A program made the translations under genes and the position numbers. A stretch of 63,953 bases of DNA, filler included, from Kipferlia bialata (taxonomy: Eukaryota): the NCBI GenBank assembly GCA_003568945.1. It is 7 parts of 7 records of this genome, joined end to end, with 100 filler letters (N's around TTAATTAATTAA, not from the genome) between each part and the next. Parts side by side here need not be neighbours in the genome. Positions count along the whole stretch, not along the records: positions 42,651 to 54,567 come from BDIP01001157.1; 6 more parts are not named here. The stretch is one strand, 5' to 3'. Shown here in pieces: positions 1 through 63,953 of the stretch. Under the pieces are notes generated by a model. That model worked only from the letters and a program-made list of their open reading frames with translations, did not search any database and had not been told where the DNA came from. How positions within the stretch are numbered: position 1 is the first letter of the stretch; the number at the start of each line of letters is the position of its first letter.

Positions 1-54
1 TGACCATCTCCCAGTATGTCCCCTGTATGTACTCCCCCCATCCCCCACCCCCAG

Positions 55-3026
55 TCCATCCATGCCGAGATCTCGTCTCTGACCGAGCTGGCCAGTGACC
101 AGGTGGTCAAGTACTACCGGTCCCACCTGTGCGGCACCCACCTGTCCCTAGTGATGGAGTTCATGAGGGGGAGTGTGCTGGACCTGATGGAGGCCACCCC
201 GATCCCAGAGCCCGAGGTCGGGTACATCCTCAGGGAGGCACTGCAGGGGCTGGAGTACCTGCACAGCCACGGCAACATCCACAGGGACATCAAGGCCGCC
301 AACATCCTCTTGAGCGAGGCAGGCATGGTGAAGCTGGCTGACTTTGGGGTGTGTGGCACCATATCGGCCACCATGTCCAAGAGGCAGACATTTGTGGGCA
401 CTCCCTTCTGGTACGAGACATCTACACACTCTCTCTATCGATATTCACTTGGCGGTGCCAGTATCTCTCTCTCTGAGGAGTGGGTTAGGTCTCCCTCCCC
501 CCCCTGTATCAGTCTGACCGCAGGATGGCCCCCGAGGTGATCAAGACCAACGTAGGGTATGACACCACCGCCGACATCTGGAGTCTGGGCATCACGGCCA
601 TCGAGATGATCACGGGCACTCCCCCCCACTCAGAGATGCACCCCCTCAAGGCACTGATGATGATCCCCAAGGCACCCGCCCCCACCCTCCCCGTCTCCAA
701 CCCAGCCTCCAAGGCCCTGAGAGACTTCATCGCACAGTGTCTGACCAAGGTAGAGGATACGGGAGAGGCGGAGAGGAGATATTCTCATGCATCATCTATT
801 TATTTCTGGTGGGGTGACTAGCATATGGAGACATAATTGTAGAGACCTGGACACCGATATACAAGTATTATCTTTCTGTTAGTAATGTGCGGCACTCTGT
901 GTGTCTGACCCCAGAACCCTGACGACCGTCCTAATGCCAGCCGACTGCTGCAGCACAAGTTCATACGCACAGCCAGCCGGTCTCCTGCCCGTCTCGCCCA
1001 ACTGGGTGCGTCTCTCTATATATACAGAGATAAACATAGTAATAGCGATAGTGATACAGTAACATTCGACTGTTATCATTATGTACGTGACTTCTAATCC
1101 GCAGTGTCTCGCATATCGGTGCAGCACCCCCAGCCTGAGCCGAGGCAGGACGGGGCTGCCCCCTCCCCCCCTCCCCCTGTGGTAGACGCATGGGACTTCA
1201 GCTCAGACGACGACAGCCAGCCGGCCCCCGCCCCCATCCGGCGCAGGGGGGGCAGGGACCGGTCCCACCCCGCAGGTGTGCAGTCCAGCCCCAAGGTGCC
1301 CCAGACGGCCAGGGCAGAGGGCCTGGGGTACGGCATGGCCTCAGACAGTGAAGACTCCGGGGTGGGTGCCTATCCAGGGGACTCTGTGGTGTCCAGGGGT
1401 GCACGGGACTATGACTACGGGACAGTGCGGAGGGGGGAGGAGCAGGAGTATGACACCCAGGGACCTGACAGTGGTATGCACATGAGGGAGGAGGGGACTG
1501 TGAAGAGAGAGAGAGAGAGACCCAGGCAGCACAGAGAGACTGAGAGGGAGAGAGAGAGAGCCAAGGAGAAGGAACGGGAGAAGCGGAGGGAAAGGGAAAG
1601 AGAGGATGAGAGACTGCGGGAGAGGAAGAGAGAGAGAGAGAGAGAACCTGAGCGTGAGAAGAAGAGAGAACGGGAACGTATCGCTGAGCGGAAGCGTGAG
1701 AAGGAGAGGGAGAGGGAGAGGGAGAGGGAGACAGAGCGGGAGCTTGAGAGAGAGCTTGATATGGAGAGAGAGGCTGAGAGGGCTAGGCTACAGTCTATGG
1801 GAGCCCATGGCGACACGGGGTCTGTGCGGCGTATGAGTGTCAGCAGCCAGCGGGGTGGTGTGGATCCCTTTGCGGTAGACCACTCTGAGGGGGAGAGAGA
1901 GGGTTCGAGTGAGGACCCCGATGGCCATGGCGTACCCTCTGAGAGCATGGAGGGTCTGTTTGTGCTGAAGGACAGGAGGCAGAGCCAGTACCAGGACACC
2001 TCGGACACGGTGACACAGAGTGTGGCACAGGACAGACACAGACACAGACACCTGGACCAGGATGGAGTGGGGGCTGAGGGGTCAGTCAGAAGCAGGCGCA
2101 CCCACCGGTCGTCCTCCCACTCCTCGCACACCACTAAGAGGAGGCGGCGTAGACGTGACAGGGACAGAGACAGAGACAGGGAGGGAGAGGACTCAGAGGC
2201 CAGTGAGAGCTACATGCAGGAGAGTGACAGGGAGAGAGAGGGGCTGGGCAGGGTGGAGGCTGGGCAAGGAGAGCAGGGAGAGGAGAGTGATTTGGAGTCG
2301 ACTGGGGGCAGGAGAAGGGGTCGCAAGAGAGAGCGGCGGCCTAAGGAGGGTGAGTCCTCTACTAGCGCCCTGGAGACCGTCGAGGAGACATCTAAGCACC
2401 CTGCACCCCGTCCTGTGCCTGGGGAGAGAGAGGCGGCCTCTGTGGCACCTGTCCCTGCCCCAGCTGTGGCCTCAGTGTCAGTGGCAGAGGGGACAGGTAC
2501 TGCCCCAGTAGTGGCAGGGGAGAAGAAGGAGAAGACTCCCACTCTGACCCGTCGACAGAGCCAGCGGAGGGAGAGCCACCACACCCCCCAGAAGCACCAG
2601 AAGAGAGAGAGAGAGAAGAGGGAGAGAGAGAAGAAGGAGAGGGCGCAGACTGGGCTGAGGTTTAGACAGGAGGTGCTGGGCCCCGTCCTCATGGCCGGGG
2701 ACAGCGATGGCCTGTGGGACGGGTCTGGGCTGTCTGATGCAGTGAGTGCCGCAGACGCCATGTGCCAGATGGTGGCCCCGTCCCTGGGGGTGGCTCTGTT
2801 CAGAGCCTTGTTTGCCCAGGTCAGGACACACCACCCGGCTATAGCCCAGTCCCAGCTGGGTATTGAGCCCCTGGCCCATAGCACAGAGTGGCTGGCATCA
2901 GATAGGGGCCGCAAGGGCGAGGGTGCCCCTGGTCCCCTAGTCTCTGTGTCTGCCCTGGCCCCAGACAGTGAGGGGGGCACAGTGCCGGAGGAGGTGTGGC
3001 AGGCCATACAGGCATTCAGGCGGTGA
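55..3026 (+). CDS. STE20/GCK-family Ser/Thr kinase, 5' partial, with long Glu/Arg-rich C-terminal tail
   Basis: Exons 55-410, 524-749, 915-1005 and 1105-3026 join in frame through GT..AG introns. Motifs HRDIKAANILL, KLADFG, TFVGTPFW|MAPE and ADIWSLGIT are diagnostic of STE20 kinases. Confidence 0.92.
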
Positions 3027-3306
3027 CAGGGGGGGACACGTACTAGTATATGCTAGGCCTAGTGTATTGTTTAGTTATACAACGATTGACAAGGCAACAC
3101 GTGCCGACGTGTATAGATTAGGAGGTACCGTTGGTGCCTTTCAACAGATGAATCAATTCTATGAAGTGAATCACTATTGACTCCATGTAAGAATCCCATT
3201 TATCCATAAGAAGAATGTGTGAGATATACGTGATGTGACCTATCAGAATACCCACTATACAGCGGGTGTGACCAGATGTCCCATGGTCCCCTTCCAAGCC
3301 CTGTCT

Positions 3307-5219
3307 CTACACTGTGCCCAGTCCAGCTGCCACGTCTGGGGGCCCTGTCTCGACCCTCCCCTTGACCCTCTCTGTACTTGCCTCCACCCCTAGGACAGGC
3401 ACAGGGGGGGCAGGGTACAGCACAGCGGCGTCCCCTTCCACACTGCTACCCATCGAGCACCTGTAGGGCTGGGGCACCTCACCACTCTCCATCAGGGCCC
3501 CTGCATCAAGGCAGCAGGGGAGGGAGAAGCAGATGGGGAGAGAGGCAGAGGCAGGGAGGCGGACCCCGTCTGTCTTGACCTCCACAGAGTGGTGCACCTG
3601 GTAGATTTAGAGGTATATTTATTTATAATATATATATATATTTATATTATATATATATATATATATATTTATAATATATAATATAATATAGTATAAAGAG
3701 GAATAGGGATATGGAGGGAGAAGGAGGATACTCAGTAACACCACCACACCCCCACCTCTATGCCTCCTGCCCCTGCCCCTGACAGGCCAGGGTGGGACAG
3801 GAACATCCTCTCGACAGGGTACAGGGTGTCGACAAGGGCCTCGTTGGGAGTGCCGTGGAAGGCCCTGGTGTTGAGGGCACTGTACACATCCCCATCACTC
3901 AGAAGGGGGATGCGGAGCTGGGGTGAGGGGAGGCCGGCAGAGAAGACGTGTACCAGGATCAACACTCATCAGCATACATAGCACCCCACCTCCCCACTCC
4001 ACTCTGTCTCCGGCTGGGAGTCCACCTCTGTGCTGCCCGAGGTGAGTGTCTCCGACCATGAGCTGAAGGGTGTGGTGACATGTCTCACCACAGACCAGGA
4101 CAGAGAGGGGATGGGCCTCCTGGACATGTTGGTCAGGCCGCAGCCCACAACAAGCTCATCCTGTATCAGTACAATGTACATATGGGATGGGAAGCTGCAA
4201 CACTAGAGCAAATAGGTCTAAGCCCTGGGCCATACACCCTGTACCTGTGGGTTGTGCAGCTCCTCCTCCACAGACAGTACCAGCATGGCGATACGGGCAC
4301 CCAGACAGCACCGGAGGCGAGACTCCCCCGTCTCAGCTACAGGCCCAGAGTGTTGCCCTTGGGGGGAGGGGAGTACATAGAGGGGAGAGTCATACTTGAC
4401 TCTGGTGAGACAGCCCTTGACATTTGCCCTCACCCCTATGGAGTGGACGAGCTGGGGTGGGGCGTGGGGGGGGGGGGTGGTGGATATATATGCTGCATAG
4501 AGGCACAGGAAGAATTAAATGTATATACTAGTATACATATAATTACAGTGTATATGTATACATATACTTGACAAACCCACCTGGTTAATGGCCACCATGT
4601 AAGGCCCTGGGCGGTCTGGACCCGACCCAAACACCGAAGGGGGGGAGTCAGACATGAGCTCAAAGGAGAAGGGTACCTGGGCTGTCAGACAGGGATGTGA
4701 GGAGGAGTAATTGGTTCTATAAGAGAGTTCTGACGGACCTCCTGGGTGACGTTGGGCTCAATGGCCATGGCTTCATCGCCCTTTGCCACCACTGTGATGT
4801 AGTCGGACTGATAGGTGTGGATGAAGCTCTGGGGTAAGTCGCAACACAGAATAAGAAGAGAGTATGAATATGACTTGCACTGCCATCCGCCCCACCTGTG
4901 CTGTGTGATGGCTGGACCCGGGCTGGTAGCACCGGTTCTGGCTCTGGTACTTCAGAGAGGCCCTGCATCAGTATGAGTCGTTGTTACCATATGTAGATAC
5001 TTACAATGACACACCTTGTGACCGATATGGGCTCAGAGGATGAGTTGGTGAGCAATACATTGCCAGTGACTTCCTCACCAGGCCAGTAGAAAGGAGGAGA
5101 CCTGCATAAGCCCAAAGGAACAGTCGCGAATAGATAAATGTGTGTCACTGAATAGTGGGTCTATATATATAGTGCATATACCTGTCATACACGACACTGA
5201 CGCTCAGTGGGTTCACCAT
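3307..5219 (-). CDS. Arrestin-domain (alpha-arrestin/ARRDC-like) protein, about 9 exons
   Basis: Manual splicing gives MVNPLSVSVVYDRSPPFYWPGEEVTGNVLLTN... (arrestin-N start), VPFSFELMSDSPPSVF (FPFxFxLP..PPSF motif) and DELVVGCGLTNMSRRPIPSLSWSVVRHV (arrestin-C). All junctions are GT..AG. Confidence 0.8.
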
Positions 5220-5760
5220 AGCCACCTCTGTCTGTAGCGGACACGGACATCATTGTCTGTGGAGTGAATGTATCGATAGAGACCCGCAAGAGAGAAGCCC
5301 TGTGTCAGAGCAATGAATCATTGACAATGATAATACCTTCGGGCCGTTTTGCGTACGGTGGCAGGAATAATCGGTCCTTGATGACACACGGCGTTACTAG
5401 GCCTAACGCCGAGTCATGGGCAAGGTAGCCAGATCTATTTGGATACCATTGTCACTGCGTTCTACAGGCCTACTAACCGCTATACTGAGTAAGAGACCCT
5501 GAAGACGAGAATCCCCTCTCAGTGTCAATATTAGTGTTGAAGTATCGGTGACATTCAGGTGCTGCAATGCACCACTGGTATCTACATACCCACAGTCTAT
5601 GATTTATAAACATACAGTCCACACAGGGACAGAAGGGGACCGAGCAACACCTCCAAGGCTTGACTCAGTCGTGCACATCAGTTGTGCAATGGACACCAAA
5701 ACAGGGAAACAACAATGAGGCCTCTCCAACCTTGGCCTCTCACAAATCACGTATCTCACA

Positions 5761-7354
5761 TCACATATCGTCCAGCTCAGCCAGCATGGCTTCGAGGTCT
5801 GTGTCAGTGGGGTAGGAGGCGTAGGCCCCAGACACGTGTGACATGGACATGACCTGGGCGATGGGGGTGCTGCCTCTGTCCAGCAGGGCATAGGCTGCGG
5901 CCACGTCCACCCCGCCCACATCTGTGCCTGTCTGGTCAAGGCGCCCTGTGCCCATGGGGGAGGGGTCAGGCAGACAGACACCTGCGGCAAAGGGAGTGCG
6001 GGCCCCCACCTCCAGAGGCACATGGGGCACATCGGAGAGGGTAGACAGCTCTATGCCGTCCGACCCCTCACCCTCTGACGCACCGAAGTACTCACCCTCC
6101 CTGACTGCGTCCTGGTCTGCATAGGATGCGTCAAAGGATGCGTCAGGCGAGGGGTCGAGTGATACTGTGTGGTCGGCTAGATCGTCCAGACATATCCCGT
6201 CCCCCAGCCTAGGCCCCTCTGCCCTCTCCCTGCCCTCCATCACCTCCCAGCTGGAGGGGTCACTCCAGGCACGCGACACAGACTCACTGTCGGCCTCGCA
6301 CCCACACACCCCCCCTAGGGCACCTGTGTCCAGAGAGAAGGACCTCCACTGGCCGAGCCTCTTGGGAGCCAGGCATGACCCTTCCCCAAACACACAGGGA
6401 GCCGCAAAGGGCAGGTGGGTAAGGGCGTTGTTGCGCCGGGCACGGCTCTGGTAGACTGCGGCCACCTCTGCATCACAGGGGTCCTCGGGGACCTCTGGTA
6501 GAGTGAACACGGGCAGGACAGGGAGGGCGGGGGTGGAGGCGGGGCCCTTCCTCTTGACAGCATGGGCGGCATCCCCTGCTGTCCCTGTGCCTGCCTTCCT
6601 GGACCTGTCCTTGCCGGGTCTGGCCATACCCATGAGGGGGGTCTCCAGGGCCAGGCGATCAAAGCATGCCTGGGCCTGGGGTGCCTCTCTCATGCAGGAC
6701 ACGGCCTGCAATGAGGAGCAGCAAATCGATAGGAACACCACTATTTACACTCACCTATAACAGACAATGCTCAATATATAGGACAGTACTGGATGAATAT
6801 TAGGAGGGTAACCATACCTGGTCGCGGTGTGAGTGAAGGGCAGCTATAAGGTCCTCTCTCCGGGACGGTGTCTCCTTAGATGCCGCACACTCGTTGGTGA
6901 GGAAAGGAGACTCGAAGGCACTCTCGTACAGAGTCTCAGTCCCACCAAAGCCAGTCGACTCTTCTACCATGGATGTGACCTCCTCTGTGGTTCCCTCGAA
7001 GTAGGACCCGTCACTGTCAGTCATGGACTCGGCAAGGTGTGCGGAGGGCTGAACACGAGTATAAACCCTGGGCCTGTCTCTCTGGGGCGTAGGGGACACA
7101 TTCATCATAGACCGACGAAGAGCGGGAGTCTGCACAAGGCCAGACATCCCAACATATGCCATCCTGTTGTTGGGCCGACCTGCAGATGGAGGTGGTAGTG
7201 TCTGGCGAACTATACGGGAGGTGTGGGGTACGGCATTGGATCTAGGGGCAGTCCTTGGGGTCGCAGAAGGGGGATTGGGGGTAGCTACTTTGCCACGCTG
7301 TGTGGCAGGGTGCGTAGAACGAGACTTACGGACGCTAAGCCTGGATTGGTGCAT
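5761..7354 (-). CDS. Hypothetical protein, 2 exons (6818-7354, 5761-6705)
   Basis: Two long ORFs join through a phase-0 GTATGG..CTCATTGCAG intron (6706-6817). No family recognised. Confidence 0.6.
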
Positions 7355-7739
7355 CTAGTGCTCCAGAAATACACTCAGAGCAGGATAATACAAGATATTG
7401 GGCGGTGCAGCTATGAAGAAGCGCACAATATCGCTCGTTGGAGCGCTACCAACTTTACCGGCAACTCAAAGCCAGTGTTTCCCAATGATAGAAGTTTCCA
7501 TGGGACCATGTTGTTCAGTTTCCGAATTTCTTGACTGCTATGGTAAGTCTAGCCAAATCTGCTAAACCTGAATGTATGCATATGACCCATAAACCCATAA
7601 CTTAACTGCATTCCTAAGGGTATAGCCTGAAGCCTTCCTTCTTTAGTGGGTTGGCCAATATGCTATCACCCGCGGTCTAGGGTTAGTACCCTAGTGTGAG
7701 ACCTCTGCTGAGTTTTGCTTCTCTAGAGGATACCATAGC

Positions 7740-9066
7740 ATGAGCAACAACCTCCGCTTCGACGGGACTGATATGGATGTGCTCCAAAGGTGGGTTGTAG
7801 TTTGATCTCTACGACTGTGACACATTCACAACCCAGAAACAGAATATTCTCTCTTGTCTTCAATACAGAAGGTGGCACCGCACTGCAGGGCTTGGCCTAA
7901 TGAATACACCCTAGTAGTAGTAGATCTAGTTACTGTAGTTTTGAAGCACTTGGTGATAATGTTCTCTTTACTCCCAGCCTCGTCCAGCTAGGCCTGGGGC
8001 CCCTCTCTGAGACTGAGCTGGATCACATCCGCTCTGAGACAGGTTTGTATCACATCGTAGCATGTGTTCTCCTATCATTGGCCTTCCTACATAGATTGTT
8101 CACCCAGGCTATGAGCTGTCCCATCAGCAGGGGGCCAAGCGCATTGTGTCCCTCAGCCTGGACTCCAGGGTCCCTGAGAGCAGGTGCCTCGACCTGGAGA
8201 TGACCAGACTCAACAGACTCAACCTGCTCTCCACTCTGTCTCTCTCCCGCTGCCGCCTCACCGACCTGGGATCCCTCAACAGCATGGGCGAGACATCTCT
8301 CAAGGTAGACCCCGCACTCTCATGCGCCACTCTCTCTCTGTCACGCTGTCCCCCCACCCCAGATCCTCCTCCTGCCCCACAACGACCTCACTTCCTTCCC
8401 CCCTGGTCTGTCGAGCCTGGCCCAGCTCGAGGTGGGGCGCGCACGCTAGGCTGTCAGCTACCTCTGTACATATATATATCTCATCTCAGGTACTGGACGT
8501 GTCCTTCAACAAGGGCATTACAGAGGTACCGGCCGAGGTCGGGCTCTTGACCCGTCTGAGAGAGTTCAGGGCCAGCAACTGCTCGATCACACACGTGCAC
8601 TCAGGTATACTCTTCTTACACCTCTACTTGGGTATCGGAACCCATTTACACATTGCCATTTTGTGCTCTTGTCTTCTACCACCAGGCTTGGGTGAGTCTG
8701 AGTGCCTTGACCTGGTCGACCTCTCCCACAACTCCATCACCCACCTGCCCCCCTCCCTCAGAGCCTGGTGGGCCAGGGTGAGGCACAGGGAGGGCCTCAA
8801 CACCTCGGTCCTACTGCTAGAGGTGAGTGGCAGCCTACTGTGCACACTCTCCCCCCTACCCTTCTCACCCTCAGGGCAACACTGCCTGCCGCACCGAGCT
8901 GGTTGGGCAGGGCCTCATGCTGCGTGGCGTGACTGTCAGCCCCGTTGCCACCCCCCTGCCCCTGTCCGCCTCGGAGGCAGAGGAGAGGCAGAGGCACGAG
9001 AAGGCCCTCGGCCTGCCTGAGGGTGAGGTGGTGGGGGCAGGGCTGGGGGGGCTCAGGGAGCAGTGA
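7740..9066 (+). CDS. Leucine-rich repeat protein, about 7 exons
   Basis: Spliced product contains LxxLxLxxNxL repeats: ILLLPHNDLTSFPPGLSSLAQLEVLDVSFNKGITEVPAEVGLLTRLREFRASNCSI and LDLVDLSHNSITHLP. Confidence 0.82.
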
Positions 9067-9380
9067 GGCACCAGACCCTCAGCCTAACCTAGCAGAGGGG
9101 AAGGGAAATGGGGAATGAATAGATTGTGAGATATATATGATATGGGCAATGTGGTGGATGTCTATGTGCTATGGCTTGTCAGGCCCTTGAACCCAGCACT
9201 AGACTCTGTCACCAGAAGCACACCAGGGTTGTCCCAATATGTCTCTCAGTCCCATCCTTGAGTCGTGTCACTGACATAACAAGAAATCTATGTCTTCTAG
9301 TTGCAAATAGAAACACGTGTAACTGTAGCTGTAATTGAAGTTGCTATTGAATGTCCATGGAGTTCAGAGGGGAGGGTGAG

Positions 9381-11834
9381 TCACTCTTTCTTCTCCCTGG
9401 TCTCTCCCCCTACATCTCCCGACCCTGTCTCTTCCTCTGTTCCATCTTCGGTCTGTCTGAGCCTCTCTCTCTCCTTCTGCTCTCTGTACGACCTGTGCCA
9501 CTTGAGAGACACAACCAGGGGCAGGTCAGGCGCACACGCCTGTCTGAATGGGGAGGGACTGCGTGACCTATCCCCCATGGCCTCAGCAGGTCCATCACGG
9601 GGTAGGGGCACTAGAAGGGAGGGGTCCGACACATAGTTGTCCATGATGTTATTGGACTGGGCCTTGGAAGCGTCGCTACCTGGGCCGGGCCTTGCAGCAC
9701 CGGTGACCCCTGGTGAAGGGGACATCACCGCTCCCTCCCCTACACTCTGCCCAAGACCCTCTCCCCCTGTGCCTGTGTGGGATGGCATGGCCATGGCCTC
9801 TACGGTGACAACCAGGGCCAGACTCCCGTGCACAGTCACAAACAGGTCATCGCAGTCCCTCACTAGCCCCAGCACCCACCCGCACAGGGGACCAGACCCG
9901 ACAGGCCTCGCCGAGGGGGACAGGGGGAGGGGGGAGCCTGGACTGCCCGACACACCCATGGGTCCCGCCCTTCCCGCCCCTCTCTGCCGCACAAGCCCAG
10001 GGGGGGTGAATGTGTGCACCCGAGAGAACCTCCGCTCCTCCCCCCCCACACAGTGCACCGTGACCACCAGACTGAGTCTGGAGGTGGGCCTGGCATCCAC
10101 CAGGCCCTGGGTGGCGGTGCTGGCCTCAGAGGGCGGCACCCGCTCCAGTGTCAGACACAGCTGTTCAGCATGGGCAGGGCCCCACACCACTAGCCTGGGT
10201 GTGTACACACTCCCGGCCACTGCTATGCCACCCCCTGTGAGAGGTCTGTCCCTGGCCACCAGCTGGGACGGGGCCCGGCACAGCCCCCCACCAGCCCCTG
10301 TGCCTGTGCCTGTCTCCATGTGTGTGCCTATGAAGAAGGGCACGGCCTGTTGCACCGCCTTGTCCCGCCCGTAGTCTGCCGAGGTCAGGGTGCCACAGGT
10401 CCTGCGGAACTGGTACCGCAGCACCTGGTCCAACCTGTCCGGGGTGTACCAGCCCCACCCCTCCACCTCCCCCAGGTCCTCAGCGTCCAGCCCCCCCAGT
10501 CGGATACCGTCCAGACACAGACGGAGGGGGCCCTCCACAGCGGGGTCCCTGGGTCCCTCCCAACCAACATCAGAGGCACCCGCCCTGGGGGACTGGAGAG
10601 ACGGGGAGAGGGGGCGATCCACCGGGTACCCATTGTACACATCATTACAGGCACCACCAGCCTCAGACAAGGAATGCCTTGTATATGCTGTTGGGTCACC
10701 AGAGGGCAGAGCCTGGCCATGGTCTGTCAGTCCTCTATCAGTGTCGGTGCCAGCGCTCCCCAGGGGTCTGTCTCGCATTGCAGAGAGCAGGGTGTGGACA
10801 TAGCGCTGGGTGTGCCTGTCCTCCTGTACCTCATGTGCTGTATGGCTGTGAGAAGTACCAGACCCTGGGTCACGCCTCACTGTTGGGGAGACAGCAGCAT
10901 CTATACCAGCTGGCAAAGGAGACCGGATGTCATTGTTGGCACTGGAGGCAGACACTGCCGCATGACCAGTCGGAGAGGGGGAGGGAGAGGGGGGGAGGGG
11001 AGACACAGGAATGGCCTTTGGATCTCTACCACGCGCCCTCGCCCTCTCTTGCGCCCTCGCCCTATGCGCGGGAGGTACGGCCCCCAGCAGATACCCCCTC
11101 TGCCTCAGAGTGAGTTGGATGGGGTCTCGGACAGACACATGGAGAGCAGCACTGTCCAGATCACCATACACACCACCTGCGCCAGCCCTTCTCCTTACCG
11201 CCATCTGGTGCTGGCGCATGGCTATCACCACTGCCCCCCTCGCCCTGTGTATCTCTGTCTCGACCACACTGCGTCTGTCCGCCACGGCCCTGGCCAGCAC
11301 CCACAGGGGGAGGGCGTCCTCAGTGCCCCTGGCCATGTCGACCAGGAGGTGTCTGCCGGTCACGGCACAGACCACACCCAGCACGGCCTGCATGGAGGGG
11401 TACAGACTGCGGCAGGGCGGGGAAGGGGCAGAATGGGACACGACGCGTGACAGGGCGGGAGAAAGGGCGAGACAGAATGAGCAGAGGTGGGGGAGGTCGG
11501 GGAGGGAGACCTCTCTTCTGAGCTGACTTAGACAGGCAGATGCCAGGCCAGGGAGGCCCATAAAGTCTGCGAATGCTATGAGGGAGGGCAGCAGGTGGTG
11601 GGGGTATCCAGTCTCAGCAGTCAGTGACCGTAGATAGGACAGGATGTGTGGGAATGCCCTGAGGCTGCAGTGCTCCTGTAGCACAAGGGGCAGGGCTAGG
11701 TGGAACACCCCTGAGCTAGCAGTCCACTCTCCACTCACCAGCTTGTCTCTGAACAGAGGGGCTCGGATCAGACACGACGACACAACCCGGAACCGCATGG
11801 GCTCCACATGCAGGATGGAATCGAAAGCCGGCAT
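9381..11834 (-). CDS. Intronless BTB/POZ-domain protein (about 817 aa)
   Basis: Long ORF with a likely ATG at 11834. The N-terminus (FDSILHVEPMRFRVVSSCLIRAPLFRDKL...AFPHILSYL...LIAFADFMGLPGLASACLSQL) follows the BTB pattern. Confidence 0.72.
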   Translation of the reverse strand: MPAFDSILHVEPMRFRVVSSCLIRAPLFRDKLVSGEWTASSGVFHLALPLVLQEHCSLRAFPHILSYLRSLTAETGYPHHLLPSLIAFADFMGLPGLASACLSQLRREVSLPDLPHLCSFCLALSPALSRVVSHSAPSPPCRSLYPSMQAVLGVVCAVTGRHLLVDMARGTEDALPLWVLARAVADRRSVVETEIHRARGAVVIAMRQHQMAVRRRAGAGGVYGDLDSAALHVSVRDPIQLTLRQRGYLLGAVPPAHRARAQERARARGRDPKAIPVSPLPPSPSPSPTGHAAVSASSANNDIRSPLPAGIDAAVSPTVRRDPGSGTSHSHTAHEVQEDRHTQRYVHTLLSAMRDRPLGSAGTDTDRGLTDHGQALPSGDPTAYTRHSLSEAGGACNDVYNGYPVDRPLSPSLQSPRAGASDVGWEGPRDPAVEGPLRLCLDGIRLGGLDAEDLGEVEGWGWYTPDRLDQVLRYQFRRTCGTLTSADYGRDKAVQQAVPFFIGTHMETGTGTGAGGGLCRAPSQLVARDRPLTGGGIAVAGSVYTPRLVVWGPAHAEQLCLTLERVPPSEASTATQGLVDARPTSRLSLVVTVHCVGGEERRFSRVHTFTPPGLVRQRGAGRAGPMGVSGSPGSPLPLSPSARPVGSGPLCGWVLGLVRDCDDLFVTVHGSLALVVTVEAMAMPSHTGTGGEGLGQSVGEGAVMSPSPGVTGAARPGPGSDASKAQSNNIMDNYVSDPSLLVPLPRDGPAEAMGDRSRSPSPFRQACAPDLPLVVSLKWHRSYREQKERERLRQTEDGTEEETGSGDVGGETREKKE

Positions 11835-11967
11835 CCCTGAGGGTATGCTGCTCTCACTCGCTGCACACAGATCCTTTCCGGTGCACTTATAAGAAGGCGG
11901 CAGTATCGACCGCCAGAGAGAAAATGCACACACTGGACCCTTTGTTCACAAAAATCTGACTGAATTG

Positions 11968-12067
11968 NNNNNNNNNNNNNNNNNNNNNNNNNNNNNNNNN
12001 NNNNNNNNNNNTTAATTAATTAANNNNNNNNNNNNNNNNNNNNNNNNNNNNNNNNNNNNNNNNNNNN
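11968..12067. other. Artificial contig-joining spacer (N44-TTAATTAATTAA-N44)
   Basis: Exactly 100 nt with a central 12-mer giving stops in all six frames. The same cassette occurs six times in the window. Confidence 0.97.
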
Positions 12068-12086
12068 GGGGGGGGGGGGGGGGGGG

Positions 12087-12123
<37 letters not shown>

Positions 12124-12278
12124 GATATAGTGGGCATTGAAGGATGTGACATTGGGCAAACAGAGAAGTAGGTACTCTGGAAGGCTTGAGATGGAAGCAT
12201 ACCATGTATATGAATGTACCTGATGCATACAGTGGCGTCAATGGTAATGGTAGAGAGAGAGAGAGACTACTGATGTAC

Positions 12279-12807
12279 CTGATGCATATGGTAGAGTCCT
12301 TGGCATCCAGCTTTGGCAGGACACGCACAAAAGCAGACACACGCTCTTGGGTCCTCAGGGGCTCAAGGCCCTCCTTGGTGCTAGGATGAGAGGGAGGGGG
12401 ATGAGAACACTGAAGGGAGGATCATTGGATCATTGACTGGTTATACAGGATTATAGGTGTTACAATGTTAGCGGTACCATAATACACTACCACAAGACAT
12501 AGTAATGAGTATGAATGAGTATAGCAGTGTGGCACCAATGGTATAGTGCATAGGAGTGGGGGTCATCTGTACCACTCTCTACACTCCCACAATACACAAC
12601 AGCACTCAACAAATCGCAATATATATACACAGTGGTGTGTATAAAACAGTATATGAGAGTGACACACAATATAATATCCTTCCCGGGCAGATATGAGGAC
12701 ACATACCTGGTACCCTTCCAGAGACGGTACAGGGCGGCTGTCCTCAGTTGCACACCATCCGAGAGGAGCTGACTAAAGAGTCCATCCATATCCACAGGTG
12801 ACTCCAT
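12279..12807 (-). CDS. Hypothetical protein, N-terminal exons only (possibly HEAT/ARM-like), truncated by contig end
   Basis: Exons 12707-12807 (MESPVDMDGLFSQLLSDGVQLRTAALYRLWKGT) and 12279-12380 join in frame through a GT..AG intron. Confidence 0.55.
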
Positions 12808-13117
12808 GGAGATTCCCGGCAGTTAGGCTGCCTGCGACTGCTCCTGGAGGGCTGTAGGACACAAGTGAAGACGGTCGCGGTAAAACTCTCTCTCTCTAGT
12901 ACCAAATACTATGGCACTCTCTCTAGTTTGCTCTGATACACCCACTACGACCGTGTTGGGGTCTAGGATGCAGTACTCGAGCGTAACTAGGCTGAAAGAG
13001 GTAGCCTGCTTGGACCCCAGAAGGGTGAGAGAAAATCCAAAAATTCTGGTCCGGAAGATCAGAGTGAGATGCTTCTCTCTCTCGATACACAACCGAGGCC
13101 AGAGGTCAGAGTATACC

Positions 13118-13974
13118 ATGCACCCCTCATTCAACATGCAGCACACACCTGGGCCCCGCCCTCAGTCCACTAGGGGCAGTATCGCCCGCTCCAACCGCAG
13201 TACGTAGCTTGATCACTCTCTTGTATCTATACCTCTCTCACCCTTGCCAATCTGAAGGATCACCCTCTATTTGTATCTATGTCACTTTCTCATCCCCTAG
13301 CCAGTCTGAAGGATAGCTTGATCACCCTCTATTTGTATCTATGCCACTCTCTCACCCTAGCCAGTCTGAAGGATGTGGCCACCCCCACCACACACCACGT
13401 CCTGACAATGGACAAGGACGTGATGCCCAAGGAGTGCGCCTCACGGTAAGTGACCCCCCCCCCCCCCATCACCACCACACAGTGCAACAGCTATCTCTGC
13501 TTGTTTTCCCTCGTCTCTTTCTTTCTCGCTGTTATTCATTCTAATCCCTCACCGTATACTCATGCACTATTCACAGTCCGTATATTCATACACTGAGATG
13601 ACTTATATGTGATGCCCCCCCCCCCCCCCCTTCAGTGACATATTCTTTTGTATTTGTGTATAATTCTTCTCTCTTCTGATCCCAAGAGAGTTGATCCTTG
13701 GCGCCAACTACGCTGCCTCTGATAAGGAGTTTGACAAGCTGCTCTCTATGGAGAGACGCACAGCCAGTGTACGCATACTTAACAGATACTCAGTCAATCA
13801 AGTCTTATCTAGATTATGATTGTATTACCTCTCCGCTTGTGATTCATATACCACTGTGTGTCTATCTGCCTCTTATCCCAGGCTAGGAAGGCACGGGCAG
13901 AGAAGGCTAGAAGGGAGAGAGAAGAGAGGGAGAGACAGACTGAGAGGGAGGGTGATGAGGAGAGGCCCCAGTGA
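13118..13974 (+). CDS. Small hypothetical protein (about 120 aa, 4 exons)
   Basis: MHPSFNMQHTPGPRPQ..., SLKDVATPTTHHVLTMDKD..., ELILGANYAASDKEFDKLL... and ARKARAEKARRERE...PQ* join in frame. One acceptor is AAG. Confidence 0.6.
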
Positions 13975-14396
13975 TTGATCATTCACCATTGATCAATGAT
14001 CATTGGTTCCAACCACATATGTGTGTCCGTATAACGTCGTACTGCAGATATGGGAGTATATGCCTCCCTTCTCGTGGAGCCCGCCGAGTTAGCACTGCAC
14101 CTTGATATTCACGCGCAAAGTTGGCCACTCAAGTCTGCCCTGCTTAGAGTTGTGCTCATCATGCTGTTATACCGTATATTCTACTCTGTGTGAACTCATT
14201 TCCACTCAGTAGGCCTCCCACATCATACACACAAGCAATATATGTGCCTGTCTGTCTCTCTATTGTGTCCCTATTCCAGTGCATTGTGCGGTCATCATTC
14301 GACTGGTGAACGGTGTGGTTGCAAACGAATGACTCATCATTTTAAGGATCTCTGAAATGAAGCTGTGTGCTTGCTCTCTTTTGAAGTACTTAGAAG

Positions 14397-14934
14397 ATGG
14401 CCCCTACCCTTGTTGCTGACAACTGTGCCGGATGCGCCACCTGCGTGGGTATGTAGTGCATGGTGTCTCTTTTTATGCTCTGATGTGCGTTTTTCGCATC
14501 ATGATATTCAGTTGTTTAGAATTGTGTGGTTCTTTCCCTGTGCCTCTGCGTGTCTTCCCTATATCGTAGTATGTAGAGTTGCTGCATTGGACTTCTTTAT
14601 TCCGTGTTTAGTTGTGCTGGTATGCTTTTGGCTTTGCATTTCTTCAATTGATTCCGATCTTCTTCTTCCTTTTCGTCTCTTTCTCACCCCCAGATGTGTG
14701 CCCCGCTGACGTGCTCGAGATGGCCGAGGACAAGGTTGTGCTTGCCCGCCTCGACGACTGCATCGACTGCTACGCCTGTACGTTAGTATGCGTCAAGCTT
14801 ATTAACCCCATCCCCCTCGGGCTTGTGTTTGCGAAGAAGTAATGTGTTCTTCCCTTCGCCCTCCCCCCATGTACCATATCTTATTTCTAGGCGTCGACGC
14901 TTGCCCCTGCGACGCCCTCGTGATCCCCGAGTAA
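14397..14934 (+). CDS. fdx: Bacterial-type 2[4Fe-4S] ferredoxin (59 aa, 3 exons)
   Basis: Exons 14397-14448, 14694-14777 and 14891-14934 give MAPTLVADNCAGCATCVDVCPADVLEMAEDKVVLARLDDCIDCYACVDACPCDALVIPE*, with two CxxCxxCxxxCP motifs. Confidence 0.93.
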
Positions 14935-15220
14935 GGATCCCGACGTCCTATCAGGCAGCAGCAGGACCTGTGCTTGCTGTGATGTGTGAATAGAAGCGTG
15001 TCTTCCATCATATGTATATATGTGCGTGAGAGTGTTTCCTTTTGGGTATTAGTGTGTGCTTTCTCTGTGAAGAATAGTTTATAATTCTAGTAGCTGTTGA
15101 ATCACAGCATATGATGGGTACCTGAGGGAGTGTCCCTGAACCCTCATTGGACCAAAATGATGATGACAAACTGTGCGTATCAATCGATTGGCCTCTCTCT
15201 TATCGGTGCTGATTGGGCAT

Positions 15221-15839
15221 ATGCACTACCTCCCTGTCCTGCTGTGCCTGTGTGCATGGGTGTGCATGACTGTGGCCGAGTGCCCCCCCGAGGGAGAGGC
15301 AGACCCATCAGACATCGGGGCAGTGGTGGTGCTCTCAATTGAGGTATGGCATCATGACATATTTATAGGGAGATATATATAGATGGGTGTCCCCCCCCTC
15401 CCCCCTTCCTCTCACCCATGTGGCGTGTAATATAGTTAATGTGGGGTTGTTGTTAGCATATAGGTATGTTCTTGCTCAGTTGTTGTGTAACTAAGTACTG
15501 ATTTCCTATCCATTCATGGCCCTAACTCCCAGGGCGTCAACAAGCTTGCTGCCGACTCCATCCCAGACATCGAGGCATCTGCATTTGACCTCAAGATGGA
15601 GTACGTACCCTCTCACTCTCTCTCTCTCTCCCTCCAATATGCCTAGTGGCTACACGCTCCACATACACTCCATGCTATAGTGGAAACATGAGATGTACTT
15701 GAGTGCTCTCATCCTGGGATAACATCACGCTACTCTCGACTATCAACTATTCAGTTCCCACCCCCCTGAGGTTATTTGAGCATCTAGTAACATTGTTGTC
15801 AACTAGAGTCTATCTGTCGATGTCGTCTCTCCCTCTCTA

Positions 15840-15885
<46 letters not shown>

Positions 15886-15932
15886 TCTCCACCCTTACAC
15901 CCAGTGACATTGACACCTCCCTTGACCTTGTT

Positions 15933-15976
<44 letters not shown>

Positions 15977-16100
15977 CCCTTACACCCAGTGACATTAACA
16001 CCTCCCTTGACCTTGGCATCACTGTGGTTGATCTCTCAATCACCCAGCTCCTCTTTGCCAACTTCCACATCGGAGATATCAAGGGTATGTACACCTCTGA

Positions 16101-16132
<32 letters not shown>

Positions 16133-16695
16133 TCTCTCTCTCTTTCTCCCTCCCTCAATCCTCTCTCACCCCAGCCACCTCTCTGCCCCTGACCCAGGAG
16201 CTCATGCTCAACATGTAAGTGAAAATGGATAATATATATATGTATACTATAGATTCTAATAGATATATATCACATATAGTTGAAGTGGCAATGTATATGG
16301 ATTCTAATAGTATAGTGATATAAATATCACATATATAGTAGACCAGTATCTGTATGCATGTATGTATTTATGTAGAAGTACTTTTATCCCTGACCCAGGA
16401 GCTCATGGTCAACATGTAAGTGAAAGTGGATATACTGATACTGATTTGTATGTCGTGCCTAAACCTTTCCTATCAAGTAATTCATGCCTATATTTACATA
16501 TATATATATATATATTTATATTTAGGTATCGTCACCCTCTCTCTCTCAAGACCGCTTACACCAGGGATGACCTTGACCTTCAGCTGACCTTTCTCTCTGC
16601 CTATCTCTCTCTCTGTGTGTCTCTCTCTCTTTCTGTTAAAAGGATATACCCTTATACCAGGGATGACCTTGACCTTGAGCTGACCTTTCTCTTCT

Positions 16696-16740
<45 letters not shown>

Positions 16741-17694
16741 AGACGCTTATACCAGGGATGACCTTGACCTTGAGCTGACCTTTGACTGGGAGTACACAGA
16801 GGAGAGCTGGCCATTCAGCAAGGATAGCGGAACAGGTATGAATTCTCTCTCTGAACAGGTATGAATTCTCTCTCTGAATTGCTATATATATATGAGTATA
16901 TTCCTTTCAATATGTTTATATATACTCTACACATGACTAATGCATGAGGCACTGCCACCTGCACTGACTTCTCTCTCTCTCTCTCCTTCTCTCTCACTCT
17001 CTCTCTCTCTATTCATACACTTATACATCAGGCACTGCCACCTGCACTGGCATCTCTCTCTCACACTCTCTCACTATATATATACCTATTATTCTCACTC
17101 TAGGCACTGCCACCTGCACTGGCATTGGGGGTGAGGTTGTCATGGGGGTGGGGTTCGACCATGTCTGTGGTGTCCCGCAGGTATGGCTCTCTCTCTCTCT
17201 AATGTGTTTGTATGAATGGTGTCTCCATTGCCCCTCAGGTATCTAGTAGTAGGATGTACTCCCATACACATATATATAATATATATAATATATATATGTA
17301 TATAATATATATATATATTATATACATATACATGTGTATGGAGTGATTAGAGTGGGGATTGACCATGTTTTGGATACCTCATGTTTATATATGTGGCATA
17401 TGTATCTATGAAAATGTGTAATATCGATGTATGCTACGGTATCTCTCTCTTTCTCTTCCTCCGCTGTCATATATATCGATGATGTGTTCTCTCTCTCCCT
17501 CTACACCCTTAATTCCAGTTCATGGCTGACAGTGTCCTATTCTCTCTCTCTCCCCCTCTACACCCTTTATCCCAGTTCATGGCTGACAGTGTCAACCTGG
17601 ACCTCGGCGACATCAAGATCACACTCGACGGTATGGCATAATGCCTATTATACATGTACTGGGTGTCGTTTTGAGACACCACACTCTCTCTCTC

Positions 17695-17743
<49 letters not shown>

Positions 17744-19335
17744 AATAGTAAAGGTGGTGCCTCTCAGCTCTTCCAGCTCATCCTCAATGCATTCATCTCT
17801 CTCCCTCTCTCTCTCTATCTCTCTCTCTATCTTATATATAAGCGGTGCCTCTATCTATATATACTTATCTTACCCCTAGGTGGTGCCTCTCAGCTGTTCC
17901 AGCTCATTCTCAATGCCTTCATAGGACTGGTGGAGGATCTGTTCACAGATGAGCTCAACACACTCATTGCTGCTAGTATGACTGAAGGTACATAATTAGA
18001 CACACACACATATATATATATATATAGTATACATATACATTTATGTCATTGGACTGGTGGAGGACCTCTTCACAGACGAGCTCAACACTCTGATAGCTGC
18101 TAGCATGACTGAGGGTGAGTGTGTATATAATATACATATTATATACTATATTCTTACACACATATGTCTTCTGTCTACCCATCTCTCCCTCTCTTTCTCT
18201 CTCTCCCCCTCACCCCAGCCATCAACGAGGGTATTCAAGAGAGTACTGGACCTTCAAACGTCCCAGACGGCATGAAGGAGGTATATATATAACTATACTA
18301 ATATATGTATATATATGTGTGTGGATACATTATATATGAATAATATGTCAGTATTCATAAGTGCTATTATAGTATGTGATGGGTCTTACTTCCCAGACGG
18401 CATAAAGGAGGTATATAGCTAAGTATATAAGAATATTCTATGTGTATATAATATAATGCATACTATATAATGGAGAGAGAGACGTCCCAGACGGCATGAA
18501 GGAGGTATGACTACATGCTACTTTTATATATATATTTATGAATTGTGTTCCTTGTACTAGTATATATATATGTATATGAATACTGCCTTACCCCAGGACT
18601 TCCGCAGTCCCAACCCAGTTGTTGTCCTGGAGGACAACTACATCGCCATCCACTTCACAGCTTATGTAAGTGATTTCCACTGATGCCATATAGATGGATA
18701 TTGCGCTTTTTTGCTTGCTGCTGCTCACTCTCAGTATACATTTCTCTCTCCCCTTCCCTTACCCCCAGATCTACCCTGCCGACGAGGGTCCCACATGGTC
18801 AGGTACGCAATATCAGTATATGGGTATATATATGAATACATATACCTTTCAGTTCATTAGTCAGTGTATATATAGAGTGTCAGAGAGGTCTACCCTGCAG
18901 GTGAGGGTCCCACATGGGCAGGTACACTGCCTCTCTCTCTCTCATACATACACACATATATATGTTCTCTCTCTCCCTCTACCATCTGCCATGATGACAC
19001 AACATGATGACACAATTTCGTCATACCTACCCAATAGAACCAATGTATACACATCTACACATACATGTATATATTGCAGTGTATACCAAACCCACCCCAG
19101 CCCGTGATGCTATCATGCCCACCCCATTGCCCAACCTGGTCACCAGTGAGGACCTGCAGTTCGTGCTGTCCAACACGTACGTGATCCTCGCTCTCATACT
19201 GTTCTCTCTCATATATGAACATGAACTATCCCTCCATCTCTCTCTCTCCCCCCGACCCCAGTACACTTTCAGTGCATGTATCTCTCTCTCTCTCTCTCTC
19301 CCTACCCCCTTTACCCCAGTCTGTTTGAGTCCATG

Positions 19336-19371
<36 letters not shown>

Positions 19372-22298
19372 TATTCCTACCCCCTCTTTACCCCAGTCTG
19401 TTTGAGTCCTTGTTCCTCTCCAGTCTCCACCTTGGACTGCTCAAGGGCCAGGTCGACCCAGCTAAGGTAACTCCTCTATATATGTATAGATTCAGTCACC
19501 TATGTTCGTTCTCTTCCTTTCGGTACTGATACTCCTTTACCCAAGACCCCCAGCTGGCATCTCATCGTAAGGTACCATGTATACAGTATATATATGTTTG
19601 TTCATATATTACACCATATATATATAGTAGTACAGTAGTTAAGTAAATATATACATATATCATTAGTATTCTATAAATACATTGTGAGTATCTAACAATT
19701 AGGTCCAGGACCCCCAGCTGGCCTCTCTCCTGACCACCACATCCCTGGGGGCCATATGCCCAGGTATTGTATGGACATGTATACATACATAGTATGTATG
19801 TCCATTATATGTGTATATGACAATGTATATATCTCCTGACCGCCACATCCCTGGGAGCCATATGCCCAGGTATAGTATATCCCGATTCCAAAGTCACCTC
19901 TCTCTCTCTGACTAGACATATACTGTTTCATATACCTCATCCCTAGGCCTGTATGAGGCATACCCCGATGCCACAGTCCCATCTCTCTCTCTCNNNNNNN
20001 NNNNNNNNNNNNNNNNNNNNNNNNNNNNNNNNNNNNNNNNNNNNNNNNNNNNNNNNNNNNNNNNNNNNNNNNNNNNNNNNNNNNNNNNNNNNNNNNNNNN
20101 NNNNNNNNNNNNNNNNNNNNNNNNNNNNNNNNNNNNNNNNNNNNNNNNNNNNNNNNNNNNNNNNNNNNNNNNNNNNNNNNNNNNNNNNNNNNNNNNNNNN
20201 NNNNNNNNNNNNNNNNNNNNNNNNNNNNNNNNNNNNNNNNNNNNNNNNNNNNNNNNNNNNNNNNNNNNNNNNNNNNNNNNNNNNNNNNNNNNNNNNNNNN
20301 NNNNNNNNNNNNNNNNNNNNNNNNNNNNNNNNNNNNNNNNNNNNNNNNNNNNNNNNNNNNNNNNNNNNNNNNNNNNNNNNNNNNNNNNNNNNNNNNNNNN
20401 NNNNNNNNNNNNNNNNNNNNNNNNNNNNNNNNNNNNNNNNNNNNNNNNNNNNNNNNNNNNNNNNNNNNNNNNNNNNNNNNNNNNNNNNNNNNNNNNNNNN
20501 NNNNNNNNNNNNNNNNNNNNNNNNNNNNNNNNNNNNNNNNNNNNNNNNNNNNNNNNNNNNNNNNNNNNNNNNNNNNNNNNNNNNNNNNNNNNNNNNNNNN
20601 NNNNNNNNNNNNNNNNNNNNNNNNNNNNNNNNNNNNNNNNNNNNNNNNNNNNNNNNNNNNNNNNNNNNNNNNNNNNNNNNNNNNNNNNNNNNNNNNNNNN
20701 NNNNNNNNNNNNNNNNNNNNNNNNNNNNNNNNNNNNNNNNNNNNNNNNNNNNNNNNNNNNNNNNNNNNNNNNNNNNNNNNNNNNNNNNNNNNNNNNNNNN
20801 NNNNNNNNNNNNNNNNNNNNNNNNNNNNNNNNNNNNNNNNNNNNNNNNNNNNNNNNNNNNNNNNNNNNNNNNNNNNNNNNNNNNNNNNNNNNNNNNNNNN
20901 NNNNNNNNNNNNNNNNNNNNNNNNNNNNNNNNNNNNNNNNNNNNNNNNNNNNNNNNNNNNNNNNNNNNNNNNNNNNTATATGGACAGACGTATGGTTAAT
21001 GAATAGAGGCCACAGTCACTCTGGACCTCGACGCAACAGAGATGTAAGTGCAGATATGTATAGATATTTATGCCTGTGGCTAGATGCCAGTTTCCCAACT
21101 TTCTCTCTCTCTCTCTCTTTCTCTTGCTCACTCTCTCTCTCTCTACACCCTTAATGTCAGGCCCACCGTCACTGTCATGCCCAGTGCCCTGTTCTCCAAC
21201 GTCACAGGTACTTTCTCTCTCTTTTCCTCTCTGTCGGGTTGTACATAAGTGAATAGTGTGGTATTCACGTTTCTAACTGTCCATGTTTCTCTCCCCCCCC
21301 CCCTCTCTCTCTCAATATCTCACCCAGGCACTGTACATGTCTCTGTACATGATGAGGCCTCTCAGTCTATGGTCGACACCTTCACTGTCGGGTACAGTGT
21401 TGGACTTGCTGGTACACCCCAGTCACTCACAGGTATGTCTCTCTCTCACTCTCTCACTCTCTCTCCCCCCCCCCTCTCTCTTCCTCTCCCCTACTAAACC
21501 CTTACCTCAGAAACCCTGCACAATGCCGAGAATATGACCACCTTCTATATCGACTACACCCCCTACAACACCACTGGCTGGGAGATCGAGTCCAGCTATG
21601 GCCCAGTTGATATGGAGGGACCATCCGCCATGATGCTGCAGGTACATCATACACACATATATATATAGTAATATACATATATATGGTTGAGTTGATTATA
21701 GCATATGGATATGGATATAGAAGGCTCTACCTAGGGCCCTGTGGACATGGAGTCCATCTGCCATGATGCTGCAGGTGTATACAAGAATATATGTATATCT
21801 GTGTGTGTTGATATTTCTGTATGTTATGTCACATAACTTTCGTGTTTGTGAATTATCCATTTACTATTTTATACTGTTGATCTGTATATCTCTCAACACC
21901 CTCATCAAGTGAGTATCTTTCACCTTCCCTCTCTCTCTCTCTCTCTCTCTACACCCTTATTCCCAGATGTACCTCTCCTTCCTTGGTGTTGTGCCTTGGT
22001 TCAGTGACTGGACTCTACGCCACTCACCAAACTTCGGAATTGCAGGGGTACGATTGATGCTTGTATTGATAGACTACTTCTCTTCATTCCAGCCGTTATT
22101 ACCTGTATTGGTAGATTTCTCACGCCTTCACATCATACTAATTCGTCAGACTCAGTGACGTTTGAATAGACATATTATCAATATACCCTCATTCTCTCTC
22201 CCTCTCCCTCTTTCAGTCTCTCTATCGAGACCCTCATTTCACACCAGGACTTCTATGACTGGCAGAGTATATACCCTTGTTCTCCTTCTCTCTCTCTC

Positions 22299-22330
<32 letters not shown>

Positions 22331-22569
22331 CCTAGACCCTTATTTCACCCCAGGACTTCTATGACTGGCAGAACATGTACTCGGTGCTTGAGGTGAGTGT
22401 TCGTCTCTTGGATGTTGTGTCTGCAGTTGTCTCACTCTCTTCATTCATATGTCGGCATTCTACAAGATGCATTCTTCCTATATCCTCTCATATCCGACTT
22501 AGTTTCTCATCCTAGCCCCCTGGTGCTATAGTGTACAACGTGGCTATGATGCAGGACCTGCCAGTCTAG
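15221..22569 (+). CDS. Secreted BPI/LBP-like (TULIP) lipid-binding protein, many small exons, spans an N gap
   Basis: Signal peptide MHYLPVLLCLCAWVCMTVA, then GAVVVLSIEGVNKLA, LTFDWEYTEESWPFSKDSGTGTA and LGDIKITLDGGASQLFQLILNAFIGLVEDLFTDEL, which resemble the BPI N-terminal domain. Last exon is 22516-22569. Confidence 0.7.
19994..20976. other. Assembly gap (N run) inside the BPI-like gene
   Basis: Uninterrupted Ns without the stop-linker, flanked by exons of the same gene. Confidence 0.95.
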
Positions 22570-23169
22570 TGCAACCGATACAATGGAGTGCAATGCATTG
22601 TTGCAGTGATATAGGAATTGACCCACCAGTGCATTCCAAGGTATCACAATGCCTTGCAAGGCGGTAGGACAGGACTTAGAGACTACAACTGAGAGTACCG
22701 CGTCATTCAACGACACTGCTACTGTTGAAGTAACTTCCTGGATATACATATGCTGACTGTATCGACTTAACAACTACGAATAGAATCTGAATTCAATCAT
22801 GGTGTTCCGAGCTGTGTCAGTCTCTGTATCACAAGACTTGAAGGTACTTGGGCTGAAAATCTTTACCTTCAATATAGTATATTGTTGTATATACAAATAC
22901 TATTGGAAGAAATTCACTGTCAATATCCATGTATATATGTCTATTCCGACTGAACCTTGCCGAGACAGTGACATGCTCTATAGAACCTCAACAACTGAGC
23001 CAAAGGACTACAGTTGCACACACGGACTCAGGGTGGTTTCAAACGCTATAAGGAATTGCAGCATTGTAAGTTACAATTTGTAACGAATGGCATACACTAT
23101 GGACACATGTGGCCTGAACACCCTCACGCTCACATGCTCACATGCTCAGACGCTCAGACGCTCAAACGC

Positions 23170-23770
23170 CTAGAACCCGGTACCAAGGGGGTACCACTCC
23201 AGTGCAAGGTCAGTATCGTCCTCATCTACCTCAGATGGCACCTGGTCAGGTATAGCCTCAGAGTCAGGGGCACAGGTGCCTAGAGGTTAGTAGTTTTAGT
23301 ATAAGTTTCAGTATCAGTACTAGCAATACAGTATCAGTGTAAAACACTACCTAGCGGGTACCAGTCCTCCTCACTGGCACTATCCTCAACAGACACTAGT
23401 CTCTCCTGGTCCTCTGTATTCAGCAGAGACTGGCCCTTCCACTGAGGGTTAGAGTGTACATAGCACACATATATATGTAGCGTATATATATATGTGCCGA
23501 TTTAATATATGCCAACTGTCAGTGATCACTACTTGATGTACTACACAAGTACGTTAATACACATGATCCTATGTAGTATACCATATACTCTGAATGTACT
23601 CAATAGACAATTCTGAGTCGGGTACCTTCTGGAACCTCTCCAGCATCTGTGCTATGTGGTGTATCTCTGCCACTGCTGCAGTGTCATCTGGGTGGCTGAC
23701 AGAGACGTAGGTCTCTCCATCACTGAAAGGTCGGACAATCGGATTTTTGGAACGTTTGTACGTTTCATGA
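23170..23770 (-). CDS. Small acidic hypothetical protein, 5' end uncertain, 3 visible exons
   Basis: ...HHIAQMLERFQK|WKGQSLLNTEDQERLVSVEDSASEEDWYPL|GTCAPDSEAIPDQVPSEVDEDDTDLALEWYPLGTGF* joins in frame using CTAACCCTCAG and CTAACCTCTAG acceptors. Confidence 0.6.
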
Positions 23771-24032
23771 CTAGGGTGTGATAGAGGGAGAGAGAGCGAT
23801 TCAATGCAGAAGGCAAAGCGGCGCTTTGCCTTCTTAAACTTAACATCTTGTCGCGAGTATATTACACCAGTACACACCGTACGACACCATTCTAAAGAGC
23901 AAGTATTTCCCTGGGTTAAGTTGAATTTGCAAGCAAGTGATGGTATGAGTTGGGGTAGGGCCACTAAAACCGGGAAAAGCTCTCTTTATGAATTGTCCTT
24001 CGTGTAGTTTTCTCTCCTGAAGGTGGTTAAAC

Positions 24033-24132
24033 NNNNNNNNNNNNNNNNNNNNNNNNNNNNNNNNNNNNNNNNNNNNTTAATTAATTAANNNNNNNNNNNN
24101 NNNNNNNNNNNNNNNNNNNNNNNNNNNNNNNN
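24033..24132. other. Artificial contig-joining spacer
   Basis: N44-TTAATTAATTAA-N44. Confidence 0.97.
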
Positions 24133-24180
<48 letters not shown>

Positions 24181-24217
24181 CGCAAAGAGAGAGAGTATGT
24201 GTTATAAAAATACGTAC

Positions 24218-24869
24218 TTCATGGACATGTTGAGGTAGAATCCCTGGGAGGAGTTCTGGCCGAACTCGGATCCGTACTGGGAGCAAGCGTCACCAACACC
24301 GGGGGTGTAGAGGAGGGGGAGGGTCTTCTCGACGTTCTCGGTGGCGAACTCGTAGTAGAGGGGCACGGAGAAGTTGCGGAGAGCCTGCATGTAGAGACGG
24401 CGCTCCTCCATGGTCTTGCACCTGGTGTGAGAGGAGACCAAAGTGATGACACAGGAAACGAGTGATAAGATGTATTGAAATACCACTTACTTGTCGAACT
24501 GAGCTCCGACACGGGCGATGGCGGTCTCCATGGACTCAACCTTGGCGGGCATGCTGGGTCAGACATGGTCGGGGGGCAAAAGAGGGAGGAGCGTATCTAC
24601 AGTCGAAATAGTATACACACAAGTACAAACTCTAATCGCGCACACAGACGCACTCAATGTACACACGATATACAGTAGAAGCGTGCTAACGGTGCCGGTA
24701 GAGACCATAGAGATGCAGATACGTACCGTCCGATGAGGCCGGCCTCCTCCCTCTCCTCGGTGGTCATGCACAGGGCCTTGTTGGTCATGTTGTCCAGGGG
24801 CATGGTGGCCATGGAACGGGCCATGCAGGCGGGGAACCTGTAGACGGCGGTGGCAACAGTGGGCAGCAT
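24218..24869 (-). CDS. ME: Malic enzyme (decarboxylating malate dehydrogenase), N-terminal 3 exons, 3' truncated
   Basis: Exons 24727-24869, 24491-24553 and 24218-24421 give NKALCMTTEEREEAGLIGRMPAKVESME...LYMQALRNFSVPLYY...LPLLYTPGVGDACSQYG, matching the malic enzyme N-domain (YTPTVGxAC). Confidence 0.9.
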
Positions 24870-25585
24870 GATCAGTTTCGTCTGTGTCTGACTTGAAGGA
24901 AGAGAGACACTGCGTCTTGGAGCTGGCAGGGCCCCTAGCGAATTGTCGGAGAATCGGAGAATCGGAGAGTCTTTTTGAGACTTGCCCTTCTGGCCCAAAA
25001 GCAACGCAGGCACTTATGCAACACTGACTCCCGTGCCACCCTCCCACACTACTCTCTGGGCTATATTGTGGTCATTTGGAGACTCAGTATTGTCATATAT
25101 TGAGTTTTGACTGGCTGAGTTTGAGTTTTGTAATTAGTCCGAAGTAAAGGGGCCAGAGGCTCAAGACCGGTGTCGAATCGTCTTGGGACTATTACGTAAG
25201 TCGTGAGAAACGTGATGAGGGCGTTTCTCTCTCGCGAGATACCGGACCGCTGGGGCATTATCCCTCAGATAGCGAACACAGTAGTGTACTGCATTGTATT
25301 TCTCAGCTGCTTATTCATTTTCTGTGCTTGGCACTGACACTGTATCAAATGCAGCATTGAAACGTGATTCCGAATCCGTCTGGGAGCGTTTATACCGGTG
25401 AAGTGCTGATCAATGCTGCTTAGATCTAACACGAAGTTAACACGCTAGACACCAGCTGCAGCGCAGGATACAATACACATGCCAAAACAGCACACTCGAT
25501 CTATTCATGTGAATCATGACAATAAAGAAAACAATACAAATAGTTGCCATCCACATAAAACAAGGGCCAGTAACTATCATAGTTA

Positions 25586-28500
25586 CTACGGAGTCCACTT
25601 GATGGGTGTCTGCAAGTCGAAGGCTCTTGATGCCTCCTGCGCTGCTGCTGCTGCTGCCTCTGCCTGTCTCAGTACAGAGGCCAGGGCACCCACCCCAGAG
25701 GCAGTCATGTCCATGGTGCCCACAAGGAGCATGGGGCTAGGGGGACTAGGGGGACTAGGGGGGGTAGGGGTAGGGGTAGGGGGTCTCTCCTCCTCTGTGG
25801 GTGAGGACGGGGGTGGCACAGGGACAGCGGTGGGGGTCTCAGGGACATGAACCACAACCACATGCTTCTCCCCCTCCTTCTCCTCACTCTCTCTCCTAGG
25901 ACGCCTAGCCAAAGGCTTCTCTTCAGGTGCCACACTCTCAGATACAGCAGGTACTGACACCTGTAACGAAGCCTCACGCTCCAAGGCCAGTGCTGCTATC
26001 TCAGCACTGCTGTCATATGTGCATGGCTCATAGGGGGGAAGCTCGGACTCCACCTCTTGGGGGACAGTCTCTCCCTCAGAAGTAGAGTCAGCCTTATCCA
26101 CCTCCTCCTCCTCCTCCTCCTTCGCCTCTGCCTCTACCTCTGCCCCAGTGTCAACACGAGCATCACTGCTATCAGCAGCTGCAGCTGCAGCTACTGGTGC
26201 CTCAGGAATGGGTACCTCGTTCGCCTCCACTACCACCTCCTCTGGGGTAGAGACAGTGTCAGGAACAGTCTCAGAGACCACTGCTGCATCCTCCTGTGCC
26301 TCTCTCTCTGCCACTGCTGCATCCTCCTTTACACTCTGTGTCTCTCCACCCATCTCCTCCCCCTGCACACTGTCTAGGGTGGCAGTGGCAACAGAAGCAT
26401 CACCCTCATCCTTCACCCCCTCTGCCTCAGCATCACTGTGAGCATCAGATATCCCCTTGTCCTCCCCCTTGACACTGTCCAGGGTGGCAGTGGCAGCAGC
26501 AACAAGAGATAGGGACACAGCACGGGAGGGGTCGGCGACAGGACCAGTCTCTGACTCATCAGTGCCGTTCTCAGCAACCTCTGGGCCCTTGTCAGTATCA
26601 ACCGCAGCTGGTGCAGGCTCTGCAACCTCGGCCTCGGCCTCTGTCTCCTGTGCAACAGGTGCATCCACCCCTTCAGTCACACCCCCTGTAGTTGACTTAG
26701 CAGCCTCTTCCTCAACCGCTGTCTGACCCTCATCCTCACCCTCAACTACATCCTCAACGTTACCCTCAGGCTCAGCGTCTGCCTCTACATCCGCCTCTGG
26801 CTCGGTCTTGGGCTCATCTTCGTCAGCACCCTCAGCTTCACTCTCTCCCACTGGCACTGGCACTGCCTCCTCAGTCTCCACATCGCCTCCCTCCTCATCT
26901 CGTGCACTTGGACTTGGGACATCTGGTGCCGTGACATACTCAGTCTCAGGCTCAGGTGTAGTGTCAGGCTCAACTGTCACCTGCACCTCCTCCTCTGGCA
27001 GAGTGGCAGCACTCTCAGAGACAGTGGCACCTTCCTCCTCCTTTTCAGTGCCAGGCACAGCGTCAGCAACTCCCTCACCCTCAACTGTCTCCTCCTCCTC
27101 TCCCTCTGTACCGCCATCTGCCTCACCCTCTGGTGCATCTGTCACTGTGTCGACAGTGGCATCAGGACCATTCTCAGGCACAGCATCACCCGCTGCCTCT
27201 ACTTCTCTCTCTCTCTCCCCCTCTGCCTCCTCTTCTCTCTCCACCTCAGCTGCTGTAGCATCAGTGACAAGCACCTCTTCGGGTTGACTATCATCCACAG
27301 TACCAGGGACAGTGTCCTCTACAGTGTCAGACCCATCTCCCTCGGACTCAGAGAGAGGCTCTGGTAGAGTCTCTGCCTCTGCCTCAGGTGACGCAACAAC
27401 CTCAGCAGCGTCCTCCTCTACCACAGGTGGCGCCACCTCACCCTCTGCCTCTGCCCCTGCCTCTACCTCTCCCTCGTACACACCGGTAGCATCACCACCG
27501 GGTACAGGTAGAGGTACCTCAGGCAGACCGCCTGCCCCCTCTTCAACTGCGCATGGGAGTGGAGAGACAGTCTCCTGCTGCTCAGGAACAGGTACTACAT
27601 CTACACTCTCCTCCCCTACAGATGCAGACACCTCTGCTATGGGAGAGGTGGGGATAGTCACCTCAGCAACAGGCACTTCCTCTTCCACAACAGTCTGAGG
27701 TACACCCTCAGTCTGGGGCACAGGGGCTGTATCTTGAGGCGGTATCTCCGGCTCTGCTGACACAGACTCGACAGCAGGGAACTCCTCCGGCTCTCCCTCT
27801 GACACTAGCATGGACTCTTCCTCCTCTGCCTCTTCCATCGAGGCCTCACACTCTGAGAGCTGGTCTTCCTCTCTCCCACTCTCCCTCTCTGCCTCATCAT
27901 ATGTCACCCCATCACCCTCATAGTCACTCAGGGCAGAGACCTCCTCCTCCTCTCCCTCCATCTCTCTCTCCCTATCACTAGGGCTGGGGCTGGTCATGGT
28001 GGATATGAGCACCCCAGGGTCACCCTCTACAAGTGGTGTCACACATGGGGAGAGCATGTCAAGGTGGCTGGGGGCGTCCTCACCCACACTCTCCCCCTCA
28101 CTCTCGGTCACATACTCCCCATCAGACTCCAGACACTCACTCTCACTCTCAAAGGGGGGTGTGGGGGAGCCAACGGGACTCCTTGTCACCAATAGAGAAG
28201 GGGCGGCCTCGTCCTCACTGATGTCTGTCAGAGACTCCGAGCTCGAAGAGGGCTCCTCCACCTCTAAGGCCACCTCACTGTAACTGGCCCTGCGGAGTGA
28301 GAAGAACATAGTCTAGAGAGAGTACAGGTAGTATATGTGTCTATATAGGAGTGTACCTGAGCCTGTGCGTCCTGCCAGACGATATCGAGGACGAGGATGC
28401 GCGGGGTGAGGGTGGGGATGGGTTGTCGATGTGCCTTGTCTGGGGTGGTACAGTGATGCTAGGGGGGACCTCTGCCTCCTGAGGTATATCATCTGAGTGG

Positions 28501-30451
28501 GCAAACTCAAAGGAGGAGACCAGCCTCTGCACATCCTCACTGTCCTCAGTGTCACTCTCCTTATCTGCCTCTCTCTCTCCCTCCGTATCAGTAGGTGGTA
28601 CTACTGACATGACCACGGCAGGGGCTGATACTACTGCATCAGGTGCAGCCTCTGGTACTGGTACTGGTACTGCCTCATCTACAGAGAGGGACGATGCACT
28701 CGGCTCCCTCTCTCTGACCCTCTCTATCCCTGCATCCAGGTCCCTATCTGCACTCAGCTTCTGTCTGAAGTAGGCCCTGAACGTGAGAAGACATATATTC
28801 CCGAGATACATGTGTAGGACTGTGTATCTGGAGTATATATATATATATAGGTATCCACTGACCTACTGGGTCTCTTCCTTAGGACAGGCCGACCAGAGGG
28901 GGGTGGAGGAGTGCGTGGCAGGATGGGTGGTGGGGCCACCTCACTCTCTCCCTCTCCGTCTCCCTCTCCCTCAGCAGGTGTCTCCCCATCTGTGTCTGGT
29001 GATAGAGAGAGGGTGGGTATCACCGGTGGCTGTGCCTTCCTCTCTGTAGGAGACCCAACCTCTATACTGGGGGGCCGCGCACTCGTGTAGGAGGGCTTCT
29101 TGGATATGCTCTTGCGCTGCCTGGGCGGCTTGGCAGGTACACCCTTCCTCTCTCTCTCTCTCTGAGGGAGAGGGGGGATAGCGTCTGAGCCGGTGCTAGG
29201 CTGTGTCTTCCCCTTTGCCCCCTTCCCCCTAGCCCTCATGTCTCTGGGTGGTGCCAGACTGTCAGAGACAGAGGTGCTGTTACGCTTGATGTTCCTGGGG
29301 TGAGAAACACCATACACGCATCAAACGTATGATATGATAGAGAATGGTTAACTCACTTGGTCTTGGTCTGTGCCCTGGCCTTCATCAGCGCCTCCTTCTT
29401 CTCTCTCTCCTCCTTCTGCTTCCTCTCTCTCTCCACCTCCACCCGACACTGTTCCCGGAGGTTGAACGCTCTATGGTCAGCTTCAGTGGAGTGTGAGAGG
29501 AGTAACCAGATAGTGGGTATAGTAGTAATCAGTACCTAGTCTGAATCTCCAGTGGGGCGTCGGTTCCTGCTAAGAGTTTCTCTAGAGGAGCCTCAGCCTC
29601 AGCATACTGGTGTGTGTAGACAAGCTCCTGCAATGAGAATGAAGATAGTATAGGAGATAGTATAGAAGAGACTATTTTAAGCTACACTGGGCACACTCAC
29701 CTGACACATGCAGAGAGCCGATATCGGTGCGAACTTTGCCCACTCTGTTCTGTATGCCACAGGGGGGCCCATTGTGGATAGTAACTGGCTGCTGGTGACC
29801 CCAGGCACCTGGGAGCTGTCGGAGGTGGGTGAGGAGGCATCACAGAGAGCCACAGAGCGCCTGGCAGCCTGGAGGGCCTGGGGGTGCCTATGGTGAGAGG
29901 AGAGGATGTACCTGGGTATATATTGGGCGATAAGAACTCCACAGTATACACATAGGGATACTGGCCCCACCTGTTGCACTGTGCGTATGCAGTGGATAGG
30001 TTGAGGACCACCCTAGGCAGCGGGGGAGGGGTGATGACAGAGTGACCCCCGGCCACAGCCCTCTCCTCCATCTGGGGTCAGGGACAGCAAATATTTAGAC
30101 ATGATACACCCTATATATAGGGTCAGGGACCTCTCCTCCATCCGGGGTCAGGGATACATGGATAAACTATGTATATAGTAATCACTATATATGTATGGGT
30201 GAGCGACAGTACATATGAAGAGGGATACATACTATGGATACACACTATGGACACACTATGGACACACTATGGATACACACTATTAATTGGGTCAGGGACA
30301 TAGTGATACAGGGAGCAAGGTCACACAGGAGTGATGGGAGAAGGGGGGGGGGGCGTACCTGCAGCCTAACACCATCCAGAGCGGCAAGACCCGATGCACA
30401 GCCTGTCAGTGCCTCCACAGCCAGGGGGAAGAGACCCTCCCGTAGCATGAC
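25586..30451 (-). CDS. Large protein, 5' partial: helical (possibly TPR-like) region, coiled coil and a very long Glu/Ala/Val/Pro-rich acidic tail
   Basis: The terminal exon lies in the 907-aa ORF 25586-28309. Upstream ORF segments have GT..AG boundaries up to 30451. Confidence 0.7.
30226..30283 (+). repeat. Intronic tandem repeat of ACACTATGG(AC/ATAC), about 4-5 units
   Basis: actatggatacacactatggacacactatggacacactatggatacacactat. Confidence 0.8.
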
Positions 30452-30522
30452 CTAAGGGGTGAGAGAGGAAAGAAATGGAAGAGGGGGGGGGGGGGGGGGG
30501 GGGGGAGAAGTTGGGGGGACAT

Positions 30523-30622
30523 NNNNNNNNNNNNNNNNNNNNNNNNNNNNNNNNNNNNNNNNNNNNTTAATTAATTAANNNNNNNNNNNNNNNNNNNNNN
30601 NNNNNNNNNNNNNNNNNNNNNN
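30523..30622. other. Artificial contig-joining spacer
   Basis: N44-TTAATTAATTAA-N44. Confidence 0.97.
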
Positions 30623-30633
30623 AAGAGGGAGAA

Positions 30634-30664
<31 letters not shown>

Positions 30665-31054
30665 GAGAGAGAGGGATGTATCAAGTACCATTCAGTGGTA
30701 CTAAAGGTTGCGGGATGGCTCCCTGTGTATGTATCTAAGTATTAGATAGTATGTATATGTACCTGCATACCAGTATGCACTGTGTGCGAAGAAGACCTTG
30801 GAACTGACACACGGCTAGGGAGGATCCCCCACCCCCTACAATACCCATGTGGGTGTGTGGGTGGGTGTGTGTATGTGTGTGGCTGAGCCACACAGCAACA
30901 GGAGAGGAACAGAGGCTAGGACTCTATTGCCACTGGCTGTATAGAGGGTGTCACCAAGGGGGTCCAAAAACAACGAACGAGAGAATCGGTGTGACACTCT
31001 CTAACCATACACATACTGTCACCACAACGTCCGCCTGCCAACCTTCTCTAAGGC

Positions 31055-34000
31055 ATGGCCTCCACCCCCCCTCCCCTTGTGGTGGGGCTTGATGTGGACG
31101 ACACATCAATGTGTGTGGCTCTGAGTGTGGAGGGTGGGGCGGCAGAGGTATGTGACCTAGACTCCCATCTGCTGGGGGTAGTAGATATCTACAAGCTGTG
31201 TTGACGGCACTAACCGGTAAACTCCTTTAGAGACCTGCAGAAGCAATCCCCCCCCCCCCCCCATATATATATGTGTGTGTGTGAAGCGTGTAGACCATGT
31301 TTACAGTACTCCCCCTCCCCACACACACATACTCTTACCACCCCAGCCTATACGTGACTGGAGACTGTCAGCCCTCTCTCGACCCATACACGGGGCCAGG
31401 GTATCCACTGACATGGTATACACATGTCGGCCTGGGGAACAGCCCCTAGGTGTTCTTGACCTGGGTAGGGGGGCTGCTCTCACAGGGAAAGAGGACATGT
31501 TCCGCACACATGGTCTGTCTTCTCTCGTCCAGAATGGAACAGTGATGGCGGGACAGCTTCCCTCTAATCTGACACGGCAGACAGTGGTTGCAGACGGTCT
31601 AAGGTACATATATATGTATATATATATGTGTGCTTCAGTGTCAGTTTACCATTTGCATACCTGTTCCAATACTGAGAAGTCATAAGTATCAGTATCAGTA
31701 TCATACTCTTCATTATATGTGCAACTCTCTCACGCTTCCAAGATATTTATACTCTAACATGCCTAGGAGTGTACGCCGGGCTGTATCCTTCCACTTGGCG
31801 ACAGACACCTCACTTGAGGAGGCAGTATGGTGAGTGTCATGTCACCCACTTCACTATCGGTGACATTTCCTGATTGGAGTGTGTATAACACCTACTACTA
31901 AAATGAACGGATTGGTACTACAAAGGGCATTTGATCAATTACTACCACTACATAGAAACATACTACATACCATACTACTAGAATAGACATACTACATACC
32001 CCCCACCTTCTTACCTTCAGGGTGATCACGGTACCCTCCCATTGGTCTGATAGCACAGTGCGTGTGTGGCTAGATGCGGCACATGACAGTGGTATTGTGC
32101 CTGAGGTCAGACAGGGTCAGACCCCCAGGGTACACATCCTGACGGCCGCACAGGCCGTACTCTCTGGCTGGGATGTGTCCCCCCCTGGTTCTCTCTCCCT
32201 AAGGCAGACCAACGACAGCTGCATAGTGGTGGTAGGAGGGGAGACATCGGTGGATGCAGAGTATATGAGGTATGCTAGCCTGTTCTCTTAACTACTGTAT
32301 CTAGCAACAAAGATATTGCCTATTCACACTGTGGCTGACAGCCACTGGCTGTCAGTGACTCACTCCATCTAATCTCAGACTGAATCAATCTCGTCCTTTC
32401 GTGTCCAGTGGTCACCTAGTGTCACACACCCATACACTCGAGTCCGACTTTCTCTCTCTCGTCTCAGGACGTGTGGGGAGAAAGGGCGCTAGACTGCTGC
32501 AGACCAACTTCTCCTGCGCCAGTCGTGTCCTCTTGGGGTTCAGGACAGCCTGTGAGGGGATACCCTCACCCGATCAGGGGGTGACCTTCATGGTGGGTGT
32601 TGCATACGGTAATAGTGATACCATTATAATGAATGTACATTACTGTAGTATACTCCACTAATATATATCTCTATGTATACTTACAATCAATTATTCATGT
32701 TGATTCCGGTGTCTTACCTAGCTGCCTCGTGAACTCATGTCTACCGTATCGCGTAGAAGAGCTCGCAAGTCCGGTATCTTTGGTGAACAGATGACCCTGA
32801 CGAGCTCCGACGTCTCAGCCGTGTACCGACCCACCCTGAGGGCCATAGCAACCATCATAGACACCCTGCTGGGGCACTGCAAGTACACTGAGGTGGGTGT
32901 GCATATGTTCAGACATACATATGGACCAATCTGATAACTAATTGTAGGAGGCTACACGGATGCCTAGTGTGGGTATCCTTCTGACTGGACCTCTCTTTGC
33001 CAGACCACACATGGTGGATGGCATATGCAGCACCTTCCACGGCACAGTCCAGTGGGTGCACACGGTGCCACACCCAGGTACTGTCTCTCTCTATATGTGT
33101 ATTCGATACCACATTAGTGTGTGCTTACCTACACGATCAGAGGCTCTATCACATATTGGATAACTCTTACCCCTAGAAGGAGCAGCTGCCCTCTACGGAT
33201 GTGGCTTGGGGGTTAGAGGGATGGAGACTCTCCTCAGTGCAGAGACTGTGTCTGAGTCTGGTCTATCCCAAAAGGACAGGGTCTCAGAGAGTTCACAAGA
33301 GCCAGAGGAGTCTGATGACCCCATTGCCAATGCCGCCTCACTCTACCAGGCAGTGTCTGCACCAACTATACACGACACTGGAGCTGCAGTGCCACACGAG
33401 AGTGGTGCCCCAGCTATACCCCTAGAGCAGCATCGGCCAGCCACTACACCCACACTAGGGCCAACTAGTAACCCATACCAGCACAGCTATTCCGGTAAAA
33501 CCGTGACCGGGATGCCAGACACAGTGCCAACACCAGATACTACGTCACAGGTCAGCCGACTACACATCAATTGGTACATCACAATCGACGCTAGTATATA
33601 TCGCACGTTTTGACATATTTCCTTGTAATTTTCTTCTCGCCATAGCCGGTGATAGTACACGCGTTAGTCTCACCCCAGTCCCTACCCGAGCCATCAGACA
33701 TGGGTGCCATGCTCAGTGCAATACAGTCAGAGGCATACCCTCTGGAGGCACTCTCCACTATACTACACAGCATGAGTGACCTACTCAAGACAGGAGGTAC
33801 ACAATATATATAATTTCTTTTCTCTATGACTTATATACCAGTCAGTGTGATTGGGTTTGAATATGGTAGTAACCCCAGCCCACCAGATTACCGCCCTCAA
33901 CAAGGCACAGGGACACATACCCATCCTAAGACTGATGGCGCACAACCTCGGCGACTCTGGTGTGTTCACTGAGGGAGCACGGGCACTGTGCAGCATGACA

Positions 34001-37000
34001 TACGGAGAGGCAGGTGCGATGGGGTGTAAAGCTGTGAGGGACTAATAGTAATAACACACTTTGTAAATGAGTACTGTGATTGATTCAAATATACTGACAA
34101 CCTTATCACAGGCAAGGTGGGCAAGGAGGCCGTGGCGAAGTCAGGCGGCGCCACTCTAGTGGTCTCTGGTATGAAGCTGTATGCTGATATGGAAGAGGCC
34201 TGTACTGTGGCACTGGGATGTCTTGGGAACCTCGCCAATTATGGTATGTTTTGCATTCGTCTCGTTGTGTCACAAACAATCCATGTGACTGGAGTCGACC
34301 TCACCGTAGGTGCGAGTGTGTCAGGCGTTAGGGAAGCACAGTGCGAGAGCATAGTGACTACAGCCATGGGACAGTATCCCATGCATGTCAAGGTGACACT
34401 GTACGGGGCATCTCTACTGACAAGTCTGGCATCAGGTGTGTATAAGCAATCTCCTGGATTCATCTAGTTGTCATATCAAGTTGTAGATAGAGATTTGTTA
34501 CTATTCCCTTCGGCACCAAATATTGACAACCACCCTCAACAACACGTAACTTCAGCTGCCTCCCCCTCCCAGACGCTCAGACTGTCCTCCGCTGTCCCAA
34601 TACTAGTTAGTGCTATCCGCAACCACCCGAGCCACCTTCTCATTTCCAAGTATGCAATAGCTGCACTGGGTAACATTGCATTCCCAGGTGAGAATGTGGG
34701 AGTCTAACTATGCCCCTTTGACCCTGACGTCAGTCCCGGTGCTCACTCTCTTCGACTCAGAGTCATACATCGATACTATCATGGAGTCGTGCCACCGTTG
34801 GATGGCTACCTCGCCCAACTCGGTACCATGCATTGCGCTGCTCGGAAACTTAGCTCGAAGTAGAGGTGCTTCTCACTGGGTTGTTGCTACTCGTAATATT
34901 CTGACATAGTATATCGTATATCGCACACTATTCAGTGGAGAGAGATAAACATAGACCTGACACTCACAGGGGCACTATCTGCTATGGCCGCTCTTGGCCT
35001 GATGCCCTTACTGACCTCGACCCTTGCGTCCCCCGACACTGACACTGAAAGCATGTGTCACTGCCTCATGGCCATCACAAACATCGCAAGTACGTAGAAG
35101 CGGGCGTTCTAAAGGATACCACTCGGACTAACCACCCAGAATACGACCGCAGTGTTCTCCAGGACGATACCCACCTCGCTGTGTTGAGGGCTGTCGTTGA
35201 GAGGATGATTGACTCCAAGCCAGTGTTGATGGAGGGCTGCGACGCACTTGCCAACCTTTCATCGTCCTGTATGTACTCTTTGGTTATCTACTCGTTACTT
35301 TAACTTTTGTCAGTAACTCAACATTATCCACTGATTTCACTCTAGCGTCGCAGATCCAGGTGGATCTGTCTGCGGCTGGGGCTGTTCCATCTCTCAAGGT
35401 GGCACTTGCCACCTTCAAGGAGGACGGAGATGTGTGTGGCAGGATCCTGAAGGTGTTTGTCAACCTGTCACAGCATGGTACGCTCTTCCGTGCAAGAGTG
35501 ATATATGCCACCATGATATTACCTAATCTTCAGAAGGAACTCGTGAGAGTTTGGAGGAGTTAAGCTGCCCAGATATTGTCTTGTCGGTTGCTAAGAGACA
35601 CTCAGGGGTCCCGTTAGTAGTTGAAAGCACAGCAATCTTCTTTGGCAACATGGTCGTGGGAGGTAAGCCGATTGCTCTGTTAAAGATTGAGAATGATCAT
35701 CCACGACCTTGTCGTGTAGTTCCTTTCTCCAACCATAGCCACTGCAGCTCGTGCCGTTAGGCTGGGAAGTCCTGCAATTCAGGTCCTGGTATCCACAGCT
35801 ACGTCTCAGATGCAAGACACTAGTGTGGTAGTTGCTTTAATGAGGCTCTTCAGGAATCTGGCAAACAGAGGTAACTGTTCTATAATGCCCCATGGACATG
35901 TATAGTCGCCTCTCTCACTTCTCAGACCCCACTCGCAAGGCTCTTTTCCAGCACCGTGCCCACACGTTGACCCTGGATATCATGAGATCCCACCTAGACT
36001 CTGAGGTCGTGATGGGACAGGGTGCGGGTGTGCTGCAGAACATGGCTCTATCAGGTAAGGGTAGCTGAATGATACACTGTAATAACGGCCTACTACGGGT
36101 AGGAGCTCTTTCTAATCCAGACAAGACCGGAGGCTCCCAGGCGTCAGTGCTAGCAGGATGTGGAACAGTGTCTCTTGTGTCTTCGTGTCTGCAGAGAGAG
36201 GGAGTGCCAGCCTCGCAACAAGCTTCTCTACTCTCCATCCTGAGGAACATGGCCTCACAGGGTGAGTGATGAGTATGTATATGTATGTATGCTATGTTGC
36301 TGTTTCCAATGCAAGTGTCTCTCTTGACTTACCCCAGAGCCTCTCCGCCCTGTTCTGTTCCACCATGGATGCCACTCCCTAGCCCTCACAGCCCTCAGAC
36401 AGTGTTCTAGTAACAGAGCCGTGCAGACAGCAGGCCTATGGGTGCTGGGTCTCATGTCTCAAGGAGGTACATACTAATGTGTCTTGGATATCAGATATTC
36501 GAACTCTACCTGGACCCTCTTGGTTAGTATCGTTAGAGTATTGCTGCCGTCCGCAACTAACATGTAGACCCTGTGAGATGCTCCTCAATTCAAGAGGCTG
36601 GGGCCCAGGATGTCATATGCGCAGCATTGCATACACACTCTCAGGACAGAGCTGTGTGTTATGCAGGTCTGAAGGGGCTCCTGGCTCTGTCTGAGGGAGG
36701 ATCAGGTATGGCCTGCGTGAACTACATGCTGCTATACTATCTGGCCTTGTACACGTGTGTCATGATGGACGGTACTAGCCTCCTAACACCAGACCTAGAA
36801 AATTGCAAGGCAGCTGCCAATCTTGTGCTTCAGGCCCATCCCAATGACAGAGATATAGAGCCGCTGACAAGAGAAATTACTGGAAGAGAGGCACCAACCA
36901 AGGATGTGCAGATGGGTGGAAACGTACCAAAGGTGCATGAGGGGGTAACAGAGCCAGAGGGCCTTGTGAAGGTTCTGGAGCGGAGGGAGACTGATGCTGC

Positions 37001-37926
37001 TCTACTGGAGGAGGTATGAGATATTCGTAAATACAGATAGATGAGATGTATATATTGTGAGTAGCCACGGGTTAAGGACTCTCAACTACAATCATGGAGA
37101 CAGTGTACTGCTATATAGTGAGAGATACAACTGTTTCTTTGTCTGCTCTCTTCCTGTCATGTGTTACTAACTCCAGCTGAGTTCTTTCTCGTGGGGTCCC
37201 AGAGTCCAAGCTTGCATTATGAGTGGGTCCACACAGGAGAGAATCCATTTCTGTTCCTATTTCCATTAGCTTTGACATTGGCCTTTGTGACCTGTCCCCA
37301 CTATCTATTCACCACTCACCCCAGCTGTTTCTCAACAGCAATGAAGTCGGGTACCCTGGCATAGTCACTCTAACTCGTGCACTGCAGTCACTGCCTGGCC
37401 TCAAAGAAGTATGTGATATATATTCATATATACATATACACACATGTGTATGTGGGAGTGTTCTTACCGCCACCATATCCTTGCGTTCCCAACTGCTGCT
37501 CATCCCCTCACTCTAGCTGTACCTGAACGACAACGCTATAAGCGACATTGGAGTCAAAGCACTATGCACCGTGCTCCCCAGTCTTAACTCCCTCACCCGT
37601 GTAAGTATAAGACCCTCCACAAGTAGCAATCTGACAACAACAACGTAGAACTCGAACGTGTACATAGTACTGACACAAGCTGTTCCTCGGCACCAACTGT
37701 ATCGGAGACAACGGGGCTAAGGCGCTGGCCGCCAGCCTCCCATCGCTACCTCTTCTCTCACAGGTGGGATACTGTCTCAGTACCAATAAGATTGCCACGT
37801 GTTTGCCTGAATGACATTAATATACCCTCACCTTAGCTATACCTCCGTGGCAACATCAGCATTGGGCATATTGGAGCCAGTGCCATTCGTGAGGCTGTTC
37901 CGGATGGGTGCTCCGTCCTTTTCTGA
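31055..37926 (+). CDS. Multidomain protein: degenerate HSPA12-like Hsp70 nucleotide-binding domain + armadillo repeats + RI-like LRRs
   Basis: VVGLDVDDTSMCVA, WVITVPSHWSDSTVRVWLDAAHDSGI, CIVVVGGETSVD, GILLTGPLFARPHM and EGAAALYG follow the order of Hsp70/HSPA12 motifs. ARM units (ALGCLGNLA, AIAALGNIA, GAGVLQNMA) follow, then four LRRs (e.g. LYLNDNAISDIGVKAL). The NBD-ARM and ARM-LRR junctions I checked are in frame. Confidence 0.72.
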
Positions 37927-38169
37927 TAGAATCTTTCTTGGGAACTTGTGGTGAACAGAACATGCATACTATAATGGACCATTATTAATGGTGACTTGAA
38001 TGGATTAGATGTCTGCTGGGTCTTTACACTTCTGCGGTGTAGTCATAGAGTCATAACTCTATTCACATAGTTCCTCAGAGTATGATATGTCAGTTTTCGT
38101 TGCTCAATGTTGTTCAACTACGATATATGGGCCATCTATGAAAGTAATGTGAATTTGGCTCGAAAGCCT

Positions 38170-39228
38170 TCATGTTATGAAGGGGGTCCACTCTCCCTCC
38201 ATAGCCTCTGTCTCCAGAGAGGAATGGTCTGACTGCACCCCATCCCTCTGTGCAGCTGATGTCCGACTCCCACGGGACATTGTAGAGAGCCCCCCGATCC
38301 CTGCCCCCTCCGCAGCAATGTCCACACCAACATCACTCTTGGTCTCAGAGGAGGCCTTTGAAGCAGCTCGGACTGGAATCTCAGTGGGACTCTCCCTCTG
38401 AGTCCTAAGGGCATGGGCAGTAGCCAGTCTCTCTGTCAGTGGAGTATCAAGAATGCTACTGATGTTCTTTGAGACCCTCTTTGAGACAGGATTGCATCCC
38501 AGGTTGATCTAGGGTTAGTAGCTGTACATCCAAGGCAAAATGTATTGGCATTGTTATGACAGAGAGAGATAGGAATCAGAGCTGTACCTCGGTCAGGTAC
38601 GGCATATATGGGAGAGCTCCTGCTAACACCCTGGCACCGTTCGTACAGATACCATTCCCTAGGATGTCTAGCTGACTGTCAGACCCAATGTTGTCTAGCG
38701 AGCATCTGGAGATATCTAATTCTTGGGACTGCTACTCACCAGCTCTAGATGGTTCAATGACTTTAGGCCGGTCGCCAGTGCGGTTGCGGCCCGGTGGTCG
38801 ATTCCAGCTGACTTTACATACAGCTTCAAGTGAGGAAGGCGGTGTATTTGGGAGTCTCTAACACAATATCGGAAAGATGGATACATACTCTCTTGAGGTT
38901 TGGTAAGTGTGGCAAGGCCGAAGCTAGTGCGACAAACCCCTGGCTGCAAAGGTCGCAACCGTTCAGGTTCAGCTGAAGGTGATGATAGTTCCAAAGGAAG
39001 CACGAGAGTATGCGTCCCACTCTGACATAACAAAGCATATGCTCCCCTAGAATACCGACCTTAAGACAGTCTTATGTCTCATACCTCTGTCCCACCATCC
39101 TTTCTGCACACCTTGATTCCGGCCACCACCCAGTGCCCCACTGTGTTCCCAAACATATGGGGTGCCTGACCCCAGGCACTGTCCAGCACCTCTGAGTAGT
39201 ACACCTCCCACTCCACCTCTGACCACAT
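38170..39228 (-). CDS. RI-like leucine-rich repeat protein, 5 visible exons (start may lie further upstream)
   Basis: LNLNGCDLCSQGFVALASALPHLPNLKR|LYVKSAGIDHRAATALATGLKSLNHLEL|LDILGNGICTNGARVLAGALPYMPYLTE|INLGCNPV...; the LRR exons are 84 nt and phase 0. Confidence 0.82.
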
Positions 39229-39733
39229 CCCAAGGAGTTGGGAACAGGAGATGTGCGATGGGCCTAATATAGAAATAGTTTCAAAACCCTGCGTACTCAG
39301 GACAGAGTAGAAGACCTCATAGAGGAGTGTTTCTTATATATTGACACTGGTTCATTGTCCAGCGCATGTTGGTTCCTATCTCTACCGTAAGTGACATCCC
39401 TGCGACCCTTTGTCAAGGCCTCCGTATTACGATATATACGGGATACAGGACATGGATACGTCGTATCATACGAAGTACTATCTCACCCTGTCACTTACAT
39501 TCTTTCTTTGCTTTTGAGGTACTGTTGATACTGTTAGCTTGACACAATAGATACCTTCTTAGGTGGCCAACTACTACCCAACAGTACACCACTAGATGCC
39601 GGCTCACTAAAAGATTGCTCGAGAGAGCTCATAATGGGGAGACACCGGCTGAAATACAGACTCCTTTTATACAAGTGCCGTACAATTACGTTCTTCGACA
39701 ACAAGAGAGGTTCCTAGAGTACAACTCCACACC

Positions 39734-40786
39734 ATGCCAAGTGTCGATGTGCACATACACGACATCCCTGACGTCGTTGATGCCATTGTGCGAATCGGAG
39801 ATAACCAAGCACTTGTGATAGGAGGAAACAAAATTACTGAGGCAGAGTGGGGGTGTGTTAGGGTATCAGTTGTACTCACACTCCTAAGTGATGGTACCAT
39901 TGAGAGTGAGACCCCCGTGCACTGTCCGGTTCCCATGTCTACTAGAGAGTTCTCCACATGTGCCGTCGGTAACGATGTGTATGTGTATGGGGGACGACAC
40001 AAATTGTGTGGAGCGCGTATACTCAATGACATGTATCTATACACAACAGACACTGGTGAGTGGAGACTAGTGCCTAAGAGAGGGTTATGGCCAGCAGCTC
40101 TGGTATTTCTCACAACCTTCTCCTTGGAGGACTCGTTGTACATGTGTGGAACTGGACGTACATCTCCAAATGCGGTTGAATTCTGGAGGTATACGTCACT
40201 GACTGGATGGCACAGAGTCACACCACCAGAGGGGAAGATACCAAACCTTGTTGACAGTTGTGTCACAGCAGGCAACGTAGCCTACTTCATCCACGAATAT
40301 CGGCGTATGACTCATACTATGAGTACATTCACACTGCCTTCTCGATTTTACTGTCAAATTGACTGTCAAATTGACACAGACTCTGTGACAGAGTTTCGTT
40401 TCGAGAATGCGTTCCTGTCATCTTTGGTACAGCCAGCTGTTGCTTATGGGAGGAGCATTATTGTCACAATTAGGAAGTACAGTCCCATTGGTTTGCCAGA
40501 ATACACTGACCATGTGTATGATATGGTGTCAGGTGAGTGGGTGCACTCCCAACAGTCTGTATGGACGGACCTCTGGAGGCAGTCAAGCTCAAATACGCAC
40601 ACATGCTGCATGTGTGACACATGCATGATATGGCCTAGCACTGTGTGGTGTGTGGCGGATTACCGTTATTCTTGCGAAGAAGCCAAGCGACCCCCGAAGG
40701 TAATGGCTTGGCAGTTAGCGCAGGAGAGGTGGGAAGACTGGGGTGAAGGGATGATATGGTGGATGGATGATATGACCATGGGGTAG
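39734..40786 (+). CDS. Intronless Kelch-type beta-propeller protein (350 aa)
   Basis: STREFSTCAVGNDVYVYGG...LNDMYLYTTDTGEW and VYDMVSGEW are Kelch-like motifs. Confidence 0.8.
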   Translation: MPSVDVHIHDIPDVVDAIVRIGDNQALVIGGNKITEAEWGCVRVSVVLTLLSDGTIESETPVHCPVPMSTREFSTCAVGNDVYVYGGRHKLCGARILNDMYLYTTDTGEWRLVPKRGLWPAALVFLTTFSLEDSLYMCGTGRTSPNAVEFWRYTSLTGWHRVTPPEGKIPNLVDSCVTAGNVAYFIHEYRRMTHTMSTFTLPSRFYCQIDCQIDTDSVTEFRFENAFLSSLVQPAVAYGRSIIVTIRKYSPIGLPEYTDHVYDMVSGEWVHSQQSVWTDLWRQSSSNTHTCCMCDTCMIWPSTVWCVADYRYSCEEAKRPPKVMAWQLAQERWEDWGEGMIWWMDDMTMG

Positions 40787-41525
40787 ACAATTTCTTCCGT
40801 ATACATAGATACAGTTTGCATGTTAGGAACAAATGCATCGCAATGCCCACAGTGACTGTGACAGACTGTCACTGACAGTCCTCCACGTCAAATCTTCTTT
40901 GCTGTTGGAAAAATCATGTTGGATTCCAAGTTGGAGTACATTATACTAGTACTCAATTGACAAGCACTAATGCACATACTTCCGGAGTTCTGTATGGCAG
41001 GCATATGTATTTGCTCCATGATACTGTTGTGGGCCACAACTGGTGTGGACTCCACTATGTGGCATTACTGTTGGGACAAATATTACTTCAACATTTATCT
41101 TCCACATGATACCATCACCCCCACCGGTGACACCACCCAGTCCCTATCACTAGCAGATGTCTTGACCTACACAGACAAGCTTGCGTCTGACAGAGGTTGG
41201 AACATCAAGATATAGGAGTGAATGACATTCACGCCTTCCATACTGTCTCCAGCATCCTCTGATAGAGTAGACAAGTGGATAAGGTCCCCACTAAACACAG
41301 TCCCATTCACAGTGATGGACACGGGGCAGTGACACTCCTTTTGGAGATCAGACAACACTATCACAGGAACCAGACAGAGGTACACCCTCTCTCGGTACTG
41401 GAAGGGGGGTACATATTCCTCTGTAGTCAACTGGCGCAAAGGACATTGACCATCCCTTGACAATAACCCATGCATACGCATGAGTTCTGGACACACACAG
41501 TGTCTGTCTCTCTTACACACTGTGT

Positions 41526-42450
41526 CTAGTCGTCACTCTGGCTGAGCAGACCCAGCTCCTCCTCCTCAATGGTGAGGCCTAGGTGTGAGTATGAATGTTC
41601 AGGGGTACTACAGGCTAATACATAGAGGGGCATGTGGAATAGAGACCTATACCTGGTACAGATGCATGGGCCATGGCCTCCTGGTCTCTCTCTCTCTCTC
41701 TCTCCCTCTCTCTCTCCCTCTCTCTCTCCATCTGTCTGCTGCGGTGGTTGGTGGAGGGGTGGTCAATCACCATCTCACACCTGGGGGGTCAGGGGCATAG
41801 ACATATGCATATACCATTATTATGAGATGGATATATATATATATATATATACACATACCTCTGGAGTGATGAGATTGACCCCTGTGCCAGTACCCCTCTC
41901 TCCTGGCAGTGCCTCACAAGGGCAGACCAGCCTGGGATCAGAGATGAGAGGGAGAGAGAGAGAGAGGGGGACAGTGCCTCACAAGGGCAGACCAGCCTGG
42001 GATCAATACGCACATATATGTATATATATGGATAGATAGAGAGAGATACATAATGCAACCCACCTGCGTCTCTGCTGAGCACCCTTGCGTTACCAAGGAC
42101 AATGCATGCAAAGCGACCCCTGGTGAGGGCAACATTCATCCTGGGGTGAGGTGGAATAGCCTCGGAGTGTATTGGGTATGTATACTAGTGTATATATGTA
42201 CCTTCTGAGGTCACTGAGGAACCCGATCCCCTGGCTGCCCGTCCTGACACAGGAGAGCACAATCACATCCTTCTCACGGCCTGGGGGGTGGGCTTTGCAA
42301 CATATACGTGTAGAAGTACACCAATAGAAGTATGTAGTGTAGGATATACATATCCAACAGTAGCAGGGTATCTATGAGTGCGTACCCTGGAAGGAGTCCA
42401 CGGATGCAATCTCCATATCGACAAGAGCGGTGGGTCCTAGGAGACCAGCC
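41526..42450 (-). CDS. UPF1/Sen1-like (DNA2/NAM7) superfamily 1 helicase, C-terminal exons only
   Basis: EIASVDSFQG|REKDVIVLSCVRTGSQGIGFLSDLRR|MNVALTRGRFACIVLGNARVL...WSALVRHCQERGVLAQG covers motifs V and VI, and reads closest to UPF1. Confidence 0.88.
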
Positions 42451-42492
42451 CTGAGGGGTGAGATACATGGTCATTGAGTATATATACGCAAT

Positions 42493-42550
<58 letters not shown>

Positions 42551-42650
42551 NNNNNNNNNNNNNNNNNNNNNNNNNNNNNNNNNNNNNNNNNNNNTTAATT
42601 AATTAANNNNNNNNNNNNNNNNNNNNNNNNNNNNNNNNNNNNNNNNNNNN
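42551..42650. other. Artificial contig-joining spacer
   Basis: N44-TTAATTAATTAA-N44. Confidence 0.97.
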
Positions 42651-42743
42651 GACTGTCCCACCTGTTCCCAGTGTCATACACGGACATAGAGGTATATAAC
42701 TATCATTACACAAGTATCATTATACACTGATATAGAAATATAG

Positions 42744-42787
<44 letters not shown>

Positions 42788-42795
42788 AACCCTAG

Positions 42796-44773
42796 GTCTA
42801 CTGTGACCTGTATGAGTACAACACGGTGTCAGGTGGACTTAGGAGACAGGAGAGGGTGTCGGGGGATGACTACTCGATAGAGTTGTCTGCAGCAGTGGGA
42901 GAGTACTCAGCGGATGAGTCATACTCCAAGGTATATATACTGTCTATATGTATGTATATATATAGAGAGAGAGACAGGAGAGGGTGTCAGGGGATGACTA
43001 CTCGATAGAGCTAAGTGCCGCAACTGGGGCATACAGTGCTAGTGAGTCATACTCTAAGGTATATTTATGTATGTGGCATACAGTGCTAGTGAGTCATACT
43101 CCAAGGTATAAGTGTATGTGATATGTATGGTATTTACCGGTCGTATTCTAATCCGAGGTTGTCGTATCTATGTTTCTACTGTCACTGATACAGATGGGGC
43201 AGACTACATACACACACACACTCCATGTATATGTATGTGTGTGTACTAACCCTAGATCGTAGTCCCTGGTGCCACCTCCACCTTCACACATGGGACAGAC
43301 TACTCTCTCTCTCTCTCTCTTGCTCTCTTTATCTCTCTCTCTATGTATATATACTCACTCTAGGTTGTGATATCCGGTGCCACTCCTACGACCAGTACAG
43401 ATGGGGCAGACTACACCATATACGCAGGGACAACGAGCTCGGTGTACCTGGCACTGCTAGATGAGTACGTATACTACATACACCTAAACATTTGTAACTA
43501 TATATGTAAACATATGTATATATACGCACTACTGGACGAGTGAGTATATATAGACACTCTGTCCCTATAGCCTATGTATCTATACATATGCAATCTTTCT
43601 AATATATATATTGTATATAGACGCAGAGGCTTACTCTAGATACGGCATCAGTATTCTAGCCGATACCTCTGCCTCAGAGTACCCCCTGGTCATATATATA
43701 CTGTATACAGTACATGATTGTACTATATATAAACACACTACTACACACTCACTATATAGGTATGGTATCAGCATCCTAGCCGACACCTCTGCCTCAGAGG
43801 ACACCCTGGTCACAGGCACTCTGGATGTGACACTGGACAGCAGAGAGACATCGCAGGTACTAGAGATAAGAATGTATATCTATTGAACTCTATGTGTACC
43901 TGTATATTCACTAACTGTTTACGCTTTATCACCTCCCACCCCAGGTCGGGTCCAGGGTCACAGATATATATCATATGTACATACGTGTACTATATATATA
44001 TATATATATATATTTATCATTTATATATCCTATGCATTACTCACCCCAGGTCGGGTCCAGGGTCACCGACATGATCGACACAGACGGGGTGAGTGTGTAC
44101 ATATATATACTTATATGTATATGCGTATATATACTATGTATATACATGTATTGTCATACATACCGTGTCACAGACGTGATCGACACAGACGGGGTGGGTG
44201 GTGGGTATATTTCTCAGTCAGTGTGTATATATAGTTCACTTCCTGATATCCAATAACATAGTCCTTGTCTCTGAGGCATCTCTCCCTCTCTCCCCCCCCC
44301 CTCTCTCTCTACCTATATTCCTCACATCAGATCTCCTATAACATAGCCACTGCCCTTGTCTCCGAGGCATCCTTTGAGACAGACACAGTCCGGATCAGTC
44401 ATGAGGTATGGGTAAATATACAATACTATTGTACTGATACTTGATTTAATATTCATAGTGAATATTGCATTGCAAACATGAGTGTGCCTTTACCCCAGGT
44501 CCGCTTTGACGGGTACTCTATGCTGACATACGAGGGCACCAACACATTCATGACTGGGACTGAAGGTACTCTAATATTGATATAGACATTTGATTCTTTA
44601 TACATGTGGAGGGTACCTCTCTGTCTCTCTCTCTCTCTCTCTCCCTAGACCCTTATTTCAGGCTATCTTGTCCTCCCCTGTGAGTTGAATATACTAACCT
44701 CTCTCTCTCCCTCTCACTCTCCCTAGACCCTTATTTTCAGGCTATCTAGTCTTACCCTTCGAGTTGATTTTGC

Positions 44774-44813
<40 letters not shown>

Positions 44814-47800
44814 ATACCCTTACTTCAGGCTATCTTGTCCTCCCATTTGAGTTGAATGTTGCTGGGGAGTATACTGCCACTCTCTCTCTGCCTGTGTCCG
44901 AGTCCGAGACTTCGCTGGGGCCAAGCTCCTACTCATTCTCAGTGAGTATATATATACATATATATATTTATACATATATATATATATATAGTCACAGCTC
45001 ATATGTACTTTCTTTATTTGCATTTATATACTGAATACTATTCCTGAGTCCGATGCCCTGGGCCAAGCTCCTACTCATTCTCGGTGAGTATATATATTCC
45101 TAGTCTTAGTGTATATAGTATATACTATGTATGTGTATATACTATAGTGTGTTCCTTGTCTGACTCCGATGAATTCATACACTTAGTATGAAATGCTATT
45201 TACTCTCACATACAAATTATACTAATGTATAGGTCAGTGTGCAGCCCGGTATCACCATCAGCACTGTAGAGCTAGGGGGTGACCCAGACCCAGTGGTGGG
45301 AGGGGCCACTCTGCCAGTACTAAACAGCGAGGTATATAGAGTATGAATATGTGTATATATGTGTATATGATATGAATTTTGTACATATATATTGTGACCC
45401 AGACCCAGTGGTGGGAGGGGCAACACTCCCAGTGCTCAATAGTGAGGTACTGTATATACAGTGTATATACACTGTATTTATGTATATACATGTATATAGT
45501 GTAGTGAATGTATATATGTGGTGATTCCGACCCTGTGGGGTGTCTAAAGACAAAGAGTGTAGTGTAGTATACATGTTTCAATATATGTCATCTGTACCCT
45601 CTCTCTCTCTCTCTCTTACCCTAGAGCTCTAGTGTGACAGTGTCTGGCACCACCACCTATGCCCCCTCCGTACCCTCATGGGTGTCATCCACTGCTACAG
45701 AGTTCCTAACCCTGTCTGCCGCCATGCCATACGGCATAGTGCTGTCAGGTAATACATGTATATATACATATATCGTGTATCTTTGTATATAGTGCGCGTG
45801 TATATGTACAAGTGCATTGAGTTCGTAACCCTGTCTGCCGCCATGCCATATGGGATAGTATTGTCAGGTATATCTAACCTATACATAACTATCCCATGTA
45901 TCATGTGTATGATTTATATGTATGTTCAAGTGTATCCATTGGGATCGTGTCTATGTCTACCTCCATGTCCTATGGCATAGTGTCATTAGGTACTGAGTAC
46001 ACCGTTCAGTGTCTGTATATATAGTGCACTTCTCACCCCAGGCTACGATACCGACATGAACATCACCCCCAACGACTACTCTGGTGTAGTATATATATAT
46101 GTCATATGTGTAATATATATATATATTTGTAAATGGATATATTAGTCATATAGTGCACTTACACTAGGGTATGATACAGACATGAACATCACCCCCAACG
46201 ACTACTCTGGTGTCTCAGCCCCCTCCCTGACAGTGGCCAATGCACTATCCACCTCTGCCTCCATGCTAGACTACGCGATAGATGAGGCGGGTCGTATCAG
46301 AGCCACAGTGGCGTCATACCTCCCATACTGCAGTGAGAGTGCACCCTTGACACTGGCCTTAGATGTGTCATCTGCCTCGGAGGTATGTATATTTTTTTTT
46401 TCTCTCTCTCTCTCTGTTTCTGCATTGGAGGTTAGGATCTCTCATATTCACACACACACACACACTCTCTCTCTATATATACATATGTGGATGGCGCTGG
46501 AACTCGATTTGTCTGTGTGAGCATCCCATTCACTCTCTATCCCCTGTCTGTTCTCTCTCTCTCTCTCCCCTCCCTCTCTATTGTTCTAACCATAGGTGTA
46601 TGTATGTGTCCCCTTCACATTATATCCACTGTCTGCTGCTGACATGCTATCAACAGCCACGCAGGAGGGGTACACATCGTGGTACAGACCTGACACATGG
46701 TGAGTGGTTATATTTACTTAATTTTAATATAGTCATGTATACATTATATAGTATACATAGAGAGAGAGAGACACATCGTGGCACAGACCTGACACATGGT
46801 GAGTGATATATACATTATATATATATATATATGTGGGTGTGATACAGTATACACAGAGAGATAGAGAGGAGAGGTACACATCATGACACGTTGTGAGTGT
46901 CATTACTACATATATATGTAGTAGATACACTATAGTACATGGTTTCCGTGTTCTCACTCCAAGGTCTGCTGGTGTCTACACGGGTGGCACCGTCCACTCC
47001 CCAGGGTCCAGTATATCAGACAGCATTACACCTGTGTACGGAGAGACCCACGGCCTCACACCCCTAGAGATGGGAGTAGCATCCACCCTCTCAGACACTG
47101 TACTAGCACACCTCACCCTATCGACAGACACCACTGTAGACGCTGACGGTGTCTCTCTCAGATACTACAGGGTGGATACAACCACTCTAGAGATTGAGTA
47201 CTATGAGCTACCCTTGCCTGTGAGTACATTGAGCTCCGATCTAGACACCTTGTCTGTTATTGATGTGGCCTGTACCGACGCCGGGGTGGACTTTAGCCAT
47301 GGGACTGATACTGGTAGTGACAGTGATACATACACTGGGTACCCACTGAGGTGCATAGAGCAGCTGCTGGACAGTGTGCACTGGGCCAACGGTGGCACAA
47401 TATGGCACTCACTTGAGGTATATATATATATATATATATATAGATAGATATATATAGATAGATATTTAGATATGATACATAGAGCAGCTGTTGGACAGTG
47501 TTACACTCCTTTGAGTACATGTATATTATCAGACTTCTTAGTGTGTCCTCCCTCATCTCTAGATATCTGTGTGACTTGCCCCGTATGTCCATACCATGTA
47601 TATATACATATATACATGGTATAGTGTAGCCATACGTATCTAACTCTAGATCTCTGTATGGCTAGCCCCCTCCGCTACTGAGTCATTAGAGTACAGACCA
47701 GTCTTGGACAGTGACCCAACATCCACAGAGACCTCTCTCCAGTACGCATCGATAGGCCTAGCACCCTATAGTGCTACAGAGGTCCTGTACACACAGCTCT

Positions 47801-49463
47801 ACTACACAGTAGATACCCTACCTGACACTGTGAGTCTACTGGATCTAGCCACTGCCTTTGTAGACCTTGGTGTATCCGACGCTGATGGTAACATACATAG
47901 CTATGACGCCACTGGAGTCAGTGGTACCATCTATCAGTACATGGATATCGAGACCATATCCCCCCTGACACTGTCCCTCTCTGATACGTGTACGGGGAGT
48001 GACCTTGATAGTGAGTACTACGTATCAGTGGACATACTCACCGGAGGGGGTACCTTCAACCTAGAGTGCGTCACTCTATCGGGTGTGTTCACTGGCTTGG
48101 TGCCTATCTCTGTCACATTACGCGGCCCCAGTGCCTCTCGCACTCTGCTATCAGTCTACTACACCCCTGTCCTGTCTCCAGTTCTACTGGACGCAGCGAC
48201 TGGGGTGCTGATAGAGAGTGAGAGTACTACAGCGACCGAGGAGAGCACAGTGTCGACAGATGTGACGTATGGCTCGCTGCATGAGTTCTCGTTCGATACA
48301 GTGCTTACGGAGGACCAGGCTGATGTGTTTATAGCGGGTGGCATACCCTACACCCACAGCCTGTTCTCCTCTGAGCCTGTGATACCCTACCAGACATTCG
48401 ACCCACCCACTCTGGCACCTATTGGGTTGAATATCACGATAGGTGTGTATATGTATATGGATGTATATGTATATATATATATATATACATTTATTTATAT
48501 GTACCCTACCAGACACTCGACCCGCCCACACTGTCGCCAGTGGGGTTAAACATAACCATAGGTGTGTGTGTATCTGTATACGCATACGTCATTATGATGT
48601 GACTGTATATATGTATGTGTTGTGTCTGATCCCAGGCACGCAGGAGTTCTGCACGTCCTCGTACCCTAGCGATGCAGTGGAGTCAGACAGACAGAGTATA
48701 GTGGAGAGTGCACTACTATCCAGTGTTGACACATCAGGTAGAGCATCAAATATATATATATATATATATGAATGTATTATATATATATATAGTATAATAG
48801 TAACCCTCAGGTGATGGGGAGAGTGATACGCGGGACACAACCTTCAGTCTCACTGGGGTATCCGCCACACACGGTACAGTCACACTGCTATCGAGTGAGG
48901 TCACATACACTGTAGATTCCTCCTTACCATACACATGCGGGTACTACGGCGGTACAGTCGAGTACTCACTCCCCTACTCCCCTATACTCGACAAGGGTAT
49001 ATCAGGGGATGAGGTGGTTGTGGAGCTAGAGTACAACAGTGACACGGTGTACAGGTTGATAATGCCCATATCCATACAGACAGTGTATGCAGACGCCCAG
49101 TGGTGGACATACACGAAGCGAGTGGTGGTGTGGACTATAATAGTGTTCATACTTGTCACAGCCTGTGTGACTGGCCTTGTGTTGCGTGTAAGGAGTGTGG
49201 CTGAGAGGAGAAGGAGGCAGCGAGAGAGAGAGCTCAAGCTAGAGGCTAGGGAAAGGGCGTTAAGGGTGGGTAGGGAGGGTACTATGGGAGATGCGAGGGA
49301 GATGGCTGTGATAGTGGAGGGTATTAGGACAAGCACCCACTTTAGACGGTCAGTCTCCATGCGGTCTCACTCCGTGGCGCACTCGCATACCCCAGTAGTC
49401 TATGCCTCGCCAGTCATACTGCCCAATAGCACATTCGATGATGAGGGGAGGGGGTATAGGTAG
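42796..49463 (+). CDS. Type I single-pass membrane/surface protein, 5' partial, Ser/Thr/Asp/Tyr-rich ectodomain, many exons
   Basis: Exons give a beta-strand-like acidic ectodomain, then the TM segment VVVWTIIVFILVTACVTGLVL and a basic stop-transfer RVRSVAERRRRQ. Stop at 49463. Confidence 0.72.
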
Positions 49464-49748
49464 AGGGGAATCGGTGATATCCACCAGTGTAATTGTACTT
49501 CAAATAGAGATACCATCGTTTCCTTTTCTGATAGTCTGTCTGAGACAGAAGAAAGCAGTTGTATACATTATTGGAGTTGATACTCTAATGCAGGCGAGAT
49601 TTACGTCTCATTACAATATCCCGAGTCTCATATATAGGAACACCTATAACATTGCCTACGTCTATTGAAATCGCGTCAGCCACCTACTGCCGGAATACAA
49701 ATCTAGCCTCCGCTTCCCCTATATCTGTGGATATACACACATCTGCAG

Positions 49749-51915
49749 TCACTTCACCAGGGTTAACACGGCTGATAGTAGCCTTGACCTGTGGAGACTC
49801 TTGGCAATGGTGTCTCTCTCTCTCTCTCCCTCCTTCTTCAAGTGCTGCTGGACTAGATTGCCTAGGAAGAGGCCGCAGAGTGATGCTCTGACTGTCTCGG
49901 AAGAGAGGGGGAGAGTGGACCTGGGATGAAATAGTACGTAGCTACATATGCTAGGTTCAAGTACAAATGCTAGGTAAAAGTACATATACGTATGTATATA
50001 TATATCATAGTGCTCTGACTGTCTCTGAAGAGAGGAGGAGAGTGGACCTGAGGTTATATACTTCATGGGTACTATACAAACACCTAATTCCTCTATATAT
50101 GTATACTATACTAAACACTCATACCCTTGTCCTCCTCCTTTGTGCATGTGACACTGCACTGTGTGTGTATGCACACACAGACACAGTGTAGACAGGGGTA
50201 TCTGTCTCTCTCTCTCCCTGTTTCTCTCTCTGATGCTGAAGGTCTTCCTCAACCTCTGTCTCTACCTCTTGTTCCCGACTTAGCCGCTCCTCTGCCCTTC
50301 TTGCACCCTCGACTCCATCCTGACAATGTCAGTATATATGTACATACACACACATACATATACACATAAATATACATACACACACGTGCTATGGTCAACT
50401 CATTCTAGGGGTGTCAGTATGCATATACTAATCCATATATGGGAGATAGTATCATATGTAGGAATACATCCGGGATGTCATCAACTATATACACTATGTA
50501 CATAGGCATTCCTGTTTACAAATTCTATATATATACATAGATACCAGAATCCCAATTTGCCCTTTGTCCTGACAATGTAAGTGTGTGTAACAGTACCGTC
50601 TGTATACCCACACACAATTAGAACTACCCTCGTTAATACACTAAGAACATGTAGATACATACCTTCGTGTACCCCTTGCACACCGATGTCACGACAAGCA
50701 TGGCACCATGACCTAAAGGGTCAGAAGCATTTCACAGAATCTACACGAGAGAATACGCCAATCGAAACTCAGAAGATAATGCAGAGCCCAATGTATGTGT
50801 TCCCATACCTGCCAAGAACTCCACAGCCAACGGTGTGCTCTGGATAACACCAGTTGGGTCTTCTCTCTCTACGGCCCCATCCCTATCAGAATCTCTGTCC
50901 TCTCTCTCTCTCTCTGCCTCCTGTTGGACACAGGCATCCTCAGTCTCTAGCTCTACAGTGAGAGGTGTACAAATATGAGTATGCATATGCCATTCCACGC
51001 ATATTCTACACATAAACTAGTATACGCACCTATCATAAGTGGTCTCAGTATGAGTGTTGTAGCATGGGCTGTCAGGACACACCTCATGTAGGGTATATAT
51101 ACATATGTACACTAATACATATGAACCAGTAGATGTACATTACCTATCATCAAGGGCCTCAGTATGAGTGTCGTGCCATGGGCAGTCAGGACATATATGT
51201 CACTGTACTCTACACCACTGGTGGCAGAGCTAGTGGCCCTTGTCCAAGACTCGGCAATGGGTGTGTGGCCAACAATGACCATACCGTTCTAGGGGGTAAG
51301 TGGATACATACTGATACATACAATATAATGAATGTCAATATATATGGATCTGAGCAATGATAGTACAACATGGTCTATATACACTATCCCCATGCACTGT
51401 CTATTGTGACAATCTCTCTCTATACCTGATTGATACAGGTACAATATGGTCTCTCCACCCCATCCCCATGCACTGTCTCCCTTCCACTGTCCAGTGTGTC
51501 TATGATATATATATATATATCAATATATATATATATGAGTACCTGGTTAATAGACGTGCAATAGGGTCTCTCCATGTTGTCTCCATGCACTGTCTCCCTT
51601 CCACTGTCCAGTGTGTCTATGACAGAGGCAGAGACTGGGGCATGTCTCTGGAACAGACTGGTCCTATTGATTAGTGTATACACTATACATGCATATACAT
51701 ATATATATATGTAACTGTCCAGTGTGTCTATGACAGAGGCAGAGACAATAGCCTCACGTCTAAAGAGACTGGTCCTAGTGATAAGCATAGAGTATGTGTA
51801 TACTATGAATATGGGTATATATAAATGTAGAGAGAGAGTATCAATGGCAGAGGCAGAGAGCATGCCTCTGGAAGAGAGTGGTCCTGGCGTCAATATGGAT
51901 ATACATATATATATG

Positions 51916-51960
<45 letters not shown>

Positions 51961-52116
51961 TCAATATGTAATTATAGGGTGTCAGTGACAGACGGTGAGA
52001 CAGGGGATACATGTAACTGGAAGTAATTTGGGTGGGAGTTAATGCATCTGTATATGTTACTCTATATGTGATAATACAGCAACGTACTGACGCATGACAC
52101 CAGCATGACGTCGATG

Positions 52117-52149
<33 letters not shown>

Positions 52150-53387
52150 TCGCTACATATATATATATATATATAACTATGCACAATACCCTCACCTCCT
52201 GTTACTGACGCATGACACCAGCATGACATCTATGCTCTCCCCCAACAGTCTGTAGAGCACTAGGGCCACATCTCTACTGATGCGGCTAGAGAGGGGACTG
52301 GTGTAAGTTAAACGGTCAGAGAAACACATACACAGATACCTCTCTGTACACGTTCACAATAATACCTATCAGACGTCTCCCTGGCCAACAAGTGTGTGTT
52401 GGCAAGTGCCACCAGGTCAGGCAGCACAGCACGGCACAGGGTGGTAAAGCTAGGGTAAATAGTGTGTACTATATGATAACTACATTTATATATATATATA
52501 TATGTAGGGTCTATATATATATATATATATGGATACTACAGGGTGGTAAAGCTAGGGGTAACGTAAATAGTATTCCACACATATACTCCATATCCCATCT
52601 GTACACACATTATATAGAACTCTATAACAGAGATATGTACTTGAACACAAGATATACTCACCAAATACACTATATTATATATATATACACTACACACATT
52701 CTAAAGTACTTAATCGCTGTCTCCAACAGACATACGTATTCACATATACAGATTCACTATTATATATATATATATTATATATACATACTATATATATATA
52801 CCTATATGTACCCATACCTTCTGAAGTCCCTGTCGGCTGTCTCCAACAGACACTGGAGGGCAACGGCCTGGGGTTAAAGGGTATAATACAATATGAGATA
52901 TGAGATATTGTATACACACATAGAGAGAGAGAGGGGAGGGGGGGTAACAGACACTGCAGGGCAACAGCCTGGAATTAGAATATGATACAAGCAATAATAT
53001 ATTGTAGAGAGAAGTGTGAGACAAGGGCTTGGGGTTAGAGAGCAAAAGAATACACCATCATTAAATGCATAACCTAATCAGAATATAAAGAATTATTGAA
53101 GAAACGGTAGTATACACTACCTCAAACCCTGTGTGTGGCTGGCCTGTCAGACACATGTGCAGTATGGAGGCTGATCTATCGGGGTCGGCTGAGTGTAAGG
53201 CAAGACGTGCATGTACATGGGAGACAGACAGAGAGAGAGAGATAGAGAGAGAGAGAAAGACACATGTGCAATACACAGACATATCTACACGGGAGTGTAA
53301 GAGCAATATGAGATATGCAGCACATACACTTTGTGATACTGGGAGGACTTAATAGAATTCATCTTCATGCATACATGCCCCCTCCTC

Positions 53388-53437
<50 letters not shown>

Positions 53438-54486
53438 CAACACTGACCTGGCATCACACCGTATATACACACGATATATATCAATATAGAATGTAAATAT
53501 AGAATATAATTACCTTGTATCATGGCCACTGCCACATCCAAATGGGTCTGTTGCATATATACTGAAACTGTCTCTATCCAGAGTGTAAATATATATATAT
53601 ACTACTTATACTGACTGCTCACCTAGTATCATTTCCACTGCCACATCCAGTGACCTAGCCGCCGCTGTCCTCTGGTGGCTGATGGGTTAGTATCAAGAGT
53701 ATATACATATATATAATTATAGTATAAGAATAATATACAAATATAAATATATAATTATATTACATATGTAGTATTTGTTCAGCAGCTGTCCTCTGGTGGC
53801 TGGGGTTGGTTGTATTATGTATTATCATAATTAAATACATATATATATATATAGTATAGATAGACCGTATAGATAACAAGGCTGGGGTGGGTGTATTATG
53901 AATTATCATAAGAGCATATACATATATATAATTATAGTTTAGATAGACCGTATAGATAACACGTCCTAGCCGCAGCTGTCCTCTGGTGGCTGGGGTGGGT
54001 GTATTATGTATATAAATATATAGTACAGAGGGCATAAATATAATACATACAGTATACTTAGGTGATAGCAAAGGCAACACCTGTCCTCTGGTGGCTGGGG
54101 TGAGCAGTGTATGAATACTGAATATATGCTCATGTTATTGACAGGATAGATGGTGTATATAGTATATATAGTATATATTAATACAGAAACTAAAGATTAG
54201 CACAAAGTGGTGGTGGGTAGATTCAATATGTGTAAATGCAACATATATACATATACATATATATTGATGCATATACATGTGTAAATGCAACATATATACA
54301 TATACATATATTTTGATGCATAACATTTATATATATACATATCTATCATATCCTTACCTCTGCCCCCATAGCAATAGGATGCTCAGCATGTATGGCAGGA
54401 TGTGTTCTAGACCGCCAGGAGCATCTGGCTCTCTCTCTCTCTCCCTCTCACCATCTCTGCCACACCCAGTGCAGGCAAGGGCTACA
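49749..54486 (-). CDS. Hypothetical multi-exon helical protein, 5' partial
   Basis: GC-richer exon islands with GT..AG ends (AVALQCLLETADRDFR, FTTLCRAVLPDLVALANTHLL, ...LLSAVLTLVK*) lie among AT-rich introns. The exact exon choice is ambiguous because of duplicated exon fragments. Confidence 0.58.
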
Positions 54487-54515
54487 CTATGTCTGATATT
54501 AGTATACACATAAAG

Positions 54516-54567
<52 letters not shown>

Positions 54568-54667
54568 NNNNNNNNNNNNNNNNNNNNNNNNNNNNNNNNN
54601 NNNNNNNNNNNTTAATTAATTAANNNNNNNNNNNNNNNNNNNNNNNNNNNNNNNNNNNNNNNNNNNN
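54568..54667. other. Artificial contig-joining spacer
   Basis: N44-TTAATTAATTAA-N44. Confidence 0.97.
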
Positions 54668-54726
54668 ATCTTTATGCCGTTCTATACTGTCCCCCCCCCC
54701 CCCCCCCCCTCCCCCTCCACCCTCAG

Positions 54727-57700
54727 ACTTCCCCTCGTCCATCCACACTATGCTAGCCACCAACGTGGATGCGTCCTGCCTCATGCAGATGATCATATCT
54801 CGCAAGGCCACTCTCTCCATGTGTCAGAGAGAGACCCACAACGCAGCCCTCTCTACACTCAAGGGGCCCCAGCCCGGACACCGCAACGCACCCAAGACCC
54901 GGCGCTTCACTGCCATTGGGATTGACCCAGCCGCCCTGGAGGCCAAGGTGGGTGTATCGATACACTGTAGTAGTACATATGTATATATATCTATACCTAT
55001 ACCCATGCTGACACTAGGTGGGGGCTGCCCAGGCTGCGTCTAACAGGGTGGCCAGGGAGAAGAAGCTGGGCATGCGCAGGCACCAGCTCTCCCAGGCAGG
55101 GGAGAGGGACTCGTCCTGGTCCCACTCTGCGCCTGGTCAGAGGGGCAGCAGGAACAGCCAGGGGTTCAGCGTGGACTCTGAGTCTGTGGTGAGGACCCCA
55201 GGGGGCATGAGGGTGGGTGTCCTCCGCAACGCCCAGCCCGACCCGTCCCCCCTGGTCCCGTCTCTGTCCCACGTCAATGTGTCACCGCAGGAGGGGGGGT
55301 ACCCCACCCTGGTCCCCCTCCTGATCCCTGCCCCTAGACGTGATGCCTCAGACCATGTACTGAGTGCCACCACTCAGATGCGGCGGGTGGCTGCCTCAAA
55401 GGTCAGGCAGCGCATTGGCACCTTCATGGAGAGTGTGAGTGTCAGGGTGGCAGGGTCATCCATATCAGGGTCCTCTCGCATATCACACGTGTCTGCGTCC
55501 CCAGACGACTCCTCAACGAGGGGGAGTAATGACTTCAGGCCCATACTGCGAGGACCTAACCTCAAGAAACCCATGTCCCCCCTGGGTGTGCCCAGGGCTG
55601 TGTCGTGGGGGGTGTCGAGCGAGGTCAGTGCCTCAGGGGTGTCAGTGCCACACAACAGCAACTCATTCTCCCATGGGCAGGACAGAGAGGACGACGCCTC
55701 TGAGGGCACTGCCATGGGGGTCGACTTCTGCCTCAGAGACTCCAGTCTGACTGAGGGCGGGTTGGGGTTCGCTCTCTCCTCCACCGGCCCCCTCCCCCCT
55801 CCCCTCCCCTCTGCCCCCTCTGAGGGTATGGGTATGGGTGTGGGTGTGGGTTTGGATGGGGTGGATGGCCGCAGGAGGCCCCCACCGCAGAGGGGCTGGC
55901 AGTACCAGAGTGGCAGGACACTCCAGTTAGAGCGCATTGCGGCAGGGACGGGCGAGACTGCGAGTCTGTCTGTGTCCACCCAGTCCCCCATGGGGTTCAG
56001 ATTCCCTGAGTCCTCAGAGCCACCTGTTGTCAGGAGTGTGCGCAGTCTGTATGACACGCTCAGCCCAGTGGCGGGGAAGGTATGGGCCTAGAGGGTCTCT
56101 TCTATACACTATACACTCCATACCCCCCCCCCCTCCCCTCTCACCCCAGTCCCACACCCTGTCCGACATACTGGGGCAGGGCCACCCGTCCCACTTAAAG
56201 CAGAGCTGGCTGAGTAGGCACTACAGGGCCATATACATATGGCTGGTCACTGAGCTGAGGTTGATATGTGACTTTGCCCCAGGTAGGGTCAAGGGGTCTC
56301 TGGGCCGGTGGCTCACCCTGACCCTGTCCCACTCCACCAAGGAGCCCGGGATGGTGTCAAAGGTGGGTGGATGTTAATATACACGCATATAACGTGTATC
56401 GTACATACCCCCCCCCCCCAATATTGAACCTGTAACTGATATCCAGAAGCGTATCCACATGCTGGTCTATGGGCTTCTGCTAGCCATCCTGACCACCGAC
56501 CTTGTGGGCTGGGCCGTGATACCCACATCCGATGGCCTGGGCACCATATACAGTGTCCTCAGAGACAACCACCTGGCTCTGGTGCTCAGCCTCAGCCTCG
56601 TGTTCGACTTTGTGTGCGAGGTGTGAGGTTATATATATATATGTATGTATGAGTAGTTGCTGTTGACTGGCAAGTGTATAACTTGTGTTTCTGAGTACCC
56701 TTCCTGACCCCAGACCACCTATCTGATGAGTCTCCAGGCTGCTCGAAGCTCCCTGGGAGTCAAGCAGCAACGACACATCCGGCGCATGGTGATAGCCCAG
56801 TGCAGTGGGCTGATGCCCATCCTGCAGTTCACTGTGATCCAGGTCCTGGGTGTGCAGCTGATACTGGAGAGCATGGTGGACGAGGGGGGCAGTCCGGAGT
56901 ATGGGTACGACTGGTCCTTCATGCTGCCCCTCGGCCTCCACCTAGTGCTACACCTCATGATGCACTCTGTGTACAGGAAGCACAGGCTCTCCATGGGCTT
57001 CTGGCTAGTGCTGGCCGCTGTCTTCTATGTCGTGGTCCCCTCTGTCGCCATGTGTGTCCTACTGGTAGTGACTGACCTGGAGGTGTCCACCAAGGCCAAG
57101 GTGGTGGTGGCCATACACTCCAGTGTCCATGGGCTGGGCTTTGCCGTGCTGCTGTGCTGTCTGTTTGGATATACCAGTGGGATGGGTCTCAGGCACAGAC
57201 ACGTGTTCCTGGGTGCCATCATGGAGATCAGCCATGCCAGACGCATCCTGAGCATCGTGGTCCCCCCCTCGGCACTGGATGTGTTCCTGAGGCACAGGTT
57301 CAGGGGCATAGCCAGCTCTGAGTTCTATGGGGTCATGGACCAGGTGCTCAGGGACAGACCCATACACCCAGACACGGCATGGGAGGGGAGCGGCCTGGCA
57401 GTCGACACACTCGACAGACTGTACATTCAGTGCCTGGTGCGGCTAGACGAGCCCCAGCCACCAGAGCCTGTGGCCGCTAAGATGTCTCCCTGTCCCTCCT
57501 TCAAGGGTTCTATAGAGGGCCAGATCAAGCAGTGGTACCCACAGATCGTCTACAGAGGGGGTGCAGACTCGGGGAAGTTCTCCAAGCCACCCTCCCGTCC
57601 GTTTGGGGCCTCTGTCTCCAAGGGTCTGGTGCGTTCTCTCTCCTCCATCCCTCTGGGCAGTGCTGTGCCGGGGGACGACTCCCATATGGACCTCCCTGGC

Positions 57701-58621
57701 AGCACCCCCCTGCACTCCTACACAGCCATCAAGGAGCACGTGACCAGCTTCCTGAGGGAGGACTACACCTCGTCTGCCCCCTCTAGTATCATGACTGTGT
57801 CCCCTGTCACCCTGTGCCTGGCCCTCGACATCGTCAACTTCACCCTGCTGTCCCAGCACGTGTCGAGTGGGGAGCTGGTGGCCACGCTGACATGCCTCTT
57901 CCAGGAGTTTGACTCGCACCTGCCCAGGTACAATGCCACCAAGGTCAAGACCGTGGGGGATGCCTACGAAGCCATGGTCCCTGTCAACCTGACATCACCC
58001 TCCGGCGAGCCTGCCTCCCATGGACAGTTAGTACATGCCGCGCTAGGCCTAGTGAGGATGGCCTTTGACATGAGGGACACCACCCATAGGATAGCGGCAG
58101 AGCTGGGGTACGACCTGGATGTACGCATTGGACTGTCCCTGGGGCCCTGCTATGGAGCCATCCTGTCCACCTCCAGCATCTCCTACGATACCTTTGGCCT
58201 AGGCCCTGCTGTGGCTAGGAGGCTGGAGCACATTGCAGGGACTGGGGAGGTGGTTGCCTCTCGCACCCTCCTCGATCTCCTTGAGGGGGAGGGAGGTGTG
58301 CGGGTGGGCAGGGTGGTGCGCGAGTCCCACCAGGCAGATGACGTGGAGAAGAGGCGGGCCGTGCATGCCGACTCCCTCCTCCAGCACATGTACGTGGCCC
58401 AGGCCATGGACTGTCAGAGGGAGGACGTCGAGGGGCAGATGCAGAGAGACACCACTCTGTTTGCATCCCACGTGTGCTCAATTCCAGAGGCAGATGACAC
58501 AGGTGTGGACATGGATGGAGAGGACACCCCCAGGGGGGACAGCCTGTCTCGACTCCGTGCCCACTACACATCTCTGTCTACAGTTATTGGCGTCTGTGTG
58601 GAGGCCGTGGATAGGCGGTAG
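54727..58621 (+). CDS. Multi-pass membrane class III adenylate/guanylate cyclase, 5' partial
   Basis: A hydrophobic TM block is followed by LALDIVNFTLLS...LFQEFD...KVKTVGDAYEAM...VRIGLSLGP...YDTFG...ARRLE. Confidence 0.88.
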
Positions 58622-59025
58622 AAGGTGTGGGGATCATTATGACACTATCTGAGAGTGATTGTGGTTAGGGTCTCTTTAAGACTTGTAATTTAGCTAGTTG
58701 TGGTTGTCAGGAGTGCCTATTTGAAGGTATAGCCTCACATCATATGAAACACTGTATACTATTGTATGAAAGTCAATATACACGTCGGTGATTGATCATG
58801 TGTGCATGGTGCGTGTGGCCTGAAAGTGCACTGGTGGAACACGGCACCTACATTCAACATAATGACATGAAAGAATACCAATTAGTCTATTGGGCGGACA
58901 TCCATACCACATCATGGTACAAGACGCGGTACGATGCTCCCCTTCCACCATGCACCTCTCCATAGATACACTATATACATAATGAACGAACACACACAAC
59001 ACACACTAGAAATCAGAAGAGTCGA

Positions 59026-60239
59026 CTATAGTTGGGGGGCCGTAACTGCAGCAGGGGACTGCATCATCCCCTCTGTCCCTGCCTCTGCCCCATGCACTGG
59101 GACATCATCGATGTCACACGCCCCCTCCCCCACCACATCACAGACACCCTCCCCTGTCCCCTTGACCCTAGTCAGTACATGGCCTACTGAGTCATGCTTG
59201 ACTGCAATGTGGCGCCCGATGCTACTCCTAGTGTGGGATGGGGTGGTGCACTTCAATATTGTAATTCCACACATATGCACTACGTCGGAATATGAAGACA
59301 AGATACTCTTTATGCAGTCTAACCTGTACCCACTCTCCATCATTATTATCATTATATTATCATTATCATGTATATATTATATACTATATGCACATTACCA
59401 TACCTGTACCCACTCTCTTGGCCACAGACAGAGCAGTAGAACACAGACGCCCGCTCATGCTTGGTCTAGGTGTTAGGGTTAGGCAAATGGAAACGAGAGA
59501 GTAGACGTGATATATAATAGAGTACCCCTCCCCCCACCTTGTAGTGTGTCATCATGTTGCTCCTCTTGCTGAACAGTCTGCCACAGTCGGGACAGGCAAC
59601 TAGACCTGGGGGTGGGTGGAATCTATGGAATAATTGGTGAACATATCGGTGCCCTACCTGTGCCCCCGCTGGTGCCACCCCCCGCCTTCCTCTTTGCCTT
59701 GGGTGGTGCAGGCTCAGTGGTGCCTGGGTACAGTACCTTGGCCAGGTCGTGGTGCATGCTCTGGATGTGGCGCTTCAGACGGCTGGTGGTTAATATGGAT
59801 GTGTGAACTAGTATACATAGACTGATAACAGTACATACAGAGATACCCACCCACCTTGGGTATGTGGTGTCAAACTCACACACAGGGCACTTGCAGAGTG
59901 ACGCAATGATGCCCCTGTACACCTCCGGATCAAAGGCAGCCCCCTGTCCCTCCCCCTTCTCCCCCTCCTGTCCTGTGGTACCGGCCCCCTCCATCTCCCT
60001 CTCCCTCTCCCCTGCAGCACTGGTGCATGTAGACACAATCAGGTCCTCGTGGGCCTCTCTCAGGTGGTCGGACAGCTGGTGCCTCTTCCTGAACCTCTGG
60101 ACACAGAATGGGCACCTGTGGGGCGTGTCCCCGCTGTGCACGCTGAGGGTGTGGCGCTTGAGATGCTGACTGGTAGTGAATGCCAGGGGGCACGAGGGGC
60201 AGGCGTAGGGCTTGTCCTTCGAGTGTGCCGACCGTATGT
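59026..60239 (-). CDS. Multi-C2H2 zinc-finger protein, 5' partial
   Basis: KPYACPSCPLAFTTSQHLKRHTLSVH, CPFCVQRFRKRHQLSDHLREAH, CPVCEFDTTYP.RLKRHIQSMH and CPDCGRLFSKRSNMMTHYK. Confidence 0.88.
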
Positions 60240-60339
60240 NNNNNNNNNNNNNNNNNNNNNNNNNNNNNNNNNNNNNNNNNNNNTTAATTAATTAANNNNN
60301 NNNNNNNNNNNNNNNNNNNNNNNNNNNNNNNNNNNNNNN
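60240..60339. other. Artificial contig-joining spacer
   Basis: N44-TTAATTAATTAA-N44. Confidence 0.97.
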
Positions 60340-60345
60340 TGGTGG

Positions 60346-60393
<48 letters not shown>

Positions 60394-60462
60394 GACATGA
60401 ATATATATGTGGGTGGAAGAGGGAATCAGTAACAGGGGAACGCATATGCAGACCCATCCTAC

Positions 60463-63400
60463 CTTTGGATCATTCTGGGTGACTGTCTGCTTGATCCGGA
60501 TGTACATGGCATCTCGGTCACTGGGGGTGAAATAGGTGTATATGTATATCATATGTCATGTATATATATGTGTGTACACGTAACACATCAATGTATCCAA
60601 GTACATGGCATCTCGGTCACTGAGGGTGAAATTGTATACTGATATATATGGATATATAACAGACTAAACTTGTTTATATATATGAATACTGGTACCTGAT
60701 GTTGAGTCTGATGCCTCTCATCTGGGCCAGGGTTGCATTGGATATGGGTCTGCCACTGCTGAGCTGGGGGGTGGACCTGATATGAGTAGGGGGGAGGGTA
60801 TACACAGGTATTCATTGAATGCTATGATGTACACTACCATCGTCACATCCACCCACCTTGGTGCAATCTGCGCCTCCTCTCTCTGCCTCTGTCTCCTGAG
60901 CGTTGCCTCTCTCTTCCTCTCCTCCTCCTCCGCCTCACTGTCATCATCATCGTCACTGCCCTCTGCCTTGCGGGACTTGAGCATAGACAGGGGGGCTGGG
61001 GTAAAGGGGAGGTAGTGAGGTTGAGTGATACTGCCACAATACATCAATGTCTATCCATACACAGATATACATCCCCCACCTGGCTGTCTCTTGATGGCAG
61101 ATGGATTGTGTGTCTGCACATCCTCTCCCATCACAGGCTCTCTCTCTCTCTTGACCCCAGGTCTAGTGAACACCCTCCTCCTCCCAGACACCCTGTCACT
61201 CCCAAGGGCATTGCCTGGGGTGAGACACAAATATCTATATACATGGTCATATACATGTATACATATTCGAATACACCCACCGACTGTGTGCCCTGCGTGC
61301 CCCTTGACTGCCCTGCCACTGGCCAGGTCCTGCTTAGCGGTACATGCATCACAGCACCCATGGGTATAGGGGGGCTCGGGCTTGGAGGCAAAGTATCTGC
61401 AGTGAGGTACGGGCATATACACATAGGTGGAGGAATGGAGTCTATACACTGTCTATATACCCACCTGAGCAGTATCCCCCTCCTGCATGCCTTTGCTGTG
61501 AAGCAGTGCTTGAGGGCATCCAGGGAGGCAGCCTTCACAGCAAGGGGGCCCACCTGGTTCTTGCGCCACCTGGGGGGTGAGTATGACACTGGTTGAGAGA
61601 GCAAGCTCATAAGTACTCACTAATGCAGCTCTTGAGAGAGTATCAGTACCAGTGCATATATACCCTATACTACCTGTAGTCCTTGGGCGAGTAGTACACC
61701 AGGGACACACTGGGCAGACCGTCTCTGCCAGCTCGGCCACTCTCCTGGGGTAAGACGCCCACCAACAATGCTTAACATACTAATACTGGTGAGATATATA
61801 CTGGAACATACCCACCTGGTAGTATGCCTCCACACTCTTGGGCATGTCCCAGTGGACAACAAACATGGGGGTCAGGGGGGGGGGGAGTGTAGCCTACATT
61901 CCCTCAACAATATCTAGGATATACTCGTATACATATGACATATACCTGACGTCTGCCTTGTCAACCAAGCTGACTACATATACACACTCTTATATACATA
62001 TATCTATATATCCAACCTGACGTCTGCCTTGTCGACTCCCATCCCAAATGCAATGGTGGCCACAACAACCTGGATCTGGGGTCAGAGAGAGGGGGAGATG
62101 GGTTCATAGACGCTATACAAGTATGCATTCAATGACGATACTGGTGTTTCAGCCCGCTACCAACACGTATCCATATATATATATTTATATATACATATTT
62201 ACATATACATATATACATATATACATATACATATATACATATATATACCAACACCCACCCTGTCGTTTGACCAGTCTGTCAGGACCGTCTCCCTGACCTC
62301 AGGGTCGAGGCCTGGGGTGAGGGGCCAGGTATACAGAGTATCACGGGCAATGCCACTGCTCCTTCCCCAATAAACCATGGGTAATTATGAGTTCTGAATA
62401 CCACACATACACCTGCATGGTACCCCTTGGATATCACACATATACTGTATACTGTTACATGTGTGACACATATACACACCCCATCCCACCTGCATGGTAC
62501 CCCTGTGATGTGATGCCGTTGGACTGTAGACAGGATGCCAGTTCAGTGGTCAGGTCACGTCTGGAGACATAGATGATGCCGCACTTGCCCTGGGGTGAGG
62601 GTATAGACATGGGTATATTCATGTATATAGATATAGATACATACATTGACAAATATCAATACATGTGTGTGTATGAATACAGATGTCACACACTCCCTGT
62701 GTAAAAATAGAGGGAGAGTGATACTGTACAGCACAGGTTATATATGTATCACCATGATATCACCACCCATACCCTGTACTCCCTGCTCTTGAGCTCCTGG
62801 ACCAGATCATCCACCTGGGGGTCAGGGAAGAGGGGGTGGATAGGTATAACGGGGGATATACTATCATTTACTATATTAGACGCACCACAATATACCACCC
62901 ACCTTGTCCACCCCGTCATACTTCTAGTACTTAACGTACACACTATGTGCAATGTGCAATATGGACTATATACTAATCTCCTCACCTTGTCCACCCCGTC
63001 CTCTATCTAGTGCGCATCATACTTAGTCTTAACATATATACAATTCACTCTGCCATGTATACCCACCTTGTCCACCCCGTCCTCTATCAGGGCATTCACA
63101 GACCGGACCTGGGGTGAGAGGCAGATGAACACAGAAGATAGACTCACACAGACATGCACACCATATTGCCCACCTGATACCGGATGTTGCGTCTGTCAAA
63201 GGAGGTCTGCATCATACGACTGGGGTCAGGGGGTATGAGAGTGAACGAACAAACATACACATATACACTTAGAATGTTATACACACATATACGTACGGTC
63301 TGTCGAGTGCCAGTCCCTTCACGATGGAGTCTGACACCTGCTTAGTGGCAGTGGCTGTCACGGCACACACAGGCACACCGGGCCATCTGGGGTGGGGTGG

Positions 63401-63894
63401 GGGGGTAGATAGATGAAACAGCGACGGTACTTCGGGAGAAGCCAAAGGGTAGATGAGAAAGAGTATTACAATGTATGGTACCCACCTGAGCACACATCCA
63501 AACAGAGAAAGAATATGAATATACACACATATACACACCCCCACCCACCTCCCCTTGATGCTGTTGAGTCTCTTGTATGCCGGTCTGAAGTCATGGCCCC
63601 ACTCACTGATACAGTGGGCCTGGGGGATGAGGGGGCGAAGAATACATATATATGTATGTATATCTCAGATACTGATACAGTGGGCCTGGGGGGAGACAGG
63701 AGGTCTACATAGTAGAGACAGTGGGATGATACTGATACAGTACCGCATACACACAGGTAAGGATATATATATATACATGATTTGTATATCATATATCGTA
63801 CACATATACCCCATACCTCATCCACTGCCACCATGGCCAGTCTGCCAGAGGCATGCAGCCTATCTAGGATGTGGCCGGCAGAGGCCTCAATGCC
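60463..63894 (-). CDS. recQ: RecQ-family DNA helicase, partial at both ends
   Basis: VAVDE|AHCISEWGHDFRPAY, AVTATAT, SFDRRNIRY, GIIYV, YHA|GL, VVATIAFGMGVDKADVR|FVVHWDMPKSVEAYYQ|ESGRAGRDG. Confidence 0.93.
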
Positions 63895-63953
63895 CTGGGG
63901 TGAGGGTGGTTAGGAAATGGGGGGGGGGGGGGGGGCCCCCCTCCTCTTTTATA

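Follow-up and report, generated by a model that had tools for sequence, protein, structure and literature searches.

WHO elements are homing elements described at FBA1 in Torulaspora and Lachancea (Coughlan et al. 2020, PMC7282813). As set out in the portion of that paper drawn on here, a WHO event at yeast FBA1 swaps the gene's 3' end for that of another allele and the old fragments stack; the FBA1 alleles in these yeasts are 85% identical. Polymerase theta, according to excerpts of PMC8654963 and PMC7368036, gives rise to tandem duplications and templated insertions, and intron gain by tandem genomic duplication has been reviewed in PMC3443670, used here in part.

Here we describe partial copies of exon ends that lie, together with splice sites, in the introns of Kipferlia bialata. 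The window, that is, the whole stretch of DNA analysed, is 63,953 nucleotides long and consists of seven short contigs joined by N linkers. The likeness to WHO events, on the sections of PMC7282813 cited, would be that one end of a coding region is replaced from another allele while the old end is left beside the gene, and that fragments begin at shared positions and stack, common breakpoints occurring here as well. Unlike a WHO element as described there, the Kipferlia unit has no endonuclease gene (the extra material seen in contigs is further 5' copies) and measures about 60-230 nt rather than kilobases; copies are of both 5' and 3' ends, inside introns and with splice sites, and they are spread over numerous exons of unrelated genes (in four genes, 37 of 112 exon ends) rather than confined to one target. 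The feature is not a WHO element. Polymerase theta products resemble the copies in being short local duplications and may also do so in having a few bases of microhomology, but in the accounts excerpted they start identical and decay at all sites, whereas the Kipferlia copies show coding-type divergence and unrelated splice sites. Like intron gain by tandem duplication, the Kipferlia arrangement has part of an exon duplicated, the duplicate spliced out and the protein left as it was; in contrast to the cases in the part of PMC3443670 considered, no new intron arises, and the duplicate includes an existing splice site within an existing intron. At the exon studied most closely, exon 7 is spliced to exon 8 across all 5' copies as one intron, and the feature is no instance of intron gain by tandem duplication.

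Mutually exclusive tandem exon duplicates are neighbouring exon copies with mainly silent divergence. Unlike these, the Kipferlia copies are partial and have one splice site each, a near-full copy at 18888-18921 being the exception, and at the focal exon they are absent from the RNA contig, contigs being prone to lose rare variants. They are not a mutually exclusive exon pair.

According to the part of PMC8516963 used, Ku and DNA-PKcs are absent from metamonads, and in fornicates Rad51A has been lost and Dmc1 is present twice; its supplement, in the section used, lists PolQ, Spo11 and Msh2 for K. bialata. DMC1 tolerates mismatches (PMC7809202, excerpt), and K. bialata is reported to have 87 of 174 spliceosomal proteins and no snRNA candidates (PMC6679479, excerpt). 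The same excerpt of PMC6679479 makes no mention of such copies; the main text of the K. bialata genome paper (PMC5874029) has no occurrence of 'duplicat', 'allel', 'heterozyg' or 'ploid'; and the literature searched, subscription journals and the supplements of PMC5874029 aside, holds no description of the feature for Kipferlia, which is thus apparently undescribed.

An exon nested within a recoded copy of itself

The focal exon belongs to a BPI/LBP-family gene (15221..22566, plus strand) of 510 amino acids and 21 exons, one of them interrupted by an assembly gap; its introns contain 17 copies of exon ends. The protein is matched by Pfam PF02886 (E-value 6.5e-9), and one database protein, whose source label is Kipferlia bialata, matches the focal exon. 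Exact spliced alignment of P0001 places exon 7 at 17576..17630 (+). The focal exon, working exon 8 (hereafter E), occupies 17880..17987 (+) by spliced alignment and by RNA and DNA contigs; it is 108 nt long, is bounded by AG and GT, and has phase 1-1.

Upstream lies A' (17754..17796, +), a copy of exon bases 1-43 with 3 silent differences and no donor, whose 3' end is TCAT followed by a CT tract. The interval up to E (17797..17879, +) comprises, from the sequence, contig pieces and depth sums, a CT/TA tract, the stub of one further 5' copy (17844-17852) and the acceptor of E. On the other side, E's donor and a CA/TA-rich intron head (17988..18045, +) lead to B' (18046..18114, +), which opens with TCAT, copies exon bases 40-108 with 9 silent differences, has no acceptor and is followed by a GTGAGT donor. 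The sequence comparison thus bears out the arrangement proposed in an initial annotation, in which E is nested within a split, recoded copy of itself and all 12 differences are synonymous third-position changes. Over the 35 codons common to E (17880-17987) and the halves 17754-17797 and 18051-18114, 12/12 differences are at third positions and 12/12 are synonymous (P = 1e-5 to 6.5e-5 for 12/12 silent, under a model of neutral copies and an E that changes silently only).

The annotation further held that the halves abut exactly and that the differences divide into 4 and 8. The meeting is indeed near-exact, but the halves overlap by TCAT (exon bases 1-43 and 40-108), which occurs twice, at 17793-17796 and 18046-18049, flanking the inner block; the CT tract accounts equally well for the 'ATC' codon at the end of A', so that the total of 12 stands and the split becomes 3 + 9. 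The chance of halves meeting this closely is 0.06-0.10 at E's length, and the near-exact meeting alone is only suggestive. As to the splice signals of the halves, the donor after B' is normal (6.2 versus 6.1 bits), while the acceptor-like site of A' (17740..17753, +) is weak, being unlike E's acceptor at 12 of 14 bases and scoring -4.9 bits against a mean of 10.3 for real acceptors (56 scored).

The 253-nt block between the halves contains a microsatellite, an acceptor, the exon and a donor, and is probably under-assembled. Several identities for the arrangement were rejected. A DNA transposon would agree with the 4-nt direct repeat, but the block ends (a CT tract and a TA-rich end) are not reverse-complementary; an old intron at the junction is at odds with the lack of GT after A' and of AG before B'; and repair from spliced mRNA is at odds with E having its own intronic acceptor.

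Exon-end copies in four genes

The annotation describes a single event, but this is not a one-off: it is one instance of something common in these genes. Self-comparison of the window yields dozens of local pairs 57-311 nt apart, mostly within four genes, and no local pairs in 1-13200, 30200-41900 or 54100-60500. The four genes, namely the BPI gene, G2, G3 and a gene that we take from its motifs to be RecQ-like, were modelled with 61 exons and 56 introns, three of them from database proteins by exact spliced alignment and the RecQ-like gene by hand. Copies were counted with a codon-blind, ungapped scan anchored at exon ends, in which splice dinucleotides were not required; unanchored local alignment gave several doubtful gapped matches, and the counts come from the anchored scan only. 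A copy is present in the adjoining intron at 37 of 112 exon ends, a rate that is not genome-wide because the four genes were picked for their visible copies. Among controls, other-gene pairs gave a copy in 0 of 4988 cases and wrong-end pairs in 1 of 112. The geometry is constant: copies of 5' ends lie upstream of the exon and copies of 3' ends downstream.

Together the 44 copies cover 1280 nt and show, relative to their exons, 80 silent and 27 replacement changes (20, 9 and 78 at the three codon positions), giving a pN/pS of 0.10-0.14; none of the 44 anchored copies contains a stop codon. Against a neutral copy beside a silently drifting exon, P is at most 2.2e-10, or at most 9e-8 when the focal exon is left out. 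The silent and replacement counts are 19/13 in the BPI gene, where the silent excess is due to the focal pair, 39/9 in G2, 21/5 in G3 and 1/0 in the RecQ-like gene. The proposal that both versions evolved as coding sequence is accordingly supported at the focal exon and over the 44 copies (pN/pS about 0.1).

Further exons lie between copies of their own two ends. In the BPI gene, exon 19703-19763 (19539..19869, +) has a 5' copy of bases 1-25 and a 3' copy of bases 24-61, overlapping by 2; in G2, exon 44050-44088 (43945..44193, +) has copies that overlap by 8-11 and both read ACA where the exon reads ACC; and in G3, exon 51663-51543 (51426..51774, minus strand) has a 5' copy of bases 1-61 and a 3' copy of bases 42-121, both of which match the exon for 33-40 bases at the breakpoint and are diverged at the splice site. 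A long 3' copy at 42971..43058 (+) has one difference in its first 40 bases and then dense change, including two TCN/AGT serine swaps. Some copies share a breakpoint, as do a pair ending at base 28 (16565 and 16661) and a pair starting at base 40 (18388 and 18482). Stacked copies at 42971-43105 (+) and 51363-51505 (-) share variants missing from the working exon, and inner copies are at times more diverged than outer ones (44741 versus 44662; 43268 versus 43189). Stacked copies have mosaic histories.

That the feature is present in four unrelated genes argues against donors that are diverged paralogs, in which ectopic repair from another gene copy would have brought in the exon or its halves. 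The high silent distance reported below would suit paralogs, but three protein searches returned one protein each in a one-sequence cluster (1/18, 1/7997 and 1/6 candidates, as tests weak ones), and the aligned DNA contigs contain one 3' part only, B' itself not being aligned and the sensitivity near 87% identity being unproven. We regard paralogous donors as very unlikely.

Splice sites, divergence gradient and breakpoints

The splice dinucleotides are kept in 43 of 44 copies (AG in 22/23 upstream copies and GT in 21/21 downstream copies). Acceptors of the modelled introns roughly follow CCYT(A/C)ACCCCAG, in which a branch-like A stands 7 bases ahead of the intron end (56 introns), and donors a loose GTRN; the compact acceptor motif recalls the fused branch/acceptor motif of Giardia. 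Copy acceptors average 8.5 bits against 9.8 for real ones, that of A' being among three with a poor score. In 11 of the 23, at least 6 of 14 bases are unlike the acceptor of the exon itself, in some cases before an identical exon part. Being consensus-like but unrelated, they look like independently evolved working sites rather than copies of the present site. The outer site scores at least as well as the used one in 11/23 cases for acceptors and 14/21 for donors. One acceptor of the RecQ-like gene (61865-61866, -; 1 of 56 introns) reads AT rather than AG beside a poly-C run and is either an assembly error or a non-canonical site.

Divergence is unevenly spread along the longer copies. For 13 copies of at least 37 nt, third positions mismatch at 15/110 in the breakpoint half and at 55/108 in the splice-site half (P = 3e-9 when 6 edge bases are excluded); both this and the overlap test below include four long copies added by hand from local alignment, one of them replacing its shortened version. 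Several long copies match the exon exactly over 28-40 bases, beyond which change is dense and includes TCN/AGY serine swaps. About half of the third positions differ in the outer halves, where the corrected third-position distance is about 0.85. Until recently, the sequence from which the outer parts of long copies descend must have been translated. There is little gradient in the focal pair, whose first differences lie 5 and 4 bases away from the junction. The silent changes show an AT bias on the copy side (33 versus 19, P = 0.07), a hint of some asymmetry.

Length matters as well (P = 0.005): copies of up to 30 nt show 22 silent and 16 replacement differences, 12 of the 32 being identical to the exon, and those above 30 nt show 58 silent and 11 replacement differences. 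Short copies are thus close to neutral and longer ones are not, as would be expected if only long copies can recombine.

Short copies alone are what a plain local duplicate would explain, since it starts identical and with the same splice site and decays at all sites. In the fuller form of this explanation, the copies are local duplicates within one lineage that are kept coding-intact because conversion or pop-out sometimes makes the copy the working exon. The identical blocks of 28-40 nt at breakpoints would permit such exchange, short copies do decay nearly neutrally, the stacks are mosaic with common breakpoints, and sex is not needed. Yet exchange that purges replacement changes would presumably also homogenise or delete the copy, the population mutation rate required for a silent distance near 0.85 would be implausibly large, and consensus-like but unrelated acceptors before identical exon parts are left unexplained; we consider it unlikely. 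The suggestion in the initial annotation that silent copies are kept by conversion is disfavoured for the same kind of reason, as events that test a copy would also erase its divergence.

Only 21 of 47 breakpoints are in contact with a dinucleotide tract, the background being 30%, and direct repeats occur at the copy junctions (TCAT at the focal exon and 2-20 nt elsewhere). Where an exon has copies on both sides, these meet within 5 nt in 3 of 7 cases (expected 1.0-1.2, P = 0.06-0.09) and within -5 to +11 in 5 of 7 (expected 1.7, P = 0.004-0.009), the latter range being chosen post hoc; three further exons (16756, 17104 and 43364), each with a weak, sub-threshold second copy recognised by eye, do not meet, which makes it 5 of 10. 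Close meeting is only a hint of a single insertion.

DNA copy number and RNA use

Two public runs, X1 (DNA) and X2, were examined, both as contigs, which lose rare variants; X1 may be the source of the window's assembly and is then not independent, and X2 is presumed to be RNA, its contig joining exon 7 to E, unlike the DNA. In X1, one contig represents E with its flanks (depth 447, 0 differences), another represents A' with its own acceptor and runs into the CT tract (depth 406), and three records end at the same exon base into the CT tract. On the 5' side of the focal exon the copies are real DNA, with coding-type divergence. The like depth of E and of single 5' copies (406-447) fits one haplotype that carries all of them.

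Summed over distinct contigs, DNA depth is 8.2-8.3 times that of E across E's 5' part (five word positions) and 1.0 times across its 3' part, on the basis of 8 of 11 aligned DNA records and assuming 31-letter words and a depth proportional to copy number. The flanks upstream differ among the contigs over E's 5' part, and the contigs show a longer stub at 17844 than the window does. About seven 5' copies are therefore probable in the real intron, collapsed to one in the assembly, and we infer that all of them lie within this one intron. In the read layout the sites of A' and B' were skipped as repeats, A'-type contigs being placed on E and B' being left without cover.

These contigs weigh against an assembly artefact in which two haplotypes are interleaved via microsatellites. 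The window does consist of short contigs with gaps, the block upstream of E is under-assembled and X1 is perhaps the window's source, but a separate contig set joins A' and its own acceptor to the CT tract, with three records ending so, where an intact second haplotype would run on into exon sequence. In addition, 0.96 of the words sampled from 17400-19900 are present in X1, and the strict placement of 5' copies upstream and 3' copies downstream, with the divergence gradient, would be foreign to such an error, which we judge scarcely credible.

In X2, a single 1761-nt contig of depth 254, whose loose end is the 3' end of exon 7 (17576..17630), has exon 7 spliced directly to E with 0 differences; no X2 contig with copy variants aligned (1 of 174,042 records aligned, in contigs that lose rare variants). 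The main mRNA uses the inner exon E and bypasses the copies, as seen at one exon in one run of contigs. The RNA check proposed for the recoded variants thus returned one contig, with E only, among contigs in which rare variants are lost and B' was not coverable.

The copies might still be used, if rare or conditional transcripts, or DNA-level excision between short direct repeats, gave an intact message. Intact splice sites and a low replacement rate are as expected from present use, and direct repeats flank the block (TCAT here, 2-20 nt elsewhere). Position 18888-18921 (+) is a near-complete copy of the 34-nt exon 18769-18802, with AG before, GT after and the same phase, and so amounts to a full AG...GT exon; it has three or four amino-acid changes and an acceptor that lacks the usual pyrimidine/branch motif, and is the best candidate here for a true alternative exon. 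At the focal exon, by contrast, A' lacks a donor and B' an acceptor, an unchanged peptide would result, the A' DNA contig enters the CT tract at depth 406 against 447 for E, and the RNA contig joins exon 7 to E with 0 differences, which, since contigs lose rare variants, leaves room for low use. For elimination of the ciliate type, with pointer repeats, the same near-full depth of A' into the CT tract applies, and no joint is found among the aligned DNA contigs, in whose layout both copies' sites were skipped as repeats. Non-canonical excision, one of the options offered earlier, finds no support in an RNA contig with E only and a joined form in no aligned DNA contig, and use of the copies seems quite unlikely.

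Origin of the copies

The copies are best explained, with a probability of about 0.6, as relics of diverged working alleles that were displaced by exon-confined recombination finished at microhomology. The pattern itself is strong, and allele exchange is the mechanism that we infer from it. Another allele is the simplest source of the copies' outer parts, the donor alleles themselves being postulated: in two metagenome scans for a second strain or allele, 0 of 140 and 0 of 38 candidate stretches were confirmed.

Under this explanation, a break in the exon or in the adjoining CT/TA tract would first be finished by microhomology-primed joining of the polymerase theta type, duplicating the exon end and its splice site on one or both sides of one break. 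Homologous exchange could then anchor only in exons and their copies, because introns of different alleles share little but microsatellites. With a copy as second anchor, an allele that bears one would act as repair template: its exon end would be installed, while the recipient's working exon end and splice site would become the outer part of the copy. Unequal exchange would pile up further copies with a common breakpoint. The spliceosome would pick the innermost AG and GT around the intact exon, and copies would therefore cost little and decay. The gradient, the foreign splice sites and the length effect are predicted by repair from an allele that bears a copy. The repair genes given above for metamonads, fornicates and K. 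bialata, together with the mismatch tolerance of DMC1, also speak for this reading. The focal exon may have taken a special route, since both its halves show differences from E as far as the TCAT junction: either a foreign exon, whole and with its flanks, would have been copied into one break, or E would later have been overwritten by conversion. Of the earlier options, replacement by a diverged allele or paralog comes closest to this reading in its allele version, but most other copies fit exchange that touches only the outer part of the copy.

A silent distance of about 0.85 lies far above the silent diversity within species of diverse eukaryotes, so that the allele model needs hybridising lineages or long-lived allele lines. 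Also counting against the model are the lack of an endonuclease gene in the inserted block, the modest share of breakpoints at dinucleotide tracts, the AT bias of the silent changes and an RNA result confined to the focal exon and one run of contigs. A wider version, which we put forward tentatively and hold to be somewhat doubtful, is an exon-by-exon ratchet of allele replacement, in which exon ends and introns would spread between deeply diverged lineages by WHO-like conversion in the absence of a local nuclease gene; the exon end and splice site in use before each event would stay behind in the intron. If it were true, introns would be built largely by this process, the genome would be a stratified archive of past alleles and direct evidence of genetic exchange, and a reduced spliceosome would be ignoring equally good outer splice sites.

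If the allele reading is right, a record of recombination between deeply diverged alleles is preserved in the single genome of a free-living Giardia relative, and this in a group for which gene lists have been the main ground for inferring sex; there would also be a route for intron growth and turnover while proteins stay fixed. The copies are also a natural test of splice-site choice, the outer sites being often as good and the inner site being used at the one exon checked, and a warning that short-read assemblies collapse such arrays and that gene predictors can choose the wrong copy.

Other arrays in the window

At least three stacked 5' copies, with duplicated intron pieces, occupy the first intron of G3 (53782-54102, -). 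A fifth gene has the feature at 13205-13374 (+), where three tandem 62-nt units each contain an acceptor and the first 14 exon bases. At 19978-21012 (+), a gap of 983 N splits a BPI exon whose left part ends in a CT tract like a 5' copy, and the gap probably conceals another copy array. Intron-containing genes at 1-11967, 30623-41900 and 54668-60239 are without exon-end copies in the self-comparison; copies concentrate in genes whose introns are rich in TA and CT tracts.

What the first reader, a model, noticed from the sequence alone, without database searches (positions are those of the whole stretch)
42796..43105. Deeply diverged but in-frame shadow with Ser TCN/AGY switches, plus a chimeric third copy
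Seen: exon 42796-42930 ends RQERVSGDDYSIELSAAVGEYSADESYSK|GT. The shadow 42971-43058 reads RQERVSGDDYSIELSAATGAYSASESYSK|GT with no indels, and includes TCT/AGT and TCA/AGT serine switches and TTG/CTA leucine. A third piece, 43075-43105, matches the shadow but carries the exon's TCC codon. Established: TCN/AGY interchange needs several substitutions and marks long coding divergence. Inference: the donor was an old paralog or homeolog. In a surface protein such pieces could act as silent diversification cassettes, by analogy to vls or pilS systems.
Basis: partly seen in the sequence, partly recalled or inferred. Interest (0 to 1): 0.8.

Follow-up and report, generated by a model that had tools for sequence, protein, structure and literature searches.

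The report
Introns stacked from displaced splice junctions
In a free-living relative of Giardia, most long introns of the three genes examined hold spliced-out copies of the neighbouring exon ends that differ mainly by silent changes, likely left behind when DNA repair copied a diverged version of the same gene and joined it imprecisely, which would make these introns a record of gene versions the cell no longer carries.

Summary
The gene is Kipferlia bialata KIPB_005093. A spliced contig joins exon 42796-42930 directly to 43364, skipping the shadow; a DNA contig carries the shadow collinearly with the next exons. Such exon-end 'echoes' occur in 29 of 48 introns of three unrelated genes, RecQ included, against 0 of 598 control pairs. 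They sit on both donor and acceptor sides, mostly about 60-140 nt apart, and keep GT/AG (35 of 37). Of 116 differing codons, 75 keep the amino acid; neutral decay after tandem duplication gives 33-38% (0 of 600 simulations). Silent differences crowd towards the splice site, and the intron flank is often unrelated. Best reading (0.55): homologous repair copies about 110 nt from a diverged allele, fails to re-anneal at the non-homologous intron and is end-joined, pushing the old exon end into the intron. No donor paralog was found. The 'chimeric' third copy rests on one base. The vls/pilS analogy is not supported. My searches found no description of this.

The parts
42796..42930 (+). Expressed exon of KIPB_005093 (first exon that could be checked); its last 88 nt are echoed
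   Evidence: Matches protein P0001; covered by the spliced contig of run X2 and joined to 43364
42931..43363 (+). 433-nt intron built as a nested stack: two donor echoes, a 52-nt core, two acceptor echoes
   Evidence: removed whole in the X2 contig
42971..43058 (+). Donor echo 1 (the 'shadow'): 88-nt copy of the exon end followed by GT, offset 128; 40-nt near-identical block, then a deeply diverged 48 nt
   Evidence: bases 42985 onward covered with 0 differences by a DNA contig of X1
43075..43105 (+). Donor echo 2 (third piece): 31 nt followed by GT, 47 nt after echo 1, 30 of 31 identical to it, with a different intron start
   Evidence: inside the X1 contig
43106..43157 (+). 52-nt GT..AG core with CTAAT ahead of the AG, inferred to be the oldest intron remnant
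   Evidence: Sequence; age is inferred
43158..43208 (+). Inner acceptor echo of the next exon's start, decayed, with a 20-nt exact distal block
43256..43303 (+). Outer acceptor echo of the next exon's start, with a 3-nt indel
43364..43464 (+). Next exon, the splice partner of 42796-42930
43640..43692 (+). Acceptor echo in intron 2 (offset -120), silent differences near its AG; skipped in RNA
   Evidence: (joint 43464-43760, GT..AG)
42796..49463 (+). KIPB_005093: 15 mapped exons, orphan protein with one C-terminal membrane helix; 12 of 14 introns carry echoes
15221..22569 (+). KIPB_005082, LBP/BPI-type lipid-binding protein gene; echoes in 12 of 18 introns tested
60463..63894 (-). RecQ-type helicase gene (part; modelled by hand, named from recalled motifs); echoes in 5 of 16 introns

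Best explanation
The shadow is a spliced-out intronic copy of the exon end, one of many such copies, and is likely a formerly working exon end displaced when homologous repair copied a diverged allele of the same gene and finished by end joining. Inferred steps: a break falls in an exon near an intron; one end invades a homologous chromosome whose exon is similar but whose intron is not alignable; it copies about 60-140 nt (exon remainder, splice site, start of the foreign intron); on release it is joined to the other end by microhomology end joining instead of annealing. The incoming junction becomes the working one and the resident junction is pushed into the intron. The mirror event gives acceptor echoes, and repeated rounds give nested stacks. 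Such duplications would be harmful inside an exon, but are tolerated here because splicing uses the outermost sites (shown for three introns). The echoes probably do nothing; they lengthen introns.
For: Skipped in the spliced contig, present in a collinear DNA contig. 29 of 48 introns carry echoes, 0 of 598 controls; all 26 introns of 193 nt or more have one, none of 15 up to 123 nt. Silent bias: pN/pS 0.18; 75 of 116 differing codons silent against 33-38% under neutral decay; 68 of 98 with one echo per junction, null 39 +/- 5%. Only about a tenth or less of mutational exposure can have been free of selection. Third-position differences 37 of 69 in splice-proximal halves against 10 of 69 distal; 7 of 8 long echoes show it, 1 tie. 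GT/AG kept in 35 of 37, while the 30-nt intron flank is no closer than unrelated introns in 20 of 35, as for alleles with different introns. Deeper echoes are more decayed (6:12 against 69:29 silent:replacement, P 0.006). Machinery: failed SDSA plus polymerase-theta joining makes 0.1-10 kb tandem duplications in C. elegans (PMC8654963). K. bialata is listed with PolQ, Dmc1 and Rad52 and without Ku70, and fornicates lack Rad51A (PMC8516963). Dmc1 tolerates mismatches (PMC7809202 abstract).
Against: No second allele or strain was seen, so the template is inferred, not observed; the metagenome scan was blank. The focal core (16 differences in about 33 nt) is very deep for alleles of one species. 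Microsatellites are not enriched at the distal joins (18 of 44, expected 15.3), and microhomology cannot be scored without the template. 8 of 35 echoes have clearly homologous intron flanks and many short ones are exact, so a share are plain tandem duplications. The three genes were picked because they showed repeats; another intron-bearing stretch (30623-41900) gave 1 of 80 local repeats, a coding one, and the model does not explain such differences between genes. The narrow 60-140 nt step is unexplained; worm duplications have a median near 1 kb. No DNA piece was listed across the exon-to-shadow link 42930-42945.
Confidence: 0.55

Rival explanations
1. Echoes begin as ordinary identical tandem duplications and are later refreshed by gene conversion from echo-free alleles that still use that junction, so they keep a coding signature without having been displaced by an incoming copy.
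For: Also predicts silent bias, retained GT/AG and a homogenised distal block; exact short echoes exist.
Against: Needs long coexistence of echo-bearing and echo-free alleles at half of all introns. Does not predict that deeper echoes are more decayed, nor three different intron starts behind one exon end.
Confidence: 0.14
2. The donor was a homeolog in an ancient hybrid or duplicated genome, or a paralog, since lost or unannotated; echoes are scars of homogenisation between two subgenomes (closest to the first reader's idea).
For: Multi-step silent switches in the focal echo (3 of the 5 found in 44 echoes); the genome paper reports two k-mer peaks, read as diploid (PMC5874029).
Against: No second copy in four protein searches. 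Three distinct intron starts at single junctions (focal intron, KIPB_005082 intron 9, RecQ intron 5) exceed two subgenomes unless introns turn over quickly. Divergence varies widely, from exact to saturated.
Confidence: 0.14
3. Plain tandem duplications that span splice sites and then decay neutrally, as in junction-spanning minisatellites.
For: Head-to-tail layout; 8 of 35 echoes with homologous intron flanks; known precedent in human F7 intron 7 (PMC1557585 abstract).
Against: Rejected for the set and for the focal pair (0 of 600 and 0 of 3000 simulations), even though the null let the exon fix silent changes only. Exon parts 90-100% identical beside unrelated intron flanks. It may hold for a minority of echoes.
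Confidence: 0.06
4. Silent diversification cassettes (vls/pilS-like) that are recombined into the exon; deletion between the near-identical blocks would swap the echo in, in frame and with its donor.
For: The 40-nt shared block and the intact GT make such a swap structurally possible; the protein has one membrane helix and weak Ig-like leads.
Against: Most differences are silent, so little protein diversity is on offer; echoes occur in RecQ and a lipid-binding protein; one RNA contig, no variant letters listed (contigs drop rare forms); the organism is free-living (PMC5874029).
Confidence: 0.04
5. Assembly artefact that laid two haplotypes in tandem.
For: Steps of about 110 nt resemble a short-read length; X1 may be the assembly's own source sample; the exon-to-shadow link is not covered by a listed DNA piece.
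Against: One 1069-nt contig of X1 is collinear with 42945-44013, with 0 differences and 0 gaps in the 930 bases aligned, at a depth like other contigs (384 against 379 and 416). No exact repeat of 28 nt or more lies in 42796-44013 to allow a jump. Decay with depth is not expected of an artefact.
Confidence: 0.04
6. The shadow is a minor alternative or tandem exon using a cryptic AG at 42965-42980.
For: AGs ending at 42965, 42971, 42977 and 42980 would give open, in-frame exons of 93, 87, 81 and 78 nt.
Against: These AGs lie in an (AT)n(AG)n run without the C/T-rich context of all 14 real acceptors; the spliced contig skips the piece; echo offsets show no frame preference (13/10/13); it cannot explain acceptor echoes that lack donors.
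Confidence: 0.03

Closest known systems
Tandem duplications from polymerase-theta joining of failed SDSA (C. elegans helq-1 and brc-1; PMC8654963, passages read)
   Same: Head-to-tail duplication proposed to come from an extended break end that is end-joined rather than annealed; the size range starts near 100 bp; K. bialata is listed with PolQ and no Ku70.
   Different: There the template is the identical sister, the median size is about 1 kb and the events are mutant scars. Here the two copies differ like diverged coding alleles, step about 110 nt, and sit at splice junctions in a natural genome.
Human F7 intron 7 37-bp minisatellite spanning the exon-intron border (PMC1557585, abstract read)
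   Same: Copies of an exon end plus donor inside the intron; the most upstream donor is used and the others stay silent.
   Different: F7 pseudo-sites are identical in sequence and form one VNTR. Here there are 1-4 copies per intron at many introns, on donor and acceptor sides, with silent-biased divergence and often unrelated intron flanks.
Aborted SDSA finished by ligase-4-independent end joining in Drosophila gap repair (PMC8951532, passages) and template switches to 72%-identical donors in yeast (PMC12891019, passages)
   Same: Homologous copying that stops and ends by end joining; in-frame mosaic genes from diverged templates.
   Different: Experimental single-locus events; yeast repair-associated tandem duplications average 23 bp. 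Neither passage set describes junction stacks in introns.
Borrelia vls silent cassettes (PMC2632889, abstract read); Neisseria pilS (recalled)
   Same: Silent, partial, in-frame copies near an expressed coding sequence.
   Different: vls converts one surface-antigen expression site at high frequency and changes the protein. Echoes are scattered over unrelated genes, mostly silent and include splice sites.

Membership tests
vls/pilS-type silent cassette system | Cassettes supply amino-acid variation | tested here: not met
   75 of 116 differing codons silent, pN/pS 0.18; the focal echo changes 3 of 29 residues
vls/pilS-type silent cassette system | Confined to a surface-antigen expression locus | tested here: not met
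   Also in KIPB_005082 and RecQ
vls/pilS-type silent cassette system | Frequent conversion gives variant expressed sequences | tested here: inconclusive
   One RNA contig, no other letters listed; contigs drop rare variants
Tandem or mutually exclusive exon | Own acceptor in normal context | tested here: not met
   Only AGs in an (AT)n(AG)n run, unlike 14 of 14 real acceptors
Tandem or mutually exclusive exon | Included in mRNA | tested here: inconclusive
   Skipped in the one spliced contig; minor forms would not show
Junction-spanning tandem repeat (F7 IVS7 type) | Pseudo splice sites stay silent and the outer site is used | tested here: met
   Introns 1-3 of KIPB_005093
Junction-spanning tandem repeat (F7 IVS7 type) | Units alike across exon and intron parts | tested here: not met
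   Intron flank at unrelated level in 20 of 35, clearly homologous in 8 of 35
Failed-SDSA/TMEJ tandem duplication | Head-to-tail duplication of about 0.1-10 kb | tested here: met
   Median nearest offset 108.5 nt, range 57-204, 34 junctions; at or below the low end of the range
Failed-SDSA/TMEJ tandem duplication | Microhomology or templated insertion at the join | not testable with these tools
   Template allele not available; the proxy test (microsatellite at the join) was negative, 18 of 44 against 15.3
Failed-SDSA/TMEJ tandem duplication | PolQ and homologous-recombination genes present | tested here: met
   From a published table, not my own search: PolQ, Dmc1, Rad52 listed for K. bialata, Ku70 blank (PMC8516963 Supplementary Data 2); HELQ is not in the files searched
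Failed-SDSA/TMEJ tandem duplication | Identical sister template | tested here: not met
   Silent-biased divergence needs a diverged coding template

The most novel reading that the evidence does not exclude
Across the K. bialata genome, tens of thousands of introns grew by accretion of splice-junction modules captured from diverged alleles, each intron a nested, time-ordered archive of lost gene versions. That would be a new route of intron and genome expansion driven by mismatch-tolerant Dmc1 repair without NHEJ, sequence evidence of outcrossing or hybridisation in a fornicate, and a natural assay showing that its reduced spliceosome picks outermost sites on both sides.
Probability: 0.4. Interest if true: 0.85.

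Novelty: new variant of a known kind. Interest (0 to 1): 0.68.

Why it matters
K. bialata has 124,912 introns against 3-8 in its parasitic relatives (PMC5874029) and 11,743 in Aduncisulcus (PMC9933649), and its genome has been read as the ancestral, unreduced state. If long introns are recent stacks of displaced junctions, part of its 51 Mb is derived growth (this speaks to intron length, not intron number). Echoes would let one genome be mined for past allelic diversity, repair tract lengths and evidence of genetic exchange. They also test splice-site choice: an intact upstream decoy acceptor is passed over, which simple first-come scanning does not predict. In practice they can mislead gene prediction and read mapping.

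Tried and rejected
No whole genome is held, so echoes could not be searched genome-wide at DNA level. Paralog or homeolog searches: (exon 13, longer proteins; whole protein, 50% cluster representatives, which would hide a close paralog) returned only the protein itself; (residues 14-420, shorter proteins) returned none; (KIPB_005082 piece) had 1 candidate, itself. Metagenome scan for another isolate: 38 pattern matches, none confirmed. Pfam: 0 families for P0001. Atlas: filamin/GEX2/invasin Ig-like clusters at 0.84-0.87, leads only. Microsatellite-guided joins: not enriched. In-frame exon extension: offsets mod 3 were 13/10/13. Chimeric third copy: one base. Reads were laid only on 42660-44100, so introns 4-14 and the other genes have no read check; no DNA piece was listed over the exon itself, which proves nothing. 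The gene at about 31-37.9 kb was not modelled (one search failed), so it has no intron count. Dropped before counting: one low-complexity hit in intron 6, the introns around the N gap of KIPB_005082, and the annotated first intron of KIPB_005093. Literature searches for a prior description (listings only) showed none; the library lacks most subscription papers. Earlier-findings look-ups were empty.

Full report
Setting. The window is seven contigs joined by N linkers. The finding lies near the start of the contig 42651-54567. A long exon there matches KIPB_005093 of Kipferlia bialata at 100%. Fitting that protein gave 15 exons with GT..AG introns from 42796 to 49463. The protein has one strong membrane helix near residue 957 and a Ser/Thr-rich outer part, no Pfam family and no relative among 1.84 billion representatives; Ig-like Atlas hits are under 0.9 and are leads only. 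A surface location is plausible, not shown.

Exon end and shadow align without gaps over 88 nt with 19 differences; 8 of 11 changed codons keep the residue, among them TTG/CTA, TCT/AGT and TCA/AGT. The differences are uneven: 1 in the first 40 nt, 18 in the last 48. The third piece equals the shadow at 30 of 31 bases. Its exon-like TCC is most simply explained by one later C-to-T change in the shadow, so chimerism is not shown.

Real and intronic. Two runs of one sample were laid on 42660-44100. A 1069-nt DNA contig of X1 aligns at 42985-43293 and 43361-43981 with no difference or gap, and its coordinates are collinear with 42945-44013. No exact repeat of 28 nt or more exists in 42796-44013, so a graph built on 31-base words (the word size of that assembly is recalled) has no place to jump. 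X1 may be the assembly's own source, so this is a second assembly, not a second sample, and no piece was listed across 42930-42945. A 4279-nt contig of X2 (labelled RNA by guess, but spliced) runs exon 42796-42930, then 43364-43464, then 43760-43856, and its loose end continues with exon 4's letters. It skips the shadow, the third piece and the acceptor-side copies in introns 1-3. Rare isoforms would not show.

It is a pattern. A self-comparison showed dozens of short-range repeats. In KIPB_005093, 12 of 14 introns hold a copy of the upstream exon's end or the downstream exon's start; only the 73- and 93-nt introns lack one. Adding KIPB_005082 (LBP/BPI type, PF02886) and a hand-modelled RecQ-type gene gave 44 echoes in 29 of 48 introns, against 0 of 598 non-adjacent exon-intron pairs at the same score. 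All 26 introns of 193 nt or more have echoes, none of the 15 up to 123 nt, and 3 of 7 in between. These genes were chosen for showing repeats. A window-wide scan listed 80 local repeats: by my count 44 in these three genes, 19 in 49.8-54.5 kb, 5 in one coding repeat ORF, 1 in 30623-41900 and 11 elsewhere (it masks microsatellites and missed the focal pair). So genes differ strongly.

Anatomy. An anchored scan found 19 donor and 17 acceptor echoes with 0.2 expected by chance; 35 of 37 echoes that reach the exon boundary keep GT or AG; offsets show no frame preference. The nearest echo lies a median 108.5 nt away (57-204), and further echoes add similar steps. In the introns with both kinds that I inspected, donor echoes lie upstream of acceptor echoes, around a core. 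The focal intron reads: donor, echo 1, echo 2, a 52-nt GT..AG core, two decayed acceptor echoes, acceptor. Removing echoes cuts the median intron from 264 to 137 nt; echo-free introns have a median of 93.

Not neutral decay. Differences fall 37, 12 and 90 on codon positions 1, 2 and 3; pN/pS is 0.18; 75 of 116 differing codons are silent. A null in which the echo mutates freely and the exon fixes only silent changes gives 33-38% and never reached the observed 65% in 600 runs; the focal pair was 0 of 3000. With one echo per junction the figures are 68 of 98 against 39 +/- 5%. Matching the data needs about 10% or less of mutational exposure free of selection. So both versions were working coding sequence for most of their separation. 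In the eight echoes of 40 nt or more with a splice site, third positions differ at 37 of 69 sites in the splice-proximal half and 10 of 69 in the distal half (sign test P 0.016). The 30 intron bases beyond GT or AG are no more alike than unrelated introns in 20 of 35 cases and clearly homologous in 8. In RecQ, five of six echoes match the exon at 95-100%, and five of six have unrelated flanks. Echoes further than 145 nt away carry more replacements (6:12 against 69:29, P 0.006). The focal echo is the longest and holds 3 of the 5 multi-base silent switches: an extreme member of the class.

Mechanism (inferred). These features fit two alleles with similar exon interiors, diverged exon ends and non-alignable introns, placed in tandem. 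In C. elegans, an extended break end that fails to anneal is joined by polymerase theta and leaves a tandem duplication of 0.1-10 kb (PMC8654963, passages). Aborted SDSA ending in end joining is also known in flies (PMC8951532, passages), and yeast repair can switch to a 72%-identical template in frame (PMC12891019, passages). Metamonads lack NHEJ, and fornicates lost Rad51A and keep Dmc1 paralogs (PMC8516963, passages); its Supplementary Data 2 lists PolQ, Dmc1 and Rad52 for K. bialata and no Ku70 (one picture-only file not searched). Dmc1 is mismatch-tolerant (PMC7809202, abstract). I propose that a break end copies about 110 nt from a diverged homolog, runs into its foreign intron and is end-joined, so that the new junction works and the old one is buried. 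The gradient would follow because exon interiors are homogenised by ordinary recombination while ends tied to a non-alignable intron are not. Shown: location, silence in the main transcript, coding-type divergence, nesting, decay with depth. Inferred: the template, the direction, the enzymes. Against: no donor allele seen, no microsatellite signal at joins, unexplained step size and gene-to-gene variation, and a depth of divergence that may need hybridisation.

Long coding divergence is right. A surviving paralog was not found (annotated proteins only). The cassette analogy fails on two tested features: vls changes the protein at one antigen locus (PMC2632889, abstract), while echoes are mostly silent and occur in a helicase gene.

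Novelty. Junction-spanning repeats with silent pseudo-sites are known (human F7, PMC1557585, abstract; lead from earlier findings). The parts of the genome paper I read (PMC5874029, parts 1-3 of 6) count introns and report diploidy but mention no such copies; passages of PMC6679479 and PMC9933649 do not either. Passages of PMC7407515 and PMC5783719 gave background only. Five searches listed nothing describing it. I rate it a new variant of a known kind: known parts, but a silent-biased, two-sided, nested form at most long introns of three genes. Interest 0.68; the limit is one window and no second allele.

Noticed in passing
window 61864-61816 (minus strand): The acceptor ahead of this RecQ exon reads AT instead of AG, next to a C run; an assembly error or a non-canonical site.
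   Followed up: no
window 30623-41900: A contig with an apparently intron-rich gene (repeat protein, by eye) has almost no echoes, so the process is uneven between genes.
   Followed up: partly
window 49800-54567 (minus strand): Unmodelled gene or genes with 19 local repeats, including about four stacked copies of one acceptor near 53654-54100.
   Followed up: no
window 26349-26504: In-frame coding repeat with offset 105 nt inside a long acidic ORF; the same size class as the echoes, possibly one tolerated inside an exon.
   Followed up: no
window 13205-13374: Three stacked acceptor-type copies ahead of a small gene whose later exons carry CxxCxxC-type motifs.
   Followed up: no
window 42653-42697: The first 13 annotated residues of KIPB_005093 come from the contig start and may be intron sequence; the true 5' end is missing.
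   Followed up: no
window 15708-15769: An open, protein-like piece inside annotated intron 2 of KIPB_005082 may be a missed exon.
   Followed up: no
window 43525-43539: A 14-nt donor echo in intron 2 (ALLDE, three silent changes, offset 75) fell under my threshold, so echo counts are lower bounds.
   Followed up: partly

What the first reader, a model, noticed from the sequence alone, without database searches (positions are those of the whole stretch)
45281..45446. Exon shadow with an identical anchor followed by 7/7 silent substitutions up to the donor site
Seen: the exon end 45281-45331 (DPDPVVGGATLPVLNSE|GT) recurs at 45396-45446 with its own GT donor but no acceptor. The first 8 codons are identical. 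Then GCC/GCA, ACT/ACA, CTG/CTC, GTA/GTG, CTA/CTC, AAC/AAT and AGC/AGT differ, all silently. The same polarity (identity on the truncated side, silent divergence toward the splice site) appears at about 45700/45820 and 46042/46169. Inference: this fits one-ended homologous invasion into a diverged template with non-homologous resolution, or conversion tracts between exon and shadow.
Basis: partly seen in the sequence, partly recalled or inferred. Interest (0 to 1): 0.85.

Follow-up and report, generated by a model that had tools for sequence, protein, structure and literature searches.

The report
Fossil exon ends fill protist introns
In the free-living protist Kipferlia bialata, many introns hold a copy of the neighbouring exon's end that differs from it mostly at silent positions, likely scars of DNA repair that copied from long-diverged versions of the same gene.

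Summary
A DNA-run contig spans the focal exon and shadow with no differences; an RNA-type contig skips the shadow. In 7 gene models, 51 in-register shadows lie in 37 of 76 gap-free introns: 25 donor-type, 26 acceptor-type; null 0 of 242. Pooled dN/dS is 0.15 (0.10-0.22), with 87 silent and 43 replacement codons, which rejects 'born identical, then neutral decay'. Polarity is real (0 of 1200 simulations): mismatches rise from 0.08 to 0.29 per base about 33 nt from the truncated end. The 16 long nearest shadows sit 106-128 nt from their exon whatever their length. Best explanation (inferred, 0.5): a staggered break in an exon primes copying from a diverged homologue across the splice site, then end-joins, leaving the old exon end in the intron. 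No donor sequence was found and the fixed geometry is unexplained. Closest known: lancelet 'mirages' and one-sided invasion repair. A genome-wide silent-diverged form was not found in my searches.

The parts
42653..49463 (+). Host gene KIPB_005093 (1069 aa, partial at its start, 16 exons; Ser/Thr-rich, one likely membrane span near the C-terminus; no Pfam family)
45233..45331 (+). Exon 9 of the model, the expressed copy
   Evidence: RNA-type contig X2 record 9 lies on 45233-45329 with 0 other letters
45279..45306 (+). 28-nt anchor in the exon, identical to 45394-45421
45307..45331 (+). Silent-diverged exon end (7 silent differences, 0 replacements against the shadow); inferred to be the newly copied tract
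45332..45393 (+). Used GT donor and 62-nt AT-rich filler; unlike the intron that follows the shadow
45394..45446 (+). Shadow: 53-nt copy of the exon end inside the intron, no acceptor in front; inferred to be the old exon end
   Evidence: spanned by DNA contig X1 record 2 (45000-46082), skipped by X2 record 9
45447..45624 (+). Shadow's own GT and the rest of the intron up to the AG of exon 10
45819..45867 (+). Donor-type shadow of exon 10 (offset 119; 4 silent, 1 replacement)
45954..45989 (+). Second, more decayed shadow of exon 10 (offset 241; 1 silent, 5 replacement)
46042..46087 (+). Acceptor-type shadow of exon 11 (offset -126; 35 identical nt at the truncated end)
42971..43058 (+). Longest shadow (88 nt, offset 128; 8 silent including two TCN/AGT serine switches, 3 replacement; change-point at 40 nt)
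17754..17796 (+). Acceptor-type shadow of exon 8 of the LBP/BPI-family gene KIPB_005082 (3 silent, 0 replacement)
18046..18114 (+). Donor-type shadow of the same exon (9 silent, 0 replacement); the two shadows together rebuild the whole exon with a 4-nt overlap
51426..51505 (-). Donor-type shadow in minus-strand gene C (80 nt, offset 117; 40 identical nt, then 7 silent and 3 replacement)
   Evidence: gene model is my own prediction
51714..51774 (-). Acceptor-type shadow of the same exon (61 nt, offset -111; 33 identical nt, then 4 silent and 3 replacement)

Best explanation
The shadow is a real intronic copy of the exon end, skipped in the assembled transcript, and is likely the old exon end left behind when a DNA break was repaired by copying from a long-diverged copy of the same gene. 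Inferred steps: (1) A break inside an exon leaves staggered 3' ends that overlap by up to about 30-40 nt. (2) One end invades a diverged homologue (an allele from outcrossing or hybridisation, or a homeologue since lost), which can pair only in exons because introns are unalignable. (3) It copies about 80-90 nt, through the rest of the exon, the splice site and into the homologue's intron. (4) It falls off and is joined to the other end by microhomology-type end joining instead of annealing. The overlap ends up in both copies (the identical anchor, a target-site duplication). The new tract becomes the working exon end. The old end, with its splice site, sits about 120 nt away in the intron. 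Both versions evolved as coding sequence before the event, so they differ mostly at silent sites. The mirror event on the other broken end gives acceptor-type shadows. Events that do not cross a splice site would mostly break the frame and be lost. Repeats of the event stack shadows and lengthen introns.
For: Shown: present in DNA contigs at flat depth 370-413 and skipped in the RNA-type contig. dN/dS 0.153, bootstrap 0.10-0.22; 87 silent and 43 replacement codons; wrong frames 21/112 and 9/123; 0 stops in 508 shadow codons. A silent share of 0.67 against 0.38-0.46 expected for 'born identical' (binomial p 1e-6 to 3e-11, codons treated as independent); long shadows 0.707 against a maximum of 0.62 in 900 simulations. 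Holds for the two annotated genes alone (0.143) and without the focal pair (0.165). Change-point at 31-35 nt, rate 0.077 before and 0.285 after. The truncated edge is sharp: 25% identity beyond it at all codon positions. In short shadows the excess identity runs on into the intron and ends 40-45 nt from the truncated end (0.58 against 0.36 null at 30-35 nt; Mann-Whitney p 0.033), as a fixed-length target-site duplication predicts. Donor and acceptor types are equally common (25 and 26), which fits a DNA and not an RNA template. Edges carry mirror-image microsatellites: (GA)n at 5 of 25 donor edges against 0.8% background, (TC)n at 11 of 26 acceptor edges against 13%. Enzymes fit: metamonads lack Ku-type end joining, the fornicates examined lack Rad51A and have Dmc1 paralogues (PMC8516963 passages); K. 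bialata has Spo11, Dmc1 and PolQ entries (its supplement rows); Dmc1-type residues stabilise mismatched triplets (PMC6719624 abstract and section 17).
Against: No donor was found: no second protein version for either annotated gene, no variant letters on 44850-47400 at 85% likeness (contigs drop rare variants and would miss copies under 85%), nothing in metagenomes. The divergence needed is very large for alleles: 22 of 46 four-fold sites differ beyond 30 nt. I know no pathway that gives a 33-nt overlap and a unit of 119.5 +/- 6 nt. Some cases do not fit: exon 8 of KIPB_005082 has no long anchor (first mismatches at 4 and 5 nt, even divergence); several RecQ-gene shadows are identical for only 17-25 nt in all and then unalike; at exon 9 of KIPB_005082 the farther copy is perfect and the nearer has 2 replacements. 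Only 16 of 22 shadows show the polarity one by one. Which copy is the new one is not shown. Five of the seven gene models are my own predictions without RNA check.
Confidence: 0.5

Rival explanations
1. Offset crossover between two diverged haplotypes: haplotype A is kept through the exon and part of its intron and is joined about 120 nt 'too early' to haplotype B in mid-exon; heteroduplex repair near the junction makes the anchor. The shadow is then the incoming sequence and flanking markers are exchanged.
For: Explains silent divergence, the sharp edge, the two mirror types and the A-B-A-like series at exon 8 of the focal gene (44662 like the exon, 44741 with 4 silent codons). In 4 of 6 exons with shadows on both sides the two shadows overlap by 4-20 nt, as if one event switched out and back.
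Against: The anchor needs an extra step; the run-on of identity into the intron in short shadows follows more simply from a staggered cut. Implies about two illegitimate crossovers per kilobase of gene.
Confidence: 0.17
2. Same-allele tandem duplications in which both copies stayed translated for a long time (mutually exclusive or alternative exon ends), so both collected only silent changes; one copy later lost its other splice site, and conversion kept part of it identical.
For: Gives low dN/dS with no outside donor. Tandem exon duplication with mutually exclusive use is common (PMC9013439 abstract). One shadow covers 33 of 34 nt of its exon and keeps AG and GT (exon 11 of KIPB_005082).
Against: Nearly all shadows are half exons with one splice site and a sharp edge. 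Offsets are spread over all frames (18, 13, 10). The RNA-type contig shows one path. Gives no reason for a constant unit or for identity at the truncated end.
Confidence: 0.12
3. Lancelet-type 'mirages': ordinary tandem duplications of an exon-intron boundary that decay neutrally, the silent bias coming from selection on the exon alone.
For: Same outward form (PMC3087553 passages). Probably true for a few short units whose intron part is still alike, such as 13233-13374 and 53857/53940. Shadows under 33 nt show 17 silent and 14 replacement codons.
Against: Rejected for the pooled set and for long shadows by calculation and simulation. Predicts neither polarity nor silent saturation next to 28-40 identical bases.
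Confidence: 0.08
4. After a same-allele duplication, the exon copy alone is driven to differ (targeted hypermutation filtered by selection, or selection for silent changes that prevent mis-splicing or deletion between the repeats).
For: Needs no donor; would give silent-only, near-saturated differences close to the splice site.
Against: A change in the shadow would serve as well and costs nothing. No clear mutational signature: 83 transitions, 83 transversions, third bases change both ways. TCN/AGT serine switches need two steps. The boundary tracks the truncated end, not the splice site.
Confidence: 0.06
5. Assembly artefact: two haplotype paths laid in tandem by the short-read assembler; the anchor would be the word overlap.
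For: The published genome was built with SPAdes from short reads and is called diploid (PMC5874029). The change-point near 33 nt equals a SPAdes default word size (recalled, not from a call), and the unit is close to a read length.
Against: Logan's separate contigs reproduce 45000-46082 as one piece with 0 differences at depth 398, and 46583-46802 likewise; 4 pairs are bridged by one contig, a fifth narrowly. Anchors vary from 2 to 40 nt and carry substitutions. No second haplotype is seen. Limits: run X1 may be the source of the assembly, these are contigs and not raw reads, and only 2.55 kb was laid.
Confidence: 0.03

Closest known systems
'Mirage' duplications of exon-intron boundaries in lancelets (Adh3, globins BflGb6 and BflGb9; PMC3087553, passages read)
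   Same: Tandem copies of a 5' or 3' exon boundary inside the intron, keeping AG or GT, apparently ignored by splicing; units of 150-160 bp in the globins.
   Different: Mirage units are 81-100% alike as whole repeats and form minisatellite clusters at a few loci. Here the intron part is mostly unalike, the exon part differs at silent sites, identity is confined to about 33 nt at the truncated end, long units are about 120 nt, and about half of the introns in the genes studied carry one.
One-sided invasion / aborted synthesis-dependent strand annealing finished by end joining (Puchta 1998, seen only as a reference-list entry in PMC11930290; content recalled)
   Same: One junction made by homology, the other without; copying from a homologous template into a break.
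   Different: Recalled from transgene assays with matching donors. No fixed overlap or tract length, and no natural genome-wide record with coding-diverged donors, is known to me.
Repair-mediated duplications in vertebrates (Pace et al. 2009, PMC2671141; abstract and section 7 read)
   Same: Short nearby duplications with microhomology, filler and sometimes target-site duplications of 4-21 nt; can copy exons and splice sites.
   Different: The donor is nearby DNA of the same genome, so the copies start identical; about a thousand cases in a human genome, with no tie to exon ends and no reported silent bias in what I read.
Tandem exon duplication with mutually exclusive splicing (PMC9013439 abstract) and intron birth by duplication (Hellsten et al. 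2011, PMC3265369 abstract)
   Same: Local duplication that includes splice signals.
   Different: Those keep whole exons in use or create a new intron. Here half exons lie unused in an existing intron.
Integrative elements that bring a replacement gene end, such as phage 21 and e14 in Escherichia coli icd (recalled, no call)
   Same: The working gene end is replaced by a silently different one and the old end is displaced downstream.
   Different: Those are integrase-driven insertions of large mobile elements at one site; here the inserts are about 120 nt, share no sequence between sites and encode nothing.

Membership tests
Mirage minisatellites | Tandem copy spans an exon-intron boundary and keeps the splice signal | tested here: met
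   51 of 63 hits are in register with GT or AG
Mirage minisatellites | Copies are not used in splicing | tested here: met
   RNA-type contig skips the shadows in 44850-47400; one contig, minor isoforms not visible
Mirage minisatellites | Whole unit, intron part included, is 81-100% alike | tested here: not met
   Intron side of long shadows is at null level (excess 0.09 of 12 nt); only 1 of 25 donor-type pairs exceeds the null 95th percentile, 11 of 26 acceptor-type pairs do
Mirage minisatellites | Copy-number instability between haplotypes or cells | not testable with these tools
   Only contigs of one sample covered the stretch
One-sided invasion repair from a diverged homologue | One in-register homologous junction and one non-homologous junction | tested here: met
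   Change-point inside the exon in register; sharp unrelated edge with microsatellites
One-sided invasion repair from a diverged homologue | Donor sequence identified | tested here: inconclusive
   None found; whole genome not held, other isolates not available
One-sided invasion repair from a diverged homologue | Arises at a double-strand break | not testable with these tools
   Needs an experiment; Spo11, Dmc1 and PolQ entries exist for this species
Mutually exclusive tandem exons | Both copies are whole exons with acceptor and donor | tested here: not met
   One near-whole copy among 51; the focal shadow has no AG within 30 nt
Mutually exclusive tandem exons | Both copies appear in transcripts | tested here: inconclusive
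   One path in the RNA-type contig; raw reads not available
Repair-mediated duplication from nearby DNA | Copies start identical and then diverge without coding bias in the spare copy | tested here: not met
   Silent share 0.67-0.71 against 0.34-0.46 expected

The most novel reading that the evidence does not exclude
Kipferlia runs a stereotyped recombination pathway, with a cut staggered by about 33 nt and a unit of about 120 nt, that renews exon ends from strongly diverged relatives and parks the old ends in introns. Tens of thousands of introns would then hold a layered fossil record of extinct or unsampled alleles, readable from one genome, and this process would be the main engine of intron growth in the lineage.
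Probability: 0.3. Interest if true: 0.92.

Novelty: new variant of a known kind. Interest (0 to 1): 0.78.

Why it matters
Intronic sequence that carries the signature of past protein-coding selection, at about half of the introns in the genes studied, is unexpected. If the model holds, it is evidence of recombination between very divergent lineages in a free-living relative of Giardia, a group whose sexual life is debated and whose repair kit is unusual (no Ku, no Rad51A, Dmc1 only). It would make the outcome of Dmc1-only repair between mismatched sequences measurable from sequence alone. It also offers a cause for intron lengthening: median 263 nt with a shadow, 93 nt without. In practice, the shadows are decoy splice sites that can mislead gene prediction: my own predictor took one for an exon start.

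Tried and rejected
Whole-genome scan: no genome is held for this window, so all counts come from one 64-kb window. Search for a donor or paralogue: only the window's own proteins came back, nothing among shorter proteins, nothing in two metagenome scans. Runs X3 and X4, from another sample, laid nothing; the tool says this proves nothing. No listed holder is on record as RNA; X2 is a guess, but its contig is joined exactly at GT-AG exon bounds. A second laying of runs on the LBP/BPI gene region gave no result, so read support covers 44850-47400 only and heterozygosity elsewhere is untested. Polarity as an alignment artefact: rejected by simulation. Fixed word-size overlap from the assembler: anchors vary and independent contigs span the junctions. 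Diversity-generating retroelement-like adenine mutagenesis: the changes are not confined to A. Use of shadows by splicing through a cryptic acceptor: no consistent AG before long donor-type shadows. Rows dropped: 12 of 63 hits were left out of dN/dS because they were not in register with GT/AG or ended more than 30 nt from the site; one intron with an N gap was left out of the length comparison. Pfam gave nothing for the host protein. Literature: 10 searches found no description of this pattern in Kipferlia or of a silent-diverged, polar form elsewhere; the genome paper's main text has 0 occurrences of 'duplicat'; its supplements were not opened, and most subscription papers are outside the library.

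Full report
Origin. A stretch of the host gene retrieves one protein, KIPB_005093 of Kipferlia bialata, at 100% identity; a second gene retrieves KIPB_005082, an LBP/BPI/CETP-family protein. The window is a row of contigs separated by N linkers. The genome paper describes a SPAdes assembly of short reads, 51 Mb, 124,912 GU-AG introns and two k-mer peaks read as diploidy (PMC5874029; parts 1-2 of 6 and passages read). It does not mention duplications in its main text. No whole genome was available to me.

The observation. Exon 9 of the host gene is 45233-45331. Its last 53 nt recur at 45394-45446, 115 nt on, followed by GT. The first 28 nt are identical, then seven of nine codons differ, all silently. 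The 62 nt between are AT-rich and there is no AG in the 30 nt before the shadow. The two other pairs named are present; one has a single replacement near its edge.

Is it real? Contigs of DNA run X1 give one piece over 45000-46082 with no other letters and no gaps at depth 398, like neighbouring pieces (370-413); the break at 46058-46208 falls on a 35-nt perfect repeat, as expected. A 4279-nt contig of run X2 lies on six exons of the gene with no other letters and skips every shadow. Limits: X1 may be the source of the assembly, X2 is RNA by guess, contigs drop rare variants, and only 2.55 kb was laid.

How common? I built seven gene models: two from the annotated proteins and five with a small predictor trained on them plus hand fixes (the predictor recovered most exons of a training gene, which is no independent test). 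Comparing each exon with its neighbouring introns, blind to frame, gave 63 hits in 77 introns; 0 of 242 pairs from different genes gave one. 51 hits are in register with a GT (25) or an AG (26); 12 were dropped. 37 of 76 gap-free introns carry one; their median length is 263 nt against 93 nt. A RecQ-like helicase gene has six, so it is not a surface-protein feature. The genes were chosen partly because repeats showed near them; other genes in the window, at about 1-9 kb and 31-38 kb, gave no such repeats, so one half is an upper estimate for the genome.

Silent bias. Pooled dN/dS is 0.153 (bootstrap 0.10-0.22), with 87 silent and 43 replacement codons; 104 of 166 mismatches are at third positions. 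Shifted frames give 21/112 and 9/123, and none of 508 shadow codons is a stop. If the copies were born identical and only the exon were under selection, the silent share should be 0.38-0.46; it is 0.67. For the 17 shadows of 33 nt or more it is 0.707, above all 900 simulations. The result holds in the annotated genes alone (0.143), in the RNA-checked exons (0.111, 8 pairs) and without the focal pair (0.165). So both versions were protein-coding while they diverged. Shadows under 33 nt are weaker: 17 silent, 14 replacement. Nearest shadows give 0.14 and farther ones 0.31 (10 pairs), as later decay would give.

Geometry. Mismatches lie towards the splice site: 44 versus 98, mean position 0.594; none of 3 x 400 simulations of the same pipeline with even divergence reaches it. 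16 of 22 shadows show it singly. The pooled change-point is at 31-35 nt from the truncated end, with 0.077 mismatches per base before and 0.285 after; seven long shadows have their own change-point at 28-40 nt. Beyond 30 nt, 22 of 46 four-fold sites differ. The edge is sharp: 25% identity beyond it. The 16 nearest shadows of 33-88 nt all sit 106-128 nt from their exon (119.5 +/- 6); the 25 shorter ones range from 57 to 201. In short shadows identity runs on across the splice site and fades 40-45 nt from the truncated end, while long shadows show none on the intron side (p 0.033). (GA)n lies before 5 of 25 donor-type edges (0.8% background) and (TC)n after 11 of 26 acceptor-type edges (13%), the same repeat on the strand that points away from the shadow.

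Mechanism (inferred). These facts fit a break with staggered 3' ends inside an exon. One end primes on a diverged homologue, copies about 80-90 nt across the splice site into an intron that matches nothing at home, and is end-joined to the other end. The overlap becomes the anchor, the new tract the working exon end, the old end the shadow. Copies from an identical template would give perfect 120-nt repeats that could collapse again, which may be why the diverged ones remain; I saw no perfect unit of that size in the window. The enzyme set is compatible: no Ku or DNA-PKcs in metamonads, no Rad51A but Dmc1 paralogues in the fornicates examined (PMC8516963, passages); Spo11, Dmc1, Fen1 and PolQ entries for K. 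bialata (its supplementary table rows; one supplement file had no text); Dmc1-type residues tolerate mismatched triplets (PMC6719624, abstract and section 17). This is compatibility, not proof.

Against it. No donor was found in protein databases, in the laid contigs or in metagenomes. The divergence is more like that between species than between alleles. The 33-nt and 120-nt sizes match no pathway I can name. Exon 8 of KIPB_005082 has evenly spread silent differences on both sides and its two shadows rebuild the whole exon with a 4-nt overlap, which looks more like one whole-exon insertion; 4 of 6 two-sided exons overlap by 4-20 nt. At one exon the farther copy is the better match. The direction of replacement is not shown.

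Comparison. Lancelet mirages share the outward form but are homogeneous repeats, intron part included (PMC3087553, passages); the defining whole-unit likeness is not met here. Vertebrate repair-mediated duplications copy nearby DNA and start identical (PMC2671141, abstract and section 7). One-sided invasion is the pathway it works like; I saw that work only as a reference entry and rely on recall. Tandem exon duplication and intron birth by duplication (abstracts) keep or create functional units, unlike here. Ten paper searches found no account of this pattern. Earlier notes of this scan gave leads from other genomes only.

Verdict. Real, widespread in this window, statistically strong and not explained by ordinary duplication. 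I file it as a new variant of a known kind (boundary duplications in introns; works like one-sided invasion repair), interest 0.78, mechanism 0.5.

Noticed in passing
window 61816-61866 (minus strand): In the RecQ-like gene the exon that encodes FVVHWDMPKSVEAYYQ is preceded by AT where AG is expected: a non-canonical acceptor, an assembly error or a different splice.
   Followed up: no
window 60340-63953 (minus strand): RecQ-like helicase gene (DEAH motif 'VDEAHCISEWGHDFRP'; family named from recall), 17 modelled exons, six short nearly perfect shadows of 15-22 nt.
   Followed up: partly
window 53621-54101: At least four stacked acceptor-type shadows before one exon of gene C, two sharing a silent GCT against the exon's GCG, with duplicated intron pieces between them.
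   Followed up: partly
window 13233-13374: Two to three tandem units of about 60 nt that include the intron end and 14 nt of exon, intron part still alike: looks like an ordinary young mirage-type duplication.
   Followed up: partly
window 26349-26504: In-frame duplication with a 105-nt offset inside a long acidic low-complexity ORF (ATATLDSVKGEDK / ATATLDSVQGEEM), alike for about 45 nt and then unrelated; might be the same process surviving inside an exon.
   Followed up: partly
window 42551-42650 and five other places: Artificial 100-nt linkers (44 N, a 12-nt AT spacer, 44 N) join separate contigs; a 983-N gap lies at 19994-20976 inside KIPB_005082, whose annotated protein bridges it using what looks like an acceptor-type shadow at 19947-19979.
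   Followed up: partly
window 31000-41000: A block without the TA/CT-rich introns and without shadows in the repeat scan; holds an intronless 377-aa kelch-like ORF at 39653-40786 and a leucine-rich-repeat-like gene near 37300-37930 (named by eye).
   Followed up: no
window 14398-14935: Small three-exon gene with two CxxCxxCxxxC motifs, a likely 2[4Fe-4S] ferredoxin (read by eye).
   Followed up: no
window 41526-42450 (minus strand): C-terminal exons of a UPF1/SEN1-like helicase gene ('REKDVIIVLSCVR'-type and 'MNVALTRGR' motifs; family from recall) with one perfect 25-nt acceptor-type shadow.
   Followed up: partly
window 56708-58621: 637-aa ORF with membrane-like segments and a 'KVKTVGDAYEA' motif typical of adenylyl/guanylyl cyclases (family from recall).
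   Followed up: no
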